A stretch of DNA of 29,410 nucleotides. Origin: a virus. Location of the stretch: the UHGV virus genome UHGV-0009628. One strand, written 5' to 3'. Positions 1 through 29,410 of this stretch are shown one piece after another (positions within the stretch are counted from its first letter, which is position 1; every line of letters begins with the position of its first letter). The notes below the pieces were generated by a model, which saw only the letters and a list, made by a program, of their open reading frames with translations, ran no database searches and was not told the DNA's origin. A program made the position numbers and the translations under genes.

Positions 1-50
1 TATCGATGTGGTCAATGGAAGACGGTTACCAGAGATAGGGCTTATGCATA

Positions 51-77
51 AAAAAATAAGCCCGTGTAAGGGAGATT
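51..77. other. P2-type attachment-site core at the prophage/host junction; bases 1-50 are presumed host flank
   Basis: AAAAAATAAGCCCGTGTAAGGGAGATT read directly at 51-77, matching my recollection of the 27-bp P2 att core; lies just outside the 3' end of int as in P2. Confidence 0.65.
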
Positions 78-156
78 TAGGGTGTCACCAGTAGGGGCTT
101 TCAACGGTACAATGCGGGTTTGAGCGGCATAAATTACCACTGAAAGCCCTTAAACG

Positions 157-1170
157 TTACTCTACTGTGGACACTGTGTGGACACTCTCGGCTTCAGTAC
201 CACCTCTTAGCGGATTAAGAGAAATGGCGTCCTGAAGGTACTCTGGCGCAAAATGAGCGTAAACCATAGTTTGCTCAATCCGCGTGTGACCTAGTATCCG
301 TTGTAGCGTGATAATACTTCCTCCATTAATCATGAAATGAGTGGCAAAGCTGTGCCTTAGTGCATGTGTGGCTTGCCCCGTTGGCAAATCCGGTTTTATT
401 GCTTTCATTGTTCGTCTGAAGCGAGGGTAATCAGCATCAGGGAATAAAAAACCTCGTTTGTTATCCGCGATCATTTTGGCAACAGCCTCTGAGATCGGGA
501 CGGTGCGTGGTTTGTTTGTTTTCGTTTTAACAAACGTGACGCGGTTATGGATGATATTTTCTGCTTTCAAACGAGCTGCTTCTCCCCAACGTGCTCCTGT
601 ACTCAGGCAAAGAATCGCAATCTTTTTGTTGTCGCCGTCAAGTGCTGCAAGCAGTAAGGCAATTTCTTCCTGTGTGAGATAGCCTGTTTCTGGTTTTTCC
701 TCCTTAAGCCTCTTTGTCCCTCTGATAGGGTGCTCACCAAAGAATAACTCCGCTTCAATCAGGGCTGTAAACATGCCGCTAATACATGTTAAATCACGAT
801 TGATACTCGAAGGTTTAATACCCTGACTTCTTCGGGTGGCGCAGTACTGGCTGATAAGGGATTTCGTGATTTGAAATGCGCATGGGTCATTCGTTATTTT
901 TGTGAAGATTTCAATTTTTCCAAGATTAGATTTCCCATGCTCTTCGTGTTTACCCTTTAAATCCCACCAGATCTGTGTCAGTTCCGACAGACGTCGTTTG
1001 TCTGTTGGTTTTGATAGCCATTCTTTATTGTGGTGGTTGTACAACGTGTATTTTTCGAAAGCGACAGCTTCGCTTTTCTTATCAAACTTCCTACGGATAC
1101 GTTTTCCGTTACGTCCAGTAGGGCGGATGTCCACTTCATATCGACCATCATCGAGTTTTTTGATTGCCAT
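157..1170 (-). CDS. int: Tyrosine integrase (P2 Int family)
   Basis: 337 aa, ATG start. C-terminal catalytic region HALRHSFATHFMINGGSIITLQRILGHTRIEQTMVYAHF carries the R..H-x-x-R...Y signature of tyrosine recombinases. Position adjacent to att core. Confidence 0.95.
   Translation of the reverse strand: MAIKKLDDGRYEVDIRPTGRNGKRIRRKFDKKSEAVAFEKYTLYNHHNKEWLSKPTDKRRLSELTQIWWDLKGKHEEHGKSNLGKIEIFTKITNDPCAFQITKSLISQYCATRRSQGIKPSSINRDLTCISGMFTALIEAELFFGEHPIRGTKRLKEEKPETGYLTQEEIALLLAALDGDNKKIAILCLSTGARWGEAARLKAENIIHNRVTFVKTKTNKPRTVPISEAVAKMIADNKRGFLFPDADYPRFRRTMKAIKPDLPTGQATHALRHSFATHFMINGGSIITLQRILGHTRIEQTMVYAHFAPEYLQDAISLNPLRGGTEAESVHTVSTVE
166..184. promoter_or_regulatory. Two direct TGTGGACA repeats (166-173, 177-184) one helical turn apart; candidate Int arm-type binding sites
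   Basis: Exact 8-bp direct repeat with 11-bp periodicity inside the 3' end of int, next to the att core. Assignment to Int binding is from recollection of P2 attP architecture and is an inference. Confidence 0.4.
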
Positions 1171-1285
1171 CAGAAAACCCTCCGAGTGGTACTTTTTTTT
1201 GCTACTACTAATCGCTTTTTTCGTGGTGGCTGAAATTTAGCCACCAATAGTAGGCACTTGTGATGAATATATTCGCGATAAATTG

Positions 1286-1585
1286 TTAACCAGTCTTTTG
1301 ACCGGAGTGGGGCGACGTTGTTTCGTTTTGCCCAAAGTGTGCGAGAGCGGGCGCAATTTGCCCGGCTTCTGGAGCTACCTGATCAGTCATGAACCACAAA
1401 GTATATTTAGTAAATCTGGGATGTTGTAAGACCTTCATTATGGCTTCAACTCCAGCGTTTTTTGACCGGCTCTCATAGCTCGAAAGTGAGCTGTAGGCTA
1501 CACCAGTTAATTCACTGAATTCTTTACGGTTTAACCTTTCAGATTCACGGATTAGCTTCAACTTCTCCGAAACGTCTATTGACAT
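1286..1585 (-). CDS. C: Immunity repressor C (P2 C-like)
   Basis: 99 aa from ATG at 1585 (track 123-aa form starts at an upstream TTG). Divergent from cox as in P2; C-terminus HFGQNETTSPHSGQKTG resembles the P2 C tail as I recall it. Confidence 0.85.
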   Translation of the reverse strand: MSIDVSEKLKLIRESERLNRKEFSELTGVAYSSLSSYESRSKNAGVEAIMKVLQHPRFTKYTLWFMTDQVAPEAGQIAPALAHFGQNETTSPHSGQKTG

Positions 1586-1706
1586 AATTACTCCGATTGC
1601 GTAATTTCTTGCTGATAGTGTGAAATGTTGCGCTTCTGGAGTTATCCTTTTAGGCAATAATTAGCCATTAGGAGCCATTAGAAGCACTAAGGGAGAATCG
1701 TAGCAG
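1586..1706. promoter_or_regulatory. C/cox intergenic developmental-switch region (expected Pc/Pe promoters and operators); contains direct repeat AGCCATTAG at 1663-1671 and 1674-1682
   Basis: 121-bp AT-rich divergent intergenic region between repressor and cox; 9-bp direct repeat with 11-bp spacing read from sequence. Promoter and operator positions not resolved. Confidence 0.5.
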
Positions 1707-1982
1707 ATGAATAGACAGCTTGTAAGCGTGACTGATGCCGTGCCTTATCAGGAGTTTGCAAAACTCATTGGTAAAACTCCAAGAGCTGTAAGGGGCATGA
1801 TTGAGAAAGGGAAATTACCAGTTATTGAGATTACTGACCCTCAGTCAGTATCGGGGCGTGCTGGTGAATATTGGGTATACCTTCCGGCATGGAATAACGG
1901 ACTAAAACTGGCTTATGAAAGCCGTCCTAAAGAGATTCGTGACGGCTGGTTGATGTGGTTAGGTCTCGGTGAACCACGTTAA
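1707..1982 (+). CDS. cox: Cox-like excisionase / repressor of Pc
   Basis: 91 aa, ATG with GGGAGAA SD; same length and position as P2 Cox; C-terminal half GRAGEYWVYLPAWNNGLKLAYESRPKEIRDGWLMWLGLGEPR matches P2 Cox as I recall it. Confidence 0.9.
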   Translation: MNRQLVSVTDAVPYQEFAKLIGKTPRAVRGMIEKGKLPVIEITDPQSVSGRAGEYWVYLPAWNNGLKLAYESRPKEIRDGWLMWLGLGEPR

Positions 1983-1992
1983 GGAGAACCGT

Positions 1993-2163
1993 ATGAATGA
2001 GCCTCGTTGTATTGCTCAGTTATTGCGTAACGAAAGCCCCAGGGCGATTGACTTCACCATCACCCACGGTAAGGGGCGTAAGGGAATCATTATCCGCACC
2101 AAAAAACAGAGTCCGTTAAAAAAGGCTCTGACCTTTCTGAAAAGCCGGAGGGTCTGGAAATGA
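1993..2163 (+). CDS. Small basic hypothetical protein in the P2 orf78 position
   Basis: 56 aa from ATG at 1993 preceded by AAGGAG (track start 1969 is further upstream). Stop overlaps B start (ATGA). Confidence 0.5.
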   Translation: MNEPRCIAQLLRNESPRAIDFTITHGKGRKGIIIRTKKQSPLKKALTFLKSRRVWK

Positions 2164-2660
2164 CAGTGATGACGCTCAATCTCGTTGAAAAACAGCCAGC
2201 AGCTATGCGCCGGATAATTGGTAAGCATCTGGCCGTCCCTCGCTGGCAGGAGACATGCGATTATTATAATCAGATGATGGAACGCGAACGGCTAACGGTT
2301 TGCTTCCATGCGCAGTTAAAACAGCGTCACGCAACGATGCGTTTTGAAGAAATGAACGACGTCGAACGTGAACGGCTGGTTTGTGCAATTGATGAACTGC
2401 GTGGGGCATTCTCAAAACGCCGTCAGGTCGGTGCAAGTGAGTATGCATATATTAGCTTTTTAACTGTCAGTCAGCGCCGTACTTTATTTATGCATGCCGG
2501 ATTGACTGAAAAAGAATTCAACCAGCCATACTGGCGAATTAATGAAGAATCATGTTACTGGCGTGATGCCTTATTCCGTGCATTACGTGAATTATTCAGC
2601 CTGTTTGAGTATGCACCGACAATTCTGACGTCGGTAAAACCAGAGCAATATCTGCATTAA
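2160..2660 (+). CDS. B: Replication protein B (helicase-loader-like)
   Basis: 166 aa, same length and position as P2 B, between cox and orf80-83/A. Confidence 0.85.
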   Translation: MTVMTLNLVEKQPAAMRRIIGKHLAVPRWQETCDYYNQMMERERLTVCFHAQLKQRHATMRFEEMNDVERERLVCAIDELRGAFSKRRQVGASEYAYISFLTVSQRRTLFMHAGLTEKEFNQPYWRINEESCYWRDALFRALRELFSLFEYAPTILTSVKPEQYLH

Positions 2661-2723
2661 GTAATTAACCAGAGTTTTTAACGCACTTAATTGTGCGGGG
2701 CTTCTTTTTGCCTGGAGAAAGTC

Positions 2724-2948
2724 ATGCATACAGTTTCTGAAAATCAGTGCGGTAAATACGCATTACTGCTGCAACAGGCCAGAACCGAAGCACAGGCCGA
2801 CGCAGCGACGCGCTTTTCTTCTCATCTTGACGCCATGATTCGCCACATCACAAAGGCGGAGTTATCCCGCGTAGAGATAGTCGAGCTGCTCAGTCAGGAG
2901 TCGGAAAAATTTCACAATATCGGATTGTCTCGCGGGGAGGTGCTTTGA
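2724..2948 (+). CDS. Early-operon hypothetical protein (orf80 position)
   Basis: 74 aa from ATG at 2724 with GGAG SD; track start 2691 is TTG. Synteny only. Confidence 0.6.
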
Positions 2949-3250
2949 TGTCCTGTTCTCGTTCAGTTGTATTACTGAATAACGCCTTAAAAATCACCGT
3001 TATGAAAAATGGCGATCTATCTCTTATTCAACTTGGTCTTGATAAAGAAAAACGCGAAATAACTGAGTCTGTTATCGCGATTTATCAGAACGAATTAAAT
3101 CTCCTGTCTGATGTGGTCAATTTACTTGTTAAACGCGCTGTATTTCACAAGCAAATCTCCTCCGTGGATGAACTGACGAAATTAACGACAGAAATTGCCA
3201 GCTATTGCGCTGATGAATTTAAAAAACTTAACGACAAAAGGAACTGGTAA
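2948..3250 (+). CDS. Early-operon hypothetical protein (orf81 position)
   Basis: 100 aa from ATG at 2948 (TGATG overlap with the preceding stop); track start 2945 is TTG. Synteny only. Confidence 0.6.
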   Translation: MSCSRSVVLLNNALKITVMKNGDLSLIQLGLDKEKREITESVIAIYQNELNLLSDVVNLLVKRAVFHKQISSVDELTKLTTEIASYCADEFKKLNDKRNW

Positions 3251-3474
3251 TGCCGGACAACGTAGATTTTATTCAGGAACAACAGGCTGAATTACTGGAG
3301 CGTCAGATTAACGCGGCAAGGGTAAAACATTGCGGAGCTTCTGCGCTGGTTTGCGAAGAGTGTGACGCGCCAATACCTGCTGCCCGTCGTGCGGCTTATC
3401 CGTCAGCCACGCGTTGTGTTTCCTGCCAGTCAGTCTTTGAAGCAAAAAACAAACATTACCGGAGAACGGCATGA
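3250..3474 (+). CDS. TraR/DksA-type C4 zinc-finger protein (orf82 position)
   Basis: 74 aa; two Cys pairs CEECDAPIPAARRAAYPSATRCVSCQ form a C-x2-C...C-x2-C finger; TAATG coupling with the upstream ORF. Confidence 0.75.
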   Translation: MPDNVDFIQEQQAELLERQINAARVKHCGASALVCEECDAPIPAARRAAYPSATRCVSCQSVFEAKNKHYRRTA

Positions 3475-3746
3475 GTATTCGTATTGAAATTGGCGAACGT
3501 TATGTCGTTACCAGTGACAGCTTTCAGTTTATTCTCCACGAGAAAAAGAGAGCGGAAAGCGGTAAAAACGCCGGTCAGGAATGGCTGGCGGTGGTTGGTT
3601 ATTATCCGAAATTAAGCCAGCTCGTTTCCGGCCTGATGCATCACGATATTCTGACCGGAAGCGCAAAGTCTTTTGCTGATTTAAACGCGCAGGTTGAGCA
3701 ACTCAGCAGGCGTTGTTCAGAGGCTTTTGGCTCATATGGCCGTTAA
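3471..3746 (+). CDS. Early-operon hypothetical protein (orf83 position)
   Basis: 91 aa, ATG with GGAGAA SD; stop overlaps the start of A. Confidence 0.6.
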   Translation: MSIRIEIGERYVVTSDSFQFILHEKKRAESGKNAGQEWLAVVGYYPKLSQLVSGLMHHDILTGSAKSFADLNAQVEQLSRRCSEAFGSYGR

Positions 3747-5811
3747 AGCCTCCGGGCGTTTTGTCCCTCCTTCAGCATTTGCTGCAGGCACCGGTAAGGC
3801 GTTTACCGGTGCTTATGCATGGAACGCGCCACGCGAGGCCGTCGGGCGCGAAAGACCCCTTACACGTGACGAGATGCGTCAGGTGCAAGGTGTTTTATCC
3901 ACGATTAACCGCCTGCCTTACTTTTTGCGCTCGCTGTTTACTTCACGCTATGACTACATCCGGCGCAATAAAAGCCCGGTACACGGGTTTTATTTCCTCA
4001 CATCCACTTTTCAGCGTCGTTTATGGCCGCGCATTGAGCGTGTGAATCAGCGCCATGAAATGAACACCGACGCGTCGTTACTGTTTCTGGCAGAGCGTGA
4101 CCACTATGCGCGCCTGCCGGGAATGAATGACAAGGAGCTGAAAAAGTTTGCTGCCCGTATCTCATCGCAGCTTTTCATGATGTATGAGGAACTCAGCGAT
4201 GCCTGGGTGGATGCGCATGGCGAAAAAGAATCGCTGTTTACGGATGAGGCGCAGGCTCACCTCTATGGTCATGTTGCTGGCGCTGCACGTGCTTTCAATA
4301 TTTCCCCTCTCTACTGGAAAAAATACCGTAAAGGGCAGATGACCACGAGGCAGGCATATTCTGCCATTGCCCGTCTGTTTAACGATGAGTGGTGGACTCA
4401 TCAGCTTAAAGGCCAGCGTATGCGCTGGCATGAAGCGTTACTGATAGCTGTCGGGGAGGTCAATAAAGACCGTTCTCCTTATGCCAGTAAACACGCCATT
4501 CGTGATGTGCGTGCGCGCCGCCAGGCAAATCTGGAATTTCTTAAATCGTGTGACCTTGAAAACAGGGAAACCGGCGAGCGCATCGACCTTATCAGTAAGG
4601 TGATGGGCAGTATTTCTAATCCTGAAATTCGCCGGATGGAGCTGATGAACACCATTGCCGGTATTGAGCGTTACGCCGCCGCAGAGGGTGATGTGGGGAT
4701 GTTTATCACGCTGACCGCGCCGTCAAAGTATCACCCGACTCGTCAGGTCAGAAAAGGCGAAAGTAAAACCGTTCAGCTTAATCACGGCTGGAACGATGAG
4801 GCATTTAATCCAAAGGATGCGCAGCGTTATCTCTGCCGTATCTGGAGCCTGATGCGCACGGCATTCAAGGATAATGATTTACAGGTCTACGGTTTGCGAG
4901 TCGTCGAGCCACACCACGACGGAACGCCGCACTGGCATATGATGCTTTTTTGTAATCCACGCCAGCGTAACCAGATTATCGAAATCATGCGTCGCTATGC
5001 GCTCAAAGAGGATGGCGACGAAAGAGGAGCCGCGCGAAACCGTTTTCAGGCAAAACATCTTAACCGGGGCGGTGCTGCGGGGTATATCGCGAAATACATC
5101 TCAAAAAACATCGATGGCTATGCACTGGATGGTCAGCTCGATAACGATACCGGCAGGCCGCTGAAAGATACTGCTGCGGCTGTTACCGCATGGGCGTCAA
5201 CGTGGCGCATCCCGCAATTTAAAACGGTTGGCCTGCCGACAATGGGGGCTTACCGTGAACTACGCAAATTGCCTCGCGGCGTCAGCATTGCTGATGAGTT
5301 TGACGAACGAGTTGAGGCTGCACGTGCCGCCGCAGACAGTGGTGATTTTGCGTTGTATATCAGCGCGCAGGGTGGGGCAAATGTTCCGCGTGATTGCCAG
5401 ACTGTCAGAGTCGCCCGTAGCCCGTCGGATGACGTTAACGAGTACGAGGAAGAAGTCGGGAGAGTGGTCGGCATTTACGCGCCGCATCTCGGCGCGCGTC
5501 ATATTCATATCACCAGAACGACGGACTGGCGCATTGTGCCGAAAGTTCCGGTCGTTGAGCCTTTGACTTTAAAAAGCGGCATCGCCGCGCCTCGGAGTCC
5601 TGTCAATAACTGTGGAAAGCTCACTGGTGGTGATACTTCGTTACCGGCTCCCACACCTTCTGAGCACGCTGCAGCAGTGTTGGATTTGATTGATATAGGG
5701 GTGGTTAGTTGGAATGATGCTGAGGTGATGACAGTTCTTAGGAAGAGATTAAAAGATTACTCACGGGAATTGATGGTATTCAAAGGAAGGGCTAGCCAAC
5801 GCCCAATCTGA
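3736..5811 (+). CDS. A: Rolling-circle replication initiator A (phiX174 gpA-like nickase)
   Basis: 691 aa from ATG at 3736 (track start 3694 is TTG). Motifs GTPHWHMMLF (HUH-type metal-binding His pair) and AAGYIAKYISKNIDG (catalytic Tyr pair) typical of RCR initiators; position after orf83 as in P2. Confidence 0.9.
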   Translation: MAVKASGRFVPPSAFAAGTGKAFTGAYAWNAPREAVGRERPLTRDEMRQVQGVLSTINRLPYFLRSLFTSRYDYIRRNKSPVHGFYFLTSTFQRRLWPRIERVNQRHEMNTDASLLFLAERDHYARLPGMNDKELKKFAARISSQLFMMYEELSDAWVDAHGEKESLFTDEAQAHLYGHVAGAARAFNISPLYWKKYRKGQMTTRQAYSAIARLFNDEWWTHQLKGQRMRWHEALLIAVGEVNKDRSPYASKHAIRDVRARRQANLEFLKSCDLENRETGERIDLISKVMGSISNPEIRRMELMNTIAGIERYAAAEGDVGMFITLTAPSKYHPTRQVRKGESKTVQLNHGWNDEAFNPKDAQRYLCRIWSLMRTAFKDNDLQVYGLRVVEPHHDGTPHWHMMLFCNPRQRNQIIEIMRRYALKEDGDERGAARNRFQAKHLNRGGAAGYIAKYISKNIDGYALDGQLDNDTGRPLKDTAAAVTAWASTWRIPQFKTVGLPTMGAYRELRKLPRGVSIADEFDERVEAARAAADSGDFALYISAQGGANVPRDCQTVRVARSPSDDVNEYEEEVGRVVGIYAPHLGARHIHITRTTDWRIVPKVPVVEPLTLKSGIAAPRSPVNNCGKLTGGDTSLPAPTPSEHAAAVLDLIDIGVVSWNDAEVMTVLRKRLKDYSRELMVFKGRASQRPI

Positions 5812-5950
5812 TTATGTTTTGTAATGATAAGTTAATGCTGAATGAGTGGCTCGCGCATAACCTTGCGGGAAAAAGAGCATATTATGTACAGTTTTGAGGT
5901 TGGCTAGAGGGGATGGGCGAGATAGTTTGTGTTTGTGTGGGTTTGAGAAG

Positions 5951-5968
5951 TTTGATGCGCACATCAAA
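5951..5968. promoter_or_regulatory. Perfect 18-bp palindrome TTTGATGcgcaCATCAAA, candidate operator
   Basis: 7-bp inverted arms with a 4-bp spacer, directly upstream of the candidate -35 of the cargo cassette promoter. Confidence 0.35.
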
Positions 5969-5970
5969 AA

Positions 5971-5999
5971 TTGATACAACTGATTGAAAAAATGATAAA
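5971..5999 (+). promoter_or_regulatory. Candidate sigma70 promoter for the cargo cassette (-35 TTGATA 5971-5976, 17-bp spacer, -10 GATAAA 5994-5999)
   Basis: Hexamer match and spacing read from sequence, about 40 bp upstream of the ORF1 ATG, which has an AAGGGGGGAAG SD. Confidence 0.35.
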
Positions 6000-6036
6000 A
6001 AAGCTGTTAAATGCGTCAGTTTTCTAAGGGGGGAAG

Positions 6037-7167
6037 ATGAAAAAAATAACCAAGAGAGAAAGAGAGAGAGATATTTTACGATCCTATTTACATCGTACAG
6101 GAAGAGATGTTGTATCTGCAGGGCGCTCTAAGATTAATCCTATTTCAAAAGCATCAAAAATAAATCGTTGGATAAATGCGCAAATTAAAGATGGATTAAA
6201 TTGCGAAATAAGGAAAAATAGAGACCTTTTCCTTACTTTACCTAAAAAGATGAACTTTTCAAGTAATTACCATCGTACAATGCAAGCCATACAAACGATT
6301 AGGCATCTTACAGGGCGGAAGATATTTAATAACCAATGTTACCGTCTTTGTTTTGTTGACTTTTCGAAGATTGAATATATTTCTGCATCTGCCGCATTGG
6401 TATTGACCGCGGAATTATCAAAATGGGATGATTCGGTAAGGCAACGCATTCGCCCAAAAGTGAAAACGTGGAATAAAAACATACTCTCTCAATTTGATGA
6501 GTTGGGTTTTTTTGACTTATTTAGAAATAAAGATAGTTTTGAGCTTGAAAAAGAAAAGGAACCAAGTAATATCCGTTTTGTTAAGTATATGAAAGGACAT
6601 TTACATGATGATGAAAAAACTCAGCATTTAAAAAAAGAAATAAAGCGTATTGTGGGAGAAGACCTTGGTAAATGGACTTTCCTATACAGTGGTTTGTCCG
6701 AAGCTATTACAAATGTTGTTCATCATGCTTATCCAGATAATAAAGGCTATCATGAGCATGATAAAAAATGGTATTTAACTGCTTCATATGATAGTTCAAG
6801 TAGAATAATAAAAGTAGTGTTTTATGATCAAGGTATTACAATTCCTGGGTCTTTGCCGGAATCTAAACTCCATGAAAAGGTTTTAAATTACCTTTCGAAG
6901 TTACCGCTTGCAGAACGAAAAAGAGATGAACAATTGTTAAAGGCTGCAGTTGAAATCAAACGTTCTAGTACGGGGGAAGAGGATCGGGGTAAAGGCTTGC
7001 AGGACTTGTTGGAGTTCATAAAGCAACGTGGTGAAGGTTATCTTTCAATTATGAGTGGTAAAGGCCTTTACAAATACTCACAACATGATAAAAAATCTGA
7101 GGTAAAATCAGTAAGCTTCGCTCTGCCTGTTTGTGGTACACTTATAGTATGGAGTACAAAGCTATGA
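6037..7167 (+). CDS. Cargo ORF1: GHKL-superfamily ATPase/kinase-like protein (C-terminal half resembles RsbW/SpoIIAB-type anti-sigma-factor kinases), N-terminal about 200 aa unknown
   Basis: 376 aa, ATG with strong SD; about 33% GC against a GC-rich backbone. N-box-like LSEAITNVVHHAY (aa 220-232), G1-like YDQGITIPG (aa 262-270), G2-like RGKGLQDLLEF (aa 317-327). Motif-level recognition only. Confidence 0.6.
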   Translation: MKKITKRERERDILRSYLHRTGRDVVSAGRSKINPISKASKINRWINAQIKDGLNCEIRKNRDLFLTLPKKMNFSSNYHRTMQAIQTIRHLTGRKIFNNQCYRLCFVDFSKIEYISASAALVLTAELSKWDDSVRQRIRPKVKTWNKNILSQFDELGFFDLFRNKDSFELEKEKEPSNIRFVKYMKGHLHDDEKTQHLKKEIKRIVGEDLGKWTFLYSGLSEAITNVVHHAYPDNKGYHEHDKKWYLTASYDSSSRIIKVVFYDQGITIPGSLPESKLHEKVLNYLSKLPLAERKRDEQLLKAAVEIKRSSTGEEDRGKGLQDLLEFIKQRGEGYLSIMSGKGLYKYSQHDKKSEVKSVSFALPVCGTLIVWSTKL

Positions 7168-7553
7168 TTACTAGATTGGTTGCTAGCCTCATGAAAACAT
7201 TGAAGATTGGTTCAGAGTTCTCGAAAGTTCCCAGAGGCCGCTATCGTACTGACGGGACAGCAAGTGGTGAACGGTTTAGAGAAGATTTCTTAAGAAAGCG
7301 TCTAAGCTTGCTTTCTGCTGGGGAAAAATTGCAGATAGTCATCGATGATGATGTCGAAGGATATGGTTCGTCTTTTTTGGTGGAGGGCTTTGCGGGCATG
7401 GTAAAATATGGATATATGCATGCCAATGAGTTATTGTCTAAAATTGAAATTAAATATACTAATCCTGATTTTGATTTCTATAAAAAGAAAATAGAACAAT
7501 ATATCAACGAGGCGCAGTTTAATTCGAAACGATATGAGCCAACAGTCGAATAA
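7164..7553 (+). CDS. Cargo ORF2: small STAS-like (DUF4325-like) protein, candidate partner of the ORF1 kinase/ATPase
   Basis: 129 aa from ATG at 7164 (ATGA overlap with ORF1 stop, GGAG SD 10 nt upstream; track start 7131 is TTG). Segment SGERFREDFLRKRLSLLSAGEKLQIVIDDDVEGYGSSFLVEGFAGMV resembles the anti-sigma-antagonist/STAS pattern around the phospho-Ser. Confidence 0.5.
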   Translation: MITRLVASLMKTLKIGSEFSKVPRGRYRTDGTASGERFREDFLRKRLSLLSAGEKLQIVIDDDVEGYGSSFLVEGFAGMVKYGYMHANELLSKIEIKYTNPDFDFYKKKIEQYINEAQFNSKRYEPTVE

Positions 7554-8196
7554 TCCGATGTTTATTTTAGGTGAGGGTTCTGGTGAGTTCTCACCTAGTT
7601 TGCTTTTTATCAAGAAGGATAATGAAGAAGGCCTGAGTGCTACTCATGCAGTTAAGGATATTAATACGATAATTGAAGTAGCTAGTTCTAATATTGTTGA
7701 TGCAATACGGCATCCACCTGAAACGCCTATTTTATCGTCATCACTTATTACGGCTCTTATTAGTACTATTTGTGCGGCCACTGCCGCATTTGCATATAAT
7801 AAAGTCCATTGGCGTTCTGTTGTTAAACGGGAGACTAAAACCAAACTCCTGGAGAGTATTTCAGATGTGGTTAATGAGTTGCGTTCTGATGCTATTAGTT
7901 ATTGGTTGAAGGGGTATTCAAAAAAGTCGGCGAAGTCTCTCTTAGAAGAGGAAATGAGAATTAAGGCGAGTTTAAATATAATAAATTCGACTATAACAAT
8001 ATATGTTCAGCAAGAGTCGCGATGGAAAAGAAAGGATATTGAAGCTCAGTTAAGGGTTTTTCATGACGAACTTTTTGATATTATAACAGGTGATGATTTT
8101 GAGTCTCAGGCAAGGAAGCAGGATAAGGCAAAGGTTTCTGCTATTTCTACAAAGTGTGTGGCTTTTCGCGTTTTATTAAATACCATCAAGTTTTAA
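7534..8196 (+). CDS. Cargo ORF3: single-pass membrane protein, candidate effector
   Basis: 220 aa; overlaps ORF2 by 20 nt; one hydrophobic stretch PILSSSLITALISTICAATAAFAY (aa 65-88) followed by a charged, likely helical C-terminal region. No recognisable catalytic motif. Start could be 7558 instead. Confidence 0.5.
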   Translation: MSQQSNNPMFILGEGSGEFSPSLLFIKKDNEEGLSATHAVKDINTIIEVASSNIVDAIRHPPETPILSSSLITALISTICAATAAFAYNKVHWRSVVKRETKTKLLESISDVVNELRSDAISYWLKGYSKKSAKSLLEEEMRIKASLNIINSTITIYVQQESRWKRKDIEAQLRVFHDELFDIITGDDFESQARKQDKAKVSAISTKCVAFRVLLNTIKF

Positions 8197-8328
8197 GATA
8201 GCCATGCATGAGTTTGGTGCATGAAAATGCATGAGGTTTTACGAATTATTTTGGCTAAAATCAGCCTGCCCTGACTGGCTACGGCAGATATCATGCACCT
8301 GCATTAAAACCGCCCCATGAAGCGGGCG

Positions 8329-8347
8329 GGCGAGGCGGGGAAAGCAC
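8329..8347. other. cos site (19-nt cohesive-end sequence of P2 type)
   Basis: GGCGAGGCGGGGAAAGCAC at 8329-8347 matches my recollection of the P2 cohesive end; lies about 170 bp from the 3' end of Q as in P2. A GC hairpin CCGCCC-N8-GGGCGG (8310-8329) abuts it. Confidence 0.6.
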
Positions 8348-8489
8348 TGCGCGCTGGCGGTGGTGCTGATTTTATTTTTTCAGCGTCTGAGTGCGTCGTG
8401 AAGGCGTTTACTTGGCCTGCCAGGGCGTCGGTGTGTCTGCGGGCTGTTTTGCGCGGTGGTGAGCGTGTGAGGGCGTGATGGCGGGTTGT

Positions 8490-8511
8490 AAAAAAGCCGC
8501 CCGCAGGCGGC
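8490..8511 (-). terminator. Rho-independent terminator downstream of Q (minus strand)
   Basis: On the minus strand, GCCGCC-TGCG-GGCGGC hairpin followed by TTTTTT, immediately 3' of the Q stop at 8517. Confidence 0.7.
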
Positions 8512-8516
8512 GATGT

Positions 8517-9551
8517 TCAGCCGTTGTCAGTGTCCAGTGAGTAGTTTTTAAAGCGGATGACCTCCTGACCGAGCCAGCCGTTTATTTCCCGAATCCTGTC
8601 CTGTAACGGGATAAGCTCATTGCGGACAAAGACCTTTGCCACTTTTTCAATATCACCCAGTGACCCGACGTTCTCCGGCTTGCCCCCCATCAACTGAAAG
8701 GGGATGCGGTGCGCGTCCAGCAGGTCAGCGGCGCTGGCTTTTTTGATATTAAAAAAATCGTCCTTCGTCGCCACTTCACTGAGGGGGATAATTTTAATGC
8801 CGTCGGCTTTCCCCTGTGGGGCATAGAGAAACAGGTTTTTAAAGTTGTTGCGGCCTTTCGACTTCACCATGTTTTCGCGGAGCATTTCGATATCGTTGCG
8901 ATCCTGCACGGCATCAGTGACGTACATGATATATCCGGCATGAGCGCCGTTTTCGTAATACTTGCGGCGGAACAGCGTGGCCGACTCATTCAGCCAGGCA
9001 GAATTAAGGGCGCTGAGATATTCCGGCAGGCCGTACAACTCCTGATTAATATCCGGCTCCAGCAGGTGAAACACGGAACCGGGCGCGAAGGCTGTCGGCT
9101 CGTTGAAGGACGGCACCCACCAGTAAACATCCTCTTCCACACCACGGCGGGTATATTTTGCCGGTGAGGTTTCCAGTCTGATGACCTTACCGGTGGTGCT
9201 GTAACGCTTTTCCAGAAACGCATTACCGAACACCAGAAAATCCAGCACAAAGCGGCTGAAATCCTGCTGGGAAAGCCACGGATGCGGGATAAATGTCGAG
9301 GCCAGAATATTGCGTTTGACGTAAATCGGGGAGCTGTGATGCACGGCAGCACGCAGGCTTTTTGCCAGACCGGTAAAGCTGACCGGTGGCTCATACCATC
9401 TGCCGTTACTGATGCACTCGACGTAATCCAGAATGTCACGGCGGTCGAGTACCGGCACCGGCTCACCAAAGGTGAATGCTTCCATTTTCGGGGCGCTGGC
9501 GGTCATTGTTTTTGCCGCAGGTTGCGGTGTTTTCCCTTTTTTCTTGCTCAT
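8517..9551 (-). CDS. Q: Portal protein
   Basis: 344 aa, same length and position as P2 Q; ATG overlaps the P stop (ATGA). Confidence 0.9.
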   Translation of the reverse strand: MSKKKGKTPQPAAKTMTASAPKMEAFTFGEPVPVLDRRDILDYVECISNGRWYEPPVSFTGLAKSLRAAVHHSSPIYVKRNILASTFIPHPWLSQQDFSRFVLDFLVFGNAFLEKRYSTTGKVIRLETSPAKYTRRGVEEDVYWWVPSFNEPTAFAPGSVFHLLEPDINQELYGLPEYLSALNSAWLNESATLFRRKYYENGAHAGYIMYVTDAVQDRNDIEMLRENMVKSKGRNNFKNLFLYAPQGKADGIKIIPLSEVATKDDFFNIKKASAADLLDAHRIPFQLMGGKPENVGSLGDIEKVAKVFVRNELIPLQDRIREINGWLGQEVIRFKNYSLDTDNG

Positions 9552-11323
9552 CAGTAAAACTCCAGAATGGTGGATGTCAGCGGGGTGCTGATACCGGCGG
9601 TGAGTGGCTCATTTAACAGGGCGTGCATGGTCGCCCAGGCGAGGTCGGCGTGGCTGGCTTCCTCGCTGCGGCTGGCCTCATAGGTGGCACTGCGTCCGCT
9701 GCTGGTCATGGTCTTGCGGATAGCCATAAACGAGCTGGTGATGTCGGTGGCGCTGACGTCATATTCCAGACAGCCACGGCGGATAACGTCTTTTGCCTTG
9801 AGCACCATTGCGGTTTTCATTTCCGGCGTGTAGCGGATGTCGCGCGCGGCAGGATAGAACGAGCGCACGAGCTGGAACACGCCGACACCGAGGCCGGTGG
9901 CATCAATACCGATGTATTCGACGTTGTATTTTTCGGTGAGTTTGCGGATGGATTCCGCCTGGGTGGCAAAGTCCATGCCTTTCCACTGGTGACGCTCAAG
10001 TATTCTGAATTTGCCACCGGCAACCACCGGCGGTGCCAGTACCACGCATCCGGCGCTGTCGCCACGGTGTGACGGGTCGTAACCAATCCAGACCGGGCGT
10101 GAGCCGAACGGATTGGCGGCAAACGGCGCATAGTCTTCCCATTCTTCCAGCGTGTCGACCATGCAGCGTTGCAACTCCTCGAACGGGAACACCGACGCCT
10201 TGTCGTCAACAAATTCACACATGAACAGGTTTTTAAAATCGTCGGCGCTGTTTTCGCGTTTGAGCTGCTCAATGTCGAACAGCGTGCAGCCGCCTTTCAG
10301 GGCGTCCTCAATGGTGACAATCTGCCGCCACTGGCCGTCCGCACAGAGAAGACCTCCGGCAAGTGCGTTATGACTGACGTCGATTTCCACGCGTTCAGCG
10401 GCGCTGGCGCGTCCCCGGTTAAACAGTTCACCCGACCAGAACGGGTAGGCGTCGTGCGCCAGCGTGGACGGGGTGGAGAAATAGGTCGAACGCAGGTGAC
10501 TCTGTGAGGCCATGCCTGATGCCACCTTACGCAGTACCTGAAAATTCGGGATCCAGAAAATCTCATCGACGTACAGGTCGCCGTTATGGCTCTGCGCGGT
10601 GTTGGAGTTGGTGCCGAGAAAAATCAGTTTTGCGCCATTATTGCCCAGGACAATCGGGTCACCGGTCAGGTCAACGTCAACCAGACGGGCAAAGGCGATG
10701 ATGTATTCGCGGAACACATACGCCTGCGTTTTACTGGCCGACAGAAAAATCTGGTTATGGCCGGTTTTCAGGGCGCGCAGCAGCGCCTCGCGGGAAAAAT
10801 AAAACGTCGCGCCAATCTGGCGGGATTTCAGGATATCGCGGATGCGGTGCTCAAGCCCGGCGCGATACCAGTGCAACTGATATTCGAAAGACTGCTCAAA
10901 GAAAATCTGCTCCAGCTTTTCGATGGCTTCGTCACTGAAAAAATTCTTTTTCGGTTTGCGACGCCCGCCTTTGTTGCGGTTAGCGACGTTCGGATTAAGG
11001 TCTGCCTCGTTGCCGGTCTGGCTGTAACGGTTGACCCGTGCCAGCCGTTCAATCTGGCGTCCGAGCAGGTCAATTTCCTTGAAGTCACCGCCGGTTTTCT
11101 GCGGTTTGATGATGAGCTGGGTCAGCCGCGCTTCCAGACTCATTTCGACACGGCTGATGGGGGCAACGCTGTCCCAGCCGTCGCGCTGTTTCCAGCTCTG
11201 CACCGTCGGGCGTTTCATCTGCAACATGGCGGCAATCTGCGGCACGGAAAACCCCTGCCAGTACAGCAGCGCCGCCTGACGACGTGGGTCGTGTAAAAGA
11301 GTGGTGTCTGTGGTGATGGTCAT
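9551..11323 (-). CDS. P: Terminase large (ATPase) subunit
   Basis: 590 aa from ATG at 11323 with GAGG SD (track start 11353 is TTG); N-terminus MTITTDTTLL; same length and position as P2 P, divergent from O. Confidence 0.9.
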   Translation of the reverse strand: MTITTDTTLLHDPRRQAALLYWQGFSVPQIAAMLQMKRPTVQSWKQRDGWDSVAPISRVEMSLEARLTQLIIKPQKTGGDFKEIDLLGRQIERLARVNRYSQTGNEADLNPNVANRNKGGRRKPKKNFFSDEAIEKLEQIFFEQSFEYQLHWYRAGLEHRIRDILKSRQIGATFYFSREALLRALKTGHNQIFLSASKTQAYVFREYIIAFARLVDVDLTGDPIVLGNNGAKLIFLGTNSNTAQSHNGDLYVDEIFWIPNFQVLRKVASGMASQSHLRSTYFSTPSTLAHDAYPFWSGELFNRGRASAAERVEIDVSHNALAGGLLCADGQWRQIVTIEDALKGGCTLFDIEQLKRENSADDFKNLFMCEFVDDKASVFPFEELQRCMVDTLEEWEDYAPFAANPFGSRPVWIGYDPSHRGDSAGCVVLAPPVVAGGKFRILERHQWKGMDFATQAESIRKLTEKYNVEYIGIDATGLGVGVFQLVRSFYPAARDIRYTPEMKTAMVLKAKDVIRRGCLEYDVSATDITSSFMAIRKTMTSSGRSATYEASRSEEASHADLAWATMHALLNEPLTAGISTPLTSTILEFY

Positions 11324-11353
11324 GAATACCTCGCCGTGATGAATACACGGCAA

Positions 11354-11496
11354 GGCTACTGAGTCGCGCCCCGCGATTCGCTAAGGTGCTGTTGTGTCAG
11401 TGATAAGCCATCCGGGACTGATGGCGGAGGATGCGCATCGTCGGGAAACTGATGCCGACATGTGACTCCTCTAATCACTATTCAGGACTCCTGACA
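11354..11496. promoter_or_regulatory. Divergent late-promoter region between P and O (expected Ogr-dependent promoters); dyad TCAGT-N15-ACTGA at 11397-11421
   Basis: Position by synteny with P2; dyad read from sequence. No exact TGT-N12-ACA element found. Confidence 0.3.
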
Positions 11497-12351
11497 ATGG
11501 CAAAAAAAGTCTCAAAATTCTTTCGTATCGGCGTTGAGGGTGACACCTGTGACGGGCGTGTCATCAGTGCGCAGGATATTCAGGAAATGGCCGAAACCTT
11601 TGACCCGCGAGTCTATGGTTGCCGCATTAACCTGGAACATCTGCGCGGCATCCTGCCTGACGGTATTTTTAAGCGTTATGGCGATGTGGCCGAACTGAAG
11701 GCCGAAAAGATTGACGATGATTCGGCGCTGAAAGGCAAATGGGCGCTGTTTGCGAAAATTACCCCGACCGATGACCTTATCGCGATGAACAAGGCCGCGC
11801 AGAAGGTCTATACCTCAATGGAAATTCAGCCGAACTTTGCCAATACCGGCAAATGTTATCTGGTGGGTCTGGCCGTCACCGATGACCCGGCAAGCCTCGG
11901 CACGGAATACCTGGAATTCTGCCGCACGGCAAAACACAACCCCCTGAACCGCTTCAAATTAAGCCCTGAAAACCTGATTTCAGTGGCAACGCCCGTTGAG
12001 CTGGAATTTGAAGACCTGCCTGAAACCGTGTTCACCGCCCTGACCGAAAAGGTGAAGTCCATTTTTGGCCGCAAACAGGCCAGCGATGACGCCCGTCTGA
12101 ATGACGTGCATGAAGCGGTGACCGCTGTTGCTGAACATGTGCAGGAAAAACTGAGCGCCACTGAGCAGCGCCTCGCTGAGATGGAAACCGCTTTTTCCGC
12201 ACTTAAGCAGGATGTGACTGACAGGGCGGATGAAACCAGCCAGGCATTCACCCGCCTGAAAAACAGTCTCGACCACACCGAAAGTCTGACCCAGCAGCGC
12301 CGCAGCAAGGCCACCGGCGGTGGCGGTGACGCCCTGATGACGAACTGCTGA
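11497..12351 (+). CDS. O: Capsid scaffolding protein
   Basis: 284 aa from ATG at 11497 with AGGA SD; N-terminus MAKKVSKFFRIGVEGDTCDGR matches P2 gpO as I recall it (track start 11431 gives 306 aa). Confidence 0.9.
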   Translation: MAKKVSKFFRIGVEGDTCDGRVISAQDIQEMAETFDPRVYGCRINLEHLRGILPDGIFKRYGDVAELKAEKIDDDSALKGKWALFAKITPTDDLIAMNKAAQKVYTSMEIQPNFANTGKCYLVGLAVTDDPASLGTEYLEFCRTAKHNPLNRFKLSPENLISVATPVELEFEDLPETVFTALTEKVKSIFGRKQASDDARLNDVHEAVTAVAEHVQEKLSATEQRLAEMETAFSALKQDVTDRADETSQAFTRLKNSLDHTESLTQQRRSKATGGGGDALMTNC

Positions 12352-12409
12352 CCGGCGTCAGTCAGTCCGGGAAAACCTTCACGATTAACCCTTAATTTCA
12401 GGAAAAACT

Positions 12410-13483
12410 ATGCGCCAGGAAACCCGCTTTAAATTTAATGCCTACCTGTCCCGTGTTGCCGAACTGAACGGCATCGACGCCGGTGATGTGTCGAAAAAAT
12501 TCACCGTTGAACCGTCGGTCACCCAGACCCTGATGAACACCATGCAGGAGTCCTCTGACTTTCTGACCCGCATCAACATTGTGCCGGTCAGCGAAATGAA
12601 AGGGGAAAAAATTGGCATCGGTGTCACCGGCTCCATCGCCAGCACCACCGACACCGCCGGTGGCACCGAGCGTCAGCCGAAGGACTTCTCGAAGCTGGCG
12701 TCAAACAAGTACGAATGCGACCAGATTAACTTCGATTTTTATATCCGCTACAAAACGCTGGACCTGTGGGCGCGTTATCAGGATTTCCAGCTCCGTGTCC
12801 GTAACGCCATTATCAAACGCCAGTCCCTTGATTTAATCATGGCCGGTTTTAACGGCGTGAGGCGTGCCGAAACCTCTGACCGCAGCAGCAATCCGATGCT
12901 GCAGGATGTGGCGGTCGGCTGGCTGCAGAAATACCGCAATGAAGCCCCGGTGCGCGTGATGAGCAAGGTCACTGACGAGGAAGGGCACACCACCTCTGAG
13001 GTTATCCGCGTGGGTAAGGGCGGTGATTATGCCAGCCTTGACGCACTGGTGATGGATGCGACCAACAACCTGATTGAGCCGTGGTATCAGGAAGACCCTG
13101 ACCTTGTGGTGATTGTGGGACGTCAGCTACTGGCGGACAAGTATTTTCCCATCGTCAACAAGGAGCAGGACAACAGCGAGATGCTGGCTGCTGACGTCAT
13201 CATCAGCCAGAAACGCATCGGTAACCTGCCGGCGGTACGCGTCCCGTACTTCCCGGCGGATGCGATGCTCATCACGAAGCTGGAAAACCTGTCCATCTAC
13301 TACATGGATGACAGCCATCGCCGCGTGATTGTGGAAAACCCGAAACTCGACCGCGTGGAGAACTACGAGTCAATGAACATTGATTACGTGGTGGAAGACT
13401 ACGCCGCCGGTTGTCTGGTGGAAAAAATTAAGGTCGGTGACTTCTCCACACCGACTAAAGTGACCGCAGAGCCGGGAGCGTAA
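12410..13483 (+). CDS. N: Major capsid protein
   Basis: 357 aa, same length and position as P2 N. Confidence 0.92.
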   Translation: MRQETRFKFNAYLSRVAELNGIDAGDVSKKFTVEPSVTQTLMNTMQESSDFLTRINIVPVSEMKGEKIGIGVTGSIASTTDTAGGTERQPKDFSKLASNKYECDQINFDFYIRYKTLDLWARYQDFQLRVRNAIIKRQSLDLIMAGFNGVRRAETSDRSSNPMLQDVAVGWLQKYRNEAPVRVMSKVTDEEGHTTSEVIRVGKGGDYASLDALVMDATNNLIEPWYQEDPDLVVIVGRQLLADKYFPIVNKEQDNSEMLAADVIISQKRIGNLPAVRVPYFPADAMLITKLENLSIYYMDDSHRRVIVENPKLDRVENYESMNIDYVVEDYAAGCLVEKIKVGDFSTPTKVTAEPGA

Positions 13484-13486
13484 CCG

Positions 13487-14230
13487 ATGACGAGTCCCGC
13501 ACAGCGCCACATGATGCGGGTCTCGGCAGCGATGACCGCGCAGCGGGACGCCGCCCCGCTGCGACATGCAACTGTCTATGAGCAGATGCTGGTCAAGCTG
13601 GCCGCAGACCAGCGCACACTGAAAGCGATTTATTCAAAAGAGCTGAAGGCCGCGAAAAAACGCGAACTGCTGCCGTTCTGGTTGCCGTGGGTGAACGGCG
13701 TGCTGGAGCAGGGCAAAGGTGCACAGGATGACATTCTGATGACGGTCATGCTGTGGCGTCTGGATACCGGCGATATTGCCGGTGCGCTGGAGATTGCCCG
13801 TTATGCCCTGAAGTACGGTCTGACCATGCCGGGTAAACACCGCCGCACCCCGCCGTACATGTTCACCGAGGAGGTCGCGCTCGCGGCCATGCGCGCCCAC
13901 GCTGCCGGTGAATCTGTGGATACCCGCCTGCTGACGGAAACCCTTGAACTGACCGCCACGGCAGACATGCCTGATGAAGTGCGCGCAAAGCTGCACAAAA
14001 TCACCGGTCTGTTTCTGCGTGACGGTGGTGATGCCGCCGGTGCGCTGGCTCACCTGCAACGTGCGACACAGCTCGACTGTCAGGCAGGCGTCAAAAAAGA
14101 GATTGAGCGACTGGAGCGGGAGCTGAAACCGAAGCCGGAGCCGCAGCCCAAAGCGGCCACCCGTGCCCCGCGTAAGACCCGGAGCGTGACACCGGCAAAA
14201 CGTGGACGCCCGAAAAAGAAAGCCAGTTAA
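13487..14230 (+). CDS. M: Terminase small (endonuclease) subunit
   Basis: 247 aa, same length and position as P2 M; basic Lys/Pro-rich C-terminus. Confidence 0.9.
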   Translation: MTSPAQRHMMRVSAAMTAQRDAAPLRHATVYEQMLVKLAADQRTLKAIYSKELKAAKKRELLPFWLPWVNGVLEQGKGAQDDILMTVMLWRLDTGDIAGALEIARYALKYGLTMPGKHRRTPPYMFTEEVALAAMRAHAAGESVDTRLLTETLELTATADMPDEVRAKLHKITGLFLRDGGDAAGALAHLQRATQLDCQAGVKKEIERLERELKPKPEPQPKAATRAPRKTRSVTPAKRGRPKKKAS

Positions 14231-14328
14231 CAACGAATGCGCCCCGCGCCAGGGCGGCACGCCGGTCAGTGAGGGTGAATCACCTGACACTGTACCGGCG
14301 TCCACCGCCCGACTTTTCAGAGGTGGTC

Positions 14329-14838
14329 ATGATGACGCTGATTATTCCGCGAAAGGAGGCTCCTGTATCCGGTGAGGGTACGGTGGTCATCCCGCAACCG
14401 GCAGGCGACGAGCCGGTGATTAAAAACACGTTCTTTTTTCCCGATATCGACCCGAAGCGCGTCCGGGAACGTATGCGCCTTGAGCAGACCGTCGCCCCCG
14501 CCCGTCTGCGTGAGGCCATCAAGTCAGGCATGGCGGAGACGAATGCGGAGCTGTACGAGTACCGCGAACAGAAAATTGCCGCCGGTTTTACGCGTCTGGC
14601 GGAGGTCCCGGCGGACGATATCGACGGTGAAAGCATCAAAGTTTTTTACTACGAGCGCGCCGTGTGTGCGATGGCGACCGCGTCGCTTTATGAGCGTTAT
14701 CGCGGCGTGGATGCCAGTGCCAAAGGCGACAAGAAGGCTGACAGCATTGACAGCACCATTGATGAGCTGTGGCGGGATATGCGCTGGGCGGTGGCGCGTA
14801 TCCAGGACAAGCCGCGCTGCATCGTGAGTCAAATCTGA
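14329..14838 (+). CDS. L: Head completion/stabilisation protein
   Basis: 169 aa from ATG at 14329 with GAGG SD (track start 14269 is GTG); same length and position as P2 L. Confidence 0.88.
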   Translation: MMTLIIPRKEAPVSGEGTVVIPQPAGDEPVIKNTFFFPDIDPKRVRERMRLEQTVAPARLREAIKSGMAETNAELYEYREQKIAAGFTRLAEVPADDIDGESIKVFYYERAVCAMATASLYERYRGVDASAKGDKKADSIDSTIDELWRDMRWAVARIQDKPRCIVSQI

Positions 14839-15041
14839 TGAAGACCTTTGCGCTACAGGGCGACACGCTCGACGCCATTTGTGTCCGGTATTACGGGCGC
14901 ACTGAGGGCGTGGTTGAGACCGTGCTCGCCGCAAATCCGGGACTGGCTGAACTGGGCGCGGTGCTGCCGCACGGCACCGCCGTCGAACTGCCCGACGTTC
15001 AGACCGCGCCCGTGGCTGAAACTGTCAATCTGTGGGAGTAA
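14838..15041 (+). CDS. X: Tail protein X
   Basis: 67 aa from ATG at 14838 (TGATG overlap with L stop); N-terminus MKTFALQGDTLDAICVRYYGRTEG; same length and position as P2 X. Confidence 0.85.
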   Translation: MKTFALQGDTLDAICVRYYGRTEGVVETVLAANPGLAELGAVLPHGTAVELPDVQTAPVAETVNLWE

Positions 15042-15044
15042 CGC

Positions 15045-15326
15045 ATGACAGCAGAAGAAAAAAGCGTCCTGTCGCTTTTCATGATTGGGGTGCTGATTGT
15101 TGTCGGCAAGGTGCTTGCCGGTGGTGAACCCATCACCCCGCGTCTGTTTATCGGGCGCATGTTGCTCGGTGGTTTTGTCTCGATGGTTGCCGGTGTTGTT
15201 CTGGTGCAGTTTCCTGACCTGTCACTGCCTGCGGTGTGCGGTATCGGCTCCATGCTGGGTATCGCCGGTTATCAGGTGATTGAGATTGCCATTCAGCGCC
15301 GCTTTAAGGGCAGGGGGAAACCGTAA
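15045..15326 (+). CDS. Y: Holin
   Basis: 93 aa with multiple hydrophobic segments and a charged C-terminus; first gene of the lysis cassette as in P2. Confidence 0.88.
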   Translation: MTAEEKSVLSLFMIGVLIVVGKVLAGGEPITPRLFIGRMLLGGFVSMVAGVVLVQFPDLSLPAVCGIGSMLGIAGYQVIEIAIQRRFKGRGKP

Positions 15327-15823
15327 TGCCGGTTATTAACACGCATCAGAATATCGCCGCCTTTCTCGACATGCTGGCCGTGTCCGAAGGGACGGCAAAC
15401 CATCCGCTGACGAAAAACCGGGGCTATGACGTGATAGTCACCGGACTGGACGGGAAGCCGGAAATTTTTACCGACTACAGTGACCACCCGTTCGCACATG
15501 GCCGACCGGCGAAGGTGTTTAACCGTCGCGGTGAAAAATCCACGGCCTCCGGTCGTTATCAGCAGCTTTACCTGTTCTGGCCGCATTACCGCAAACAGCT
15601 TGCCCTGCCGGATTTCAGTCCGTTGTCACAGGACAGACTTGCCATTCAGTTGATCCGCGAACGCGGTGCACTGGATGACATCCGGGCGGGACGTATTGAG
15701 CGCGCCATTTCACGCTGTCGCAATATCTGGGCGTCCCTGCCGGGTGCCGGTTACGGTCAGCGTGAGCATTCACTGGAAAAACTGGTCACCGTCTGGCGTA
15801 CCGCCGGCGGCGTACCGGCATAA
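15326..15823 (+). CDS. K: Endolysin (lysozyme)
   Basis: 165 aa, TAATG coupling with Y; same length and position as P2 K. Confidence 0.88.
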   Translation: MPVINTHQNIAAFLDMLAVSEGTANHPLTKNRGYDVIVTGLDGKPEIFTDYSDHPFAHGRPAKVFNRRGEKSTASGRYQQLYLFWPHYRKQLALPDFSPLSQDRLAIQLIRERGALDDIRAGRIERAISRCRNIWASLPGAGYGQREHSLEKLVTVWRTAGGVPA

Positions 15824-15837
15824 ACGGAGTAAACACC

Positions 15838-16263
15838 ATGAAGAAATTATCCCTTTCACTGATGCTGAACGTGTCGCTGGCGCTGATGCTGGCACTGTCC
15901 CTGATTTACCCGAAGAGCGTGGCCGTCAGTTTTGTCGCCGCCTGGGCGATTCTGGCGACGGTTATCTGTGCGGTTGCCGGTGGTGTCGGCGTGTATGCCA
16001 CTGAGTATGTGCTGGAACGCTACGGGCGGGAGCTGCCACCGGAATCGCTGGCCGTGAAGATTGTCACGTCGCTGTTTTTGCAGCCGGTGCCGTGGCGCAG
16101 ACGGGCAGTAGCTCTGGTGGTGATGGTGGCGACATTTATCTCGCTGGTCGCTGCCGGGTGGATTTTTACCGCGCTGATTTATCTCGTGGCATCGGTGTTC
16201 TTCCGACTGATACGTACGGCCTGCCGTCAGCGTTTTGAGGGGCGGGAACCATGTCAAGGCTGA
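15838..16263 (+). CDS. lysA: Lysis accessory membrane protein LysA
   Basis: 141 aa, several hydrophobic helices; same length and position as P2 LysA. Confidence 0.85.
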   Translation: MKKLSLSLMLNVSLALMLALSLIYPKSVAVSFVAAWAILATVICAVAGGVGVYATEYVLERYGRELPPESLAVKIVTSLFLQPVPWRRRAVALVVMVATFISLVAAGWIFTALIYLVASVFFRLIRTACRQRFEGREPCQG

Positions 16264-16676
16264 TGATTGTGCTGGTCGTGTTGTTATCGCTGGCGGTGGC
16301 CGGTCTGTTTCTGGTGAAACACAAAAATGCCAGCCTGCGCGCCTCGCTGGACAGGGCGAACAACGTCGCCAGCGGTCAGCAGACGACCATCACCATGCTG
16401 AAAAATCAGCTTCATGTTGCGCTCACCAGGGCAGATAAAAACGAGCTGGCGCAGGTGGCACTGCGTCAGGAACTGGAGAACGCCGCGAAACGTGAAGCAC
16501 AGCGCGAGAAAACCATCACGAGGTTACTGAATGAAAACGAAGATTTTCGCCGCTGGTACGGTGCTGACCTGCCTGATGCTGTGCGCCGGTTGCACCAGCG
16601 CCCGGCCTGCACCGACGCCAGTGATTGTCCACAACGCCTGCCCGAAAGTGAGCCTTTGCCCGATGCCGGGCAGTGA
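16251..16676 (+). CDS. lysB: Rz-like inner-membrane spanin subunit LysB
   Basis: 141 aa, N-terminal TM segment then charged coiled-coil-like region; same length and position as P2 LysB. Confidence 0.85.
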   Translation: MSRLMIVLVVLLSLAVAGLFLVKHKNASLRASLDRANNVASGQQTTITMLKNQLHVALTRADKNELAQVALRQELENAAKREAQREKTITRLLNENEDFRRWYGADLPDAVRRLHQRPACTDASDCPQRLPESEPLPDAGQ

Positions 16677-16821
16677 CCCGGAGACAAACGGTGATTTAAG
16701 TGCCGATATCCGGCAGCTTGAGAACGCGCTGGCACGCTGTGCCAGCCAGGTAAAAATGATTAAACACTGTCAGGACGAAAACGATGCTCAAACCCGACAG
16801 CCTGCGCAGGGCGCTGACTGA
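16531..16821 (+). CDS. lysC: Rz1-like outer-membrane lipoprotein spanin subunit LysC, embedded in lysB in the +1 frame
   Basis: 96 aa; signal peptide with lipobox LCAGC; GAGG SD; starts inside lysB and runs past its stop into the start of R. Confidence 0.8.
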   Translation: MKTKIFAAGTVLTCLMLCAGCTSARPAPTPVIVHNACPKVSLCPMPGSDPETNGDLSADIRQLENALARCASQVKMIKHCQDENDAQTRQPAQGAD

Positions 16822-17251
16822 TGCCGTCACGGTGCTGAAAACTAACCCCGATATGCTGCGGATATTCGTGGATAACGGGAGTATTGCCTCCACACTGGCG
16901 GCGTCGCTGTCATTCGAAAAGCGTTACACGCTCAATGTCATTGTGACCGACTTTACCGGTGATTTTGACCTGCTCATCGTGCCGGTGCTGGCGTGGCTGC
17001 GGGAAAATCAGCCCGACATCATGACCACCGACGCAGGCCAGAAAAAGGGCTTCACGTTTTATGCAGACATCAACAATGACAGCAGCTTTGATATCAGTAT
17101 CAGCCTGATGCTGACCGAGCGCACGCTGGTCAGTGAGGTTGACGGTGCGCTGCATGTGAAGAATATCCCGGAACCCACGCCGCCGGAGCCGGTCACCCGC
17201 CCGATGGAGCTTTATATCAATGGCGAACTGGTGAGCAAGTGGGATGAATGA
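16784..17251 (+). CDS. R: Tail completion protein R
   Basis: 155 aa, same length and position as P2 R. Confidence 0.88.
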   Translation: MLKPDSLRRALTDAVTVLKTNPDMLRIFVDNGSIASTLAASLSFEKRYTLNVIVTDFTGDFDLLIVPVLAWLRENQPDIMTTDAGQKKGFTFYADINNDSSFDISISLMLTERTLVSEVDGALHVKNIPEPTPPEPVTRPMELYINGELVSKWDE

Positions 17252-17696
17252 GTTTAAGCGTTTTGAAGACCGGCTGACCGGACTGGTTGAATCGCTGTCA
17301 CCGTCAGGGCGTCGGCGACTGAGCGCCGAACTGGCAAAACGTCTGCGGCAGAGTCAGCAGCGTCGGGTGATGGCACAGAAAGCCCCGGACGGCACACCCT
17401 ACGCGCCACGCCAGCAGCAGAGCGCCAGAAAAAAGACCGGTCGCGTTAAGCGAAAAATGTTTGCGAAACTTATCACCAGTCGCTTTTTGCATATCCGCGC
17501 CAGCCCGGAACAGGCATCAATGGAGTTTTACGGCGGGAAGTCACCGAAAATCGCCAGTGTGCATCAGTTCGGTCTGTCGGAAGAAACCCGGAAAGACGGT
17601 AAGAAAATTGATTATCCGGCGCGTCCTCTGCTCGGCTTTACCGGTGAGGATGTGCAGATGATTGAAGAGATTATTCTGGCTCACCTCGACCGTTAG
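17244..17696 (+). CDS. S: Tail completion protein S
   Basis: 150 aa, same length and position as P2 S. Confidence 0.88.
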   Translation: MNEFKRFEDRLTGLVESLSPSGRRRLSAELAKRLRQSQQRRVMAQKAPDGTPYAPRQQQSARKKTGRVKRKMFAKLITSRFLHIRASPEQASMEFYGGKSPKIASVHQFGLSEETRKDGKKIDYPARPLLGFTGEDVQMIEEIILAHLDR

Positions 17697-17728
17697 TTGT
17701 GCCATTCCTGACACCTCATCGTCACATT

Positions 17729-17750
17729 GCCGCCGGTATGACCCGGCGGC
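17729..17750 (+). other. GC-rich hairpin (8-bp perfect stem GCCGCCGG/CCGGCGGC, 6-nt loop) between S and V; possible operon-boundary terminator or attenuator
   Basis: Stem-loop read from sequence; the downstream tract ATCCTTCCCGTT is only weakly U-rich, so intrinsic terminator function is uncertain. Confidence 0.35.
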
Positions 17751-17762
17751 ATCCTTCCCGTT

Positions 17763-18398
17763 ATGAACACTCTCGCAAATATTCAGGAACTCGCGCGCGC
17801 ACTGCGCAACATGATTCGCACCGGCCTTGTCGTCGAAACCAACCTTAAAGCCGGTCGCTGCCGTGTGCAGACCGGCGGCATGTGCACCGACTGGCTTCAG
17901 TGGCTGACCTGTCGTGCCGGGCGTTCGCGCACATGGTGGGCACCTTCCGTGGGGGAACAGGTGCTGATTCTGGCCGTGGGCGGTGAACTCGACACGGCGT
18001 TCGTTCTGCCGGGGATTTATTCCGGCGATAACCCCGCGCCGTCTGCGTCGGCGGATGCCCTGCATATCCGTTTCCCTGACGGGGCGGTGATTGAGTATGA
18101 ACCTGAAACCAGCGCACTCACGGCAAGCGGAATTAAAACAGCCAGCGTGACGGCTTCTGATTCTGTTACTGCCACGGTGCCGGTGGTCATGGTGAAAGCA
18201 TCAACCCGCGTCACCCTGGACACACCGGAGGTGGTCTGCACCAACAGGCTGATTACCGGCACGCTGGAAGTGCAGAAGGGCGGGACGATGCGCGGCAACA
18301 TTGAACACACCGGCGGTGAACTCTCATCAAACGGTAAGGTACTGCACACCCATAAACACCCCGGCGACAGCGGCGGCACAACCGGGAGTCCTCTATGA
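17763..18398 (+). CDS. V: Baseplate central spike protein
   Basis: 211 aa, same length and position as P2 V. Confidence 0.88.
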   Translation: MNTLANIQELARALRNMIRTGLVVETNLKAGRCRVQTGGMCTDWLQWLTCRAGRSRTWWAPSVGEQVLILAVGGELDTAFVLPGIYSGDNPAPSASADALHIRFPDGAVIEYEPETSALTASGIKTASVTASDSVTATVPVVMVKASTRVTLDTPEVVCTNRLITGTLEVQKGGTMRGNIEHTGGELSSNGKVLHTHKHPGDSGGTTGSPL

Positions 18399-18742
18399 CA
18401 GCGCGTTATCTCGGAATGAATCGCAGTGATGGCCTGACGGTCACTGACCTCGAGCATATCAGCCAGAGTATCGGCGATATCCTGCGCACACCAGTCGGCT
18501 CACGGGTGATGCGTCGTGATTATGGCTCGTTGCTGGCGTCAATGATTGACCAGCCGCAGACCCCGGCGCTTGAGTTGCAGATTAAGGTCGCCTGTTACAT
18601 GGCGGTGCTGAAATGGGAACCCCGCGTCACCCTGTCATCCGTCACCACTGAGCGCAGTTTTGACGGGCGAATGACGGTCACGTTAACCGGCCAGCACAAC
18701 GACACCGGCCAGCCACTTTCGTTAACCATCCCTGTGAGTTGA
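18395..18742 (+). CDS. W: Baseplate wedge protein (T4 gp25-like)
   Basis: 115 aa, coupled to the V stop; same length and position as P2 W. Confidence 0.88.
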   Translation: MTARYLGMNRSDGLTVTDLEHISQSIGDILRTPVGSRVMRRDYGSLLASMIDQPQTPALELQIKVACYMAVLKWEPRVTLSSVTTERSFDGRMTVTLTGQHNDTGQPLSLTIPVS

Positions 18743-18746
18743 AACC

Positions 18747-19655
18747 ATGCCGATTATCGACCTGAACCAGCTACCCGCACCGGATGTGGTCGAGGAGCTG
18801 GACTTTGAAACCATTCTTGCCGAACGCAAGGCGACACTGATTTCCCTTTACCCGGAAGACCAGCAGGAGGCGGTCGCCCGTACCCTGACGCTGGAATCCG
18901 AGCCTCTCGTCAAACTGCTGGAGGAAAATGCGTATCGCGAGCTTATCTGGCGTCAGCGTGTGAATGAGGCTGCACGGGCGGTGATGCTGGCCTGTGCAGC
19001 CGGTAATGACCTTGATGTTATTGGTGCCAATTACAACACCACGCGCCTGACTATCACCCCGGCAGATGATTCGACCATCCCGCCGACACCGGCAGTGATG
19101 GAGTCTGACACTGATTATCGTCTGCGTATTCAGCAGGCGTTTGAGGGCTTAAGCGTCGCCGGGTCGGTGGGAGCCTATCAGTATCATGGTCGCAGTGCCG
19201 ACGGGCGTGTCGCGGATATCTCTGTCACCAGTCCGTCTCCGGCCTGCGTCACTATCTCTGTGCTGTCACGTGAAAATAACGGCGTCGCATCCGAAGACCT
19301 GCTGGCCGTGGTGCGTAACGCCCTTAATGGCGAGGACGTCAGGCCGGTGGCCGACCGCGTGACCGTGCAGTCTGCCGCCATTGTTGAATATCAGATAAAC
19401 GCCACGCTTTACCTTTACCCTGGTCCCGAAAGCGAACCCATCCGCGCTGCTGCCGTGAAAAAACTGGAAGCGTATATCACGGCACAGCACCGGCTGGGGC
19501 GCGACATCCGTCTGTCTGCCATTTATGCCGCTTTGCATGTGGAGGGCGTGCAGCGTGTCGAGCTGGCCGCACCACTGGCTGACATCGTGCTCAACAGTAC
19601 GCAGGCGTCTTTCTGTACCGAATACCGCGTCGTGACCGGAGGCTCGGATGAGTGA
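18747..19655 (+). CDS. J: Baseplate wedge protein J
   Basis: 302 aa, same length and position as P2 J. Confidence 0.88.
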   Translation: MPIIDLNQLPAPDVVEELDFETILAERKATLISLYPEDQQEAVARTLTLESEPLVKLLEENAYRELIWRQRVNEAARAVMLACAAGNDLDVIGANYNTTRLTITPADDSTIPPTPAVMESDTDYRLRIQQAFEGLSVAGSVGAYQYHGRSADGRVADISVTSPSPACVTISVLSRENNGVASEDLLAVVRNALNGEDVRPVADRVTVQSAAIVEYQINATLYLYPGPESEPIRAAAVKKLEAYITAQHRLGRDIRLSAIYAALHVEGVQRVELAAPLADIVLNSTQASFCTEYRVVTGGSDE

Positions 19656-20259
19656 TTCGCGTCTGCTGCCGACCGGCTCATCACCGCTTGAAATTGCTGC
19701 CGCGAAAGCCTGTGCGGAAATTGAAAAAACGCCGGTCAGTATTCGTGAGCTGTGGAACCCGGACACCTGCCCGGCAAATCTGCTGCCGTGGCTGGCGTGG
19801 GCCTTTTCGGTCGACAGGTGGGATGAAAAGTGGCCGGAAGCGACAAAACGCGCCGTTATCCGCGATGCCTATTTCATCCACTGTCATAAGGGTACTGTCG
19901 GCGCAATCCGGCGTGTTGTGGAGCCGCTCGGCTATCTGATTGAAGTGAGGGAGTGGTGGCAGCTCAACGAGGAGCCGGGGACGTTCCGTATCGTTGTTGG
20001 CGTGCTTGAGCAGGGTATTACCGAAGAAATGTATCTGGAGCTGGAACGTCTCGTTGCTGATGCAAAACCGGCGAGCCGCCATCTGACGGGACTGGCTATC
20101 AGTTTAAGTACAACCGGCAACATTTTTGCCGGAACGGGATGCTATCACGGTGACGCCCTGACGGTTTATCCCTACACCCCGGAGGCCATTATTGTCGGAG
20201 GGGATTATTTCCCGGCCTCGGTCATTCATTTAATTGATAACCTGAGAGTAAACGCATGA
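19648..20259 (+). CDS. I: Baseplate protein I
   Basis: 203 aa, between J and H as in P2; N-terminus MSDSRLLPTGSSPLE. Confidence 0.85.
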   Translation: MSDSRLLPTGSSPLEIAAAKACAEIEKTPVSIRELWNPDTCPANLLPWLAWAFSVDRWDEKWPEATKRAVIRDAYFIHCHKGTVGAIRRVVEPLGYLIEVREWWQLNEEPGTFRIVVGVLEQGITEEMYLELERLVADAKPASRHLTGLAISLSTTGNIFAGTGCYHGDALTVYPYTPEAIIVGGDYFPASVIHLIDNLRVNA

Positions 20260-22067
20260 CAGTGAAATACTACGCCATTCTGACTAATCAGGGCGCAGCA
20301 CGACTGGCTAACGCGACGATGCTCGGCAGTAAGCTGAATCTGACGCAAATGGCCGTTGGTGATGCGAATGGTGTCTTGCCGACACCAGACCCGGTACAGA
20401 CAAAACTGATTAACCAGAAACGCATTGCACCGCTGAATCTTCTGAGTGTTGACCCTAACAATCAGAGCCAGATTATTGCGGAGCAAATTATCCCTGAAAA
20501 CGAGGGAGGATTCTGGATCCGTGAGATTGGGCTTTATGATGATGAAGGCGTACTCATTGCGGTGGCGAACTGCCCGGAAACGTACAAACCGCAGTTGCAG
20601 GAAGGCAGTGGTCGTACCCAGACTATCCGCATGATTCTGGTTGTCTCGAATACCGAAGCCATCACGCTGAAAATCGATCCGTCGGTGGTACTGGCGACCC
20701 GTAAATATGTGGATGACAAAATCTCAGAACACGAACAGTCACGACGACACCCGGATGCATCGCTGACCGCAAAAGGTTTTACTCAGTTAAGCAGCGCAAC
20801 CAACAGCACGTCTGAAACACTGGCCGCAACGCCGAGAGCGGTAAAGATCGCGTATGACCTTGCTAACGGGAAATATACTGCACAGGACGCGACCACAGCG
20901 CGAAAAGGTCTTGTCCAGCTCAGTAGTGCCACCAACAGCGATTCTGAAACGCTTGCGGCAACGCCAAAGGCGGTAAAGACAGCATATGACCTTGCTAACG
21001 GGAAATATACCGCACAGGACGCGACCACAGCGCGAAAAGGTCTTGTCCAGCTCAGTAGCGCCACCAACAGCGATTCTGAAACGCTTGCGGCAACGCCAAA
21101 GGCGGTAAAGACAGCATATGACCTTGCTAACGGGAAATATACCGCACAGGACGCGACCACAGCGCGAAAAGGCCTTGTCCAGCTCAGCAGCGCCACTAAC
21201 AGCACGTCAGAAACGCAGGCTGCCACACCAAAAGCCGTGAAGGCTGTATATGACCTTGCCAATGGAAAACAACCTGCCGACGCCATACTGACCGCACTGG
21301 CAGGCCTTGCCACTGCGGCAGACAAACTTCCGTATTTTACGGGGAATGATACAGCCAGCCTGACAACCCTGACTAACGTTGGACGGAATATTCTGGATAA
21401 AGCAAGCACACAGGCGGTTATTCAATATCTTGGTCTGAGCGATGCAAGTGGATACGTTGGACGCTGGCTGAATACCCGGGTTTTCACCTCATCAGGTACG
21501 TACACCCCGACGCCAGGAACAAAACGGATCAGGGTCACAATAACGGGCGGCGGTGGCGGAGGGGGCGGCTGCAAGGCTACATCCAATAATGAAACGTTTT
21601 TCGGTGCTGGCGGTGGGGCCGGTGGAACAATAATTTCAATAATGACCCCGACACAGAATAGTTATCCAGTCACTATCGGCGCAGGTGGGGCCGGTGGTGT
21701 TAGTGCGACGAACGGCACCAGTGGCGGGAATAGCGTATTTGCATCGTTAATTGCTCCTGGTGGCGCAGGTGGCGGGAAAGTGGGAGTTACAAATACAAAC
21801 GGCGGTAACGGAGGTGTGCCGAATACTGGCGATATCCGCATCACTGGTGGAAATGGAGGCGACGGTCAGTCCGGAAATATCAGCGTCAGCGGTGAAGGCG
21901 GAACATCGTACTGGGGTGGCGGTGGACGCGCAGGCGCTGGCGGTGGCGTTAGCGGCAAGGCATATGGTTCAGGCGGAGGTGGTGCATACGATGCCGGTTA
22001 TAGCGGAACCAGTATGACGGGCGGGAAAGGCGCTGCAGGGATTTGTATTATCGAGGAGTTTGCATAA
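20256..22067 (+). CDS. H: Tail fibre protein H, with internal tandem fibre repeats and a glycine-rich distal domain
   Basis: 603 aa; conserved N-terminal baseplate-attachment region, four tandem 44-aa repeats, then a C-terminal domain dominated by GG/GGxGG runs. Confidence 0.9.
   Translation: MTVKYYAILTNQGAARLANATMLGSKLNLTQMAVGDANGVLPTPDPVQTKLINQKRIAPLNLLSVDPNNQSQIIAEQIIPENEGGFWIREIGLYDDEGVLIAVANCPETYKPQLQEGSGRTQTIRMILVVSNTEAITLKIDPSVVLATRKYVDDKISEHEQSRRHPDASLTAKGFTQLSSATNSTSETLAATPRAVKIAYDLANGKYTAQDATTARKGLVQLSSATNSDSETLAATPKAVKTAYDLANGKYTAQDATTARKGLVQLSSATNSDSETLAATPKAVKTAYDLANGKYTAQDATTARKGLVQLSSATNSTSETQAATPKAVKAVYDLANGKQPADAILTALAGLATAADKLPYFTGNDTASLTTLTNVGRNILDKASTQAVIQYLGLSDASGYVGRWLNTRVFTSSGTYTPTPGTKRIRVTITGGGGGGGGCKATSNNETFFGAGGGAGGTIISIMTPTQNSYPVTIGAGGAGGVSATNGTSGGNSVFASLIAPGGAGGGKVGVTNTNGGNGGVPNTGDIRITGGNGGDGQSGNISVSGEGGTSYWGGGGRAGAGGGVSGKAYGSGGGGAYDAGYSGTSMTGGKGAAGICIIEEFA
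20772..21299 (+). repeat. Four tandem 132-bp in-frame repeats inside H (units start 20772, 20904, 21036, 21168)
   Basis: Units 2 and 3 nearly identical at DNA level; each encodes KGLVQLSSATNSDSETLAATPKAVKTAYDLANGKYTAQDATTAR-type 44-aa tail-fibre repeats. Confidence 0.9.
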
Positions 22068-22477
22068 TGAATGCGTCATATGCAGTTATTGAAAATGGGA
22101 TGGTTGTTAATGTCATTGTCTGGGATGGTGAGGATGAATTCACTGTGCCGGATAATCTGCAGCTCATTAATATTTCTGATATCAGTGAGCAGCCCGGAAT
22201 CGGCTGGGCGTATTCAGACGGGGTATTTACTGCACCACCCACTCCGGAACGTTCTCATGATGAACTGGTAGCTGACGCTGAACAGAAAAAACAGTCGTTG
22301 ATAGACGCAGCAATGGTCAATATCAGCGTGATTCAGTTAAAGCTGCAGGCCGGGCGCAAACTGACGCAAGAAGAAACTACCCGACTTAACGTTGTGCTGG
22401 ATTATATCGACGCTGTGACGGCAACAGATACCAGCACCGCACCGGATGTCATCTGGCCTGAACTGCAGGAGGCGTAG
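22067..22477 (+). CDS. G: Tail fibre assembly chaperone
   Basis: 136 aa from ATG at 22067 (TAATG overlap with H stop; track start 22043 is TTG); directly downstream of H as in P2. Confidence 0.8.
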   Translation: MNASYAVIENGMVVNVIVWDGEDEFTVPDNLQLINISDISEQPGIGWAYSDGVFTAPPTPERSHDELVADAEQKKQSLIDAAMVNISVIQLKLQAGRKLTQEETTRLNVVLDYIDAVTATDTSTAPDVIWPELQEA

Positions 22478-22685
22478 GCCATTCAATATCTGACGTACCG
22501 GAAGTATCGGACCGCTCCGGTGCGTACAGGTAATCCAGCCACAAATTATATTGCGCCAGTACCTCAGACCTGCCGGGCTATTGCTTACTGTTCATGTATT
22601 TATTGGCCTGATTAATCAGTAGCTGTCTTTCTGGTCGTGTGGATCCTGCAAATCCTGAATGGTCGGAAATACCGCAATAAATACA

Positions 22686-22710
22686 GGCGGGCTGATTGCC
22701 CGCCTTTTTT
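22686..22710 (+). terminator. Rho-independent terminator ending the V-to-G tail operon
   Basis: GGCGGGC-TGATT-GCCCGCC hairpin followed by TTTTTT on the plus strand. Confidence 0.8.
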
Positions 22711-22807
22711 ATCTGTTGTTTCATCCCCTGACCAGCCAGGACAAATAGCATCTCATGCCCTGCACAACTGAAAATACCACTCACCCATTAACCACGGAGT
22801 TAAACGG

Positions 22808-23998
22808 ATGAGTGACTATCATCACGGCGTGCAGGTGCTGGAGATTAACGACGGCACACGCGTCATTTCCACCGTATCCACTGCCATTGTCGGCATGGTC
22901 TGTACGGCCAGCGATGCGGATGCGGAAACCTTCCCCCTCAATAAACCGGTGCTGATTACCAATGTGCAGAGCGCAATTGCAAAGGCCGGTAAAAAAGGCA
23001 CGCTGGCGGCGTCGTTGCAGGCCATCGCTGACCAGTCAAAACCGGTCACCGTTGTTGTACGTGTGGAAGACGGCACCGGCGAAGACGAAGAAACGAAACT
23101 TGCGCAGACCGTTTCCAATATCATCGGCACCACCGACGAAAACGGTCAGTACACCGGACTGAAAGCCCTGCTGGCGGCGGAGTCGGTAACCGGTGTTAAA
23201 CCGCGTATTCTCGGCGTGCCGGGACTGGACACCAAAGAGGTGGCTGTTGCACTGGCATCAGTCTGTCAGAAGCTGCGCGCTTTCGGATATATCAGTGCAT
23301 GGGGCTGTAAGACCATTTCCGAGGTGAAAGCCTACCGCCAGAATTTCAGCCAGCGTGAGCTGATGGTCATCTGGCCGGATTTCCTCGCATGGGATACGGT
23401 CACCAGTACCACCGCCACCACGTATGCCACCGCCCGTGCGCTGGGCATGCGCGCTAAAATCGACCAGGAGCAGGGCTGGCATAAAACGCTGTCCAATGTC
23501 GGGGTGAACGGTGTTACCGGCATCAGCGCATCCGTCTTCTGGGATTTGCAGGAGTCCGGCACCGATGCTGACCTGCTTAACGAGTCAGGCGTCACTACGC
23601 TGATTCGCCGCGACGGTTTCCGCTTCTGGGGTAACCGTACCTGCTCCGATGACCCGCTGTTCCTCTTTGAAAACTACACCCGCACCGCGCAGGTGCTGGC
23701 CGATACGATGGCTGAGGCGCACATGTGGGCGGTGGACAAGCCCATCACCGCAACGCTGATTCGCGACATCGTTGACGGCATCAATGCCAAATTCCGTGAG
23801 CTGAAAACAAACGGCTATATCGTGGATGCGACCTGCTGGTTCAGCGAAGAATCCAACGATGCGGAAACCCTCAAGGCCGGAAAACTGTATATCGACTACG
23901 ACTATACCCCGGTGCCTCCTCTCGAAAACCTGACCCTGCGCCAGCGTATCACCGATAAATATCTGGCAAATCTGGTCACCTCGGTTAACAGCAATTAA
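22808..23998 (+). CDS. FI: Contractile tail sheath protein
   Basis: 396 aa, same length and position as P2 FI. Confidence 0.92.
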   Translation: MSDYHHGVQVLEINDGTRVISTVSTAIVGMVCTASDADAETFPLNKPVLITNVQSAIAKAGKKGTLAASLQAIADQSKPVTVVVRVEDGTGEDEETKLAQTVSNIIGTTDENGQYTGLKALLAAESVTGVKPRILGVPGLDTKEVAVALASVCQKLRAFGYISAWGCKTISEVKAYRQNFSQRELMVIWPDFLAWDTVTSTTATTYATARALGMRAKIDQEQGWHKTLSNVGVNGVTGISASVFWDLQESGTDADLLNESGVTTLIRRDGFRFWGNRTCSDDPLFLFENYTRTAQVLADTMAEAHMWAVDKPITATLIRDIVDGINAKFRELKTNGYIVDATCWFSEESNDAETLKAGKLYIDYDYTPVPPLENLTLRQRITDKYLANLVTSVNSN

Positions 23999-24010
23999 GG
24001 AGCCTGACCG

Positions 24011-24529
24011 ATGGCAATGCCGCGCAAACTCAAGTTAATGAACGTCTTTCTGAACGGCTACAGCTATCAGGGCGTTGCAAAGTCCCTCACGCTGCCAAAA
24101 CTGACCCGTAAGCTCGAAAACTATCGCGGTGCGGGGATGAACGGCAGCGCACCGGTAGACCTCGGCCTTGATGACGATGCGCTGTCAATGGAGTGGTCGC
24201 TCGGTGGCTTCCCGGATTCGGTTATCTGGGAGCTTTACGCCGCAACCGGTGTGGATGCTGTGCCGATTCGTTTTGCAGGCTCTTACCAGCGTGACGATAC
24301 CGGCGAAACGGTGGCCGTCGAAGTGGTCATGCGTGGACGTCAGAAAGAAATCGACACCGGCGAGGGTAAACAGGGAGAAGACACCGAGTCGAAAATCTCC
24401 GTGGTCTGCACCTATTTCCGGCTGACGATGGACGGCAAGGAGCTGGTCGAAATCGACACCATCAACATGATTGAGAAGGTGAACGGCGTCGACCGGCTGG
24501 AGCAACACCGCCGAAATATCGGCCTGTGA
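24011..24529 (+). CDS. FII: Tail tube protein
   Basis: 172 aa, same length and position as P2 FII. Confidence 0.92.
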   Translation: MAMPRKLKLMNVFLNGYSYQGVAKSLTLPKLTRKLENYRGAGMNGSAPVDLGLDDDALSMEWSLGGFPDSVIWELYAATGVDAVPIRFAGSYQRDDTGETVAVEVVMRGRQKEIDTGEGKQGEDTESKISVVCTYFRLTMDGKELVEIDTINMIEKVNGVDRLEQHRRNIGL

Positions 24530-24585
24530 TTTTCATCCGGTCAGCATGGCTGACCGGTTAACCCTGATTCAGAAGTGAGAAAACC

Positions 24586-24861
24586 ATGAACAAAGAAAAT
24601 GTGATTACCCTGGACAATCCGGTCAAGCGTGGTGAGCAGGTTATCGAACAGGTCACGCTGATGAAACCCAATGCCGGGACGCTGCGCGGTGTCAGTCTGG
24701 CTGCGGTCGCAAACTCCGAAGTCGATGCACTGATTAAGGTGCTGCCGCGCATGACGGCACCGATGCTGACCGAGCAGGAAGTCGCCGCGCTGGAACTGCC
24801 TGACCTTGTGGCGCTGGCCGGTAAGGTGGTCGGTTTTTTGTCGCCGAACTCGGTGCAGTGA
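24586..24861 (+). CDS. E: Tail assembly chaperone E (zero-frame product)
   Basis: 91 aa, immediately upstream of the tape measure gene; slippery heptamer near its 3' end. Confidence 0.88.
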   Translation: MNKENVITLDNPVKRGEQVIEQVTLMKPNAGTLRGVSLAAVANSEVDALIKVLPRMTAPMLTEQEVAALELPDLVALAGKVVGFLSPNSVQ

Positions 24862-25013
24862 CGTTTCCGAAAAATCTGTCGGTCGATGACCTGATGGCGG
24901 ATGTGGCTGTGATATTTCACTGGCCGCCATCAGAACTGTATCCCATGAGCCTGACCGAACTCATCACATGGCGCGAAAAGGCGCTCCGGCGAAGCGGAAA
25001 CACGAATGAGTAA
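24586..25013 (+). CDS. E: Tail assembly chaperone E+E', made by programmed -1 ribosomal frameshift at T_TTT_TTG (24834-24840)
   Basis: Slippery heptamer sits in the E frame as X_XXY_YYZ; the -1 frame stays open from the slip site to TAA at 25011-25013, giving about 142 aa and overlapping the T start by 8 nt. Confidence 0.75.
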
Positions 25014-27453
25014 CAATGTAAAATTACAGGTATTGCTCAGGGCTGTTGACCAGGCATCCCGCCCGTTTAAATCCATCCGCACAGCGAGCAAATCGCTGTC
25101 GGGGGATATCCGGGAAACACAAAAATCACTGCGCGAGCTGAACGGTCAGGCATCCCGTATTGAGGGATTTCGCAAGACCAGTGCACAGCTCGCCGTGACT
25201 GGTCATGCACTTGAAAAGGCTCGGCAGGAAGCCGAAGCCCTTGCCACACAGTTTAAAAACACCGAACGTCCGACCCGTGCTCAGGCGAAAGTGCTGGAAT
25301 CCGCAAAGCGTGCGGCGGAGGACTTACAGGCGAAATATAACCGCCTGACGGATTCCGTTAAACGCCAGCAACGGGAACTGGCCGCTGTGGGAATTAATAC
25401 CCGCAATCTTGCACATGATGAGCAGGGACTGAAAAACCGTATCAGTGAAACCACCGCACAGCTTAACCGTCAGCGCGACGCGCTGGCGCGTGTCAGTGCG
25501 CAACAGGCAAAACTTAACGCAGTCAAACAGCGTTATCAGGCAGGCAAGGAACTGGCCGGAAATATGGCCTCGGTGGGCGCTGCCGGTGTGGGGATTGCTG
25601 CGGCGGGAACGATGGCCGGAGTTAAGCTGCTGATGCCCGGTTATGAGTTTGCGCAGAAAAACTCAGAATTGCAGGCTGTGCTCGGTGTGGCAAAAGACTC
25701 CGCCGAAATGGCTGCACTACGCAAGCAGGCGCGCCAGCTCGGCGACAATACCGCAGCCTCGGCAGATGATGCAGCCGGTGCGCAGATTATTATTGCGAAA
25801 GCCGGTGGGGATGTTGATGCCATTCAGGCGGCAACGCCGGTCACGCTGAATATGGCGCTGGCGAACCGTCGCACGATGGAAGAAAACGCCGCCCTGCTGA
25901 TGGGGATGAAATCCGCCTTTCAGCTTTCAAACGATAAGGTCGCTCATATCGGGGATGTTCTCTCCATGACGATGAACAAAACCGCCGCCGATTTTGATGG
26001 CATGAGCGATGCGCTGACCTATGCCGCACCTGTGGCAAAAAATGCTGGTGTCAGCATTGAAGAAACCGCCGCAATGGTCGGGGCGCTGCATGATGCAAAA
26101 ATTACCGGTTCAATGGCGGGGACGGGAAGCCGTGCCGTGTTAAGCCGCCTGCAGGCACCGACGGGAAAAGCAAGGGATGCACTGAAAGAGCTTGGCGTGA
26201 AAACCTCAGACAGTAAAGGGAATACTCGACCAGTATTTACCATTCTGAAAGAAATGCAGGCCAGTTTTGAGAAAAACCGGCTCGGTACTGCCCAGCAGGC
26301 TGAATACATGAAAACTATTTTCGGGGAGGAGGCCAGCTCAGCCGCCGCCGTGCTGATGACTGCCGCCTCAACCGGAAAGCTGGACAAACTGACCGCTGCG
26401 TTTAAAGCCTCAGACGGGAAGACCGCCGAGCTGGTAAATATCATGCAGGACAACCTCGGCGGTGACTTTAAGGAGTTTCAGTCCGCTTATGAGGCGGTGG
26501 GGACTGACCTGTTTGACCAGCAGGAAGGCGCACTGCGTAAGCTCACGCAGACGGCCACAAAGTATGTGTTAAAACTCGACGGCTGGATACAGAAAAACAA
26601 ATCACTGGCGTCAACCATCGGCATCATTGTCGGTGGTGCACTGGCGCTGATTGGTGTTATCGGTGCCATTGGCCTCGTAGCCTGGCCGGTTATCACCGGC
26701 ATCAATGCCATCATCGCGGCAGCAGGCGCAATGGGAGCAATCTTCACGACGGTTGGCAGTGCTGTTATGACGGCCATCGGGGCGATTAGCTGGCCGGTTG
26801 TGGCCGTGGTGGCCGCCATTGTCGCCGGGGCGTTACTTATCCGTAAATACTGGGAGCCTGTCAGCGCATTCTTTGGCGGTGTGGTGGAAGGGCTGAAAGC
26901 GGCATTTGCGCCGGTGGGGGAACTGTTCACGCCACTTAAGCCGGTGTTTGACTGGCTGGGCGAAAAGTTACAGGCCGCGTGGCAGTGGTTTAAAAACCTG
27001 ATTGCCCCGGTCAAAGCCACCCGGGACACCCTGAACCGTTGCCGTGATACGGGCGTCATGTTCGGGCAGGCACTGGCTGACGCGTTGATGCTGCCGCTTA
27101 ATGCGTTCAACAAACTGCGCAGCGGTATTGACTGGGTACTGGAAAAACTCGGTGTTATCAACAAAGAGTCAGACACACTTGACCAGACCGCCGCAAGGAC
27201 TCATGCCGCCACGTATGGCACCGGCGGTTATATTCCGGCGACCAGCTCTTATGCAGGCTATCAGGCTTATCAGCCGGTCACGGCACCGGCTGGTCGCTCT
27301 TATGTGGACCAGAGTAAAAACGAATATCACATCAACCTGACGGGCGGTACTGCGCCGGGGACACAGCTTGACCGCCAGTTACAGGATGCGCTCGAAAAAT
27401 ACGAGCGGGATAAACGTGCGCGCGCCCGTGCCAGCATGATGCATGACGGTTAA
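25006..27453 (+). CDS. T: Tail tape measure protein
   Basis: 815 aa; coiled-coil-rich N-terminal third, hydrophobic Gly/Ala-rich segments in the middle; same length and position as P2 T. Confidence 0.92.
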   Translation: MSNNVKLQVLLRAVDQASRPFKSIRTASKSLSGDIRETQKSLRELNGQASRIEGFRKTSAQLAVTGHALEKARQEAEALATQFKNTERPTRAQAKVLESAKRAAEDLQAKYNRLTDSVKRQQRELAAVGINTRNLAHDEQGLKNRISETTAQLNRQRDALARVSAQQAKLNAVKQRYQAGKELAGNMASVGAAGVGIAAAGTMAGVKLLMPGYEFAQKNSELQAVLGVAKDSAEMAALRKQARQLGDNTAASADDAAGAQIIIAKAGGDVDAIQAATPVTLNMALANRRTMEENAALLMGMKSAFQLSNDKVAHIGDVLSMTMNKTAADFDGMSDALTYAAPVAKNAGVSIEETAAMVGALHDAKITGSMAGTGSRAVLSRLQAPTGKARDALKELGVKTSDSKGNTRPVFTILKEMQASFEKNRLGTAQQAEYMKTIFGEEASSAAAVLMTAASTGKLDKLTAAFKASDGKTAELVNIMQDNLGGDFKEFQSAYEAVGTDLFDQQEGALRKLTQTATKYVLKLDGWIQKNKSLASTIGIIVGGALALIGVIGAIGLVAWPVITGINAIIAAAGAMGAIFTTVGSAVMTAIGAISWPVVAVVAAIVAGALLIRKYWEPVSAFFGGVVEGLKAAFAPVGELFTPLKPVFDWLGEKLQAAWQWFKNLIAPVKATRDTLNRCRDTGVMFGQALADALMLPLNAFNKLRSGIDWVLEKLGVINKESDTLDQTAARTHAATYGTGGYIPATSSYAGYQAYQPVTAPAGRSYVDQSKNEYHINLTGGTAPGTQLDRQLQDALEKYERDKRARARASMMHDG

Positions 27454-27467
27454 GGAGGTGACGAAAA

Positions 27468-27947
27468 ATGATGCTCGCGTTAGGTATGTTTGTTTTTATG
27501 CGCCAGACGTTGCCACACCAGACCATGCAGCGTGAATCTGATTATCGCTTGCCGTCAAATTCCCGTATCGGTAAACGGGATGCCTATCAGTTTCTCGGCG
27601 TTGGCGAGGAAAACATCACGCTTGCCGGTGTGCTTTATCCCGAACTGACCGGCGGCAAGCTGACGATGACCACGCTCAGGCTGATGGCAGAGGAAGGCCG
27701 GGCGTGGCCGTTGCTGGATGGCACCGGCATGATTTACGGCATGTATGTCATCAGCAGGGTGAGTGAAACAGGGAGTATTTTCTTTGCAGACGGCACACCC
27801 CGGAAAATTGATTTTACGCTGTCTCTCACCCGCGTTGATGAATCACTGGCCGCGCTTTATGGCGATATTGGTAAACAGGCGGAGTCGCTCATCGGTAAGG
27901 CCGGCAGTATGGCGACCAGATTCACGGGTATGACGGGGGCAGGATAA
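27468..27947 (+). CDS. U: Tail protein U
   Basis: 159 aa, AAGGAGGTG SD; same length and position as P2 U. Confidence 0.9.
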   Translation: MMLALGMFVFMRQTLPHQTMQRESDYRLPSNSRIGKRDAYQFLGVGEENITLAGVLYPELTGGKLTMTTLRLMAEEGRAWPLLDGTGMIYGMYVISRVSETGSIFFADGTPRKIDFTLSLTRVDESLAALYGDIGKQAESLIGKAGSMATRFTGMTGAG

Positions 27948-29110
27948 TGCTGGATGCGCTGACATTTGATGCAGGCAGTACGCTGACGCCGGATTACATG
28001 CTGATGCTCGACAGCAGGGATATTACCGGCAATATCAGCGACCGTCTGATGAGCATGACCCTGACGGATAACCGGGGCTTTGAGGCTGACCAGCTTGATA
28101 TTGAACTGAACGATGCCGACGGGCAGGTCGGGCTGCCGGTTCGTGGCGCTGTCCTGACGGTGTATATCGGCTGGAAAGGTTTTGCCCTGGTATGCAAAGG
28201 GAAATTTACCGTTGATGAGGTTGAACACCGGGGCGCGCCGGATGTGGTCACCATCCGCGCCCGGAGTGCAGATTTTCGCGGGACGCTCAATTCCCGCCGG
28301 GAAGGCTCCTGGCATGACACCACGCTCGGTGCGATTGTTGAGGCGATAGCCTCCCGTAACAAGCTGGAAGCCAGTGTCGCTCCGTCACTGGCCGGAATTA
28401 AAATCCCGCACATCGACCAGTCGCAGGAGTCTGATGTGAAATTCCTGACCCGTCTTGCTGAACGCAACGGCGGCGAGGTGTCGGTAAAAATGGGAAAACT
28501 GCTGTTTCTCAAAGCGGGGCAGGGGGTGACGGCCAGCGGTAAAAAAATCCCGCAGATTACCATCACCCGCAGCGACGGCGACCGTCATCATTTTGCGATT
28601 GCTGACCGCGGAGCTTACACCGGCGTAACGGCAAAGTGGTTACACACCAAAGACCCGAAGCCGCAAAAGCAGAAGGTAAAACTGAAACGCAAAAAGAAAG
28701 AGAAACACCTGCGCGCACTGGAGCACCCGAAAGCAAAACCGGTCACGCAGAAGAAAGCGCCAAAAGTACCGGAAGCGCGCGAAGGTGAATACATGGCCGG
28801 TGAGGCTGATAACGTTTTTGCCCTGACTACGGTATATGCCACGAAAGCACAGGCCATGCGCGCCGCTCAGGCGAAGTGGGATAAACTGCAACGGGGCGTT
28901 GCGGAGTTCTCCATCAGCCTGGCTACCGGTCGGGCAGATATTTACACGGAAACACCGGTCAAAGTGTCAGGCTTTAAGCGCGTCATAGACGAGCAGGACT
29001 GGACAATCACTAAGGTGACACATTTTCTGAATAATAGCGGCTTCACGACGTCCTTAGAGCTTGAGGTCAGGCTTTCTGATGTGGAGTACGAAACAGAAGA
29101 TGATGAGTGA
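27947..29110 (+). CDS. D: Tail protein D (baseplate hub-like late gene product)
   Basis: 387 aa, TAATG coupling with U; same length and position as P2 D. Confidence 0.9.
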   Translation: MLDALTFDAGSTLTPDYMLMLDSRDITGNISDRLMSMTLTDNRGFEADQLDIELNDADGQVGLPVRGAVLTVYIGWKGFALVCKGKFTVDEVEHRGAPDVVTIRARSADFRGTLNSRREGSWHDTTLGAIVEAIASRNKLEASVAPSLAGIKIPHIDQSQESDVKFLTRLAERNGGEVSVKMGKLLFLKAGQGVTASGKKIPQITITRSDGDRHHFAIADRGAYTGVTAKWLHTKDPKPQKQKVKLKRKKKEKHLRALEHPKAKPVTQKKAPKVPEAREGEYMAGEADNVFALTTVYATKAQAMRAAQAKWDKLQRGVAEFSISLATGRADIYTETPVKVSGFKRVIDEQDWTITKVTHFLNNSGFTTSLELEVRLSDVEYETEDDE

Positions 29111-29128
29111 TGTTTTTATTTTATCTGT

Positions 29129-29157
29129 TTGTTTTATAAGGATAATTTAACTAAGAT
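29129..29157 (+). promoter_or_regulatory. Candidate sigma70 promoter of ogr (-35 TTGTTT 29129-29134, 17-bp spacer, -10 TAAGAT 29152-29157)
   Basis: Hexamers and spacing read from the AT-rich D-ogr intergenic region; P2 ogr is known to have its own promoter. Confidence 0.35.
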
Positions 29158-29191
29158 GGCACCATCAACAAAACCGGAAGAGGTGCTCGCG

Positions 29192-29410
29192 ATGTTTCAT
29201 TGTCCTTTATGCCAGCATGCCGCACATGCGCGTACAAGTCGCTATATCACTGACACGACAAAAGAGCGTTATCATCAGTGCCAGAACGTGAATTGCAGCG
29301 CCACGTTCATCACTTATGAGTCGGTACAGCGATACATTGTGAAGCCGGGAGAAGTCCACGCCGTAAGGCCGCACCCGTTGCCATCAGGGCAGCAAATTAT
29401 GTGGATGTAA
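29192..29410 (+). CDS. ogr: Late-gene transcription activator Ogr (zinc-finger)
   Basis: 72 aa from ATG at 29192 with GGAAGAGG SD (track start 29129 is TTG); MFHCPLCQHAAHARTSRYITDTTKERYHQCQNVNCSATF carries the C-x2-C...C-x4-C finger and matches P2 Ogr as I recall it. Stop codon is the last three bases of the window. Confidence 0.9.
   Translation: MFHCPLCQHAAHARTSRYITDTTKERYHQCQNVNCSATFITYESVQRYIVKPGEVHAVRPHPLPSGQQIMWM

What the first reader, a model, noticed from the sequence alone, without database searches (positions are those of the whole stretch)
5812..8328. AT-rich three-gene cargo island in the A-to-cos hotspot (the slot that holds tin/old in P2)
Between replication gene A and cos the sequence switches from the GC-rich backbone to markedly AT-rich DNA (by eye roughly one third GC) with three same-strand, overlapping ORFs (376, 129 and 220 aa) that I cannot match to any P2 gene. 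In P2 this position carries the exclusion genes tin and old, and P2-like prophages are known to swap anti-phage cargo here. Composition, position and operon-like packing mark this as laterally acquired accessory cargo and the best place in the window for an undescribed defence or exclusion system.
Basis: partly seen in the sequence, partly recalled or inferred. Interest (0 to 1): 0.88.

Follow-up and report, generated by a model that had tools for sequence, protein, structure and literature searches.

The report
Kinase–STAS–membrane protein module in P2 hotspot
The AT-rich insert between gene A and cos of this P2-like prophage is a conserved, mobile three-gene operon (a serine kinase, its small STAS-type substrate and a membrane-anchored helical protein). 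It looks like an untested membrane-effector relative of the recently described VapKSC anti-phage toxin–antitoxin system.

Summary
Window 5717-8290 is 36.9% GC against 54.3% for the rest, the lowest of any same-length stretch. It carries three overlapping same-strand genes of 376, 129 and 220 aa between P2 gene A and cos.

- **p1** is an N-domain plus an RsbW/SpoIIAB-type GHKL serine kinase with intact ATP-binding motifs. It aligns colinearly with VapK (HHalign probability 93%).
- **p2** is a DUF4325 STAS-like protein, the same Pfam family as VapS. It has an invariant serine where VapS is phosphorylated.
- **p3** is a single-pass inner-membrane protein with a cytoplasmic four-helix bundle. It has no known relatives and is not the VapC PIN toxin.

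The triad is kept as a unit in about 41 of 43 loci across several bacterial phyla. It occurs in P2-like, lambdoid and Marinobacter AS1 (pro)phages, P4 satellites, integrase islands and plain chromosome.

PADLOC finds nothing, and it is not the 3HP system. Rousset et al. 2022 list the locus but did not test it.

The best reading is a phospho-switch abortive-infection/toxin–antitoxin system: the kinase phosphorylates p2, which releases membrane effector p3. Defence activity, toxicity and the trigger are all inferred. I rate it a new variant of a known kind.

The parts
5680..5811 (+). Left junction. This is the island-specific 3' tail of replication gene A, whose ORF ends at 5811.
   Evidence: Megablast to 86 P2-like phage records ends at query 480-517, which is window 5679-5716. 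GC is 41.7% here against 53.4% for the rest of A. PGAP flags the gene as 'missing C-terminus' in an identical E. coli copy.
5812..6036 (+). Upstream non-coding region with candidate promoters and the p1 ribosome-binding site.
   Evidence: A promoter-like site, TTGAGA-17-AAAAAT, lies at 5943-5971. By eye there is also TTGAAA-16-TTAAAT at 5985-6012. The RBS AAGGGGGGAAG ends 1 nt before the ATG at 6037. Homology to the Raoultella copy starts at 5965. Promoter activity is not shown.
6037..7167 (+). p1, 376 aa: a basic helical head (~1-52), a STAS-like N-domain (~55-170) and an RsbW/SpoIIAB-type GHKL serine kinase domain (~175-376).
7164..7553 (+). p2, 129 aa (120 aa if translation starts at the internal ATG at 7191): a DUF4325 STAS-like protein, the putative kinase substrate or switch.
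   Evidence: Pfam DUF4325, E 3.8e-5, 23.8 bits against a cutoff of 23. VapS is DUF4325 at 2.7e-17. Invariant residues include S70 in 'GYGSSFLxE' (S61 in 120-aa numbering), with S69 ~90% conserved. The family HMM against VapS gives E 2.6e-5 in a one-to-one test, with VapS S48 aligned to S69. The start overlaps the p1 stop as ATGA.
7534..8196 (+). p3, 220 aa: disordered N-tail, a single TM helix (~66-88) and a cytoplasmic four-helix bundle (~89-219) with conserved Y123-W124 and the loop T185-G-D-D-F189-E-S. Putative membrane effector.
8197..8290 (.). Island 3' non-coding tail, with the right junction at about 8286-8294.
   Evidence: In E. coli genomes without the island, the listed matches to the 5700-8500 query begin at query 2587-2596 (window 8286-8295), the start of the cos-side flank. 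ATGCATGAG repeats lie at 8204-8215 and 8227-8238, with inverted partners at 8291-8304.
8329..8347 (.). Landmark only: the P2-type cos core. It is backbone, not part of the module.
   Evidence: GGCGAGGCGGGGAAAGCAC was read directly. The same sequence appears in the cloned P2/P4 hotspot sequences of Rousset Table S2.

Best explanation
The island encodes a three-component phospho-switch system built like VapKSC but with a different executioner.

In the uninfected lysogen, the small STAS-like protein p2 holds the cytoplasmic four-helix bundle of the membrane-anchored protein p3 in an inactive state, acting like an antitoxin. An infection-associated cue activates the STAS-GHKL serine kinase p1. By analogy with CapK/VapK the cue may be single-stranded DNA or DNA damage, but it is not identifiable here. 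p1 then phosphorylates the conserved serine dyad of p2 (S69/S70). Phospho-p2 lets go of p3, and free p3 self-associates in the inner membrane and compromises it. That stops growth or kills the cell before the competing phage completes its cycle (abortive infection or exclusion that benefits the prophage).

Shown here:
- the kinase fold and intact ATP-binding motifs
- DUF4325 membership and the invariant serine
- remote but significant homology of p1 to VapK and of p2 to VapS
- p3's membrane topology
- strict co-inheritance of the three genes
- carriage by several kinds of temperate elements

Inferred:
- who binds whom
- that p3 is toxic
- the trigger
- that the outcome is phage defence
For: 1. 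The kinase is of the partner-switching type. The best structural matches are RsbW, SpoIIAB, UsfX and SiaB, ahead of sensor histidine kinases. The N, G1 and G2 boxes are invariant.
2. p2 belongs to the same Pfam family as VapS. It carries an invariant Ser at the start of the helix after the 'IVIDD' strand, within one residue of VapS S48 in the profile alignment.
3. p1 aligns with VapK end to end. The gene order kinase-STAS-third gene and the overlapping stops and starts match vapKSC.
4. VapKSC was shown experimentally to work this way and to protect against phage Bas42 (PMC13373217).
5. The triad is conserved as a unit. Of 43 loci with p1, 42 have p2 and about 41 have a p3-type gene directly downstream, from Gamma-, Beta-, Alpha- and Deltaproteobacteria to Nitrospinales, Binatia and Entotheonella.
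6. Where the module is damaged, it is p3 that is split, truncated or replaced by an IS (L018, L023, L044). No locus keeps p3 without p2. That is the pattern expected for a toxin and its antitoxin.
7. It sits in known anti-phage cargo sites: the P2 A-Q hotspot, a paralogue in the P4 hotspot (Rousset Table S1B #69; p1 110 bits, p2 102 bits), a lambdoid prophage, and beside the CI/Cro switch of Marinobacter phage AS1. Neighbours in other genomes include MADS, AAA_21/Toprim, type I RM, JetA, RT and Cas1/CARF genes.
8. The p3 C-domain is cytoplasmic, where p1 and p2 are.
Against: - There is no phenotype of any kind.
- Homology to VapK and VapS is remote: 25.7 and 10.3 bits in one-to-one tests, with no hit in PDB sequence searches.
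- p3 has no similarity to any known toxin or pore former. Its bundle fold is generic, so toxicity is a guess.
- The p1 N-domain is not significantly STAS-like by profile comparison (E 0.07).
- VapK's ssDNA-contact residue F54 maps to a variable position in p1, so the trigger may differ.
- Many loci sit among housekeeping genes.
- Not all P2-hotspot cargo is defensive; about a quarter is partition genes (PMC9122126).
- PADLOC's candidate sets do not include the module.
Confidence: 0.55

Rival explanations
1. Classical partner switch with the roles reversed. As with RsbW-sigmaB or SpoIIAB-sigmaF, the kinase p1 is the protein that sequesters the target p3, and unphosphorylated p2 displaces p1 to free p3. 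Phosphorylation of p2 then keeps the system off rather than turning it on.
For: The closest solved structures to the p1 kinase domain are anti-sigma factors that bind their target directly. p1 has an extra STAS-like N-domain and a basic head that could serve as binding surfaces.
Against: No PP2C phosphatase was seen in the operon or among the most frequent neighbour families; one would be needed to reset such a switch (top-25 list only). The nearest characterised relative, VapKSC, works the other way round, with the STAS protein binding the toxin.
Confidence: 0.15
2. The kinase is the effector and p3 is the sensor or anchor. p3 reports a membrane event such as phage DNA injection or holin action. 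p1 then phosphorylates host or phage proteins to block infection, with p2 as a buffer or decoy substrate.
Against: The conserved part of p3 is the cytoplasmic bundle, and many family members have no periplasmic tail at all. RsbW-type kinases are narrow-specificity enzymes for their STAS partner (established knowledge). The invariant Ser of p2 points to p2 as the real substrate.
Confidence: 0.1
3. It is not primarily anti-phage. It could be an addiction or stabilisation module, or a lysogen-physiology or stress-response switch carried as a moron, and any phage effect would be incidental.
For: Some copies lie between housekeeping genes with no mobile or defence neighbours (Cycloclasticus). P2 hotspots also carry partition and virulence genes. 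The authors of the CapK/VapK paper themselves note that the line between stress response and immunity is blurred.
Against: The module recurs in four different kinds of temperate elements, at positions typical of exclusion genes. It shows rapid turnover, being present in only 15 of 5,426 complete E. coli genomes although 2,153 match part of the 5700-8500 query, the listed non-carriers only at its cos-side end. It is homologous to a system with demonstrated protection.
Confidence: 0.15

Closest known systems
VapKSC (VapK STAS-GHKL kinase, VapS STAS antitoxin, VapC PIN toxin); Chambers et al., EMBO J 2026, PMC13373217
   Same: - It is a three-gene operon in the order kinase, small STAS protein, third gene.
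- p1 aligns colinearly with VapK (HHalign probability 93%, E 3e-7; HMM 25.7 bits over G1-G3).
- p2 and VapS are both Pfam DUF4325, with a conserved Ser at the same structural position.
- Both are found on mobile elements and near defence genes.
   Different: - The third gene is a single-pass membrane protein with a four-helix bundle, not a PIN nuclease.
- p1 has about 50 extra basic N-terminal residues and is 376 aa against 302 aa.
- The ssDNA-contact aromatic residue (VapK F54) is not conserved.
- Sequence similarity is remote, so this is a different family.
- There are no experimental data for this module.
CapK/CapS transcriptional controllers of immune operons (same paper)
   Same: Both pair a STAS-GHKL kinase with a STAS-domain substrate that carries a conserved phospho-serine.
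   Different: CapS carries a winged-HTH domain and is a DNA-binding repressor placed upstream of CBASS, Bub or Thoeris operons. p2 is only 120-129 aa with no DNA-binding domain. The only downstream gene here is the small membrane protein.
Partner-switching modules RsbW-RsbV-sigmaB, SpoIIAB-SpoIIAA-sigmaF and SiaB-SiaC
   Different: There is no sigma factor and no PP2C phosphatase in the operon. The kinase has an added N-terminal domain. The output is a membrane protein.
P4-hotspot system #69 'HATPase_c | DUF4325' (Rousset et al. 2022, Table S1B; catalogued, untested)
   Same: It has the same three-part architecture, including '1 TM in protein 3'. Against the family HMMs, p1 scores 110 bits and p2 102 bits, and p3 has the same topology.
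   Different: It is a distant clade (27-30% identity to the window's p1 and p2). Its p3 similarity is marginal (7.5 bits). It resides in P4 satellites rather than in P2.
P2 old/tin and lambda rexAB (prophage exclusion genes at equivalent positions)
   Same: The genomic slot is the same as old/tin. In phage AS1 the module sits beside the repressor gene, as rexAB does in lambda (the rexAB position is from established knowledge). RexB and p3 are both inner-membrane proteins proposed to act in exclusion.
   Different: There is no sequence or domain similarity, and PADLOC gives no hits. RexB has four TM segments. Old is an ATPase-Toprim nuclease.

Membership tests
VapKSC | Kinase with STAS and GHKL domains, homologous to VapK | tested here: met
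   HHalign of the p1 family against VapK gives probability 93.2%, E 3e-7, over 279 columns (p1 53-374 to VapK 3-288). HMM: 25.7 bits, E 3e-10 one-to-one. The relationship is remote, and the N-domain alone is not significant.
VapKSC | Small STAS (DUF4325) protein with an absolutely conserved Ser/Thr phospho-site | tested here: met
   p2 is DUF4325 at E 3.8e-5, above the gathering score, and VapS is DUF4325 at 2.7e-17. S70 is invariant and S69 ~90% conserved in 47 sequences. VapS S48 aligns to S69.
VapKSC | VapC-like PIN nuclease toxin as the third gene | tested here: not met
   p3 has no PIN or any other Pfam, NCBIfam or PADLOC match. It is a TM helix plus a four-helix bundle.
VapKSC | Activation by ssDNA through an aromatic residue at the STAS/GHKL interface (VapK F54, CapK W68) | tested here: inconclusive
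   In the HHalign alignment F54 falls on p1 E113, a variable column, but alignment confidence is low in this region.
VapKSC | STAS protein neutralises the toxin, phosphorylation releases it, and the system protects against phage | not testable with these tools
   Requires toxicity, binding, phosphorylation and plaque assays.
CapK/CapS regulators | CapS is STAS plus winged-HTH, a DNA-binding repressor upstream of an immune operon | tested here: not met
   p2 is 120-129 aa, DUF4325 only, with no HTH. The only downstream gene is the 220-aa membrane protein, followed by cos.
Classical partner-switching (RsbW/RsbV, SpoIIAB/SpoIIAA) | RsbW/SpoIIAB-fold serine kinase | tested here: met
Classical partner-switching (RsbW/RsbV, SpoIIAB/SpoIIAA) | Target sigma factor and a PP2C phosphatase in the module | tested here: not met
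   Neither is in the operon. Neither is among the 25 most frequent Pfam families of 146 neighbouring ORFs.
Rst_3HP ('hp + hp + hp', the validated three-gene P2-hotspot system) | Homology to the three proteins of pFR109 from E. coli E1114 | tested here: not met
   The pFR109 proteins (Table S2A) begin with unrelated sequences and all three lengths are quite different (first two roughly 330-350 aa). No PADLOC hit.
P2 Old / Tin | Old ATPase-Toprim nuclease; Tin protein | tested here: not met
   No PADLOC, Pfam or NCBIfam match of that kind. The old and tin sequences in Table S2A are unrelated.
Two-component sensor histidine kinase | DHp dimerisation domain with a phospho-acceptor His, plus a response regulator | tested here: not met

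The most novel reading that the evidence does not exclude
The kinase-DUF4325-1TM triad is an unnamed, phylogenetically broad family of phospho-switch immune systems. It is the membrane-effector branch of the CapK/VapK world. Its effector, a single TM helix plus a cytoplasmic four-helix bundle with YW and TG(D/G)DFES motifs, is a new kind of membrane executioner. Its trigger may differ from the ssDNA sensed by VapK. Temperate phages of several families and P4 satellites carry it as exclusion cargo.
Probability: 0.45. Interest if true: 0.7.

Novelty: new variant of a known kind. Interest (0 to 1): 0.62.

Why it matters
If it is confirmed:

- The newly found kinase-STAS control logic (CapKS, VapKSC) would extend from transcriptional control and an RNase toxin to a membrane effector. 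That would show the phospho-switch is a general, swappable trigger module in bacterial immunity.
- An unannotated cargo type in the P2 and P4 hotspots would gain a function.
- A small family would be named. In the exhaustive search p3 has 351 clusters at 50% identity, and the word-indexed search for p1 returned 342 relatives. No current defence-finding profile set tested here detects it.
- The system is compact (2.2 kb) and genetically tractable in E. coli. It offers a way to ask how a STAS phosphorylation event is converted into membrane damage.

Tried and rejected
- **Known-defence libraries:** PADLOC 2.0.0 gave no hit for any of the three proteins. NCBIfam gave only sub-threshold RsbW/SpoIIAB hints.
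- **Rst_3HP identity:** rejected after reading the pFR109 protein sequences.
- **NAR 2026 P4/P2 survey:** its main text does not mention HATPase, STAS or DUF4325, and its supplements are not held.
- **PDB sequence searches:** the p1 profile, p2 and the p2 profile gave nothing meaningful. VapS/CapS entries were not retrievable that way, so VapK and VapS were transcribed from the paper's AF3 model file.
- **Profile-profile test of the p1 N-domain against p2 (STAS):** not significant (E 0.07). The N-domain against VapK alone was also not significant. Foldseek added nothing on the N-domain.
- **Third homologue search with a p3 alignment:** limited by the candidate cap, it added only four distant members.
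- **Rfam scan of 5500-8700:** only a chance-level CRISPR-DR60 match (E 0.43).
- **Consensus terminator scan:** it found no clean terminator directly after p3.
- **Per-locus tally of defence neighbours:** not possible, because the batch scan returns only family totals.
Full report
**1. The observation**

GC in 500-nt windows falls from 52-57% in gene A to 34-38% between 6001 and 8000, then rises again to 52-61%. The stretch 5717-8290 is 36.9% GC against 54.3% for the rest of the window, and it is the lowest of all stretches of that length. Third-position GC is 0.27, 0.37 and 0.32 for the three genes, against 0.54 for A.

Three + strand ORFs fill the region:
- 6037-7167, 376 aa
- 7164-7553, 129 aa from the ATG (140 aa from an upstream TTG)
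- 7534-8196, 220 aa

Read directly from the sequence:
- A strong Shine-Dalgarno sequence (AAGGGGGGAAG) precedes the first ATG.
- The p1 stop and p2 start overlap as ATGA.
- p2 and p3 overlap by 20 nt.
- The P2 cos core GGCGAGGCGGGGAAAGCAC lies at 8329-8347.

The rest of the window is a nearly complete P2-like prophage, running from int through A, then Q, P, O, N and on to the tail genes and D.

**2. Boundaries and cargo status**

Homology to 86 P2-like phage records stops at window 5679-5716, before A's stop at 5811. The insert has therefore replaced the last ~32-44 codons of A. PGAP accordingly flags A as 'missing C-terminus' in a 99%-identical E. coli copy, where it also calls the same three genes: 'ATP-binding protein', 'DUF4325 domain-containing protein' and 'hypothetical protein'.

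On the right, the listed matches in genomes without the island begin at query 2587-2596, that is window 8286-8295, where the shared cos-side flank starts. Only 15 of 5,426 complete E. coli genomes carry the island, whereas 2,153 match at least part of the 5700-8500 query, and the listed non-carriers match only that cos-side end. This is rare cargo next to a widely shared flank.

**3. What the proteins are**

*p1.* It belongs to a well-conserved, entirely unnamed family of 342 hits, about 50% identical between Enterobacterales, Cycloclasticus, Nitrosomonas and Methylotenera. In 40 aligned members the invariant residues spell out a Bergerat-fold ATP site:
- E222 and N226 (N-box)
- D264-x-G266 (G1)
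- R317-G318-K-G320 (G2)

The N-terminal half has a beta-beta-alpha-beta-alpha core around 'VDFxxLxxISTSAALVLTAEL' that looks STAS-like. I could not make that significant by profile comparison (E 0.07). The only sequence support is a weak Pfam STAS hit in the P4 paralogue (E 0.003) and the colinear alignment to VapK described below.

*p2.* It reaches the Pfam gathering score for DUF4325, the 'STAS-like domain of unknown function'. Across 47 orthologues the motif G-S-S-F-L-x-E-x-F-x-G is nearly fixed. The serine before the phenylalanine (S70, or S61 in the 120-aa form) is invariant, and its neighbour S69 is conserved in about 90%. It sits at the start of the helix that follows the strand 'IVIDD', which is where SpoIIAA, RsbV and VapS are phosphorylated.

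*p3.* It has no database match at all. Its AF2 model is confident over residues 70-220 and shows:
- a disordered tail (1-41)
- a short helix
- a TM helix from about 69 that continues into a long cytoplasmic helix
- three further helices that complete an antiparallel four-helix bundle
- the conserved T-G-D-D-F-E-S in the loop at 186-197

**4. The three genes are one unit**

In Cycloclasticus, Methylotenera and Serratia all three proteins are orthologous to the window's: p1 about 49-58% identical, p2 59-65%, p3 25-41%.

A scan of one genome per species returned 45 loci, and 43 of them carry a true p1. Of those 43:
- 42 have p2, adjacent in all but one.
- 30 have p3 by HMM.
- A further 11, in the distant clade, have downstream a small protein of the same design: an N-terminal TM helix, 'YW' and 'TG(G/D)(D/N)FES'.

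The hosts include Alpha-, Beta-, Gamma- and Deltaproteobacteria, Nitrospinales, Binatia and Entotheonella.

The damaged copies are informative:
- p3 is split in L018.
- p3 is truncated in L023.
- p3 is replaced by an IS in L044.
- In L032 a truncated p1 stands alone.
- No locus has p3 without p2.

**5. Where it travels**

- The A-Q hotspot of P2-like prophages in E. coli, Raoultella and Serratia. In Serratia the cos-like sequence lies upstream of the module, so the cargo there sits on the other side of cos.
- A Klebsiella lambdoid prophage, between the replication genes and Q, with a fragment of a P2-type portal gene still attached after p3.
- A decayed P2 remnant in Pantoea.
- An integrase/methylase island in Methylotenera.
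- Between housekeeping genes in Cycloclasticus.
- The cultured temperate Marinobacter phage AS1, where AS1_41/40/39 are p1/p2/p3 (183, 87 and 19.6 bits). There the module lies directly downstream of an HTH gene and reads divergently from cro.

A paralogous triad is listed for P4-satellite hotspots as #69, 'HATPase_c | DUF4325', '1 TM in protein 3'. It matches the p1 and p2 profiles at 110 and 102 bits.

Of 146 ORFs within 2 kb of the module in other genomes, several match defence models: MADS components, AriA/AAA_21, ATPase-Toprim, AbiLi, PtuA, type I MTase, JetA, RT and Cas1/CARF. Several others match integrases or transposases, and many are ordinary metabolic genes. The association with defence and mobile islands is real but not universal. 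I could not compute a per-locus statistic.

**6. Comparison with what is known**

Chambers et al. (EMBO J 2026, PMC13373217) described two related systems:
- **CapK/CapS:** CapK is an HTH-STAS-GHKL kinase activated by ssDNA. CapS is a STAS-wHTH repressor.
- **VapKSC:** a three-gene operon in which VapK (STAS-GHKL) phosphorylates VapS (STAS plus a short tail) on S48. This releases the PIN toxin VapC and gives about 2 logs of protection against phage Bas42.

I transcribed VapK and VapS from the paper's AF3 model file and tested them directly:
- The p1 family HMM hits VapK over G1-G3 (25.7 bits, E 3e-10, one-to-one).
- HHalign aligns p1 53-374 with VapK 3-288 at 93% probability (E 3e-7).
- VapS is DUF4325 at 2.7e-17.
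- The p2 HMM hits VapS (E 2.6e-5, one-to-one), with S48 on the p2 serine dyad.

The first two components are therefore remote homologues in the same order. The third is not: p3 is a membrane protein, not a PIN nuclease. That paper mentions neither transmembrane partners nor DUF4325.

Rousset et al. 2022 list this exact locus among P2 hotspot arrangements (WP_032254602 + WP_032254618 + WP_126646822), but it is not among the systems they cloned. Their validated 'hp + hp + hp' (3HP) system is unrelated. The six novel systems of the 2026 NAR survey are described with other domains. DUF4325 appears in only three papers of the library, none about this module.

**7. Mechanism**

The best-supported model is VapKSC-like wiring with a membrane executioner:
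1. p2 holds the cytoplasmic bundle of p3 inactive.
2. An infection cue activates p1.
3. p1 phosphorylates S69/S70 of p2.
4. p3 is released and damages the inner membrane, aborting the infection.

What is shown:
- the kinase type and its intact active site
- the STAS-like substrate with an invariant serine
- homology to VapK and VapS
- p3's topology
- co-inheritance of the three genes
- the TA-like decay pattern
- carriage in exclusion-gene positions of several temperate elements

What is inferred:
- which proteins bind each other
- that p3 is toxic
- what the trigger is (VapK's F54 equivalent is not conserved)
- that the result is phage defence

The rivals are a classical partner switch with p1 sequestering p3, the kinase acting as effector with p3 as membrane sensor, and a non-defence addiction or stress module.

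**8. Verdict**

This is real, laterally acquired, conserved cargo, and it is a new variant of a known kind. It has kinase-STAS control like VapKSC, a new membrane effector, no experimental data, and no detection by PADLOC 2.0.0.

It is a good, compact candidate for bench testing.

Noticed in passing
window 5680-5811: The cargo insertion has overwritten the last ~32-44 codons of replication gene A. The ORF stays open into AT-rich island DNA, and PGAP calls the gene 'incomplete, missing C-terminus' in an identical E. coli copy. I did not examine whether this A protein, and hence the prophage, is still replication-competent.
   Followed up: partly
L006 5772-5836 versus window 8290-8354: In the Serratia P2/186-like prophage the cos-like sequence lies upstream of the module, so the module sits between cos and Q. 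In the window the module lies between A and cos. The same cargo occupies either side of cos in different phages.
   Followed up: partly
L054-L056 (Klebsiella), 7001-9800: The module sits in a lambdoid prophage between the replication/ParB-HTH genes and the Q antiterminator. A ~110-130-aa fragment of a P2-type portal gene lies directly after p3. This looks like a footprint of transfer from a P2 A-Q slot into a different phage family.
   Followed up: partly
L060 (Marinobacter phage AS1, MK088078.1) 2384-4762: A cultured temperate phage carries the full triad (AS1_41/40/39) immediately downstream of an HTH gene (AS1_42), reading divergently from a Cro/CI-family gene. This is the layout lambda uses for cI-rexA-rexB, and it suggests expression in the lysogen.
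   Followed up: partly
Rousset et al. 2022, Table S1B #69 and Table S5A: P4 satellites carry a paralogous kinase/DUF4325/1-TM triad (9 occurrences). Other P2 loci carry different 'hypothetical + hypothetical + DUF4325 + DinI' arrangements. Kinase-STAS cargo may therefore be a recurrent, unrecognised class in both hotspots.
   Followed up: partly
L018 7514-8153; L023 7618-8103; L044 7270-8753: p3 is split into two ORFs in L018, truncated in L023 and replaced by an IS transposase in L044, while p1 and p2 stay intact. No locus has p3 without p2.
   Followed up: partly
window 8204-8304: ATGCATGAG is repeated at 8204-8215 and 8227-8238, with inverted partners (TCATGCACCTGCAT) at 8291-8304 straddling the island/backbone junction next to cos. 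Similar ATGCA..TGCAT motifs flank cos in published P2/P4 hotspot clones. It could be packaging-related or a recombination scar.
   Followed up: no
window 22477-22808: The second classical P2 cargo site, between tail-fibre gene G and FI (where Z/fun sits in P2), is only about 330 nt here and has no ORF of 110 aa or more. GC in the 22001-23000 windows spanning it dips to about 0.49-0.50.
   Followed up: no
window 8016-8045 (minus strand): A sub-threshold Rfam match to CRISPR-DR60 (23.4 bits against a gathering score of 45, E 0.43) lies inside the p3 coding sequence. It is almost certainly chance.
   Followed up: no
window 1-3693: The int/immunity/early left arm is also relatively AT-rich (45% GC, against 56% for the late genes). 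I did not inspect it for accessory genes.
   Followed up: no

Follow-up and report, generated by a model that had tools for sequence, protein, structure and literature searches.

A three-gene, prophage-borne cassette in the P2 defence hotspot encodes a predicted CapK/VapK-type kinase, a STAS-like partner, and a small membrane protein

We analyzed a 29,410-nucleotide stretch of a virus genome (UHGV-0009628; "the window" is this whole stretch). It contains a low-GC accessory island (36.7% GC versus 54.2% across the remaining window) that sits in the P2 defence hotspot, between the portal gene and the P2 replication gene A. The flanks are common to P2-like phages, and the whole island was present in only 15 of 5,426 complete E. 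coli genomes. An earlier reading of the DNA, made from the letters alone (the sequence-only reading), had placed the first gene of the island in a phage exclusion hotspot, and the locus is indeed in Table S5A of Rousset 2022, where its entry is "hypothetical + DUF4325 + hypothetical." The cassette consists of three genes, with ORF1 first, and spans 2.2 kb in E. coli (Table 1). ORF1 is a real gene, with an ATG start and an upstream Shine-Dalgarno sequence (GGGGGGAAG), and the start codon of ORF2 overlaps the stop codon of ORF1 (ATGA). Promoter-like sites in the region were not significantly more numerous than in shuffled controls.

Table 1. Features of the island and its three genes, in window coordinates.
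Feature	Position	Strand	Basis or detail
Low-GC accessory island	5812..8300	+	Composition, flanking genes
Candidate sigma-70 promoter, TTGAGA-17-AAAAAT	5943..5971	+	Upstream of ORF1; weak consensus match
ORF1, 376 aa, predicted CapK/VapK-type serine kinase	6037..7167	+	Basic N-terminus + STAS-like + GHKL
ORF1 residues 1-54, basic helical N-terminal region	6037..6198	+	15 K+R vs 5 D+E, pI 11.3
ORF1 residues ~55-206, STAS-like fold	6199..6654	+	beta3-alpha2 core = residues 103-123
ORF1 residues ~207-376, GHKL (Bergerat) kinase domain, predicted	6655..7164	+	
ORF1 N-box	6694-6732	+	E222, N226, H230
ORF1 G1	6823-6849	+	D264, G266
ORF1 G2	6988-7017	+	G318, G320
ORF1 G3	7135-7152	+	G367, T368
ORF2, 129 aa, DUF4325 STAS-like, predicted kinase substrate/switch	7164..7553	+	
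ORF2 Ser69-Ser70, candidate phospho-acceptor	7368..7373	+	Start of STAS helix alpha2
ORF3, 220 aa, single-pass membrane protein, predicted effector	7534..8196	+	Hydropathy, conservation, AlphaFold
Hairpin (14-bp stem), then T-rich run	7567..7598	+	Just within 5' end of ORF3
ORF3 TM helix, residues ~66-88	7729-7797	+	
ORF3 cytoplasmic four-helix bundle, residues ~95-219	7816-8190	+	AlphaFold pLDDT about 90 over bundle

The sequence-only reading had picked out four stretches of ORF1, and we found each of them: an N-box-like motif (LSEAITNVVHHAY, residues 220-232), a G1-like YDQGITIPG (263-271), a G2-like GKGLQDLLEF (318-327), and, in the N-terminal half, a STAS-like stretch (RLCFVDFSKIEYISASAALVL, residues 103-123). 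It had numbered the G1 aspartate as D263, which needs correcting: residue 263 is a tyrosine and the aspartate is D264. Beyond the motifs first quoted, ORF1 also has a G3 box (G367-T368), and a conserved insert (residues ~274-317) separates G1 from G2. Among 40 homologues (~50% identity), E222, N226, H230, and A231 of the N-box are invariant, as are D264 and G266 in G1, R317, G318, G320, and L321 at G2, and G367 and T368 in G3. At such a level of identity, this invariance puts the motifs far above chance expectation.

The same reading had likened ORF1 to anti-sigma-factor serine kinases with a Bergerat fold, and the predicted structure bears this out. The AlphaFold model has the Bergerat alpha/beta sandwich, and two independent fold searches with it ranked kinases of the anti-sigma-factor type first. 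With Foldseek, which had been proposed as a check, the top match was SpoIIAB (E = 2.3e-4) and GyrB ATPase domains were next-best; RsbW, SiaB, VapK, and CapK are further closest matches by structure or profile. The N-box of ORF1 (E222, N226) aligns with its counterparts in VapK, CapK, and SpoIIAB. ORF1 reached 16.9 bits against a Pfam gathering cutoff of 27.4 for HATPase_c/HATPase_c_2; 30 of 40 family members touched HATPase_c_2, every one of them below the gathering score. Against the NCBIfam equivalogs for RsbW and SpoIIAB, ORF1 scored 12-15 bits (cutoffs of 135-155), and the full-length family profile had no match among PDB sequences, even at E ≤ 10.

VapK and CapK come from recently described systems. 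VapKSC comprises the kinase VapK, the STAS antitoxin VapS, and the PIN toxin VapC (Chambers et al., EMBO J 2026; PMC13373217). Phosphorylation of VapS by VapK sets the VapC toxin free, and vapKSC protects by about 2 logs against phage Bas42 (PMC13373217). [quoted passage not shown] We compared an ORF1 family profile built from 118 sequences with single-sequence templates for both kinases, taken from the supplement of PMC13373217. By hhalign, ORF1 is homologous to VapK (96.3%, E = 2e-9; residues 59-375 of ORF1 against 8-289 of VapK) and to CapK (95.4%, E = 1.9e-8; 5-376 against 5-365). F54 of VapK, which putatively stacks on ssDNA, aligns with Y114 of ORF1, which is variable in the family, and W68 of CapK aligns loosely near N73/F74, of which F74 is invariant.

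The first 200 residues of ORF1 are basic, as had been noted (43 K+R versus 23 D+E, pI 10.1). Apart from the STAS-like stretch, this half had been described as having no recognizable motif; the stretch stands, but the rest of the description does not, since a STAS-like fold lies there. This domain is fused N-terminal to the GHKL domain, as is characteristic of CapK and VapK, and it has the invariant S116 and S118, a tryptophan (W130), and an LGFFD motif (156-160) that is common to CapK. We considered whether it is a paralogue of ORF2 and rejected this (hhalign probability 0.4%), so the STAS assignment is drawn from the fold and from the CapK/VapK alignment. Residues 1-54 take the position of the HTH domain of CapK and include conserved R9, D12, R20, and W45; no HTH family was detected in this region. 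Overall, ORF1 is very likely to be a GHKL kinase of the CapK/VapK type and, as such, would be expected to have phosphotransfer activity.

ORF2 matches Pfam DUF4325 just above the cutoff (24.1 bits versus 23), and all 44 of its homologues match this family (best E = 3e-16), as does VapS (62.7 bits). Its C-terminal helix (residues ~98-117) is conserved. S70 is invariant (44/44 sequences) and S69 nearly so (42/44), while a homologue from P4 retains the S70 position only. The phosphorylated Ser48 of VapS aligns with S69, and that of CapS (pSer54) aligns with S70. At the profile level, the hhalign scores for ORF2 are weak (9-14% against VapS and 0.4-0.5% against CapS, the latter spanning the phospho-site motif only), so the link to VapS rests on shared Pfam membership. 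Searches of PDB sequences, with ORF2 as a single sequence or as a profile, returned insignificant matches only. One STAS protein, 3t6o, aligns in register with ORF2 at the GSSF motif, albeit insignificantly. No HTH family matched ORF2, and the C-terminal wHTH of CapS is absent. ORF2 has the features of the STAS antagonist encoded next to RsbW or SpoIIAB, with potentially phosphorylatable serines (S69 and S70), and of the STAS protein encoded downstream of CapK or VapK, with a conserved serine on helix alpha2. To judge from its sequence, ORF2 is the real STAS partner in the cassette, and we consider it likely to be the phospho-substrate of ORF1. The sequence-only reading had proposed ORF2 as the substrate for a kinase assay, and this proposal is strengthened by VapS, the validated substrate of VapK, which is also a DUF4325 protein.

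The start of ORF3 is backed by a homologue that lacks the second methionine. Residues 1-41 are variable and disordered. In many homologues this N-terminal extension is missing and the TM helix begins at residues 2-10, so the conserved part of ORF3 is the cytoplasmic bundle, which has an invariant Y123-W124 and a TGGxFE motif (185-190). One TM helix does not obviously make a pore. Compared with ORF1 and ORF2, the third gene is evolving much faster, and a profile-seeded database search for relatives of ORF3 gained three diverse sequences and no more. ORF3 takes the position of the VapC toxin in the gene order, and no PIN match was found in it. Because the fold search returned a generic four-helix bundle and no informative match, the proposed toxicity of ORF3 is purely by analogy. 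By that analogy, we tentatively suggest that ORF3 is an effector kept in check by ORF2, and we put the chance of this at slightly under even.

The three genes form a strictly syntenic triad in essentially all of the 44 complete loci, which span several phyla. In 44 of 45 loci ORF2 comes directly after ORF1, and ORF3 HMM matches follow ORF2 in 41 of 45. A helical protein with one TM segment follows ORF2 in essentially all of the complete loci; in two loci from Verrucomicrobiota (L042 and L045), for example, a gene of ORF3 design fills the third position. The triad is widespread: it occurs in P2 and P4 hotspots, in lambdoid prophages (including one from Klebsiella), in a P2/186-like hotspot in Serratia, in integrase islands (including an integrase/methylase island in Methylotenera), and as a lone insertion in Cycloclasticus. 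The flanking genes include 8 integrases and many matches to defence models (raw counts, with no background control). Neither the island nor the annotated neighborhoods that we inspected contained a gene for a sigma factor. A search with the ORF1 profile alone yields about 2,500 cluster representatives at 50% identity, and the family extends across Proteobacteria, Desulfobacterota, Planctomycetota, Verrucomicrobiota (including Akkermansia), Bacteroidota, and Nitrospinota.

The cassette is, in our view, probably an anti-phage or exclusion system. As to how it might work, we lean, at somewhat better than even chances, towards a self-contained anti-phage module that is switched by phosphorylation, of the CapK/VapK kinase-STAS class, with its output at the membrane. 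In an uninfected lysogen, unphosphorylated ORF2 would be bound to the cytoplasmic bundle of ORF3, keeping ORF3 inactive. A cue derived from infection would switch on ORF1; this could be ssDNA or another nucleic acid, sensed where the STAS and GHKL domains meet or through the basic N-terminus. ORF1 would then phosphorylate ORF2 on Ser69 or Ser70, and phosphorylated ORF2 would release (or activate) ORF3, as in a partner switch. Freed ORF3 might damage or block the inner membrane, which would lead to abortive infection or to exclusion of the incoming phage and thus protect the lysogen population. We are doubtful that the trigger is ssDNA itself: it may differ, given that the putative ssDNA-contact residue varies in the ORF1 family and that a basic N-terminal domain has been added.

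The output could instead be non-toxic, with ORF3 blocking the entry of phage DNA at the membrane or acting as a sensor, and with the kinase-STAS pair tuning or relaying a signal without any killing. ORF3 is small, single-pass, and anchored near its N-terminus, and its variable extracytoplasmic N-terminus would suit a role at the surface; also, fast evolution of the third gene is expected of a component that contacts phage, and exclusion genes are also found in the hotspots of P2-type prophages (Rousset 2022). But since many homologues do without the extension, and since the only characterized relative with a third gene, VapKSC, employs that gene as a toxin, we view a non-toxic ORF3 as unlikely. 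A role confined to gene expression seems much less probable still. If the pair were a controller of the CapK/CapS type, it would only regulate the expression of ORF3 or of neighboring prophage genes upon DNA damage. The alignment of ORF1 to CapK is full-length, with the N-terminal domain in the same position, and CapK/CapS also sits upstream of other genes, namely immune operons. [quoted passage not shown] We give this arrangement a small chance.

Two further possibilities, both very improbable in our view, concern ORF1. It might be an anti-sigma factor that inhibits a sigma factor of the host or of a phage, with ORF2 as the anti-anti-sigma factor, so that transcription (of prophage genes, for instance) is reprogrammed. 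SpoIIAB and RsbW are the best structural matches of ORF1, and a STAS partner with a conserved serine is encoded next to it. This is countered by the lack of a sigma-factor gene in the neighborhoods that were inspected gene by gene, by the low equivalog scores, and by the size of ORF1, a 376-residue fusion with a STAS domain as opposed to a single domain of ~145 residues. Furthermore, the cassette moves among phyla whose sigma repertoires differ, and the pair is always linked with a membrane protein. Alternatively, ORF1 might be an ATPase or a pseudokinase that acts as a nucleotide-dependent clamp or switch, like the MORC, GyrB, and Hsp90 branches of GHKL proteins. The Foldseek matches to GyrB are in keeping with this, and the kinase activity of ORF1 is a prediction; yet the closest matches are protein kinases, ORF1 lacks the transducer or dimerization domain that is typical of GHKL ATPases, and a STAS partner with a conserved serine exists.

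If the phosphorylation-switched membrane module is correct, then a partner-switching circuit that is best known for the control of sigma factors has been rewired to an antiviral output at the membrane. The newly discovered immune logic of kinase-STAS pairs (CapK/CapS and VapKSC) would extend to a membrane protein as a third type of output, and the pair would be a portable sensor-switch that evolution has plugged into differing effectors. The triad might even found a large and broad class in which a CapK/VapK-type kinase and a DUF4325 protein directly control a fast-evolving membrane effector, although we hold this idea with less than even confidence. In E. coli the family occupies the P2 hotspot as well as the P4 hotspot, yet current defence-annotation tools miss it. 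The E. coli copy is tractable, as it is small, its catalytic and candidate phospho-site residues are clear, and the genetics of the host are workable; the identity of the trigger (ssDNA or otherwise) is directly testable with the cassette.

We compared the cassette with known systems. None of the three ORFs had a match among PADLOC-DB 2.0 models (E ≤ 1), and in PHROGs only families without known function matched. By accession, the cassette is absent from the CapK and VapK datasets of PMC13373217, and searches of the literature on DUF4325, on STAS proteins and anti-phage activity, and on partner switching and phage defence found no tested equivalent except CapK/VapK. The newly named P4 systems Crouga, Bandua, Aernus, Toga, Reve, and Hailong (PMC13586616) differ in architecture, as judged by their text descriptions. 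Rst_3HP, a validated system, likewise occupies the P2 hotspot with three genes that lack annotated domains (Rousset et al. 2022), but it is distinct: its proteins in Table S2A (334, 355, and 227 aa) are unrelated to ours in sequence and size. A closer relative is system #69 from the hotspot of P4 satellites, listed as "HATPase_c | DUF4325" (Rousset et al. 2022, Table S1B). Its kinase aligns with ORF1 (hhalign 99.6%, E = 3e-24, 299 columns), its DUF4325 protein matches the ORF2 HMM (E = 5e-33), and its third protein has one TM helix. Nevertheless, it is a divergent lineage (27% identity between the kinases) in the P4 rather than the P2 hotspot, and its third gene has no detectable similarity to ORF3 outside of the TM segment.

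Among characterized systems, SpoIIAB/SpoIIAA and RsbW/RsbV share with the cassette the N-box, G1, and G2 motifs of the kinase and a STAS partner whose serine lies at the start of helix alpha2. Unlike these, the cassette is mobile and carried by prophages, no sigma factor is visibly involved, and ORF1 is fused to a STAS domain of its own and scores far under the equivalog cutoffs. CapK is a three-part kinase of similar length (368 aa versus 376), with its catalytic asparagine at 218 (226 in ORF1) and the LGFFD motif at the end of its STAS domain, and the substrate serine of CapS lies in an "SSF" motif that aligns with S70 of ORF2. The differences are that no HTH was detected at the N-terminus of ORF1, that ORF2 has no wHTH domain and therefore is not a repressor, and that the output is a fixed membrane protein instead of a downstream immune operon. 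Relative to VapKSC, the cassette has a membrane-anchored four-helix bundle where VapC is a PIN nuclease, ORF1 carries an additional basic N-terminal region of about 55 amino acids, F54 of VapK is not conserved in the ORF1 family, and sequence identity is low (15-25%). On the other hand, the gene order is the same (kinase, STAS protein, third gene), VapK is a STAS-GHKL fusion that aligns with ORF1 across both domains, VapS and ORF2 are both DUF4325 proteins that share a short C-terminal helix and the position of a serine, and both systems are found in mobile elements and defence neighborhoods. Overall, the sequence comparisons indicate that the cassette most resembles the CapK/VapK phage-defence kinases, but with a predicted membrane protein as its third component.

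A P2-like prophage, nearly complete, makes up the window (see table). Replication gene A and the portal gene are separated by an island with a GC content of 36.7% (versus 54.2% elsewhere in the window), and this gap is the P2 defence hotspot of Rousset et al. 2022 (PMC9122126). The island carries three ORFs, all co-directional; among 5,426 complete genomes of E. coli, only 15 have it in full. RefSeq names ORF1 "hypothetical" or "ATP-binding protein," ORF2 "DUF4325 domain-containing protein," and ORF3 "hypothetical." In a RefSeq genome bearing the same locus, gene A (the equivalent of 3694-5811 in the window) is marked as a pseudogene, "missing C-terminus," and the GC drop begins near 5.7 kb (junction at ~5700-5811), so the 3' end of gene A may have been replaced by the island's left edge. 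Elsewhere in the prophage, the tail-fibre ORF (20256-22067) has about four tandem repeats of ~44 amino acids (…TAQDATTARKGLVQLSSATNSDSETLAATPKAVKTAYDLANGKY…) and a very glycine-rich C-terminal region.

Features of the prophage and of the island proteins (nucleotide positions in the window, unless given as residues)
Feature	Position	Strand	Remarks
Integrase	157-1170	-	
Replication gene A	3694-5811	+	
ORF1	6037-7167	+	376 aa
ORF1, basic helical N-terminus	residues 1-54		pI 11.3
ORF1, STAS-like domain	residues ~55-206		
ORF1, GHKL kinase domain	residues ~207-376		
ORF2	7164-7553	+	129 aa; ATG overlaps the stop of ORF1 (ATGA)
ORF3	7534-8196	+	220 aa
Portal gene	8517-9551	-	
Terminase gene	9551-11353	-	capsid and tail genes come next

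The sequence-only reading had assigned ORF1 to the GHKL ATPases on the basis of short motifs. All of these are where it placed them, with one correction: D263 should read D264 for the aspartate of G1. Across 40 homologues with about 50% identity to ORF1, the N-box residues E222, N226, H230, and A231 are invariant, as are D264 and G266 in G1; R317, G318, G320, and L321 in G2; and G367 and T368 in G3. Because of this invariance, the motifs are not chance matches. By itself, the sequence-profile case for a GHKL identity is weak: ORF1 scored 16.9 bits against Pfam's HATPase_c_2 (cut-off 27.4), which 30 of 40 family members touched, every one below threshold; it scored 12-15 bits against RsbW and SpoIIAB from NCBIfam (cut-offs 135-155); and the family profile had no match among PDB sequences. 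When the structural model of ORF1 was searched with Foldseek, SpoIIAB ranked first (E = 2.3e-4) and GyrB ATPase domains came next, in agreement with the proposed anti-sigma-kinase-like fold. The model of residues ~55-206 has the element order beta-beta-alpha-beta-alpha...beta-alpha, which is consistent with a STAS-like fold; the stretch that had been called STAS-like (residues 103-123) is the beta3-alpha2 core of this domain.

ORF2 matches Pfam's DUF4325 ("STAS-like domain") at 24.1 bits, just above the cut-off of 23, and all 44 of its homologues from other genomes match this model as well (best E = 3e-16). Ser69-Ser70 of ORF2 lies right behind strand beta3 and opens helix alpha2, which is the canonical phospho-acceptor position of STAS domains. 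S70 is invariant (44/44 sequences), and 42 have S69.

ORF3 has a variable, disordered N-terminus and a single conserved hydrophobic helix (~66-88), followed by a run of positive charge, which points to a cytoplasmic C-terminal part. This part is confidently modelled as a four-helix bundle (pLDDT ~90), with an invariant Y123-W124 and a TGGxFE motif; a fold search matched generic helical bundles only. A hairpin with a 14-bp stem, followed by a T-rich run (7567-7598), lies just past the ORF2 stop codon and within the first codons of ORF3, and could tune ORF3 expression via attenuation or translational control.

When one genome per species was scanned, 44 loci turned up, spread over Gamma-, Beta-, and Alphaproteobacteria, Desulfobacterota, Planctomycetota, Verrucomicrobiota (including Akkermansia), Bacteroidota, and Nitrospinota. 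With the E. coli RefSeq copy added (45 loci), an ORF2 homologue is directly downstream of ORF1 in 44, and the remaining locus is cut by a contig end. An iterated HMM found an ORF3 homologue behind ORF2 in 41 of the 45; two Verrucomicrobiota loci that it missed (L042 and L045) carry a similarly designed gene in that place, with an N-terminal TM helix and a helical domain. Counted as representatives of 50%-identity clusters, the hits of an exhaustive search with the ORF1 profile number 2,537 at E ≤ 1e-3 and 1,666 at E ≤ 1e-10; most of them are full-length.

In E. coli and Serratia the triad occupies P2/186-like hotspots; in Klebsiella, the accessory region of a lambdoid prophage; in Methylotenera, an island that also carries an integrase, a methylase, and a ParB-like gene; and in Cycloclasticus it is a bare three-gene insertion with housekeeping genes on either side. 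The ORF1 homologue of Klebsiella (L050/L051:8001-9335) is called at 444 aa, with ~65 extra N-terminal residues. It has the phage replication/ParB-like genes on one side and the DinI/antiterminator Q region on the other, which makes a lambdoid accessory slot another home of the cassette. Of the 115 large ORFs that flank the cassette most closely at 43 loci, 8 are integrases and many match defence models, among them MADS mad3 and mad8, AriA, PtuA, AbiLi, JetA, restriction-modification enzymes, and DRT reverse transcriptases; as these counts have no background control, they are supportive only. Convergent to the triad of L045 (a MAG of Akkermansia muciniphila), and directly downstream of it, is an ORF of 538 aa (7542-9158) for a patatin-like phospholipase, perhaps a defence or effector gene of the neighbourhood.

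The closest described proteins are the kinase-STAS systems of Chambers et al. (EMBO J 2026, PMC13373217). CapK is an ssDNA-activated HTH-STAS-GHKL kinase, and its substrate CapS, a repressor of STAS-wHTH architecture, is phosphorylated at Ser54. [quoted passage not shown] Against phage Bas42, this operon protects by ~2 logs (PMC13373217). Using the sequences in that paper's supplement and an ORF1 family profile of 118 sequences, we aligned ORF1 59-375 to VapK 8-289 (hhalign 96.3%, E = 2e-9) and ORF1 5-376 to CapK 5-365 (hhalign 95.4%, E = 1.9e-8); SpoIIAB scored lower (81.7%). Shared features include the G1 form "DxGxGIP," a G1-G2 insert with the pattern "LKxA...T...RGxGL," and the "LGFFD" motif from the end of the CapK STAS domain. 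VapS is a strong member of DUF4325 (62.7 bits), so it and ORF2 share a Pfam family; VapS Ser48 aligned to S69 of ORF2, and CapS Ser54 to S70. As for ssDNA contacts, VapK F54 aligns with Y114 of ORF1, which varies across the family, and CapK W68 aligns loosely, beside the invariant F74; the basic N-terminus of ORF1 is conserved. The reading of ORF1 as a GHKL kinase is supported and can be sharpened: it is a predicted CapK/VapK-class STAS-GHKL kinase.

The G1-G2 segment of ORF1 (~274-317; window 6856-6987), whose pattern is also in VapK, has pLDDT <50 at 274-283 and 308-317 and invariant residues E280, L301, A303, A304, R309, and T312. This segment may serve as an ATP lid specific to the family, or as a loop for substrate docking.

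From homology and gene order, we propose that ORF1 would phosphorylate ORF2 on S69 or S70 and that this would alter ORF2's binding partner. The likely client is ORF3, which is invariably linked: unphosphorylated ORF2 would keep ORF3 inactive, and infection would free it to act at the inner membrane. Possible roles for ORF3 are those of a toxin, an entry blocker, and a sensor. The cassette is a good target for experiments.

Among catalogued systems, a PADLOC search of the island gave no match, and Rst_3HP was ruled out as the identity of the triad because its proteins are unrelated. The island genes are listed in Table S5A of Rousset 2022 (WP_032254602, WP_032254618, and WP_126646822), and this locus is absent from the systems cloned there (PMC9122126). 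System #69 from the P4-satellite hotspot ("HATPase_c | DUF4325", "1 TM in protein 3"; 9 occurrences, Table S1B of PMC9122126) is a diverged version of the triad: ORF1 aligns with its kinase (hhalign 99.6%, E = 3e-24), its DUF4325 protein matches the ORF2 HMM (E = 5e-33) and has the motif YGRSF, retaining only the serine equivalent to S70, and its third gene is like ORF3 in design only. The datasets of PMC13373217 did not contain the ORF1 family by accession, and that paper makes no mention of a membrane-protein variant. Overall, ORF1 is the first gene of a kinase-STAS-membrane-protein cassette that is conserved, widespread, and unannotated and has a putative role in defence; the cassette is a variation on the recently described CapK/VapK kind and not a categorically new system.

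Follow-up and report, generated by a model that had tools for sequence, protein, structure and literature searches.

A kinase-STAS-membrane protein cassette in the tin/old hotspot of a P2-like prophage as a putative relative of VapKSC

What does a small STAS-like gene do when it is coupled to a kinase-like gene in the exclusion hotspot of a phage? This question is raised by the window analysed here, a stretch of 29,410 nucleotides of the virus genome UHGV-0009628, for which an original prediction made from the sequence had proposed a possible partner-switching module lying next to a membrane protein, with no characterised anti-phage system of this design in mind. One such system has been described: VapKSC, a kinase-controlled anti-phage toxin-antitoxin system, was reported together with the regulator pair CapK/CapS (Chambers, Rani, Min, Villa, Corbett, EMBO J 2026, PMC13373217). 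The locus, its relatives and its three proteins were compared with both.

Location of the cassette in a prophage hotspot

The genes and boundaries of the locus are as follows.

3694..5811, plus strand: P2-type replication endonuclease gene (gene A), left flank (ORF list, RefSeq)
6037..7167, plus strand: ORF1 ('K'), 376 aa, three regions
7164..7553, plus strand: ORF2 ('S'), 129 aa DUF4325 STAS-like protein, with a conserved alternative start at ATG 7191 (M10)
7534..8196, plus strand: ORF3, 220 aa, one predicted membrane helix between a variable N-terminus and a helical C-terminal domain of ~130 aa
8329..8347, plus strand: cos-like 19-mer GGCGAGGCGGGGAAAGCAC, right end of the cargo hotspot (one exact match; 0 in 100 shuffles)
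8517..9551, minus strand: P2-type portal gene (Q), then terminase, right flank (ORF list; RefSeq 'phage portal protein' and 'terminase ATPase subunit')

The cassette has a GC content of 35-38%, compared with 48-56% in its flanks, and sits between the P2-type gene A and cos/portal. The final ~50 codons of gene A lie within the AT-rich cargo DNA, the drop in GC beginning at ~5650, and RefSeq describes gene A of a near-identical prophage as 'replication endonuclease ... missing C-terminus'. The 19-mer GGCGAGGCGGGGAAAGCAC is presumably identical to the P2 cohesive end. The cassette is thus low-GC cargo of the tin/old hotspot in a P2-like prophage, and the exclusion hotspot named in the original prediction is borne out.

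According to the accessible part of Rousset et al. (Cell Host Microbe 2022), the exclusion genes tin and old occupy this site in P2. Tables S1 and S5 of that paper, as far as accessible, catalogue loci of the types 'hypothetical + hypothetical + DUF4325' and 'HATPase_c | DUF4325' in P2/P4 hotspots, which very probably represent the cassette and its relatives. Neither DUF4325 nor HATPase appears in the accessible tables of tested and validated systems, and the protein sequences of ORF1-3 find no match in the accessible supplements. That paper also validates a P2 system of 'three genes with no clear predicted domain'. Because the accessible tested and validated tables lack DUF4325/HATPase and PADLOC gives no match, this system is most likely another cassette, and its identity with the present one is unlikely.

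Integrity and distribution of the cassette

ORF1, ORF2 and ORF3 keep their order at 16 of the 17 loci compared, which come from Gamma- and Betaproteobacteria and Desulfobacterota, and the membrane protein anticipated next to the first two genes is ORF3, which carries a single predicted membrane helix and follows ORF2 at these 16 loci. These three families are the only ones common to more than three of the 17 loci, with no fourth conserved gene, and the flanking genes are unrelated to one another (smc/zipA, carB, aconitase, RNR, SNF2-Mrr and P2 genes). ORF1-ORF2-ORF3 is a self-contained three-gene cassette (K-S-TM). Most of the 16 full-cassette loci are outside recognisable prophages, and for most of the non-prophage loci no obvious defence island surrounds the cassette. 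At locus L017, an S homologue stands alone.

The same order of a K gene, a DUF4325 gene and a gene for a small protein with an N-terminal TM helix is shared by a Helicobacter prophage and by Marinobacter phage AS1, where it adjoins cI/Cro. In AS1, the ORF3 profile finds AS1_39 (E=2.6e-7), and AS1_40 bridges the ORF2 and VapS groups, scoring 50 bits with the ORF2 profile and 43 bits with DUF4325. In addition, the gene table published for Francisella phage KIRK lists a hypothetical protein of 293 aa (best match phage AS1), a DUF4325 protein of 112 aa and a TM protein of 125 aa, located beside CI; as read from this gene table, the KIRK genes follow the gene-size pattern and order of the cassette. 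ORF1 is carried by 568 contigs and ORF2 by 681, and the cassette was found in 15 of 5426 complete E. coli genomes. Searches of the cassette DNA against deposited phage genomes gave no match, the models of PADLOC-DB v2.0.0 (the only defence library scanned) gave nothing at E<=1 for ORF1, ORF2 or ORF3, and the three family profiles gave nothing meaningful against PDB sequences.

ORF2 is a DUF4325 STAS-like protein with an invariant serine dyad

The start of ORF2 had been placed at an ATG overlapping the stop of ORF1, and this placement holds: the ATG (7164-7166) overlaps the TGA (7165-7167) to give ATGA, with a GGAG at 7151-7154, 9 nt 5' of the start, and the PGAP annotation uses the same position. 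Across the wider ORF2 family, it is the Met of MKTL(N/K)IG that is conserved as the start, corresponding to M10 (ATG 7191) here; the 9-codon extension, and with it the ATGA overlap, is retained in an enterobacterial clade only. Starts of the M10 type fall 12-22 nt past the ORF1 stop without overlap, and stop/start overlaps of 1-4 nt are seen again in distant cassettes (loci L004 and L007, phage AS1 and the Helicobacter prophage). ORF1 and ORF2 are tightly linked whichever ORF2 start is used.

The family membership of ORF2 agrees with the likeness to DUF4325 proposed in the original prediction. Pfam PF14213 (DUF4325, "STAS-like") matches residues 35-102 of ORF2 over profile positions 2-62 of 64 with 24.1 bits (E=3e-5), a small margin of ~1 bit above the gathering cut-off of 23, and DUF4325 is the sole Pfam family in all 39 of 39 aligned ORF2 relatives (best E 1e-7). 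Moreover, phrog_5816 matches ORF2 (E=3e-9), and the RefSeq product name is 'DUF4325 / STAS-like domain-containing protein'. No DNA-binding domain was found in ORF2, whose 129 residues contain DUF4325 alone.

The peptide that had drawn attention to ORF2 is LQIVIDDDVEGYGSSFLVEGFAGMV, located at residues 56-80, and within it lies the following site.

7368..7373, plus strand: codons of S69 and S70, candidate phospho-acceptor dyad (conservation, AF2 model, alignment to phospho-sites)

The core that is invariant in the family alignment comprises G68, S69, S70, F71, L72, E74, G75, F76, A77 and G78, and GSS is found in 115 of 120 ORF2 homologues. In the AF2 model of ORF2 (pLDDT 79), a strand at residues 56-60 is followed by a helix at residues 69-81 that begins at S69. 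S69 aligns with S48 of VapS and S58 of SpoIIAA, and S70 aligns with S54 of CapS; in the Helicobacter homologue, the equivalent of S70 is the only Ser of the dyad that is retained. The Ser-Ser dyad of ORF2 is thus aligned with the position phosphorylated in STAS proteins, suggesting it as a candidate phospho-site.

ORF1 is a kinase-like protein of the VapK/CapK group

ORF1 begins with a basic helical region (aa 1-55), which is followed by a STAS-like region (~aa 56-165) and a SpoIIAB/RsbW-type GHKL kinase-like region (~aa 175-376), and the GHKL motifs are invariant in the ORF1 family. The nearest solved structures to the C-terminal domain are SpoIIAB, RsbW and UsfX. Pfam HATPase_c_2 scores 16.9 bits on ORF1, under its cut-off of 27.4, and the NCBIfam matches to RsbW and SpoIIAB are both sub-threshold.

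Among characterised proteins, ORF1 is linked to VapK and CapK. All three match phrog_3364 (ORF1, 4e-45; VapK, 3.6e-38; CapK, 1.5e-12), with VapK and CapK covered over both domains. The ORF1-family HMM gives 15.5 bits for VapK compared with 3.4 bits for SpoIIAB, and hhalign aligns ORF1 with VapK at 81% probability across the GHKL domain. As hhalign of the ORF1 family to CapK is weak (41% probability, N-box to G1 region only), the link between ORF1 and CapK is taken from phrog_3364.

Both CapK and VapK are activated by ssDNA; F54 of VapK stacks the ssDNA, and W68 of CapK, which stacks on bases, is needed for ssDNA activation (PMC13373217). In a by-eye alignment, the position of VapK F54 is occupied by Y114 in ORF1 and by K, E or S in its relatives and is not conserved, suggesting that the trigger of ORF1 may differ. 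The nearly invariant W45 of ORF1 lines up with CapK W68, part of a 'WID' motif before the STAS domain, in one MAFFT alignment, which offers a lead only.

Upstream of ORF1, one candidate regulatory site was noted.

5943..5971, plus strand: promoter-like site (TTGAGA-17-AAAAAT) 5' of ORF1 (consensus scan, 9/12 matches; weak)

In the same consensus scan, the number of promoter-like sites in the region showed no excess over shuffles.

ORF3 is a fast-evolving, presumed membrane effector

The single predicted membrane helix of ORF3 was located by hydropathy.

7729..7797, plus strand: predicted ORF3 transmembrane helix (aa 66-88, ILSSSLITALISTICAATAAFAY), then basic residues (hydropathy only)

The Kyte-Doolittle maximum over 19 residues is 1.78 in ORF3 and ranges from 1.3 to 2.45 over 17 homologues, one of which reaches only 1.30. 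RefSeq starts ORF3 at M9 (7558), an ATG that is not kept in Raoultella. A terminator-like hairpin at 7567-7598 was considered as an ORF3 attenuator and discarded, being weak (z = -2.2) and within coding sequence.

The C-terminal domain carries the conserved motifs HW[KR], YW and [FY]DxxTGxxFE. The conserved portion of the protein is made up of the membrane helix and the presumed cytoplasmic domain, and the N-terminal segment, probably periplasmic, is hypervariable or absent among homologues. ORF3 is predicted to be a small membrane protein that spans the bilayer once, with its helical domain probably on the cytoplasmic side. All 201 representative relatives are 138-275 aa long, with no fusions. 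Over the same loci, ORF3 shows 21-27% identity compared with ~50-60% for ORF1 and ORF2, and is thus far faster evolving. ORF3 and 14 aligned homologues gave no PIN match and no consistent Pfam match, and the searches assigned ORF3 to no Pfam, PDB or PADLOC family and to nothing resembling a known toxin or pore former. ORF3 is presumed to be the effector of the cassette.

A proposed phosphorylation switch and its alternatives

By analogy with VapKSC, we propose with moderate confidence that the cassette in the P2 hotspot acts as a switch, in which ORF1 would phosphorylate ORF2 at S69/S70 and thereby release the membrane effector ORF3. In VapKSC, S48 of VapS is buried against VapC, phosphorylation of the STAS antitoxin frees the toxin, and protection is gained against phage Bas42 (PMC13373217). 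Given this precedent, the likely logic is that the kinase frees the STAS protein from its partner rather than driving partner exchange on an anti-sigma factor. In the resting cell, unphosphorylated ORF2 would bind ORF3, or its cytoplasmic domain, and hold it in check. An infection cue, which may be single-stranded DNA as with CapK and VapK, would switch on ORF1, and the putative kinase would then phosphorylate ORF2 at S69 or S70. Phospho-ORF2 would detach, leaving ORF3 free to work at the inner membrane, for instance through its own oligomerisation and loss of the membrane potential. Growth arrest or death of the infected cell would follow, with exclusion of the incoming phage.

The rapid divergence of ORF3 and its hypervariable or absent N-terminus, often features of arms-race sensors, also suit an arrangement in which ORF3 is a sensor or anchor that relays to the kinase an event at the membrane, for example envelope stress or the injection of phage DNA, with phospho-ORF2 or ORF1 hitting a target encoded elsewhere. 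That the ORF1 family lacks the ssDNA-stacking aromatic of VapK, at the position aligned by eye, is consistent with such a different cue. However, ORF3 stands where the toxin stands in VapKSC, its helix and presumed cytoplasmic domain are conserved while the variable N-terminus is not, and the neighbourhood holds no further conserved effector. Abortive-infection systems, moreover, commonly use small single-pass membrane proteins as effectors, as the accessible part of Rousset et al. (2022) also notes. A sensor role for ORF3 is accordingly considered unlikely.

An unlikely role is also service to the prophage itself in place of cell killing, in which ORF3 would be a membrane-located superinfection-exclusion protein, or the K-S pair a DNA-damage-responsive regulator of prophage physiology. 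The cassette is found at the P2 site of tin and old (Rousset et al. 2022, accessible part), its AS1 and KIRK copies adjoin the cI/cro immunity region, and CapK/CapS demonstrate that a kinase-STAS pair can be a DNA-damage-responsive regulator (PMC13373217). However, ORF2 has no DNA-binding domain, unlike CapS, and a CapS-like repressor role for ORF2 was dropped on this ground. The predominance of full-cassette loci outside recognisable prophages further suggests that the function is independent of the phage life cycle.

Canonical partner-switching, as originally predicted, would have ORF1 act as an anti-sigma factor or kinase that holds a transcription factor, which unphosphorylated ORF2 displaces, with phosphorylation and dephosphorylation setting the switch. 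The pairing itself stands, since a DUF4325 STAS-like protein does adjoin a SpoIIAB/RsbW-type GHKL kinase-like protein; the structural proximity of the ORF1 C-terminal domain to SpoIIAB, RsbW and UsfX, the weak NCBIfam matches, and the single-domain STAS-like ORF2 with a Ser at the expected position are all in keeping with it. The canonical switch is not supported, because no sigma factor or PP2C phosphatase accompanies the cassette: with only ORF1-3 common across the 17 loci, no sigma factor, other kinase-bound target or PP2C phosphatase is conserved with it, and its flanks here are P2 gene A and portal. A phosphatase could be supplied by the host. A host-specific sigma partner is unlikely because the cassette moves among unrelated hosts and phages, and in CapK and VapK, the closest characterised homologues, there is no partner exchange on the kinase. 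We regard this scheme as very unlikely.

A reading of ORF1 as an ATPase, or as a scaffold that binds ATP, with no protein-kinase activity and with the conserved ORF2 serines being structural, is highly improbable: GHKL domains are often ATPases and the HATPase_c_2 match is below its cut-off, but the best structural matches fall in the serine-kinase GHKL branch and not with MutL, Hsp90 or gyrase, the GSS dyad is invariant precisely at the STAS phospho-site, and the homologues CapK and VapK phosphorylate the STAS serine or are required for its phosphorylation (PMC13373217).

Significance of the cassette

The advance over the published VapKSC and CapK/CapS work is incremental, not conceptual. If the proposed phosphorylation switch is correct, the serine-kinase/STAS mechanism reported in 2026 would be a modular trigger that extends beyond one nuclease toxin-antitoxin system and also drives membrane effectors, and the exclusion hotspots of temperate phages from Escherichia, Marinobacter, Helicobacter and Francisella would harbour it. 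One branch of DUF4325 would gain a function, as would two families labelled 'hypothetical', a defence type missed by PADLOC v2.0.0 would be added, and the cassette would provide a simple test of phosphorylation unlocking a membrane toxin. More tentatively, and with considerable doubt, K-S-TM may be a widespread prophage-borne abortive-infection family, in which a serine kinase of the CapK/VapK type controls a hitherto undescribed single-pass membrane effector through phosphorylation of a divergent DUF4325 STAS 'antitoxin', the kinase-STAS pair serves as a swappable trigger for repressor, PIN nuclease and membrane effectors, and the lone S gene of some phages (L017) could be a counter-defence decoy.

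Comparison with known systems

The DUF4325 loci of Rousset et al. (2022) share the hotspot and domain content of the cassette and, in the accessible part of that paper, are catalogued only. SpoIIAB/SpoIIAA/sigma-F and RsbW/RsbV/sigma-B, as well as SiaB/SiaC, differ from the cassette, which lacks both a sigma factor and a PP2C phosphatase, has a kinase with its own STAS domain, and is mobile and prophage-borne.

CapK/CapS consist of an ssDNA-activated kinase and a STAS-wHTH repressor that govern adjacent immune operons and respond to DNA damage (PMC13373217). CapK, with HTH, STAS and GHKL domains, is 368 aa long compared with 376 aa for ORF1, and the phospho-Ser of CapS lies in a DSSF sequence that aligns with GSSF of ORF2. 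In contrast, ORF2 is without the wHTH DNA-binding domain of CapS, and no immune operon follows the cassette: ORF3 is succeeded here by cos and portal, and the downstream genes at other loci are unrelated. As it has no DNA-binding domain, ORF2 resembles VapS rather than CapS.

The comparison with VapKSC is closer. ORF1 and VapK belong to phrog_3364 and are both STAS-GHKL fusions, and ORF2 and VapS are both DUF4325 proteins (VapS, 62.7 bits to Pfam DUF4325) encoded directly 3' of the kinase gene and tightly coupled to it. Direct comparison by hhalign of the ORF2 family with a VapS-family alignment of 37 sequences was not significant (2.4% probability, pairwise E 0.019), nor was there a significant match to single VapS and CapS sequences; the link between ORF2 and VapS accordingly rests on Pfam DUF4325 and the bridging AS1_40. 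The ORF2 family differs as a divergent DUF4325 branch (24 bits) with its own invariant core GYGSSFLVEGFAG, ORF1 is extended at its N-terminus by a basic region of ~55 aa, and VapK F54 is without a conserved aromatic counterpart in the ORF1 family, by the by-eye alignment. Finally, a predicted single-pass membrane protein of no known family, ORF3, is found at the toxin position, compared with the PIN nuclease VapC. Judged from its sequence, the cassette is a relative of VapKSC in which a membrane protein replaces the nuclease toxin.

The three-gene cassette and its position in the prophage

The following features are considered here (positions in the window):

3694-5811, P2-type replication endonuclease gene (gene A), left of the cargo
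6037-7167, same strand as ORF2 and ORF3, ORF1 (kinase-like), 376 aa
6379-6390, ORF1 aa 115-118, corresponding to the site where STAS substrates get phosphorylated
7164-7553, same strand as ORF1 and ORF3, ORF2 (STAS-like), 129 aa
7534-8196, same strand as ORF1 and ORF2, ORF3 (predicted membrane protein), 220 aa
8329-8347, 19-mer GGCGAGGCGGGGAAAGCAC, exact match, 0 in 100 shuffles

The window is a P2-like prophage, in which low-GC DNA of ~2.6 kb (35-38% GC vs 48-56% in the flanks) follows the replication endonuclease gene and is followed in turn by the 19-mer and then the portal and terminase genes. The 19-mer, which we take to be the P2 cohesive-end sequence, follows ORF3 and precedes the portal gene, and the cargo therefore directly adjoins cos. 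Of 5426 complete E. coli genomes, 15 carry the entire cassette at ≥98.5% identity, in each case with the portal gene adjacent. This position corresponds to the tin/old cargo hotspot in P2-like phages (Rousset et al. 2022). Gene A extends into the AT-rich cargo DNA, which holds its last ~50 codons (5650-5811), and gene A of a near-identical prophage is flagged 'incomplete; missing C-terminus' in RefSeq. Cargo exchange appears to have its junction within gene A, whose product in this prophage may be altered or defective.

The three genes are labeled in RefSeq as 'hypothetical/ATP-binding protein', 'DUF4325 domain-containing protein' and 'hypothetical protein'. As originally predicted, the ORF2 ATG overlaps the ORF1 stop (ATGA). 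A GGAG lies 9 nt upstream. The commonest ORF2 start among relatives is the Met of MKTL(N/K)IG, 12-22 nt past the kinase stop and represented here by M10 (ATG 7191), and the 9-codon extension whose ATG overlaps the kinase stop is retained by an enterobacterial clade. Whichever start is used, the kinase and ORF2 genes are tightly coupled, and distant cassettes repeatedly show overlaps of 1-4 nt. RefSeq starts ORF3 at M9 (7558; 212 aa), an ATG replaced by ATA in the Raoultella cassette (L001), and the upstream ATG (7534), overlapping ORF2 by 20 nt, is conserved, which argues that the 220-aa form is more likely the product than the 212-aa form. A hairpin of 14 pairs followed by a T-rich run (7567-7598; folding -19.3 kcal/mol, z = -2.2) lies just past the ORF2 stop, within the ORF3 5' end; in the Raoultella copy the outer stem is retained and G-to-A changes in the inner stem still pair. 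This hairpin could reduce ORF3 expression relative to ORF2, or may be coincidental.

Sequence features of the encoded proteins

The predicted likeness of ORF2 to DUF4325 proteins is confirmed by Pfam, in which DUF4325 ('STAS-like domain of unknown function') was matched at 24.1 bits, narrowly above the cut-off of 23, and was the sole family matched in all 39 of 39 aligned relatives; the peptide quoted in support of that prediction is present in the translation. The ORF2 family is strongly conserved, retaining 50-60% identity in relatives of other orders, with an invariant core (G68 S69 S70 F71 L72 E74 G75 F76 A77 G78) and GSS in 115 of 120 homologues. S69 is aligned with S48 of VapS, the STAS protein of VapKSC, and with S58 of the partner-switching protein SpoIIAA, and S70, the sole serine retained in a Helicobacter homologue, with S54 of CapS from CapK/CapS. 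Judged from these alignments, the candidate phospho-acceptor is S69 or S70, with neither preferred. The ORF2 match to the phage protein family phrog_5816 is confined to profile positions 340-439 of 441 (the C-terminal ~100). A 'HATPase_c | DUF4325' entry is given for P4 hotspots by Rousset et al., and some elements may encode the kinase and STAS-like portions as a single fused protein.

In ORF1 relatives, the GHKL motifs are invariant (N-box E222/N226, G1 D264-x-G266, G2 R317-G318-x-G320), which makes ORF1 a STAS-GHKL fusion, with a basic N-terminal region of ~55 aa. Invariant serines (I-S116-x-S118, consensus ISTSAALVLTAE) occupy the phospho-site position in the STAS-like domain of ORF1 itself, a hint that ORF1 may autophosphorylate or act as a pseudo-substrate.

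ORF3 comprises an N-terminal segment that is variable or absent, one hydrophobic helix with basic residues directly after it, and a conserved helical domain of ~130 aa with the motifs HW[KR], YW and [FY]DxxTGxxFE. No family match to ORF3 was found in Pfam, PDB or PADLOC. All 201 representative relatives are 138-275 aa long, and none is fused to another domain.

Distribution of the cassette in bacteria and phages

A scan with the ORF2 profile, using one genome per species, yielded 17 loci. ORF1, ORF2 and ORF3 occur in the same order at 16 of them and are the only gene families common to more than three. Two loci are again P2-like prophages, and the remainder lie in unrelated contexts (smc/zipA, carB, aconitase, RNR, SNF2-Mrr). 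Moreover, temperate phages carry a kinase-like gene, a DUF4325 gene and a gene for a small protein bearing a membrane helix near its N-terminus, in this order:

L018:3336-5262, distant cassette of Marinobacter phage AS1 (AS1_41/40/39), 4-nt gene overlaps, adjoining cI/cro
L019:3456-5030, distant cassette of a Helicobacter prophage, 4-nt gene overlaps

The third gene of the AS1 cassette matches the ORF3 profile (E=2.6e-7), and for Francisella phage KIRK the published gene table shows the same pattern adjoining CI (Fhv_0046-0048).

In addition, a lone ORF2-like DUF4325 gene (L017:7938-8327) is located on a phage-like, high-coverage contig of a Thiotrichaceae MAG (JADGDF010000004), which also codes for a GpA terminase and a protein with a baseplate-spike domain; homologues of ORF1 and ORF3 are absent within 8 kb. 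The product of the lone gene lacks the last ~12 residues and shares 70% identity with the ORF2 homologue of a complete cassette from the same MAG (L005), against 54-63% with the others compared. This gene may serve a phage as a decoy against the cassette system.

Relationship to VapKSC and proposed mode of action

Chambers et al. [quoted passage not shown] In the same study, CapK is an HTH-STAS-GHKL kinase activated by ssDNA, and CapS a STAS-wHTH repressor that it phosphorylates. Sequences of all four kinase and STAS proteins were taken from the supplementary model and GenBank files of that paper. ORF1 (4e-45), VapK (3.6e-38) and CapK (1.5e-12) all match phrog_3364, the match covering both domains for ORF1 and VapK; hhalign aligned the ORF1 family with VapK over 150 columns at 81% probability, and the ORF1-family HMM scored VapK well above SpoIIAB. 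VapS is a strong member of DUF4325 (62.7 bits). Compared directly with VapS, CapS or a 37-sequence VapS-family alignment, the ORF2 family gave no significant match; the two groups are bridged by the ORF2 homologue of phage AS1 (50 bits to the ORF2 profile, 43 bits to DUF4325).

Given the homology of ORF1 and ORF2 to VapK and VapS and the VapC-like position of ORF3, a kinase-gated release is proposed. The architecture and the homologies are demonstrated by the sequence analysis; every biochemical step and the phenotype are inferred. ORF2 would keep ORF3 inactive until an infection cue activates ORF1, which would phosphorylate ORF2 on S69 or S70; the freed ORF3 would then act at the membrane and abort infection. 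By analogy with VapKSC, this model as a whole is modestly favored. ORF3 could instead be a sensor rather than an effector, which is unlikely, and a role serving the prophage, whether non-lethal exclusion or regulation, is improbable to the same degree. Partner-switching was originally predicted as a possibility for the kinase-STAS pair; in its true form, on a sigma factor, it is very unlikely, as no sigma factor or phosphatase accompanies the cassette among the gene families of the 17 loci. Least probable, by a little, is that ORF1 is an ATPase without kinase activity.

Comparison with known systems

The cassette lacks one defining feature of VapKSC, the PIN toxin, and two of CapK/CapS, the wHTH domain and a downstream immune operon, and belongs under neither name. 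Among ORF1 relatives, the residue that aligns by eye with VapK F54 varies. The near-invariant ORF1 W45 ('RWI[DN]' motif) is aligned, in a single multiple alignment, with the 'AWID' motif bearing CapK W68, a possible correspondence that is a lead, not a result. In Rousset et al. 2022, 'hypothetical + hypothetical + DUF4325' loci are listed for P2 and P4 hotspots, and DUF4325 and HATPase are absent from its tables of tested systems. Within the literature searched, Chambers et al. is alone in tying GHKL kinases and STAS proteins to phage defence, and an early sighting of the present-day VapKSC was made by Matelska et al. (NAR 2017, PMC5499597). With VapKSC, a characterised anti-phage system of this design exists, and the earlier statement to the contrary is out of date.

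Follow-up and report, generated by a model that had tools for sequence, protein, structure and literature searches.

A three-gene cargo island in a P2-like prophage

The window, the whole 29,410-nucleotide stretch of UHGV virus genome UHGV-0009628 that was analysed, is a P2-like E. coli prophage. Between its P2-type gene A (gpA, 3694-5811) and the cos/portal Q region (portal, gene Q, 8517-9551) lies an island that carries three genes, designated ORF1, ORF2 and ORF3:

5768-8285, no strand: low-GC cargo island, limits approximate
5943-5971, + strand: candidate promoter-like site 5' of ORF1 (TTGAGA, 17 nt, AAAAAT; consensus match only)
6037-7167, + strand: ORF1, 376 aa, with a GHKL (Bergerat-fold) ATPase/kinase domain in the C-terminal half
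7164-7553, + strand: ORF2, 129 aa, DUF4325, STAS-like; name and start (ATG 7164) agree with PGAP, mechanical ORF from TTG 7131
7534-8196, + strand: ORF3 coding sequence, 220 aa from an ATG start; alternative start 7558 (Met9)

GC content is 35-43% in the island against 52-58% in its flanks. On the left side, similarity to gpA stops about 14-18 codons short of the gpA stop; on the right, similarity to P2-like phages picks up again at about 8286, just past ORF3, the final gene of the island. The whole island is found in 15 of 5426 E. coli genomes, the flanks in more than 2100. The interval between genes A and Q is the old/tin defence hotspot, and the cassette occurs at the equivalent position in Erwinia, Serratia, Raoultella and other prophages. 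Its three proteins are the same as one entry in Table S5 of Rousset et al. 2022 (PMC9122126), WP_032254602 + WP_032254618 + WP_126646822, given there as P2-hotspot cargo, labelled "hypothetical + DUF4325 + hypothetical" and standing outside the tested systems. Several other cargoes of the P2 hotspot were validated as defence systems in the same study (PMC9122126).

The ORF3 reading frame, re-derived, has limits identical to those of the original prediction, which also had it overlapping ORF2 by 20 nt. With the ORF2 stop codon at 7551-7553, that overlap holds for ATG 7534 and vanishes to zero for the start at 7558 (Met9) that PGAP annotates in a 99.4% identical prophage. Neither start, 7534 or 7558, is preceded by a clear Shine-Dalgarno sequence. 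Comparison with the Raoultella orthologue gives a dN/dS of 0.07 overall, a sign of strong purifying selection, rising to 0.26 in aa 1-60 and falling to 0.033 in the C-terminal bundle described below; these estimates come from the closest orthologue pair only, because synonymous sites are saturated in the others. The family comprises 29 close clusters and 241 representative clusters at 50% identity.

ORF3 is a conserved single-pass membrane protein

The regions and motifs recognised in ORF3 are as follows:

7534-7728, + strand: aa 1-65, the N-terminal region, which differs in length and sequence among family members; predicted to be periplasmic, mostly disordered, with a short helix at aa 43-59
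7729-7797, + strand: single transmembrane helix, aa 66-88, from hydropathy; kept in 42 of 45 family members
7798-7833, + strand: juxtamembrane belt, aa 89-100, predicted cytoplasmic, with conserved Asn89, His92 and Trp93 and then a K/R-rich stretch
7834-8193, + strand: four-helix bundle, aa 101-220, predicted cytoplasmic; bundle helix 1 runs on from the transmembrane helix
7900-7917, + strand: motif Y123-W124-x-x-G-Y128, in the turn joining bundle helices 1 and 2
8077-8115, + strand: motif D182-x-x-T-G-D-D-F-E-S-x-x-R194, where helix 3 ends and in the loop that leads to helix 4

ORF3 is a genuine, conserved single-pass inner-membrane protein. Three scales agree in placing its top hydrophobic window at aa 66-84 (Kyte-Doolittle 19-mer mean, 1.78; Wimley-White octanol, -4.0; Hessa sum, +1.2), and the second-best Kyte-Doolittle 19-mer window reaches only 1.02. 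Such a peak is not rare by itself, as 808 of 5000 shuffled ORF3 sequences match it; the transmembrane helix is accepted because it is conserved across the family. One Kyte-Doolittle window of at least 1.6 is present in 42 of 45 diverse relatives (mean, 2.10), a second such window in just one of the 45, and in 44 of them the best hydrophobic window stops right before the aligned Asn89. Hydropathy peak and family-wide conservation together place at aa 66-88 the one helix that had been expected at about aa 65-88. The E. coli allele, at 1.78 against the family mean of 2.10, stands at the low end of hydrophobicity for the family.

Lysine and arginine are distributed unevenly around the helix. Within 15 flanking residues, ORF3 has one on the N-terminal side and five on the C-terminal side, and the means for the 45 family members are 0.67 and 3.87, respectively. 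This positive-inside bias predicts a protein whose N-terminus is outside and whose C-terminus is cytoplasmic. The helix itself carries a ladder of small residues, A74, T78, A81, A82, A84 and A85, at positions that are occupied by small residues in 78-100% of the family, with Ala at 78 in 60%, Gly at 81 in 69% and Ser at 84 in 58%. Mean column entropy is lower for the transmembrane helix (2.14) than for bundle helices 2 and 3 (about 2.6), so that the helix is the more conserved. The ladder is a pattern typical of helix-helix packing, and its retention in the alignment suggests that the helix packs in this way.

Column entropy is highest in the N-terminal region. Family members have between 1 and 123 aa ahead of the helix, and some lack this tail; in ORF3, aa 1-42 have an AlphaFold2 pLDDT below 50. 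At the other end, the expectation of a charged, probably helical C-terminal region is borne out by a net charge of +7 for aa 89-220 and by an AlphaFold2 model in which an unbroken helix, aa 69-126, is followed by helices at 130-159, 163-185 and 198-219 with pLDDT of about 90, the C-terminal 130 aa forming a confident four-helix bundle. The juxtamembrane residues N89, H92 and W93 are kept in 93%, 80% and 87% of the family. The strongest conservation lies in the cytoplasmic bundle, not in the membrane segment. Y123 and W124 do not vary among the 45 diverse members, and the motif that they form is shared with the Marinobacter phage protein AS1_39. The D182-R194 motif is the most conserved stretch across the family, with G186 and F189 invariant, D182, T185 and E190 kept in at least 90%, and R194 in 87%; position 191 is Ser in 80% and a small residue in 98%. 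The residues highlighted as invariant are Y123, W124, E140, G186 and F189, to which K144, D182, T185, E190, S191 and R194 may be added as further conserved positions. Judged by the order of helices in the model, most of the conserved bundle residues probably sit at or near the membrane-distal end, with the Y123-Y128 turn as its presumed tip.

No relatives of ORF3 were found in Pfam, PADLOC, NCBIfam or solved structures. Scans of 45 diverse family members returned isolated single matches only from Pfam and scattered single matches, all with E of at least 7e-4, from PADLOC; when the family profile was searched against the PDB, only transmembrane-like noise came back. A Pfam match of ORF3 to RsbRD_N (E=0.09) was likewise taken as noise. 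Identity as a phage holin finds no support in PHROG, where no holin matched, and ORF3 lies in the A/Q cargo island, outside the lysis cassette; in related prophages, P2-type holin and lysozyme genes are encoded several kb off, past the capsid genes.

Partner genes and distribution of the cassette

ORF1 keeps all of the ATP-binding motifs of its GHKL domain, with E222/N226, D264-x-G266, R317-G-x-G-L321 and G367-T368 invariant. The rest of the protein consists of an alpha/beta domain without assignment and a basic N-terminus. ORF1 matches phrog_3364 at 4e-45, and its score against Pfam HATPase_c_2 (E=0.006, 16.9 bits) falls below the cut-off of 27.4. Among solved folds, it comes closest to SpoIIAB (TM-score 0.60-0.62) and to the ATPase domain of GyrB, with Foldseek E of about 2e-3; RsbW gives a weak N-box match and a PDB profile match of E=0.73. 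ORF1 is thus predicted to be a SpoIIAB/RsbW-like GHKL ATPase/kinase, with similarity that is weak throughout. The idea that its N-terminal domain, with the motif ISxSAALVLTAE, is a second STAS/DUF4325 domain found no support (hhalign probability against ORF2, 0.2%; profile without a PDB match).

ORF2 scores just over the cut-off of 23.0 for Pfam PF14213, DUF4325 (E=3.8e-5, 23.8 bits), and has no profile match among solved STAS proteins. Its motif G68-S69-S70-F71-L72 is invariant, S69 and S70 being so among 14 orthologues; a version from P4 reads GRSF and retains the second Ser alone. The operon and its conserved neighbourhood contain no gene for a PP2C phosphatase or a sigma factor, and Pfam and PADLOC found no nuclease, NADase, protease or other effector-type domain in the ORF1-ORF3 operon. 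In PADLOC-DB v2.0.0, which includes 1TM/2TM effector models, Rst systems and PDC candidates, ORF1, ORF2 and ORF3 have no match at E<=0.1.

The order ORF1-ORF2-ORF3, with genes adjacent or overlapping, holds at 21 of the 21 loci with enough upstream sequence, found by way of either ORF3 or ORF1. These belong to Enterobacterales prophages and to gamma-, beta- and alpha-proteobacterial and Desulfocapsaceae chromosomes, and include Vibrio, Shewanella, Colwellia, Cycloclasticus, Methylococcaceae, Nitrosomonas, Gallionella, Desulfocapsaceae and Rhodobacteraceae. Many of the loci outside prophages have housekeeping neighbours such as uvrB, gidA/gidB, an aminotransferase or an ABC transporter. In Vibrio sp. 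AND4, the trio is flanked by ZorD of Zorya (E=2e-290) and an OLD/GajA-like ATPase. More distant versions occur in P4 satellites, Marinobacter phage AS1 and a Helicobacter prophage, and in each the last protein is helical and single-pass with an N-terminal anchor; in phage AS1, the genes concerned, 41-40-39, adjoin the Cro/CI region. No examined locus, including those with ORF1 versions at 23-27% identity, has a soluble enzymatic effector as its third gene. A profile search with ORF2 reached 4690 DUF4325 proteins and, among the matches listed, close orthologues only.

Proposed role of ORF3

ORF3 is the obligatory third gene, and the membrane subunit, of an uncharacterised GHKL/STAS-like/membrane cassette. 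It is a bitopic protein, as first described, and its gene closes a cargo operon of three genes. ORF3 always travels with ORF1 and ORF2, in a hotspot from which anti-phage systems have been validated experimentally. Because it is a conserved membrane protein, an obligatory gene of its cassette and a resident of an anti-phage hotspot, ORF3 is a good candidate for the component that would act at the membrane in a new defence system. None of the papers in the library searched reports characterisation, defence, toxicity or membrane damage for the cassette or its homologues; the cassette is not described in PMC13586616, and ORF3 sequence motifs are absent from the tables of tested systems in PMC9122126.

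The role originally proposed for ORF3, that of an effector that would collapse the membrane potential, is plausible but unproven; for it speak the conserved helix ladder and the lack of any other obvious effector in the operon. The ladder and the low entropy of the helix are unlike what a passive anchor would show. Our preferred reading of all three genes, which we hold tentatively and with somewhat less than even confidence, is that ORF1 and ORF2 would work together in the manner of SpoIIAB/SpoIIAA, as a switch that detects infection and governs ORF3, perhaps through binding or phosphorylation of the conserved tip of the bundle. Once released or activated, ORF3 would self-associate along the glycine-zipper-like face of its helix, where the small residues lie, and render the inner membrane leaky, and growth of the infected cell would be arrested before the competing phage finishes its cycle, that is, by abortive infection. 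The analogy with partner switching that this borrows is a weak one at the level of sequence, since HATPase_c_2 is below the Pfam threshold, DUF4325 is barely above it and a PP2C phosphatase is missing. Extended to a new anti-phage family of Proteobacteria, P2/P4 elements and temperate phages, in which a switch made of a SpoIIAB-like kinase and a STAS-like partner gates a glycine-zipper-like, permeabilising ORF3, the proposal becomes unlikely to hold as a whole.

A role as an anchor, the alternative raised with the original proposal, or as a sensor is a serious rival to the effector role, even if we consider it somewhat unlikely. ORF3 would tether ORF1 and ORF2 to the membrane and might report envelope events such as DNA injection or membrane perturbation, leaving ORF1 as the effector that phosphorylates, or remodels in an ATP-dependent manner, phage or host proteins. 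The catalytic motifs of ORF1 are intact, and its 200-aa N-terminal region could bind substrates. In CBASS, Pycsar and Thoeris, plug-in effectors get swapped between loci. The third gene of this cassette is single-pass in all examined versions and a soluble replacement was never found; never having been exchanged, ORF3 may therefore be integral to sensing or localisation. The most conserved residues of ORF3 form a cytoplasmic patch resembling a docking surface, whereas the small-residue ladder suggests specific packing of the helix over passive anchoring. The periplasmic tail evolves fastest, as would fit a surface exposed to phage or a dispensable linker, but it is absent from several family members and therefore cannot be an essential sensor. 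SpoIIAB/RsbW-type kinases, moreover, are regulators in all characterised cases and are not known as terminal effectors.

It is improbable that the cassette is a partner-switching-type signalling module that tunes host or prophage physiology, through stress response or lysogenic conversion, with no anti-phage role and only an incidental place in the variable prophage locus. Pairs of a GHKL serine kinase and a STAS protein are indeed known as regulators, and those that have been characterised control sigma factors, biofilm formation or secretion. Many chromosomal copies have the housekeeping neighbours noted above, and none of the three proteins has a PADLOC match. Such a module, however, would not be expected to show repeated, independent capture in P2 and P4 defence hotspots and beside the immunity region of a Marinobacter phage, a Vibrio copy in a defence island, or the patchy distribution of a horizontally transferred low-GC island confined to 15 of 5426 E. 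coli genomes; nor does the cassette encode a DNA-binding or sigma-like output.

Small inner-membrane proteins of prophages often act in superinfection exclusion, as do T4 Imm, P22 SieA and HK97 gp15. ORF3 could act similarly, stopping phage DNA entry at the inner membrane so that the cell survives, with modulation by ORF1 and ORF2 and with the variable periplasmic tail in contact with the injection machinery. Known exclusion proteins, however, are encoded by single genes, whereas ORF3 has obligatory ATPase and STAS-like partners, some members of its family lack the tail, and the cassette is found outside prophages as well; we regard this explanation as very improbable. Hardly to be credited is an addiction module in which ORF3 is a membrane toxin, neutralised by ORF1 and ORF2, that stabilises the prophage without sensing phage: tight or overlapping gene junctions do suggest coupled, stoichiometric expression, and the gop-beta-cII cargo of P4 offers the precedent of a toxin-antitoxin-like system with a membrane toxin (PMC9122126), but simple addiction modules do not usually show three-gene conservation with an intact ATPase, a P2 prophage once integrated needs no segregational stabilisation, and such a role overlaps with abortive infection without excluding it.

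Should the cassette defend against phage, it would be a compact, three-gene addition to the bacterial immune repertoire, one missed by PADLOC v2 and present in the literature only as anonymous hotspot cargo. The preferred reading, if true, would tie a classical signalling device, the partner switch of anti-sigma kinase and STAS protein, to immunity, and would offer a simple model of a single-pass helix switching to a membrane-damaging state. If ORF3 is no more than an anchor, the cassette would still be an uncharacterised GHKL/STAS module with an obligatory tether to the membrane. The breadth of the ORF3 family, about 240 clusters at 50% identity plus the versions from P4, Marinobacter and Helicobacter, matters for annotation of the "dark matter" of prophages and defence islands, and its clear invariant residues make mutagenesis directly feasible.

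Comparison with known systems

Validated systems with transmembrane proteins from the P2/P4 hotspots include RT-nitrilase + 1TM, 2TM + 1TM + TIR (phage AC1) and hydrolase + 3TM, and abortive infection was proposed for all of them (PMC9122126). Like the cassette, they occupy the variable P2/P4 hotspot and combine a cytoplasmic enzyme or sensor with a small, N-anchored membrane protein, whose gene comes last or lies beside that of its partner. Their partners are RT, TIR or HAD proteins, whereas those of ORF3 are a GHKL ATPase and a DUF4325 protein, and ORF3 is not a recognisable relative of the 1TM effector of RT-nitrilase (hhalign probability, 1.1%). Rst_3HP ("hp + hp + hp", plasmid pFR109), a P2-hotspot system that protects against P1 (Rousset et al. 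2022, PMC9122126), resembles the cassette in having three genes, unknown domains and a P2-hotspot location. It differs in size and content, with proteins of about 338, 358 and 227 aa and no transmembrane protein noted. The two are not the same system: their sequences differ, and hhalign gives 0.2% for the ORF3 family against Rst_3HP protein 3.

Closest in architecture are the Marinobacter AS1 genes 41-40-39 and P4-hotspot system 69, "HATPase_c | DUF4325", which appears in Table S1B of Rousset et al. 2022 (PMC9122126) outside the tested set; both have the three-part build of the cassette. Protein 1 of system 69 is homologous to ORF1 (hhalign 98.4%, E=1e-14), and AS1 gene 41 is 27% identical to it. 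AS1_39 is probably a distant homologue of ORF3, with similarity that spans the transmembrane helix and bundle helix 1 and includes the E-Y-W motif (85%, E=6e-6). The third proteins from P4 and Helicobacter have no detectable homology to ORF3 beyond their N-anchored, single-pass, helical build, and they lack both the TGDDFES motif and the periplasmic tail.

Among well-known regulators, the cassette recalls SpoIIAB/SpoIIAA and RsbW/RsbV. The catalytic domain of ORF1 is nearest to the kinases of these pairs, weakly, by N-box sequence and predicted fold, and ORF2 matches the STAS-like family DUF4325 and bears an invariant Ser-Ser in a Gly-Ser-Ser-Phe loop. Unlike SpoIIAB and RsbW, ORF1 is 376 aa in length, with an additional N-terminal region of 200 aa; and unlike partner-switching modules, the cassette has no sigma factor or PP2C phosphatase, and its output would be a membrane protein. 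We know of partner-switching logic, hitherto, only from sigma-factor and biofilm regulation. By analogy, the helical ORF3 could be the output that is sequestered, a position taken in those systems by the sigma factor.

A cargo island between gene A and the portal gene

The sequence is a P2-like (Peduovirus-type) prophage of Escherichia coli, in which the interval between replication gene A and portal gene Q is occupied by an island of 35-43% GC, against 52-58% for the genome. The island holds three genes in one orientation, ORF1, ORF2 and ORF3:

157-1170, minus strand: integrase
3694-5811, plus strand: replication gene A
6037-7167, plus strand: ORF1, predicted GHKL ATPase/kinase (cargo island)
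7164-7553, plus strand: ORF2, DUF4325 STAS-like protein (cargo island)
7534-8196, plus strand: ORF3, single-pass membrane protein (cargo island)
8517-9551, minus strand: portal gene Q
9551-11353, minus strand: terminase

Of 5426 complete E. coli genomes, more than 2100 share the flanks of the island and only 15 have the island itself, which is absent from all sequenced phages of the INPHARED collection. Because the similarity of gpA to P2-like gpA proteins ends about 14-18 codons short of the stop codon (window 5755-5811, the 3' end of gene A; L001, a comparison locus, 925-2943), the left junction is placed inside gene A. PGAP annotation of a 99.4% identical prophage marks the replication endonuclease as an incomplete pseudogene. 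The old and tin genes of phage P2 sit in this same A/Q interval. It has been described as a hotspot for anti-phage systems (Rousset et al. 2022, PMC9122126).

ORF3, a conserved and predicted bitopic membrane protein

The open reading frame proposed for ORF3, 220 residues from an ATG, was recovered as described. The 20-nt overlap with ORF2 holds if translation begins at ATG 7534, but not at ATG 7558, the PGAP choice, which lies 4 nt past the ORF2 stop; the start codon is ambiguous, and no clear ribosome-binding site was found before either candidate. Comparison with the Raoultella orthologue gave a dN/dS of 0.07 overall, 0.033 for the C-terminal bundle and 0.26 for the N-terminal 60 residues, values that indicate strong purifying selection. 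Codons 12-22 (window 7567-7598) contain a terminator-like element, a 14-bp hairpin with a T-rich run behind it, whose RNA fold is -17.4 kcal/mol (z = -2.7; 5 of 200 shuffles fold equally well). It could have arisen by chance, or could dampen the expression of a gene that may be toxic.

The original prediction of one membrane helix and a helical C-terminal region was borne out. Residues 66-88 form the most prominent hydrophobic segment on three hydropathy scales. This peak is not statistically rare in the lone sequence, being matched by 16% of shuffles; the segment is accepted because it is conserved across relatives, 42 of 45 diverse members having exactly one above-threshold segment, at the same aligned position. 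Charges follow a positive-inside pattern throughout the 45 (mean K+R 0.67 before the helix, 3.87 after), so the N-terminus is predicted to be periplasmic and the C-terminal domain cytoplasmic. Conservation across the family thus establishes ORF3 as a genuine, predicted bitopic inner-membrane protein. Helix positions 74, 78, 81, 82, 84 and 85 carry small residues in 78-100% of members, a small-xxx-small ladder along one face, and conservation of the helix exceeds that of bundle helices 2 and 3.

An AlphaFold2 model built from a 16-sequence alignment has a disordered region (residues 1-42), a short helix (43-59) and a long helix (69-126) that takes in the membrane segment; three further helices pack against the last to form a four-helix bundle (pLDDT about 90). 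Invariant or near-invariant residues are A85, N89, H92 and W93 where the membrane helix meets the cytoplasm, Y123 and W124 in the YW turn, E140 and K144, D182, T185, G186, F189, E190, S191 and R194 around the TGDDFES loop, and I204 and C208. Helix order would place the YW turn and the TGDDFES loop at the membrane-distal end of the bundle.

A word-indexed search returned only 29 close clusters; these were confined to Enterobacterales and lacked Pfam domains. With a full profile search over 1.84 billion representative proteins the number rose to 241 clusters, 156 of them at E<=1e-10. All consist of stand-alone proteins, roughly 140-280 residues long. Helix and bundle make up their conserved core, and the N-terminal region before it is missing in some and reaches about 120 residues in others. 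ORF3 and its relatives had no match among Pfam, NCBIfam, PHROG or PADLOC families, and sequence and fold searches against solved structures returned only generic helical bundles.

Partner proteins

ORF1 keeps the Bergerat-fold ATP-binding motifs that are invariant in its family (E222/N226, D264-x-G266, R317-G-x-G-L321 and G367-T368). Its Pfam match to HATPase_c_2 is sub-threshold, and matches to RsbW in NCBIfam and PDB are weak. The nearest solved folds to its AlphaFold2 model (pTM 0.76) are the anti-sigma kinase SpoIIAB (target-normalised TM-score 0.60-0.62) and GyrB ATPase domains. The N-terminal 200 residues received no domain assignment; residues 1-35 (window 6037-6140) form a conserved, very basic segment, MKKxTxKQRxRDV...HRxG, in which D12 and R20 are invariant. 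The model shows this segment as a helix and then a low-confidence linker, and it might bind nucleic acid or the membrane surface. ORF2 lies barely over the Pfam threshold for DUF4325, a STAS-like domain according to Pfam, and its G-S-S-F-L loop is invariant. Its start is ambiguous (window 7131-7167): the mechanical reading frame begins at TTG 7131, whereas PGAP chose ATG 7164, giving a 4-nt overlap with the ORF1 stop in an ATGA-type coupling junction. Homology of the pair to partner-switching proteins is weak.

The trio is conserved across prophages and chromosomes

Whether loci were entered through ORF3 or ORF1, the three genes kept one order, as direct neighbors or with overlaps, wherever enough sequence was available. 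One group comprises P2-type prophages of Escherichia, Raoultella, Erwinia, Serratia and Pantoea, where the trio always adjoins the portal gene; the other is chromosomal, in Vibrio, Shewanella, Colwellia, Cycloclasticus and Methylococcaceae, and in Nitrosomonas, Gallionella, Desulfocapsaceae and Rhodobacteraceae. Identities to the Cycloclasticus copy are 49% for ORF1, 58% for ORF2 and 27% for ORF3, which evolves faster than its partners. The chromosomal copies have mixed surroundings: some neighbors are integrases, group II intron reverse transcriptases, IS21 or HipA, and others are housekeeping genes. In Vibrio sp. AND4 (L019, NZ_ABGR01000004; segments 82-1374, 5116-7483 and 9351-11336), the trio lies between the 3' end of Zorya zorD (E=2e-290) and an OLD/GajA/AriA-like ATPase gene, a defence-island setting. 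ORF3 is thus established as the obligatory third gene of a predicted GHKL-ATPase, DUF4325 and single-pass-protein module, and this module is recurrently carried in the defence hotspots of mobile elements.

In an Erwinia billingiae prophage (CP142209; L002 6484-7658), the ORF1 homolog spans two frames, with profile matches at 6484-6864 and 6798-7658, while in the near-identical contig L003 it is intact; a frameshift may have inactivated the ATPase in one strain, with ORF2 and ORF3 still intact.

Possible role of ORF3

Nothing else in the operon encodes an effector-type domain, conservation of the membrane helix extends beyond mere hydrophobicity to a packing face, and ORF1 and ORF2 resemble a regulatory kinase/STAS switch. 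For these reasons we tentatively favor ORF3 as the membrane-acting output of an abortive-infection system, a reading that is plausible and somewhat short of probable. The usual job of a kinase/STAS switch is to keep an output protein in check. Here it would restrain ORF3, and the conserved tip of the bundle would be a natural docking or phosphorylation site. That the third gene is never exchanged for a soluble enzyme in the versions examined, and that the strongest conservation in ORF3 is cytoplasmic, speaks for the main alternative, which we consider somewhat less likely: ORF3 would anchor or inform the ORF1/ORF2 pair at the membrane, and the ATPase would be the effector. Less probable than either are a non-defence signalling role for the cassette, superinfection exclusion by ORF3 and a module that serves addiction alone.

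Comparison with known systems

Terminal membrane effectors of defence operons and cargo at the P2 hotspot are both well known. No defence system described so far combines a SpoIIAB-like GHKL enzyme with a STAS-like and a single-pass protein; the cassette was not detected by PADLOC v2, and full-text literature searches found no DUF4325 or STAS-like protein characterised in phage defence. According to a 2026 survey of P2/P4 hotspots, the hotspot of 19% of P2 elements carries nothing but genes of unknown function, and most loci of this kind gave protection when tested in P4; the cassette corresponds to none of the systems newly named there (PMC13586616).

Exactly the three proteins of the cassette (WP_032254602, WP_032254618 and WP_126646822) appear in Table S5 of Rousset et al. 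2022, entered there as "hypothetical + DUF4325 + hypothetical" among the arrangements of the P2 hotspot (PMC9122126); the systems cloned in that study do not include the cassette. Identity with the validated three-hypothetical-protein system of the same paper was rejected, the proteins being unrelated.

Trios even more distant than that of the P4 satellites occur in the temperate Marinobacter phage AS1 (MK088078; L027 3336-5262) and in a Helicobacter prophage, the third protein of the latter being N-anchored and single-pass. The AS1 genes, AS1_41 to AS1_39, adjoin a Cro/CI-type regulator, and the third protein is a probable distant homolog of ORF3 (85%, E=6e-6). The AS1 trio has the orientation of the putative repressor side, which suggests expression in the lysogen. 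System 69 of the P4-satellite hotspot (Table S1B, "HATPase_c | DUF4325", nine loci; PMC9122126) is a related three-gene system in which hhalign identifies the first protein as a homolog of ORF1 (98.4%). Its DUF4325 protein has Arg-Ser where ORF2 has Ser-Ser. The third protein, of 165 residues, has no detectable similarity to ORF3 and is an N-anchored, single-pass helical protein.

Follow-up and report, generated by a model that had tools for sequence, protein, structure and literature searches.

The window, the 29,410-nucleotide stretch of DNA analysed here, is, as read from its sequence, a P2-type (Peduovirus) prophage. Its list of ORFs runs in the order int, C, cox, B, A ... Q, P / O, N, M, L ... 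V, W, J, I, H, G / FI, FII, E, T, U, D, ogr. In BLAST against phage genomes, the 901 bp surrounding the P/O region shared 98.9% identity with phage P2, and identities with other peduoviruses reached 99.6%. A search of 5426 complete E. coli genomes found the 173-bp P/O intergenic region at ≥95% identity in 1506 of them, and at ≥99% identity in 1427 records. Compared to P2, the window prophage lacks orf30 and fun(Z), and for this reason its PV region, as well as its PF region upstream of about -25, differs from that of P2. No difference from P2 was found inside the P/O interval 11354-11496.

The interval had been read in the initial annotation as a divergent P/O late promoter of a P2-type phage with an Ogr-type zinc-finger activator. 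This reading was confirmed by alignment to P2 AF063097, in which window positions 11300-11520, spanning pP/pO, were 100% identical to P2, and by the presence of a gene encoding an Ogr_Delta protein. PP and PO of P2 (AF063097 / NC_001895, 3016-3127) thus have the same sequence as the window, the same flanking genes and the same Ogr. P2 coordinates were converted to window coordinates with an offset of +8330, and the P and O start sites and the activator-binding region were transferred from the GenBank P2 annotation through the identical sequence, so that the start sites listed in Table 1 are predicted positions. In the P2 record the annotation of this interval is experimental; by that annotation and by secondary literature, Ogr-dependent transcription and protection of the site by the activator are established for the identical P2 sequence. 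The left edge of the interval needed correction. Position 11354 follows the end of the longest ORF covering gene P, which extends to 11353 in the ORF list, and is not the end of gene P, whose start codon lies at 11323 by identity to P2. Because the edge was taken from the longest ORF, the P start site at 11346 falls outside the interval. The ORF list also gives the O ORF an extra in-frame ATG at 11431, upstream of the O transcript start.

Table 1. Positions of genes, promoter elements and repeats in the window.
Feature	Position	Strand	Basis or remark
Gene P, terminase large subunit	9551-11323	-	P2 gpP CDS 1221-2993 mapped; start codon 11321-11323
P-operon (P, Q) transcription start, promoter PP	11346	-	P2 annotation 3016 mapped
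PP -10-like hexamer, TAGCCT on the minus strand (AGGCTA on the plus strand), -12 to -7	11353-11358	-	Invariant in 7/7 aligned P/O regions; position relative to mapped start
Activator (Ogr/Delta) binding region common to PP and PO	11387-11417	.	P2 misc_feature 3057-3087, 'activator binding site; pO, pP promoters'
Core partial dyad GTTGT-N12-CCATC	11391-11412	.	Includes TGT (11393-95)-N12-CCA (11408-10), one mismatch to TGT-N12-ACA
Dyad of the initial annotation, TCAGT-N15-ACTGA	11397-11421	.	TCAGT 11397-11401, ACTGA 11417-11421, 15-bp spacer
PO -10-like hexamer GAAACT, -12 to -7	11445-11450	+	GGAAACT invariant in 7/7 P/O regions
O-operon transcription start, promoter PO	11457	+	P2 annotation 3127 mapped
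Gene O, capsid scaffold/protease	11497-12351	+	P2 gpO CDS 3167-4021 mapped
PV activator site TGT-N12-ACC	17698-17715	+	GTTGT from 17696; centre 56.5 bp upstream of V ATG 17763
PF activator site TGT-N12-CCA	22717-22734	+	GTTGT from 22715; centre 56.5-58.5 bp upstream of mapped F start 22782-22784
ogr, late-gene activator, 72 aa, C4 zinc finger	29192-29410	+	100% identical to P2 Ogr

With P (terminase) on one side and O (scaffold) on the other, the activator site fronts late morphogenetic operons, and equivalent sites precede V and FI. A sigma-70 consensus scan of the P/O intergenic region did not find a canonical promoter; both PP and PO have -10-like hexamers but no recognisable -35. TGT-N12-ACA is the consensus of the four late promoters of P2 (PMC3931495), and Ogr is known to need contact with the RNA polymerase alpha subunit and to bind conserved inverted repeats whose centres lie near -55 (PMC3152322). 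The P/O region carries TGT-N12-CCA at 11393-11410, which is one mismatch from the consensus and has the normal N12 spacing. The divergent starts, 11346 (-) and 11457 (+), are 111 bp apart, and the centre of this core, 11401.5, lies exactly halfway between them. The dyad is therefore centred at -55.5 for both promoters, which fits the position of about -55 given for Ogr sites in the literature. The corresponding distances from site centre to mapped start are 56.5 bp for V and 56.5-58.5 bp for F.

In agreement with the initial annotation, a pattern scan found TGT-N12-ACA in exact form neither in the P/O region nor ahead of V or FI, and the same holds for P2 itself. The P2 genome has 5 exact matches, somewhat fewer than the 8.5 expected, and none of them falls within its three annotated activator sites; its own pF site is TGT-N12-CCA and its pV site is TGT-N12-CAA. 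As these annotated sites lack an exact match, TGT-N12-ACA is an idealised consensus and not a requirement. In the window, the only exact match (1 observed compared to 7.0 expected) was at 16306-16323, inside the lysis genes (lysB homologue). This stretch has the same sequence as P2 7977-7994. One-mismatch matches numbered 114 in the window compared to 131 expected and are therefore not commoner than chance, so that the assignment of the activator sites rests on their position, their conservation and identity with the annotated P2 site, and not on motif counts. The missing exact element had led the initial annotation to offer two explanations. The first, that the sites are degenerate, was right: all three consist of TGT-N12 followed by a right half-site that differs from ACA at one base, and they lie at about -55 to -57. 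The one-mismatch sites with canonical N12 spacing at 11393-11410 (CCA), 17698-17715 (ACC) and 22717-22734 (CCA) had been overlooked. The second, that the Ogr of this phage has a slightly different spacing preference, was refuted, as the real site has N12 spacing and the window Ogr is identical to P2 Ogr at 72/72 residues. The protein, encoded at the right end of the prophage, matches the Pfam family Ogr_Delta (PF04606) with E = 1.1e-21 and 76.9 bits, against a cut-off of 26.3. With both Ogr and the whole promoter region identical to those of P2, a phage-specific spacing preference is excluded.

An alignment of late promoter regions, which the initial annotation had proposed as a check, revealed a conserved TGT left half-site and conserved -10 blocks, and no conservation of TCAGT/ACTGA. 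For P/O, seven regions were aligned (the window, PSP3, BIS20, GCS667, a Klebsiella phage, a Yersinia enterocolitica phage and Erwinia ENT90), with flanking identity down to ~72%. The only intergenic blocks invariant in 7/7 regions were AGGCTA (the PP -10), CTGT (the left half-site) and GGAAACT (the PO -10). The right half-site was CCA in five of the seven; the Yersinia enterocolitica phage had ACA, giving the exact consensus, and ENT90 had CAA. The spacing from block to block was constant in the seven regions, with a single-base insertion in one phage as the sole exception. PSP3/186-type phages (Eganvirus; activators Pag/B) and the Klebsiella and Yersinia P2-like phages have CTGTTGT-N12-CCA between TAGCCT and GAAACT with the same spacing as the window, whereas their spacer and flanks differ (~80% identity) and the TCAGT/ACTGA arms are absent.

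Related systems elsewhere use the same type of dyad. The Delta/Ogr-responsive promoters Psid and PLL of satellite P4 share both the dyad type and the N12 spacing with the window. P4 has exact TGT-N12-ACA elements at 9493-9510 and 9531-9548 (before sid) and at 9133-9150 (PLL), whereas the right half in the window and in P2 is one base off; Psid comprises two copies of the site, compared to the one site common to PP and PO in the window. In the Ralstonia phages phiRSA1 and phiRSY1, the four late operons are reported to be preceded by TGTTGT-N13-ACAACA and to lack a sigma-70 promoter (PMC5694545). This motif is an extended form of the same dyad (GTTGT/ACAAC), with arms that are longer and more symmetric and a spacer of 13 bp compared to N12 in the window. 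In Erwinia ENT90, the regions upstream of P/O and of FI both have CTGTCC...CAAAC, i.e. TGT-N15-CAA and not TGT-N12-(A/C)CA, and the sequence suggests that the ENT90 activator may recognise a truly different half-site register. Spacing is thus variable among distant relatives (phiRSA1/phiRSY1 and ENT90) but is unaltered in the window. The locus sequence of the Yersinia phage vB_YenM_201.16 (~485-545) has a perfect extended P/O dyad, GTTGT-N12-ACAAC. A second element, GTTGT-N12-CCATC, lies 30 bp downstream of the first and ends just before the PO -10 GAAACT, in an arrangement that recalls the P4 Psid pair.

The V and F promoters of the window were compared to those of P2 in the same way. At PV, the register from site to ATG is that of the annotated P2 pV site, despite unrelated flanks. 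In the window and in most peduoviruses without orf30, GTTGT precedes the V ATG by 67 bp, as in P2, while the flanks are unrelated to those of P2. The PV right half-sites of the window (ACC) and of PSP3 fit the consensus poorly. In the P2 annotation, the V-operon transcript begins at the A of the V ATG (P2 10308), equivalent to 17763 in the window, implying a leaderless V mRNA. The S-V spacer of this prophage, which lacks orf30, is 66 bp, and the first G of the GTTGT at 17696 is also the final base of the S stop codon. A GC-rich hairpin, GCCGCCGG-tatgac-CCGGCGGC, occupies 17729-17750, between the PV activator site and the -10-like CATCCT (17750-17755). The same hairpin sequence occurs in fiAA91-ss, and Klebsiella phage Kp4884-2 retains the stem but has another loop. 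The hairpin may be the O-operon terminator embedded in PV.

The PF site of the window aligns with the annotated P2 pF site, and its distance to the start is as in P2. Around the motif the window and P2 diverge strongly, and the motif is retained in both. In the PF alignment, the window, P2 and L-413C have CCA, and PSP3 and the Klebsiella phage have an exact TGT-N12-ACA at the aligned position. Taken over the PF and PV alignments, GTTGT-N12-(C/A)(C/A)A is kept where the flanks have diverged or are unrelated, and when the three window sites were aligned by their left arms, all of them read GTTGT-N12-(C/A)C(A/C). The k-mers common to the three upstream regions were short uninformative words only (CCTGAC and similar); the k-mer search missed GTTGT at PV because this word begins in the S stop codon. 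P2's fun(Z) is absent from the G-FI spacer (22478-22700), and a good match to known peduoviruses is confined to the last ~185-245 bp before/into FI. No phage record spanning ≥80% of window 22560-22900 was found. The upstream part of this spacer may be a different insert.

The P/O region also contains other inverted repeats. TCAGT-N15-ACTGA is present as the initial annotation had described, but it is not the best dyad of the region. With spacers of between 3 and 30 bp, the 143 bp contain 8 inverted repeats with perfect 5-bp arms, of which it is one. The longest perfect inverted repeat of the P/O region is GCCATC-N7-GATGGC (11407-11425), which overlaps the right half-site. Dinucleotide-preserving shuffles of the same 143 bp contained a mean of 3.5 such repeats; at least one was present in 94% of the shuffles, and 6% reached 8. 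RNA structure was considered for the dyad and rejected, as the dyad lies between the divergent starts and is not transcribed from PP or PO.

It is conceivable, though very improbable, that these additional dyads of the P2 lineage (TCAGT-N15-ACTGA and GCCATC-N7-GATGGC) are a second Ogr register, or a second or host-factor site that biases the sharing of activator between PP and PO. The excess of repeats over the shuffles points in this direction but is marginal and post hoc. The position of GCCATC-N7-GATGGC across the right half-site and its retention in the Klebsiella phage (5/6 kept) are also consistent with such a role, but PSP3/186-type phages have lost the outer arm positions and retain CCA...TGG only. 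The second GTTGT-N12-CCATC copy in the Yersinia enterocolitica relative and the two exact sites at P4 Psid indicate that second sites do exist in the family; the P2 annotation holds no hint of one, and a function as RNA structure is opposed by the position of the dyads between the divergent starts, a region untranscribed from PP and PO. Less probable still is that TCAGT-N15-ACTGA is itself the activator site, recognised by an Ogr that prefers another half-site and spacing than P2 Ogr: it is a perfect 5+5 inverted repeat overlapping the annotated activator region at 11387-11417, but Ogr and the promoter region are identical to those of P2, its centre at 11409 is placed asymmetrically, 48 and 63 bp from the two starts, of the 5 Watson-Crick pairs between its arms the six relatives retain only 0, 1, 0, 2, 2 and 0, and compensatory changes are absent, comparison of the upstream regions found no equivalent dyad at PV or PF, and its occurrence is at chance level in the shuffles. 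By sequence comparison, TCAGT-N15-ACTGA is evidently an unconserved chance feature that lies outside the mechanism.

Collectively, these results indicate that the interval is almost certainly PP/PO, the pair of divergent late promoters of a P2-type prophage, in which one partial dyad serves both promoters through Ogr. By analogy with P2, the zinc-finger protein Ogr of the phage would bind (G)TTGT-N12-CCA(TC) at 11391-11412 late in infection. [quoted passage not shown] Leftward, the packaging/portal operon P-Q would be switched on and, rightward, the head/lysis/tail-completion operon from O through S. The V and F operons would be driven by similar one-mismatch sites at the same distance.

The P/O late promoter feature is real, already well known from P2 and ordinary. 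Nothing about it is unusual, because P2 itself carries the same one-base-off site. The apparent anomaly is a real promoter measured against an idealised consensus, and its biological weight is small. For annotation, the lesson is that late promoters of P2-like phages should be searched for with the relaxed pattern (G)TTGT-N12-[AC][AC][AC], as the exact pattern misses sites, and with a positional constraint of ~55-58 bp upstream of the transcription start or ~65 bp upstream of a leaderless ATG.

Follow-up and report, generated by a model that had tools for sequence, protein, structure and literature searches.

The viral genome UHGV-0009628, analysed here as one stretch of 29,410 nucleotides (the window), contains at positions 20772–21299 a run of 132-bp (44-codon) units, arranged in tandem and in frame within gene H of a P2-like prophage, and the question that this locus raises is what these repeats encode and whether their number is a real and changing property of the gene. 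The open reading frame that carries the array (20256–22067, plus strand) encodes a protein of 603 amino acids. Its first 150 residues (20256–20705) form the baseplate-proximal, N-terminal tail-collar fibre domain PF12571 (209.5 bits, E = 2.9e-62), and its distal part (aa 412–600; 21489–22055) is a glycine-rich domain that matches PF21722 (Gly_rich_2; 50.5 bits, cut-off 24.3). Between the two lie the repeats, in which Pfam detects PF03406 (Phage_fiber_2) four times (262.1 bits, cut-off 22; E = 1.2e-79), the best match spanning profile positions 1–41 of 42. Compared with the tail fibre families of PHROG, H reached E-values down to 8e-272. Public proteins from E. coli and Shigella that are 99% identical to H carry the annotation 'tail fiber protein', and the 2222-bp stretch recurs with 99.1% identity in E. 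coli MS 124-1, where PGAP annotates this coding sequence too.

The neighbouring genes fit this picture. Upstream of H, the Pfam families Baseplate_J and Tail_P2_I mark genes J (18747–19655) and I (19648–20259). Downstream follows a tail fibre assembly (chaperone) gene of 136 aa (22067–22477, plus strand, in an open reading frame from 22043) with a PF02413 (Caudo_TAP) domain and a match to PHROG 188 (2e-30). Its ATG at 22067 overlaps the stop codon of H (TAATG) and is preceded by GAGGAG 8 nt upstream; the same 136-aa product was called by another gene caller in the related draft genome L010, and it is partial according to PGAP. On the opposite strand, a second tail fibre assembly gene, inverted, is represented at 22449–22559 by a C-terminal fragment of 36 aa (Caudo_TAP profile positions 101–131, E = 5e-6), and PGAP has annotated a pseudogene at the equivalent place. 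A terminator-like hairpin with an 8-bp stem containing seven GC pairs, followed by TTTTTT, lies at 22685–22712 (plus strand) at the end of the V-to-tfa operon; P2 has an annotated terminator after G at the equivalent place. Next comes the tail sheath gene FI (22808–23998, with the Pfam sheath domain). The gene order J-I-H-assembly gene-FI matches the order J-I-H-G-FI of P2, and the integrase, gpA and the remainder of the window are likewise consistent with a P2-like prophage. Three accessory open reading frames in other parts of the prophage were scanned with PADLOC and Pfam, with no informative result. Taken together, domains, neighbours and annotated public relatives show that the initial annotation was right to assign the reading frame as tail fibre gene H.

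H carries PF12571 and is placed after J and I and before the assembly and sheath genes, as expected of a P2-type gpH. H and P2 gpH itself (AAD03286.1) have the same type of N-terminal domain, stand in the order J-I-H-G, begin their repeats at residue ∼173–174 and hold a KQP.DA.LTALAGLATAAD...YLGL module. P2 gpH differs from H in having two units, in the additional segment that separates its repeats from the KQP module, and in its unrelated distal end. In H this linker module (KQPADAILTALAGLATAADKLPYFTGND...YLGL; aa 339–395, 21270–21440, plus strand) directly follows the array, and the motif is also found in the translations of P2 and Wphi gpH. It sits in a more distal part of P2 gpH. Residues 359–396 of the linker have tblastn matches of 59–74% in the H genes of many P2-like phages; when aa 340–603 were used as the query, P2-like H genes were matched only over the 38–44 aa of the linker. 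The distal receptor-binding part of P2 was not found in H, whose distal 200 aa are Gly_rich_2, and the sole tblastn match of this glycine-rich domain in the phage collection was the tail fibre of the jumbo phage Goslar. From its position, the domain is presumed to be the receptor-binding end. Judged by its N-terminus and its position, H is an orthologue of P2 gpH with a different distal module. Other phages of this group vary in the same region: Wphi gpH has two units with the same start residue as P2 gpH, and the peduoviruses NC_070905 and vB_EcoM-12474III have four.

The array itself is confined and regular. Tandem Repeats Finder, applied to 19000–24000, reported only one array in this region (20793–21259), with a period of 132, 3.5 copies, 89% matches, no indels and a score of 703, and an independent seed-and-extend search found a 235-nt segment in three copies, at intervals of 132 nt, between 20771 and 21269. 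The units begin at 20772, 20904, 21036 and 21168, all in frame with the reading frame of H, corresponding to aa 173, 217, 261 and 305 at a spacing of 44 aa. They are not equally related to each other. Units 2 (20904–21035, aa 217–260) and 3 (21036–21167, aa 261–304), the inner ones, agree in 131 of 132 nucleotides and in all 44 residues upon pairwise comparison, the sole difference being a synonymous one (T at 20927, C at 21059). Unit 1 (20772–20903, aa 173–216), which is present in every allele examined, shows 83–84% nucleotide identity and 39/44 identical residues to either of them, and unit 4, beginning at 21168, only 67–70% and 31–33/44 to the other units. At lag 132, exact direct repeats extend over as much as 113, 47 and 26 nt, far above chance.

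Four near-identical units over 20772–21299, encoding 44-aa fibre repeats and with copies 2 and 3 apart by a base or two, had been described in the initial annotation. The in-frame 132-bp array, the four PF03406 matches and the closeness of the two inner copies all agree with this description, which fails at its far end, where unit 4 is diverged and partial. Its homology to the other units stops after the first ∼34 codons, at ...DLANGK, so that the repeat part of unit 4 covers aa 305–338 (21168–21269). Self-identity at a period of 132, which sets in at ∼20755–20770, is lost at ∼21130 + 132, i.e. by ∼21265, indicating that the last ∼30 nt of the supposed fourth unit (21270–21299, encoding QPADAILTAL) belong to the next module and lie outside the repeat. 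The length of the array is better given as ∼3.8 units, although 'four units' is a fair description.

As repeats of a tail fibre, these units are ordinary and already catalogued. Their score exceeds the gathering cut-off of PF03406 ('Phage tail fibre repeat', InterPro IPR005068), each of the four covers nearly the whole length of the model, and, in keeping with the family, they are repeats some 40 residues long within a phage tail fibre protein; annotated sequences that are nearly identical are publicly available. PF03406 is given as a tail-fibre domain in Table 1 of PMC3368898, and in the literature a contact-based (trRosetta) model of the family has been compared with a homology model. Searching 1.84 billion representative proteins with one 44-aa unit yielded 1402 clusters with E-values no higher than 0.001, in whose proteins between 2 and 19 stretches were matched. 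The close relatives richest in repeats have 10–12 units, in which 44 and 56 aa alternate, behind several unrelated N-termini, and distant fibres reach about 12–19 units. Compared with other PF03406 proteins, which mix 44- and 56-aa units and go up to 11–19 copies, the array in H is short and entirely of the 44-aa type; its four copies are mid-range within the family and unremarkable.

A single unit of the same repeat is present in the tail fibre S (gp49) of phage Mu (PDB 5yvq, 9ki1 and 8ju3), whose residues 107–151 align with H 251–295 (E = 1e-7) and which was the only relative found in a search of PDB sequences. In the cryo-EM study of Mu (PMC11915804), the fibre is a trimer on the simple baseplate of a contractile tail, and the model of the fibre is restricted to its N-terminus. 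Apart from the single unit, S differs from H in its N-terminus and in its distal domain. Variation in frame by whole periods has been described for the collagen-like and coiled-coil shafts of E. coli O157 prophage fibres (PMC3368898), where the periods measure 3 or 7 residues as compared to the 44-residue module of H.

The opposite strand of the array holds a 208-aa open reading frame with a GTG start (20783–21409, minus strand), which the initial annotation had dismissed as spurious, a view that we share: it is almost certainly not a gene. The frame is long and open, and a PHROG search with its translation gave matches to three families of unknown function (best phrog_26766, E = 3.7e-28), which means that equivalent frames have been called in other phage genomes. 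Such matches are, however, also expected if conserved sense DNA was mis-called elsewhere, and the openness of the frame follows from the repeats, since one unit is free of stop codons in two antisense frames. About 84% of the frame lies within the repeats and the array bounds it, and its translation is periodic at 44 aa (114/165 identities at lag 44). The GTG lacks an upstream Shine-Dalgarno sequence, the translation reaches the cut-off of no Pfam family, and PGAP annotates no such gene in four relatives. Moreover, the same substitutions between units change more amino acids in the antisense than in the sense translation (8 versus 5, 16 versus 13 and 13 versus 11). A real gene embedded antisense in H is, on this evidence, extremely improbable.

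We then asked how many units related prophages carry. The H coding sequence of complete E. coli chromosomes measures 1548, 1680 or 1812 bp, and these alleles are composed of units 1 and 4, units 1, 3 and 4, or units 1, 2, 3 and 4, respectively. They vary by 0, 1 or 2 inner units while the diverged outer units are constant, and their flanks are 93–99% identical to the window. Unit 3 of the window matches, in 132/132 nucleotides, the one inner unit of a three-copy allele (L002) as well as each of the two inner units of a four-copy allele (L001). Six complete chromosomes (H31-34, H37 and H38) are colinear with the whole 2222-bp query at four-unit length, the composition of the units having been examined in one of them, L001. 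Of the best 120 protein clusters, 98 are of the three-unit and 22 of the four-unit type; on chromosome-scale contigs, five four-copy and 14 three-copy clusters were found. The presence of both states on chromosome-scale contigs indicates that the polymorphism is not merely an effect of draft assemblies.

Several of these alleles are otherwise indistinguishable. Eleven of the 22 four-copy sequences (21 clusters and the query) each have a three-copy twin that agrees with them in all 427 non-repeat columns, and a parsimony count on a neighbour-joining tree requires at least 19 changes of state. The clearest case is the pair formed by L012 (CFS3246, a complete chromosome with four units) and L010 (three units), which align over ∼7.7 kb with no mismatch and one gap of 132 bp; L010 is a draft assembly (249-kb contig), so its three-unit state may reflect a collapse. 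Alleles that differ by exact units in otherwise identical DNA make recent gain or loss of units well supported, and near-identical adjacent copies together with exact whole-unit differences between alleles are what a recently active tandem duplication would leave, with the caveat that L010 is a draft. The proneness to gain and loss of units that had been predicted from the first reading is thereby supported, and the comparison of copy number among related prophages that it had proposed gave two, three or four units differing by the inner unit.

No allele with five or more units was seen in this H lineage. The 2076-bp alleles, which we had initially read as six-copy alleles from match lengths of 2486 versus 2222 bp, consist upon alignment of three units and an insert, an unrelated 132-aa domain placed after ...VIQY, downstream of the units. 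Two alleles of 615 aa in the same lineage hold one 56-aa variant unit with an HTH motif. We also considered a phase-variable (contingency) locus and rejected it, as two-, three- and four-unit alleles are all in frame and lead into the same downstream protein. Because 132 nt equal 44 codons and the frame is kept, the variation is one of length and not of on/off switching.

We consider it very probable that the array consists of PF03406 shaft modules of a P2-like gpH, the units of which have been gained and lost by slippage or recombination, giving rise to the two-, three- and four-unit alleles. The repeats would form part of the proximal shaft of a trimeric gpH, between the baseplate-attached N-terminal domain and the glycine-rich distal domain, and each additional unit would be expected to lengthen this shaft. 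Units 1 and 4 are old, diverged copies, and units 2 and 3 arose very recently by duplication of a single inner unit; with identities of 67–84%, the age of the outer units implies that most of the array has been stable on the time scale sampled. Slippage and unequal recombination at tandem repeats of such size are established in E. coli. Near-perfect direct repeats of at least 113 nt could allow replication slippage or unequal homologous recombination here as well, which we suggest as the mechanism from the sequences of the units; each event would add or remove exactly one 132-bp unit and keep the frame, and the prophage population would thus come to hold H alleles with two, three or four units, all of which probably make working fibres. 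An AlphaFold2 model of the H monomer, built on a shallow alignment of 15 sequences, was unusable (mean pLDDT 32.7, pTM 0.22).

This explanation has to be weighed against the suspicion that the differences in copy number are artefactual, either because the fourth unit of the window was over-expanded or because the three-copy alleles are collapsed, so that no real polymorphism exists. For units that differ by 0–1 nt, a draft and a complete genome that are 100% identical except for one unit, such as L010 and L012, present exactly the pattern of a collapse, and the zero-difference three-copy twins of half of the four-copy sequences point the same way; for individual draft twins, collapse of units 2 and 3 could indeed explain some of the three-copy states. 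As a general account it nevertheless seems very unlikely to us. The four-unit length recurs in the six complete chromosomes that are colinear over the full query, three- and two-copy alleles are likewise present in complete chromosomes, and the bases at 20927 and 21059 tell units 2 and 3 of the window apart. Four-copy clusters are not rarer on chromosome-scale contigs (5/19) than among the rest (16/100), and the flanks of the two-copy allele differ by 5–7% from the window, which identifies this allele as an independent lineage.

Another reading deserves more weight, namely that the repeats serve mainly as recombination linkers for the swapping of distal receptor-binding modules and that copy number is a by-product of exchange between phages. 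Conserved motifs in fibre genes were reportedly recognized as recombination linkers for swaps of receptor-binding modules by Haggård-Ljungquist and Sandmeier in the 1990s. H itself is mosaic in this manner: nucleotides 1–461 are 96–97% identical to several P2-like phages, whose matches end there, nucleotides 451–999 are 87–90% identical to P2 and Yersinia phages, and for the remainder of the gene no DNA-level match to a sequenced phage was obtained. In P2, 12474III and the window, this N-terminus and the repeats lead into unrelated distal parts; the last unit ends at different points (after AVK, AYD and ANGK), and repeats of this type are attached to several unrelated N-termini. The 615-aa alleles with their different 56-aa variant unit, and the otherwise similar allele with an unrelated 132-aa domain further downstream, are also in line with exchange of this kind. 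Yet the linker reading leaves unexplained why units 2 and 3 are identical in 131 of 132 nucleotides and why loci identical over 7.7 kb differ by one unit, both of which indicate a local event, and as the main explanation we hold it to be possible but doubtful. A linker role is compatible with local slippage and is an added role more than a replacement for it. Going beyond gain and loss of shaft units as such, the number of units might be a fast-evolving length dial that matches the reach of the fibre to the thickness of O-antigen or capsule. Slippage at the inner units would then generate fibres of varied reach, selection would favour those that let the glycine-rich tip arrive at its receptor, and the at least 19 apparently independent changes between three and four units would be a trace of selection and not of neutral noise or assembly error; we regard this proposal as unlikely.

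Our search of the literature on PF03406, on the repeats of P2 gpH and on the fibres of P2-like prophages returned no study of copy-number variation, and what is new here is so only mildly: a clean record of prophages, otherwise nearly identical, with 0, 1 or 2 copies of the inner unit. The finding has little importance beyond annotation hygiene, where its consequences are practical ones. Short-read assemblies are no reliable source for the copy number in H, the antisense reading frame should stay unannotated, and some PHROG families of 'unknown function' probably derive from antisense mis-calls of this kind. Those who engineer or compare P2-type fibres can regard alleles that differ by whole 44-aa units as natural variants, presumably functional ones. 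If it were true that the length of the fibre is tuned to the thickness of the host surface, this would be a modest but useful gain for host-range biology.

The distal part of the tail fibre protein H is formed by a glycine-rich PF21722 domain (21489-22055, + strand), within which residues 431-438 are encoded by eight consecutive glycine codons. Comparison of this domain with 50,697 phage records revealed a match to the tail fibre of the jumbo phage Goslar (72.6%, with 80% of the query covered; E-value 5e-11) and to no other entry.

A sister allele of H, L003 (NZ_CP158351.1; 501-2573), harbors an additional domain of 132 amino acids that separates the linker from the glycine-rich domain, the insertion point being located between the H residues equivalent to residues 391 and 392 of the window. 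Judged by eye, this inserted domain is similar to the distal H regions of the peduoviruses vB_EcoM-12474III and NC_070905. Its coding sequence of 396 bp corresponds to three times 132 bp, and while this agreement with the size of the fibre repeat unit is coincidental, the insert thereby mimics three additional repeat units when alleles are compared by length. In the complete genome NZ_CM128592.1, an IS1A element is annotated in the region of H and the tail fibre assembly gene of a prophage that is otherwise 98% identical.

On the minus strand, translation of the fibre repeats (20783-21409) yields matches to phrog_26766, phrog_24241 and phrog_10142, all three of which are PHROG families of unknown function. 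These families were probably built from mis-called antisense ORFs in the PF03406 arrays of other phages.

Downstream of H, the tail fibre assembly gene tfa (22067-22477, + strand) is labeled by PGAP in relatives as 'partial, missing N-terminus'. The ATG at position 22067 shares bases with the stop codon of H (TAATG) and is preceded by GAGGAG 8 nt upstream, and the 136-aa product read from this start was also called by another gene caller and matches PHROG 188. Probably, tfa is an intact, short gene rather than a pseudogene. A second tail fibre assembly gene is represented by a C-terminal fragment of 36 aa (22449-22559, - strand), which PGAP annotates as a pseudogene in relatives. The fragment is oriented tail-to-tail with the intact tfa, overlaps its end and aligns to positions 101-131 of the Caudo_TAP profile. 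It looks like what remains of a fibre cassette, either an alternative or an invertible one; no invertase gene was found nearby.

Three plus-strand ORFs (6037-8196) are flanked by the replication gene A and the portal gene: 6037-7167 (376 aa), 7131-7553 (140 aa) and 7534-8196 (220 aa). None of them was assigned to a PADLOC family, and the Pfam scan of all three returned nothing except a borderline match of the middle ORF to the STAS-like DUF4325 (23.8 bits versus a cut-off of 23). In P2, the accessory genes tin and old occupy this interval, and the three ORFs are possible cargo or defence genes.

What the first reader, a model, noticed from the sequence alone, without database searches (positions are those of the whole stretch)
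21480..22477. Glycine-rich distal domain of H with its own chaperone G: a swapped host-range module
The last 190 or so residues of H are dominated by GG/GGxGG runs, unlike the N-terminal part, and the downstream chaperone G is short (136 aa). The distal fibre plus chaperone is the classic mosaic unit exchanged between phages, so this prophage probably recognises a different receptor from P2.
Basis: partly seen in the sequence, partly recalled or inferred. Interest (0 to 1): 0.45.

Follow-up and report, generated by a model that had tools for sequence, protein, structure and literature searches.

The report
Swapped glycine-rich tail-fibre tip and chaperone
This P2-like prophage has replaced the receptor-binding end of its tail fibre, and the helper protein that folds it, with a glycine-rich cassette shared with unrelated E. 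coli phages; this is a well-documented example of an ordinary kind of phage mosaicism.

Summary
H (20256-22067, 603 aa) has 5.6% glycine in residues 1-396 and 32% in residues 397-603. That end is a Pfam Gly_rich_2 domain. G (22067-22477) is a 136-aa Caudo_TAP chaperone.

The swap is supported and can be mapped more precisely.
- **Left junction:** similarity to P2 H ends at 21434, and P2 G shows no BLASTP similarity. From 21429 the DNA is 91-93% identical to P1-like plasmids and to Mu/e14-type prophages, and 68% identical to jumbo phage Goslar.
- **Junction site:** 21429-21434 lies inside a degenerate Pin/Gin/Cin-type crossover site that encodes QYLGLSD.
- **Extent:** the cassette runs to about 22633. 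It includes a relic of an inverted second chaperone gene (22449-22633, minus strand). A 52-nt relic of the displaced P2-type G 3' end follows (22629-22680), then the operon terminator.
- **Origin:** in E. coli PCN061 the same tip and chaperone form one half of an e14-type invertible segment.
- **Structure:** AlphaFold models of tip and chaperone both find the Pam3 gp24-gp25 fibre-chaperone complex as best PDB match.

The receptor is unknown, so "a different receptor from P2" is plausible but untested. This is a new member of a known kind, of modest interest.

The parts
20256..22067 (+). Tail fibre gene H, 603 aa. It has a P2-type proximal part and a foreign distal part.
   Evidence: ORF. Pfam finds Phage_tail_fib at 1-150, four Phage_fiber_2 repeats, and Gly_rich_2 at 412-600. 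Residues 1-396 are 58% identical to P2 H residues 1-383.
20256..20705 (+). N-terminal tail-collar (baseplate attachment) domain of H, residues 1-150.
   Evidence: PF12571, E 2.9e-62. The DNA is 96-97% identical to several P2-like E. coli phages over positions 1-461 of the query.
20793..21259 (+). Tandem array of 132-nt units (3.5 copies), which encode the 44-aa Phage_fiber_2 shaft repeats.
   Evidence: TRF reports period 132 with 89% matches. Pfam finds four repeats here against two in P2 H.
21420..21445 (+). Degenerate Din-type (Pin/Gin/Cin) crossover-like site, ATTCAATATCTTGGTCTGAGCGATGC, encoding QYLGLSD. The left recombination junction (21429-21434) lies within it.
   Evidence: It matches 19 of 26 bases of the left inverted-repeat site of the e14-like segment in L010. 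The K-12 e14 site TTGGTTTGGGAGAAGG has been shown experimentally (PMC12529663). P2 H similarity ends at 21434, and similarity to L002, L004 and L005 begins at 21429.
21429..22067 (+). Distal receptor-binding module of H, residues 392-603: a short linker followed by a TNF-like plus glycine-rich (Gly_rich_2) tip.
   Evidence: DNA identity is 91-93% to L002, L005 and L010, and 68% to Goslar. The AF2 model has pLDDT 95.5. The best PDB fold match is Pam3 gp24, TM 0.71, E 5.5e-10. A profile search against PDB finds Pam3 gp24 at E 6e-23.
22067..22477 (+). Gene G: a 136-aa tail fibre assembly chaperone cognate to the glycine-rich tip.
   Evidence: Caudo_TAP, E 1e-20. The AF2 model shows an N-terminal beta domain (3-55) and a C-terminal helical domain (64-118). 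The only meaningful PDB fold hit is the Pam3 chaperone gp25, E 1.1e-3. It lies downstream of the same tip in every context examined. dN/dS is 0.12-0.49.
22449..22633 (-). Relic (pseudogene) of the 3' part of a second, inverted tail fibre assembly gene (tfa'). It overlaps the end of G by 29 nt.
   Evidence: It is collinear with the tfa' gene of L010 (6035-6240), within a single 92.9% BLAST match spanning 21415-22633. The short ORFs here read ...WLDYLYAPERSDTSGTSDIEWPTPP and ...ERQLLINQANKYMNSKQ. PGAP annotates the same stretch in L003 and L004 as a partial tfa.
22629..22680 (+). Relic of the last 56 nt, including the stop codon, of the displaced P2-type G gene.
   Evidence: It is 89% identical to P2 G 5720-5775 in L001, with a 4-nt deletion, E 2e-16. 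It reads ...GRVDPANPEWSEIPQ* against P2 ...SRVDPANPEWPEMPQ*.
22685..22713 (+). Rho-independent terminator of the V-W-J-I-H-G operon.
   Evidence: The stem has 8 pairs (7 of them G-C), a 5-nt loop and a T run. It lies directly after the relic stop codon of P2-type G.

Best explanation
The fibre gene H of this P2-like prophage is a chimera. Codons 1-391 encode the P2-type baseplate-attachment domain and repeat shaft. From codon 392 onward a 1.2-kb foreign cassette (21429 to about 22633) supplies three things: a TNF-like/glycine-rich receptor-binding tip of the Pam3 gp24 / Pfam Gly_rich_2 type, its cognate two-domain chaperone G, and a dead stub of a second, inverted chaperone gene. The cassette replaced the ancestral distal part of H and almost all of the ancestral G, of which only the last 52 nt survive. 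Its structure and its left junction indicate that it came from one half of a Din-invertase (Pin/Cin/Gin-type) invertible host-range segment of the kind still present in e14-like prophages. The junction lies within a 6-nt interval inside a crossover-type site that also exists at the same place in P2 H. There is no invertase and no second site here, so the module is fixed.

The proposed mechanism is inferred from homologues. The N-terminal beta domain of G binds the side of the tip. Its conserved C-terminal helical domain promotes trimerisation that starts at the fibre C-terminus. The mature trimeric tip then contacts a surface receptor through the variable loops between the conserved glycine motifs, and so sets an adsorption specificity different from that of P2.
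For: Shown:
- **Abrupt loss of P2 similarity.** It ends at residue 396 / nt 21434, and G has no BLASTP similarity to P2 G.
- **Same left edge in independent backbones.** The edge is 21429 in the P1-like plasmid L002, the Mu/e14-type prophages L005-8 and the P2-like L004. It is 21415 in L010 and 21424 in Goslar. Sequence upstream of LGL(S/G/A)D differs completely between these contexts.
- **Relic of P2-type G** at 22629-22680.
- **Invertible-segment context in L010.** The tip and tfa are followed tail-to-tail by tfa' and a gp53-like alternative tip. The segment is flanked by 18-nt inverted repeats (5011-5028 and 6811-6828) and a truncated Pin-like recombinase. The e14 repeats are experimentally validated (PMC12529663).
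- **Hybrid site in the window.** Its left half, ATATC, matches P2 H, and its right half, GGTCTGAGCGAT, is closest to L002 and L004.
- **Fold.** The tip model has pLDDT 95.5 and best matches Pam3 gp24. The G model's only meaningful match is Pam3 gp25, from the same complex, 7YPX.
- **Tip and chaperone are coupled.** All five phage groups that match the N-domain of G have a Gly_rich_2 fibre end directly upstream. They are Goslar, Salmonella phage Arash, Pseudomonas phage Aura, Pantoea phage AH07 and Microbacterium phage WilliamStrong.
- **Purifying selection.** dN/dS is 0.12-0.49.
- **C-terminal position.** The domain is at the C-terminus in 132 of 136 diverse representatives.
- **Conserved Gly motifs alternate with hypervariable, indel-prone segments**.

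From the literature: the Pam3 gp24 glycine-rich tip is proposed to recognise the host, and gp25 binds it through its N-domain (PMC9608196). Host-range mutations map to the glycine-rich domain of the LPS-binding Klebsiella phage fibre TFP_Y (PMC12671077).
Against: - No receptor, adsorption or assembly data exist for this E. coli tip.
- The structures are monomer predictions of a protein that is expected to be a trimer.
- The G fold match is marginal (E 1.1e-3, TM 0.36) and there is no sequence-level PDB hit.
- The crossover-like site in the window is degenerate (19/26). It encodes a motif (LGL.D) conserved at protein level, so its presence at the junction could reflect homologous recombination in a conserved linker rather than invertase action.
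- The direction and donor of the transfer are not resolved. Identity to L002 and L005 differs between tip and G, which indicates further recombination inside the module.
- PGAP marks the G homologue as a pseudogene in two genomes, although the ORF is full length and widely conserved.
Confidence: 0.85

Rival explanations
1. The locus is a working invertible host-range switch, like Mu G, P1 C or e14 P, that alternates between two fibre tips.
For: An inverted tfa' fragment lies tail-to-tail with G. A crossover-like site sits at the junction between the constant and variable parts of H. The same module is part of such a segment in L010.
Against: The window has only one, degenerate site. A search for AAACCNNGGTTT with one mismatch finds no partner downstream. 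There is no alternative tip and no recombinase gene between G and the sheath gene at 22808. The tfa' fragment is truncated and its reading frame is broken.
Confidence: 0.03
2. The junction arose by ordinary homologous or illegitimate recombination within the conserved LGL linker and the conserved tfa 3' region. No site-specific recombinase was involved, and the crossover-like site is incidental.
For: The linker is conserved at protein level in all contexts. The last 186 nt of G are 80-88% identical to many lambdoid and P2-like tfa genes, which offers homology for exchange. The right junction, where tfa' meets the P2 G relic, joins sequences in opposite orientation and so looks illegitimate.
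Against: The junction interval 21429-21434 contains the central dinucleotide of the site. The site is a hybrid of a P2-type left half and a donor-type right half, which is also what invertase-mediated exchange would produce. The data cannot discriminate between the two routes.
Confidence: 0.45
3. The glycine-rich region is not a receptor-binding domain. It might be an enzyme, since homologues are annotated as carbohydrate kinase, or a disordered spacer, or the module might be decaying in a cryptic prophage.
For: Many 308-aa homologues are named carbohydrate kinase in NCBI. PGAP flags the G homologue as a pseudogene in L003 and L004.
Against: Those proteins carry only PF21722 and sit in the fibre position after Mu gp48-like baseplate genes, followed by a Caudo_TAP gene. 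The model is confidently folded and matches a solved phage fibre tip. The ORFs are intact and under purifying selection. The domain is C-terminal in fibre-like proteins in 132 of 136 representatives.
Confidence: 0.04
4. H and G diverged vertically from the P2 genes, with no swap.
For: Both G proteins belong to Caudo_TAP, and both H proteins share collar and repeat domains.
Against: The breakpoint is sharp. The module has over 90% nt identity to non-P2 elements. The P2 tip has a different Pfam domain (Gp34_trimer, with no Gly_rich_2). A P2 G relic lies downstream.
Confidence: 0.01

Closest known systems
Cyanophage Pam3 tail fibre gp24 with chaperone gp25 (PDB 7YPX, 7YFW; PMC9608196)
   Same: The fibre tip is a TNF-like beta-sandwich that continues into a lattice of glycine-rich motifs (GGGGxGG), placed at the extreme C-terminus. 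A chaperone gene follows, encoding an N-terminal beta domain and a C-terminal helical domain. A profile search gives E 6e-23 and Foldseek gives TM 0.71 for the tip. gp25 is the top fold hit for G.
   Different: Sequence identity is only about 28% for the tip and 21% for the chaperone. Pam3 gp24 is a minimal 280-aa fibre with a helical shaft. Here the tip is grafted onto a P2 collar domain and a Phage_fiber_2 repeat shaft. G belongs to Caudo_TAP with the enterobacterial conserved C-terminus. Neither stoichiometry nor release of G was tested here.
Bacteriophage P2 gpH/gpG (AF063097)
   Same: The operon position is the same (V-W-J-I-H-G-terminator-FI). Both have the N-terminal collar domain, Phage_fiber_2 repeats and the conserved ...LTALAGLATAAD..PYFTGND...YLGL linker. 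Both G proteins are Caudo_TAP.
   Different: The P2 tip (residues 384-669, with a Gp34_trimer domain) and the 175-aa G are replaced. There is no detectable similarity after YLGL. P2 has two shaft repeats and this H has four. P2 carries fun(Z) between G and FI, and this prophage carries nothing there.
Din-family invertible tail-fibre segments: e14 P segment (Pin), P1 C segment (Cin), Mu G segment (Gin)
   Same: The variable fibre tip and its tfa begin at a crossover site inside the fibre gene. Two tfa genes lie tail-to-tail. The identical module is in that arrangement in E. coli PCN061. The e14 sites are experimentally defined (PMC12529663).
   Different: The window keeps only one degenerate site and a stub of tfa'. 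It has no alternative tip and no invertase, so it is a fixed derivative and not a switch.
Salmonella phage S16 / T2-type gp38 adhesin polyglycine-II domain (PDB 6F45; cited in PMC9608196)
   Same: The design principle is the same: conserved glycine-rich motifs form a rigid scaffold that presents hypervariable receptor-binding loops (one search shows the same alternation here).
   Different: gp38 is a separate adhesin protein attached to gp37 and is not fused to the fibre. It did not appear among the sequence or Foldseek matches here, so homology is not shown.
Tail fibre plus chaperone modules shared between distant phage families (for example Alteromonas phages, PMC10579305; P1-like S/U; jumbo phage Goslar gp90/gp89)
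   Same: The fibre tip and its cognate chaperone move together between unrelated backbones. The Goslar pair is collinear with this one.
   Different: These cases differ in donor and recipient lineages. Here both junctions and the remnant of the displaced gene are still visible.

Membership tests
Pfam Gly_rich_2 (PF21722) / Pam3 gp24-type TNF-like + glycine-rich fibre tip | Profile match above the curated gathering score | tested here: met
   The score is 50.5 bits for whole H and 54.0 bits for the fragment, against a cut-off of 24.3. The match covers residues 412-600 and profile positions 2-224 of 226.
Pfam Gly_rich_2 (PF21722) / Pam3 gp24-type TNF-like + glycine-rich fibre tip | Homology to the solved member (Pam3 gp24), collinear to the C-terminus | tested here: met
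   A profile of 76 homologues against PDB finds 7YPX_A at E 6.3e-23, aligned through the final ...GIxIIEEF / GIIIVQYF strand. The single-sequence search is only weak, at E 0.15.
Pfam Gly_rich_2 (PF21722) / Pam3 gp24-type TNF-like + glycine-rich fibre tip | Fold: beta-sandwich plus a lattice of extended glycine-rich motifs | tested here: met
   The AF2 model has pLDDT 95.5 and pTM 0.91. Foldseek finds Pam3 gp24 at TM 0.71 and probability 1.0, then Bxb1 gp33 and the ALK/LTK TNF-like/Gly-rich domains. This is a prediction, not an experimental structure.
Pfam Gly_rich_2 (PF21722) / Pam3 gp24-type TNF-like + glycine-rich fibre tip | Located at the distal (C-terminal) end of a fibre protein | tested here: met
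   The domain ends 3 residues before the H stop codon. The same holds in 132 of 136 representatives.
Pfam Gly_rich_2 (PF21722) / Pam3 gp24-type TNF-like + glycine-rich fibre tip | Trimeric assembly and receptor binding by the distal loops | not testable with these tools
   Only family-level literature is available (PMC9608196; PMC12671077).
Caudo_TAP (PF02413) two-domain tail fibre assembly chaperones (TfaMu / Pam3 gp25 type) | Profile match above the gathering score | tested here: met
   The score is 74.6 bits against a cut-off of 22.1, covering residues 28-134. G also matches PHROG 188, tail fiber assembly protein, at E 1.5e-30.
Caudo_TAP (PF02413) two-domain tail fibre assembly chaperones (TfaMu / Pam3 gp25 type) | Gene immediately downstream of, and co-oriented with, the fibre gene | tested here: met
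   The G start overlaps the H stop (TAATG).
Caudo_TAP (PF02413) two-domain tail fibre assembly chaperones (TfaMu / Pam3 gp25 type) | Variable N-terminal fibre-binding beta domain plus conserved C-terminal helical domain | tested here: met
   The AF2 model has strands at 3-55 and helices at 64-118, with pLDDT 78.8. The top fold hit is Pam3 gp25, E 1.1e-3, which is marginal. The last 186 nt are shared with many tfa genes, whereas the N-domain matches only 13 phage records.
Caudo_TAP (PF02413) two-domain tail fibre assembly chaperones (TfaMu / Pam3 gp25 type) | N-domain specific for its own fibre tip (co-occurrence) | tested here: met
   In all five phage groups with a match to the N-domain, the upstream gene ends in Gly_rich_2.
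Caudo_TAP (PF02413) two-domain tail fibre assembly chaperones (TfaMu / Pam3 gp25 type) | Chaperone activity required for fibre folding | not testable with these tools
   This needs co-expression and folding assays.
Orthologue of P2 gpH/gpG along its full length | Collinear similarity of the distal part of H and of G to P2 | tested here: not met
   The alignment stops at residue 396. G against P2 G gives E 1.6. P2 H carries Gp34_trimer rather than Gly_rich_2.
Functional Din-invertase (Pin/Gin/Cin) invertible segment | Two inverted crossover sites flanking the segment | tested here: not met
   There is one degenerate site at 21420-21445 and no partner site.
Functional Din-invertase (Pin/Gin/Cin) invertible segment | Adjacent serine invertase gene and an alternative tip with its own tfa | tested here: not met
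   Only a 185-nt stub of tfa' remains, and the sheath gene follows at 22808. The intact arrangement is seen in L010.

The most novel reading that the evidence does not exclude
The Din-type crossover site embedded in the conserved YLGL linker of fibre genes may act as a universal docking point. Resident Pin-type invertases in E. coli (PinE, PinQ, PinR) could then catalyse the capture, in trans, of half of an invertible host-range segment by phages that encode no invertase themselves, such as this P2-like prophage. That would make site-specific recombination, and not only homologous recombination, a route of host-range cassette exchange between P2-, P1-, Mu/e14- and jumbo-phage lineages. The hybrid site (a P2-type left half and a donor-type right half, with the junction within 6 nt of the central dinucleotide) is what such an event would leave behind.
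Probability: 0.15. Interest if true: 0.55.

Novelty: new member of a known kind. Interest (0 to 1): 0.27.

Why it matters
Exchange of fibre tip and chaperone is the main way temperate phages change host range. It is also the basis for engineering P2/P4-derived delivery particles. This locus gives a naturally validated fusion point: codon 392, in the YLGL linker. It also shows which chaperone must travel with a glycine-rich tip. That tip occurs in about 7% of complete E. coli genomes (370 of 5426) and has no assigned receptor. The locus preserves both junctions and the remnants of the displaced gene, which makes it a clear example linking invertible host-range segments to fixed fibre mosaics. 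None of this changes current understanding, because the phenomenon is well established.

Tried and rejected
1. I first suspected that ATACCCGGGTTT at 21472-21483 was the invertase crossover site. I rejected this for four reasons. The count is not above chance. The sequence is a palindrome inside the conserved coding sequence VNTRVFT. It is present in all contexts (repeat I7). It lies 40 nt inside the module. The real site homologue is at 21420-21445.
2. I first took 22064 as the start of G, giving 137 aa. This was corrected to 22067, giving 136 aa.
3. A tblastn search of the tip against the phage collection found nothing. This is very probably because the low-complexity filter masks the query, so it is not evidence of absence. 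The DNA search had already found Goslar.
4. Single-sequence and profile searches of G against PDB sequences gave only spurious eIF3h matches. Only the fold search found Pam3 gp25.
5. A literature search for PF21722 found no paper.
6. The carbohydrate kinase annotation of homologues was considered and rejected as a legacy misannotation.
Full report
**Context.** The window is a P2-like prophage. It carries an integrase at 157-1170 (minus strand), replication gene A at 3694-5811, tail protein I at 19648-20259, and the sheath gene at 22808-23998. The gene order around the finding is V-W-J-I-H-G-FI, as in P2.

**Observation.**
- H is an intact 603-aa ORF at 20256-22067.
- Glycine makes up 5.6% of residues 1-396 and 31.9% of residues 397-603. 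Seventeen GG-or-longer runs, including a run of eight, all lie after residue 430, and only one lies before it.
- Pfam finds a tail-collar domain (1-150), four Phage_fiber_2 repeats, and a Gly_rich_2 domain (PF21722) at 412-600, well above its cut-off.
- The repeats are encoded by a 132-nt tandem array at 20793-21259.
- G is 136 aa (22067-22477). Its ATG overlaps the H stop codon (TAATG), and it has a GAGGAG ribosome-binding site. It is a Caudo_TAP protein.
Only the boundaries need adjusting.

**Comparison with P2.**
- H aligns with P2 gpH over residues 1-396 (58% identity, and nearly identical in the repeat and linker regions). The alignment stops at IQYLGLSD, and nothing after that aligns.
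- G shows no BLASTP similarity to P2 gpG, although both are Caudo_TAP.
- The distal part of P2 gpH carries a Gp34_trimer domain and no Gly_rich_2.

**Left breakpoint.**
- By blastn, P2 similarity ends at 21434.
- Similarity to four other contexts begins at 21429:
  - a P1-like 95-kb plasmid, whose 1544-aa P1 S-type fibre ends in the same tip;
  - 308-aa fibres of prophages with Mu gp44-48-type baseplates;
  - a P2-like prophage with a longer, different shaft;
  - at 68% identity, the 1324-aa fibre of jumbo phage Goslar.
- Protein alignments show unrelated sequence immediately upstream of LGL(S/G/A)D(A/S/T)SGYVGR and near-identity downstream. The 136-138-aa chaperone follows in every case.
- The module occurs in 370 of 5426 complete E. 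coli genomes and on 52 plasmids of about 90 kb.
- A query spanning the junction matches in full in 142 genomes. Elsewhere it matches only from position 286-300 onward (P1-like plasmids, stfP loci), or only over positions 1-142 of the query, within the shaft-repeat region.

**Right breakpoint and relics.**
- Downstream of G, on the minus strand, 22449-22633 is the broken 3' part of a second tail fibre assembly gene. It overlaps G by 29 nt. PGAP annotates the same stretch as a partial tfa in two related genomes.
- Directly after it, 22629-22680 on the plus strand is 89% identical to the last 56 nt of P2 gene G, including the stop codon, with a 4-nt deletion.
- The operon terminator follows at 22685-22705.
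- The cassette 21429 to about 22633 therefore replaced the distal part of H and nearly all of an ancestral P2-type G.

**Origin.**
- In E. coli PCN061 (L010) a single 92.9% match covers window 21415-22633.
- There the module is one half of an e14-type invertible segment. The order is: constant stfP part, crossover site, Gly-rich tip, tfa, inverted tfa', inverted gp53-like alternative tip, second crossover site, and a truncated Pin-like recombinase.
- The 18-nt inverted repeats (AAACCTTGGTTTGGGAGA and TCTCCCAAACCAACGTTT) contain the e14 P-segment repeats that have been shown experimentally to mediate Pin inversion (PMC12529663).
- The left site encodes NLGLGD, which is exactly the junction motif.
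- The window retains a 19/26 match to that site at 21420-21445. Its left half (ATATC) equals that of P2 H (CGAATATCTCGGTTTACAGGAA), and its right half equals that of the donor type.
- The junction is thus confined to CTTGGT (21429-21434), which includes the central dinucleotide of the site.
- These data cannot tell whether an invertase or homologous recombination made the junction. The window has no second site, no alternative tip and no invertase, so it is not a switch.

**What the parts are.**
- *Family size.* The tip family is large. It has 7849 representatives at 50% clustering with E <= 1e-3, and the domain is C-terminal in 132 of 136 checked.
- *Tip homology and fold.* A profile of 76 homologues finds the solved Pam3 fibre gp24 at E 6e-23. 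The AlphaFold model (pLDDT 95.5, pTM 0.91) best matches gp24 (TM 0.71). The next matches are Bxb1 gp33 and the TNF-like/glycine-rich domains of ALK/LTK.
- *Tip variability.* Conserved glycine motifs alternate with hypervariable, indel-prone segments at 441-449, 459-470, 507-514, 538-545, 560-566 and 579-587. This is the arrangement described for Pam3 gp24, in which the variable distal ends are proposed to bind the receptor (PMC9608196).
- *Chaperone fold.* G is predicted to have an N-terminal beta domain and a C-terminal helical domain. Its only meaningful fold match is Pam3 chaperone gp25, from the same complex (marginal E-value).
- *Chaperone conservation.* The C-terminal 62 codons of G are shared at 80-88% nt identity with many lambdoid and P2-like tfa genes. 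The N-domain is rare in the phage collection, with 13 records.
- *Tip-chaperone coupling.* In every phage group examined the N-domain lies directly downstream of a Gly_rich_2 fibre end. This includes a Gram-positive Microbacterium phage.
- *Selection.* Tip and G are under purifying selection between backbones, with dN/dS 0.12-0.49.

**Mechanism (inferred).** The N-domain of G binds the side of the nascent tip. Its conserved C-domain drives trimerisation from the C-terminus. The mature trimer exposes the variable loops to the receptor. The receptor is unknown. A Klebsiella phage fibre with this domain binds LPS, and its host-range mutations map to the glycine-rich domain (PMC12671077). P2 itself uses LPS (PMC9594776). 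A different specificity is therefore likely, but a different receptor class is not established.

**Verdict.** The case is an unusually legible example of an established phenomenon, the exchange of tail fibre tip and chaperone between phages (for example PMC10579305). It is a new member of a known kind and of modest interest.

Noticed in passing
window 6037-8196 (+): Three ORFs (376, 140 and 220 aa) form a low-GC island (34-38% against about 56% for the prophage) between replication gene A and the portal-side genes. This is the position of the old/tin accessory locus in P2, a known anti-phage defence hotspot (own knowledge). There is no PADLOC hit. The only Pfam match is a STAS-like DUF4325 in the 140-aa ORF. 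It may be an uncharacterised defence cassette.
   Followed up: partly
window 20793-21259: The 132-nt tandem repeats encoding the 44-aa Phage_fiber_2 units vary in copy number between relatives. There are four repeats here and two in P2. L004 has a 721-aa H with extra repeats. Fibre length therefore appears to vary by repeat slippage or recombination.
   Followed up: partly
L003 4672-4998, L004 4648-4998; proteins P0004-P0120: There are annotation problems in public records. PGAP marks the full-length 136-aa chaperone as an N-terminally truncated pseudogene. Hundreds of 308-aa fibres carrying only Gly_rich_2 are named carbohydrate kinase.
   Followed up: yes
window 21468-21487: A near-perfect palindrome, (C/G)TGAATACCCGGGTTTTCAC, lies inside the tip coding sequence (WLNTRVFT). 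It is conserved in all contexts (repeat I7). It resembles an invertase core, but it is not at the breakpoint. Any significance beyond coding is unknown.
   Followed up: partly
L011 2501-2677 (Salmonella phage Arash); L014 2498-2794 (Microbacterium phage WilliamStrong): Some phages carry only the N-terminal tip-binding domain of the chaperone, as a 58-aa or 98-aa protein without the conserved Caudo_TAP helical domain, downstream of a Gly_rich_2 fibre. This suggests that the two chaperone domains can function or evolve separately.
   Followed up: no
window 21432-22474 versus L002 and L005: There is mosaicism inside the module. The tip is closer to the P1-like plasmid (95.9% nt) than G is (87.3%). 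The reverse holds for the Mu-type prophage (88.6% for the tip and 94.4% for G). Recombination therefore also occurs between the tip and the chaperone.
   Followed up: no
L005-L008 7604-8671 (-); L013 2954-4066 (-): In the Mu-baseplate-type prophages and in Pantoea phage AH07, an acyltransferase gene (Acyl_transf_3 / OpgC-like) lies directly after the Gly-rich fibre and chaperone. It may be an O-antigen-modifying lysogenic conversion gene. That would fit an LPS-directed fibre.
   Followed up: no
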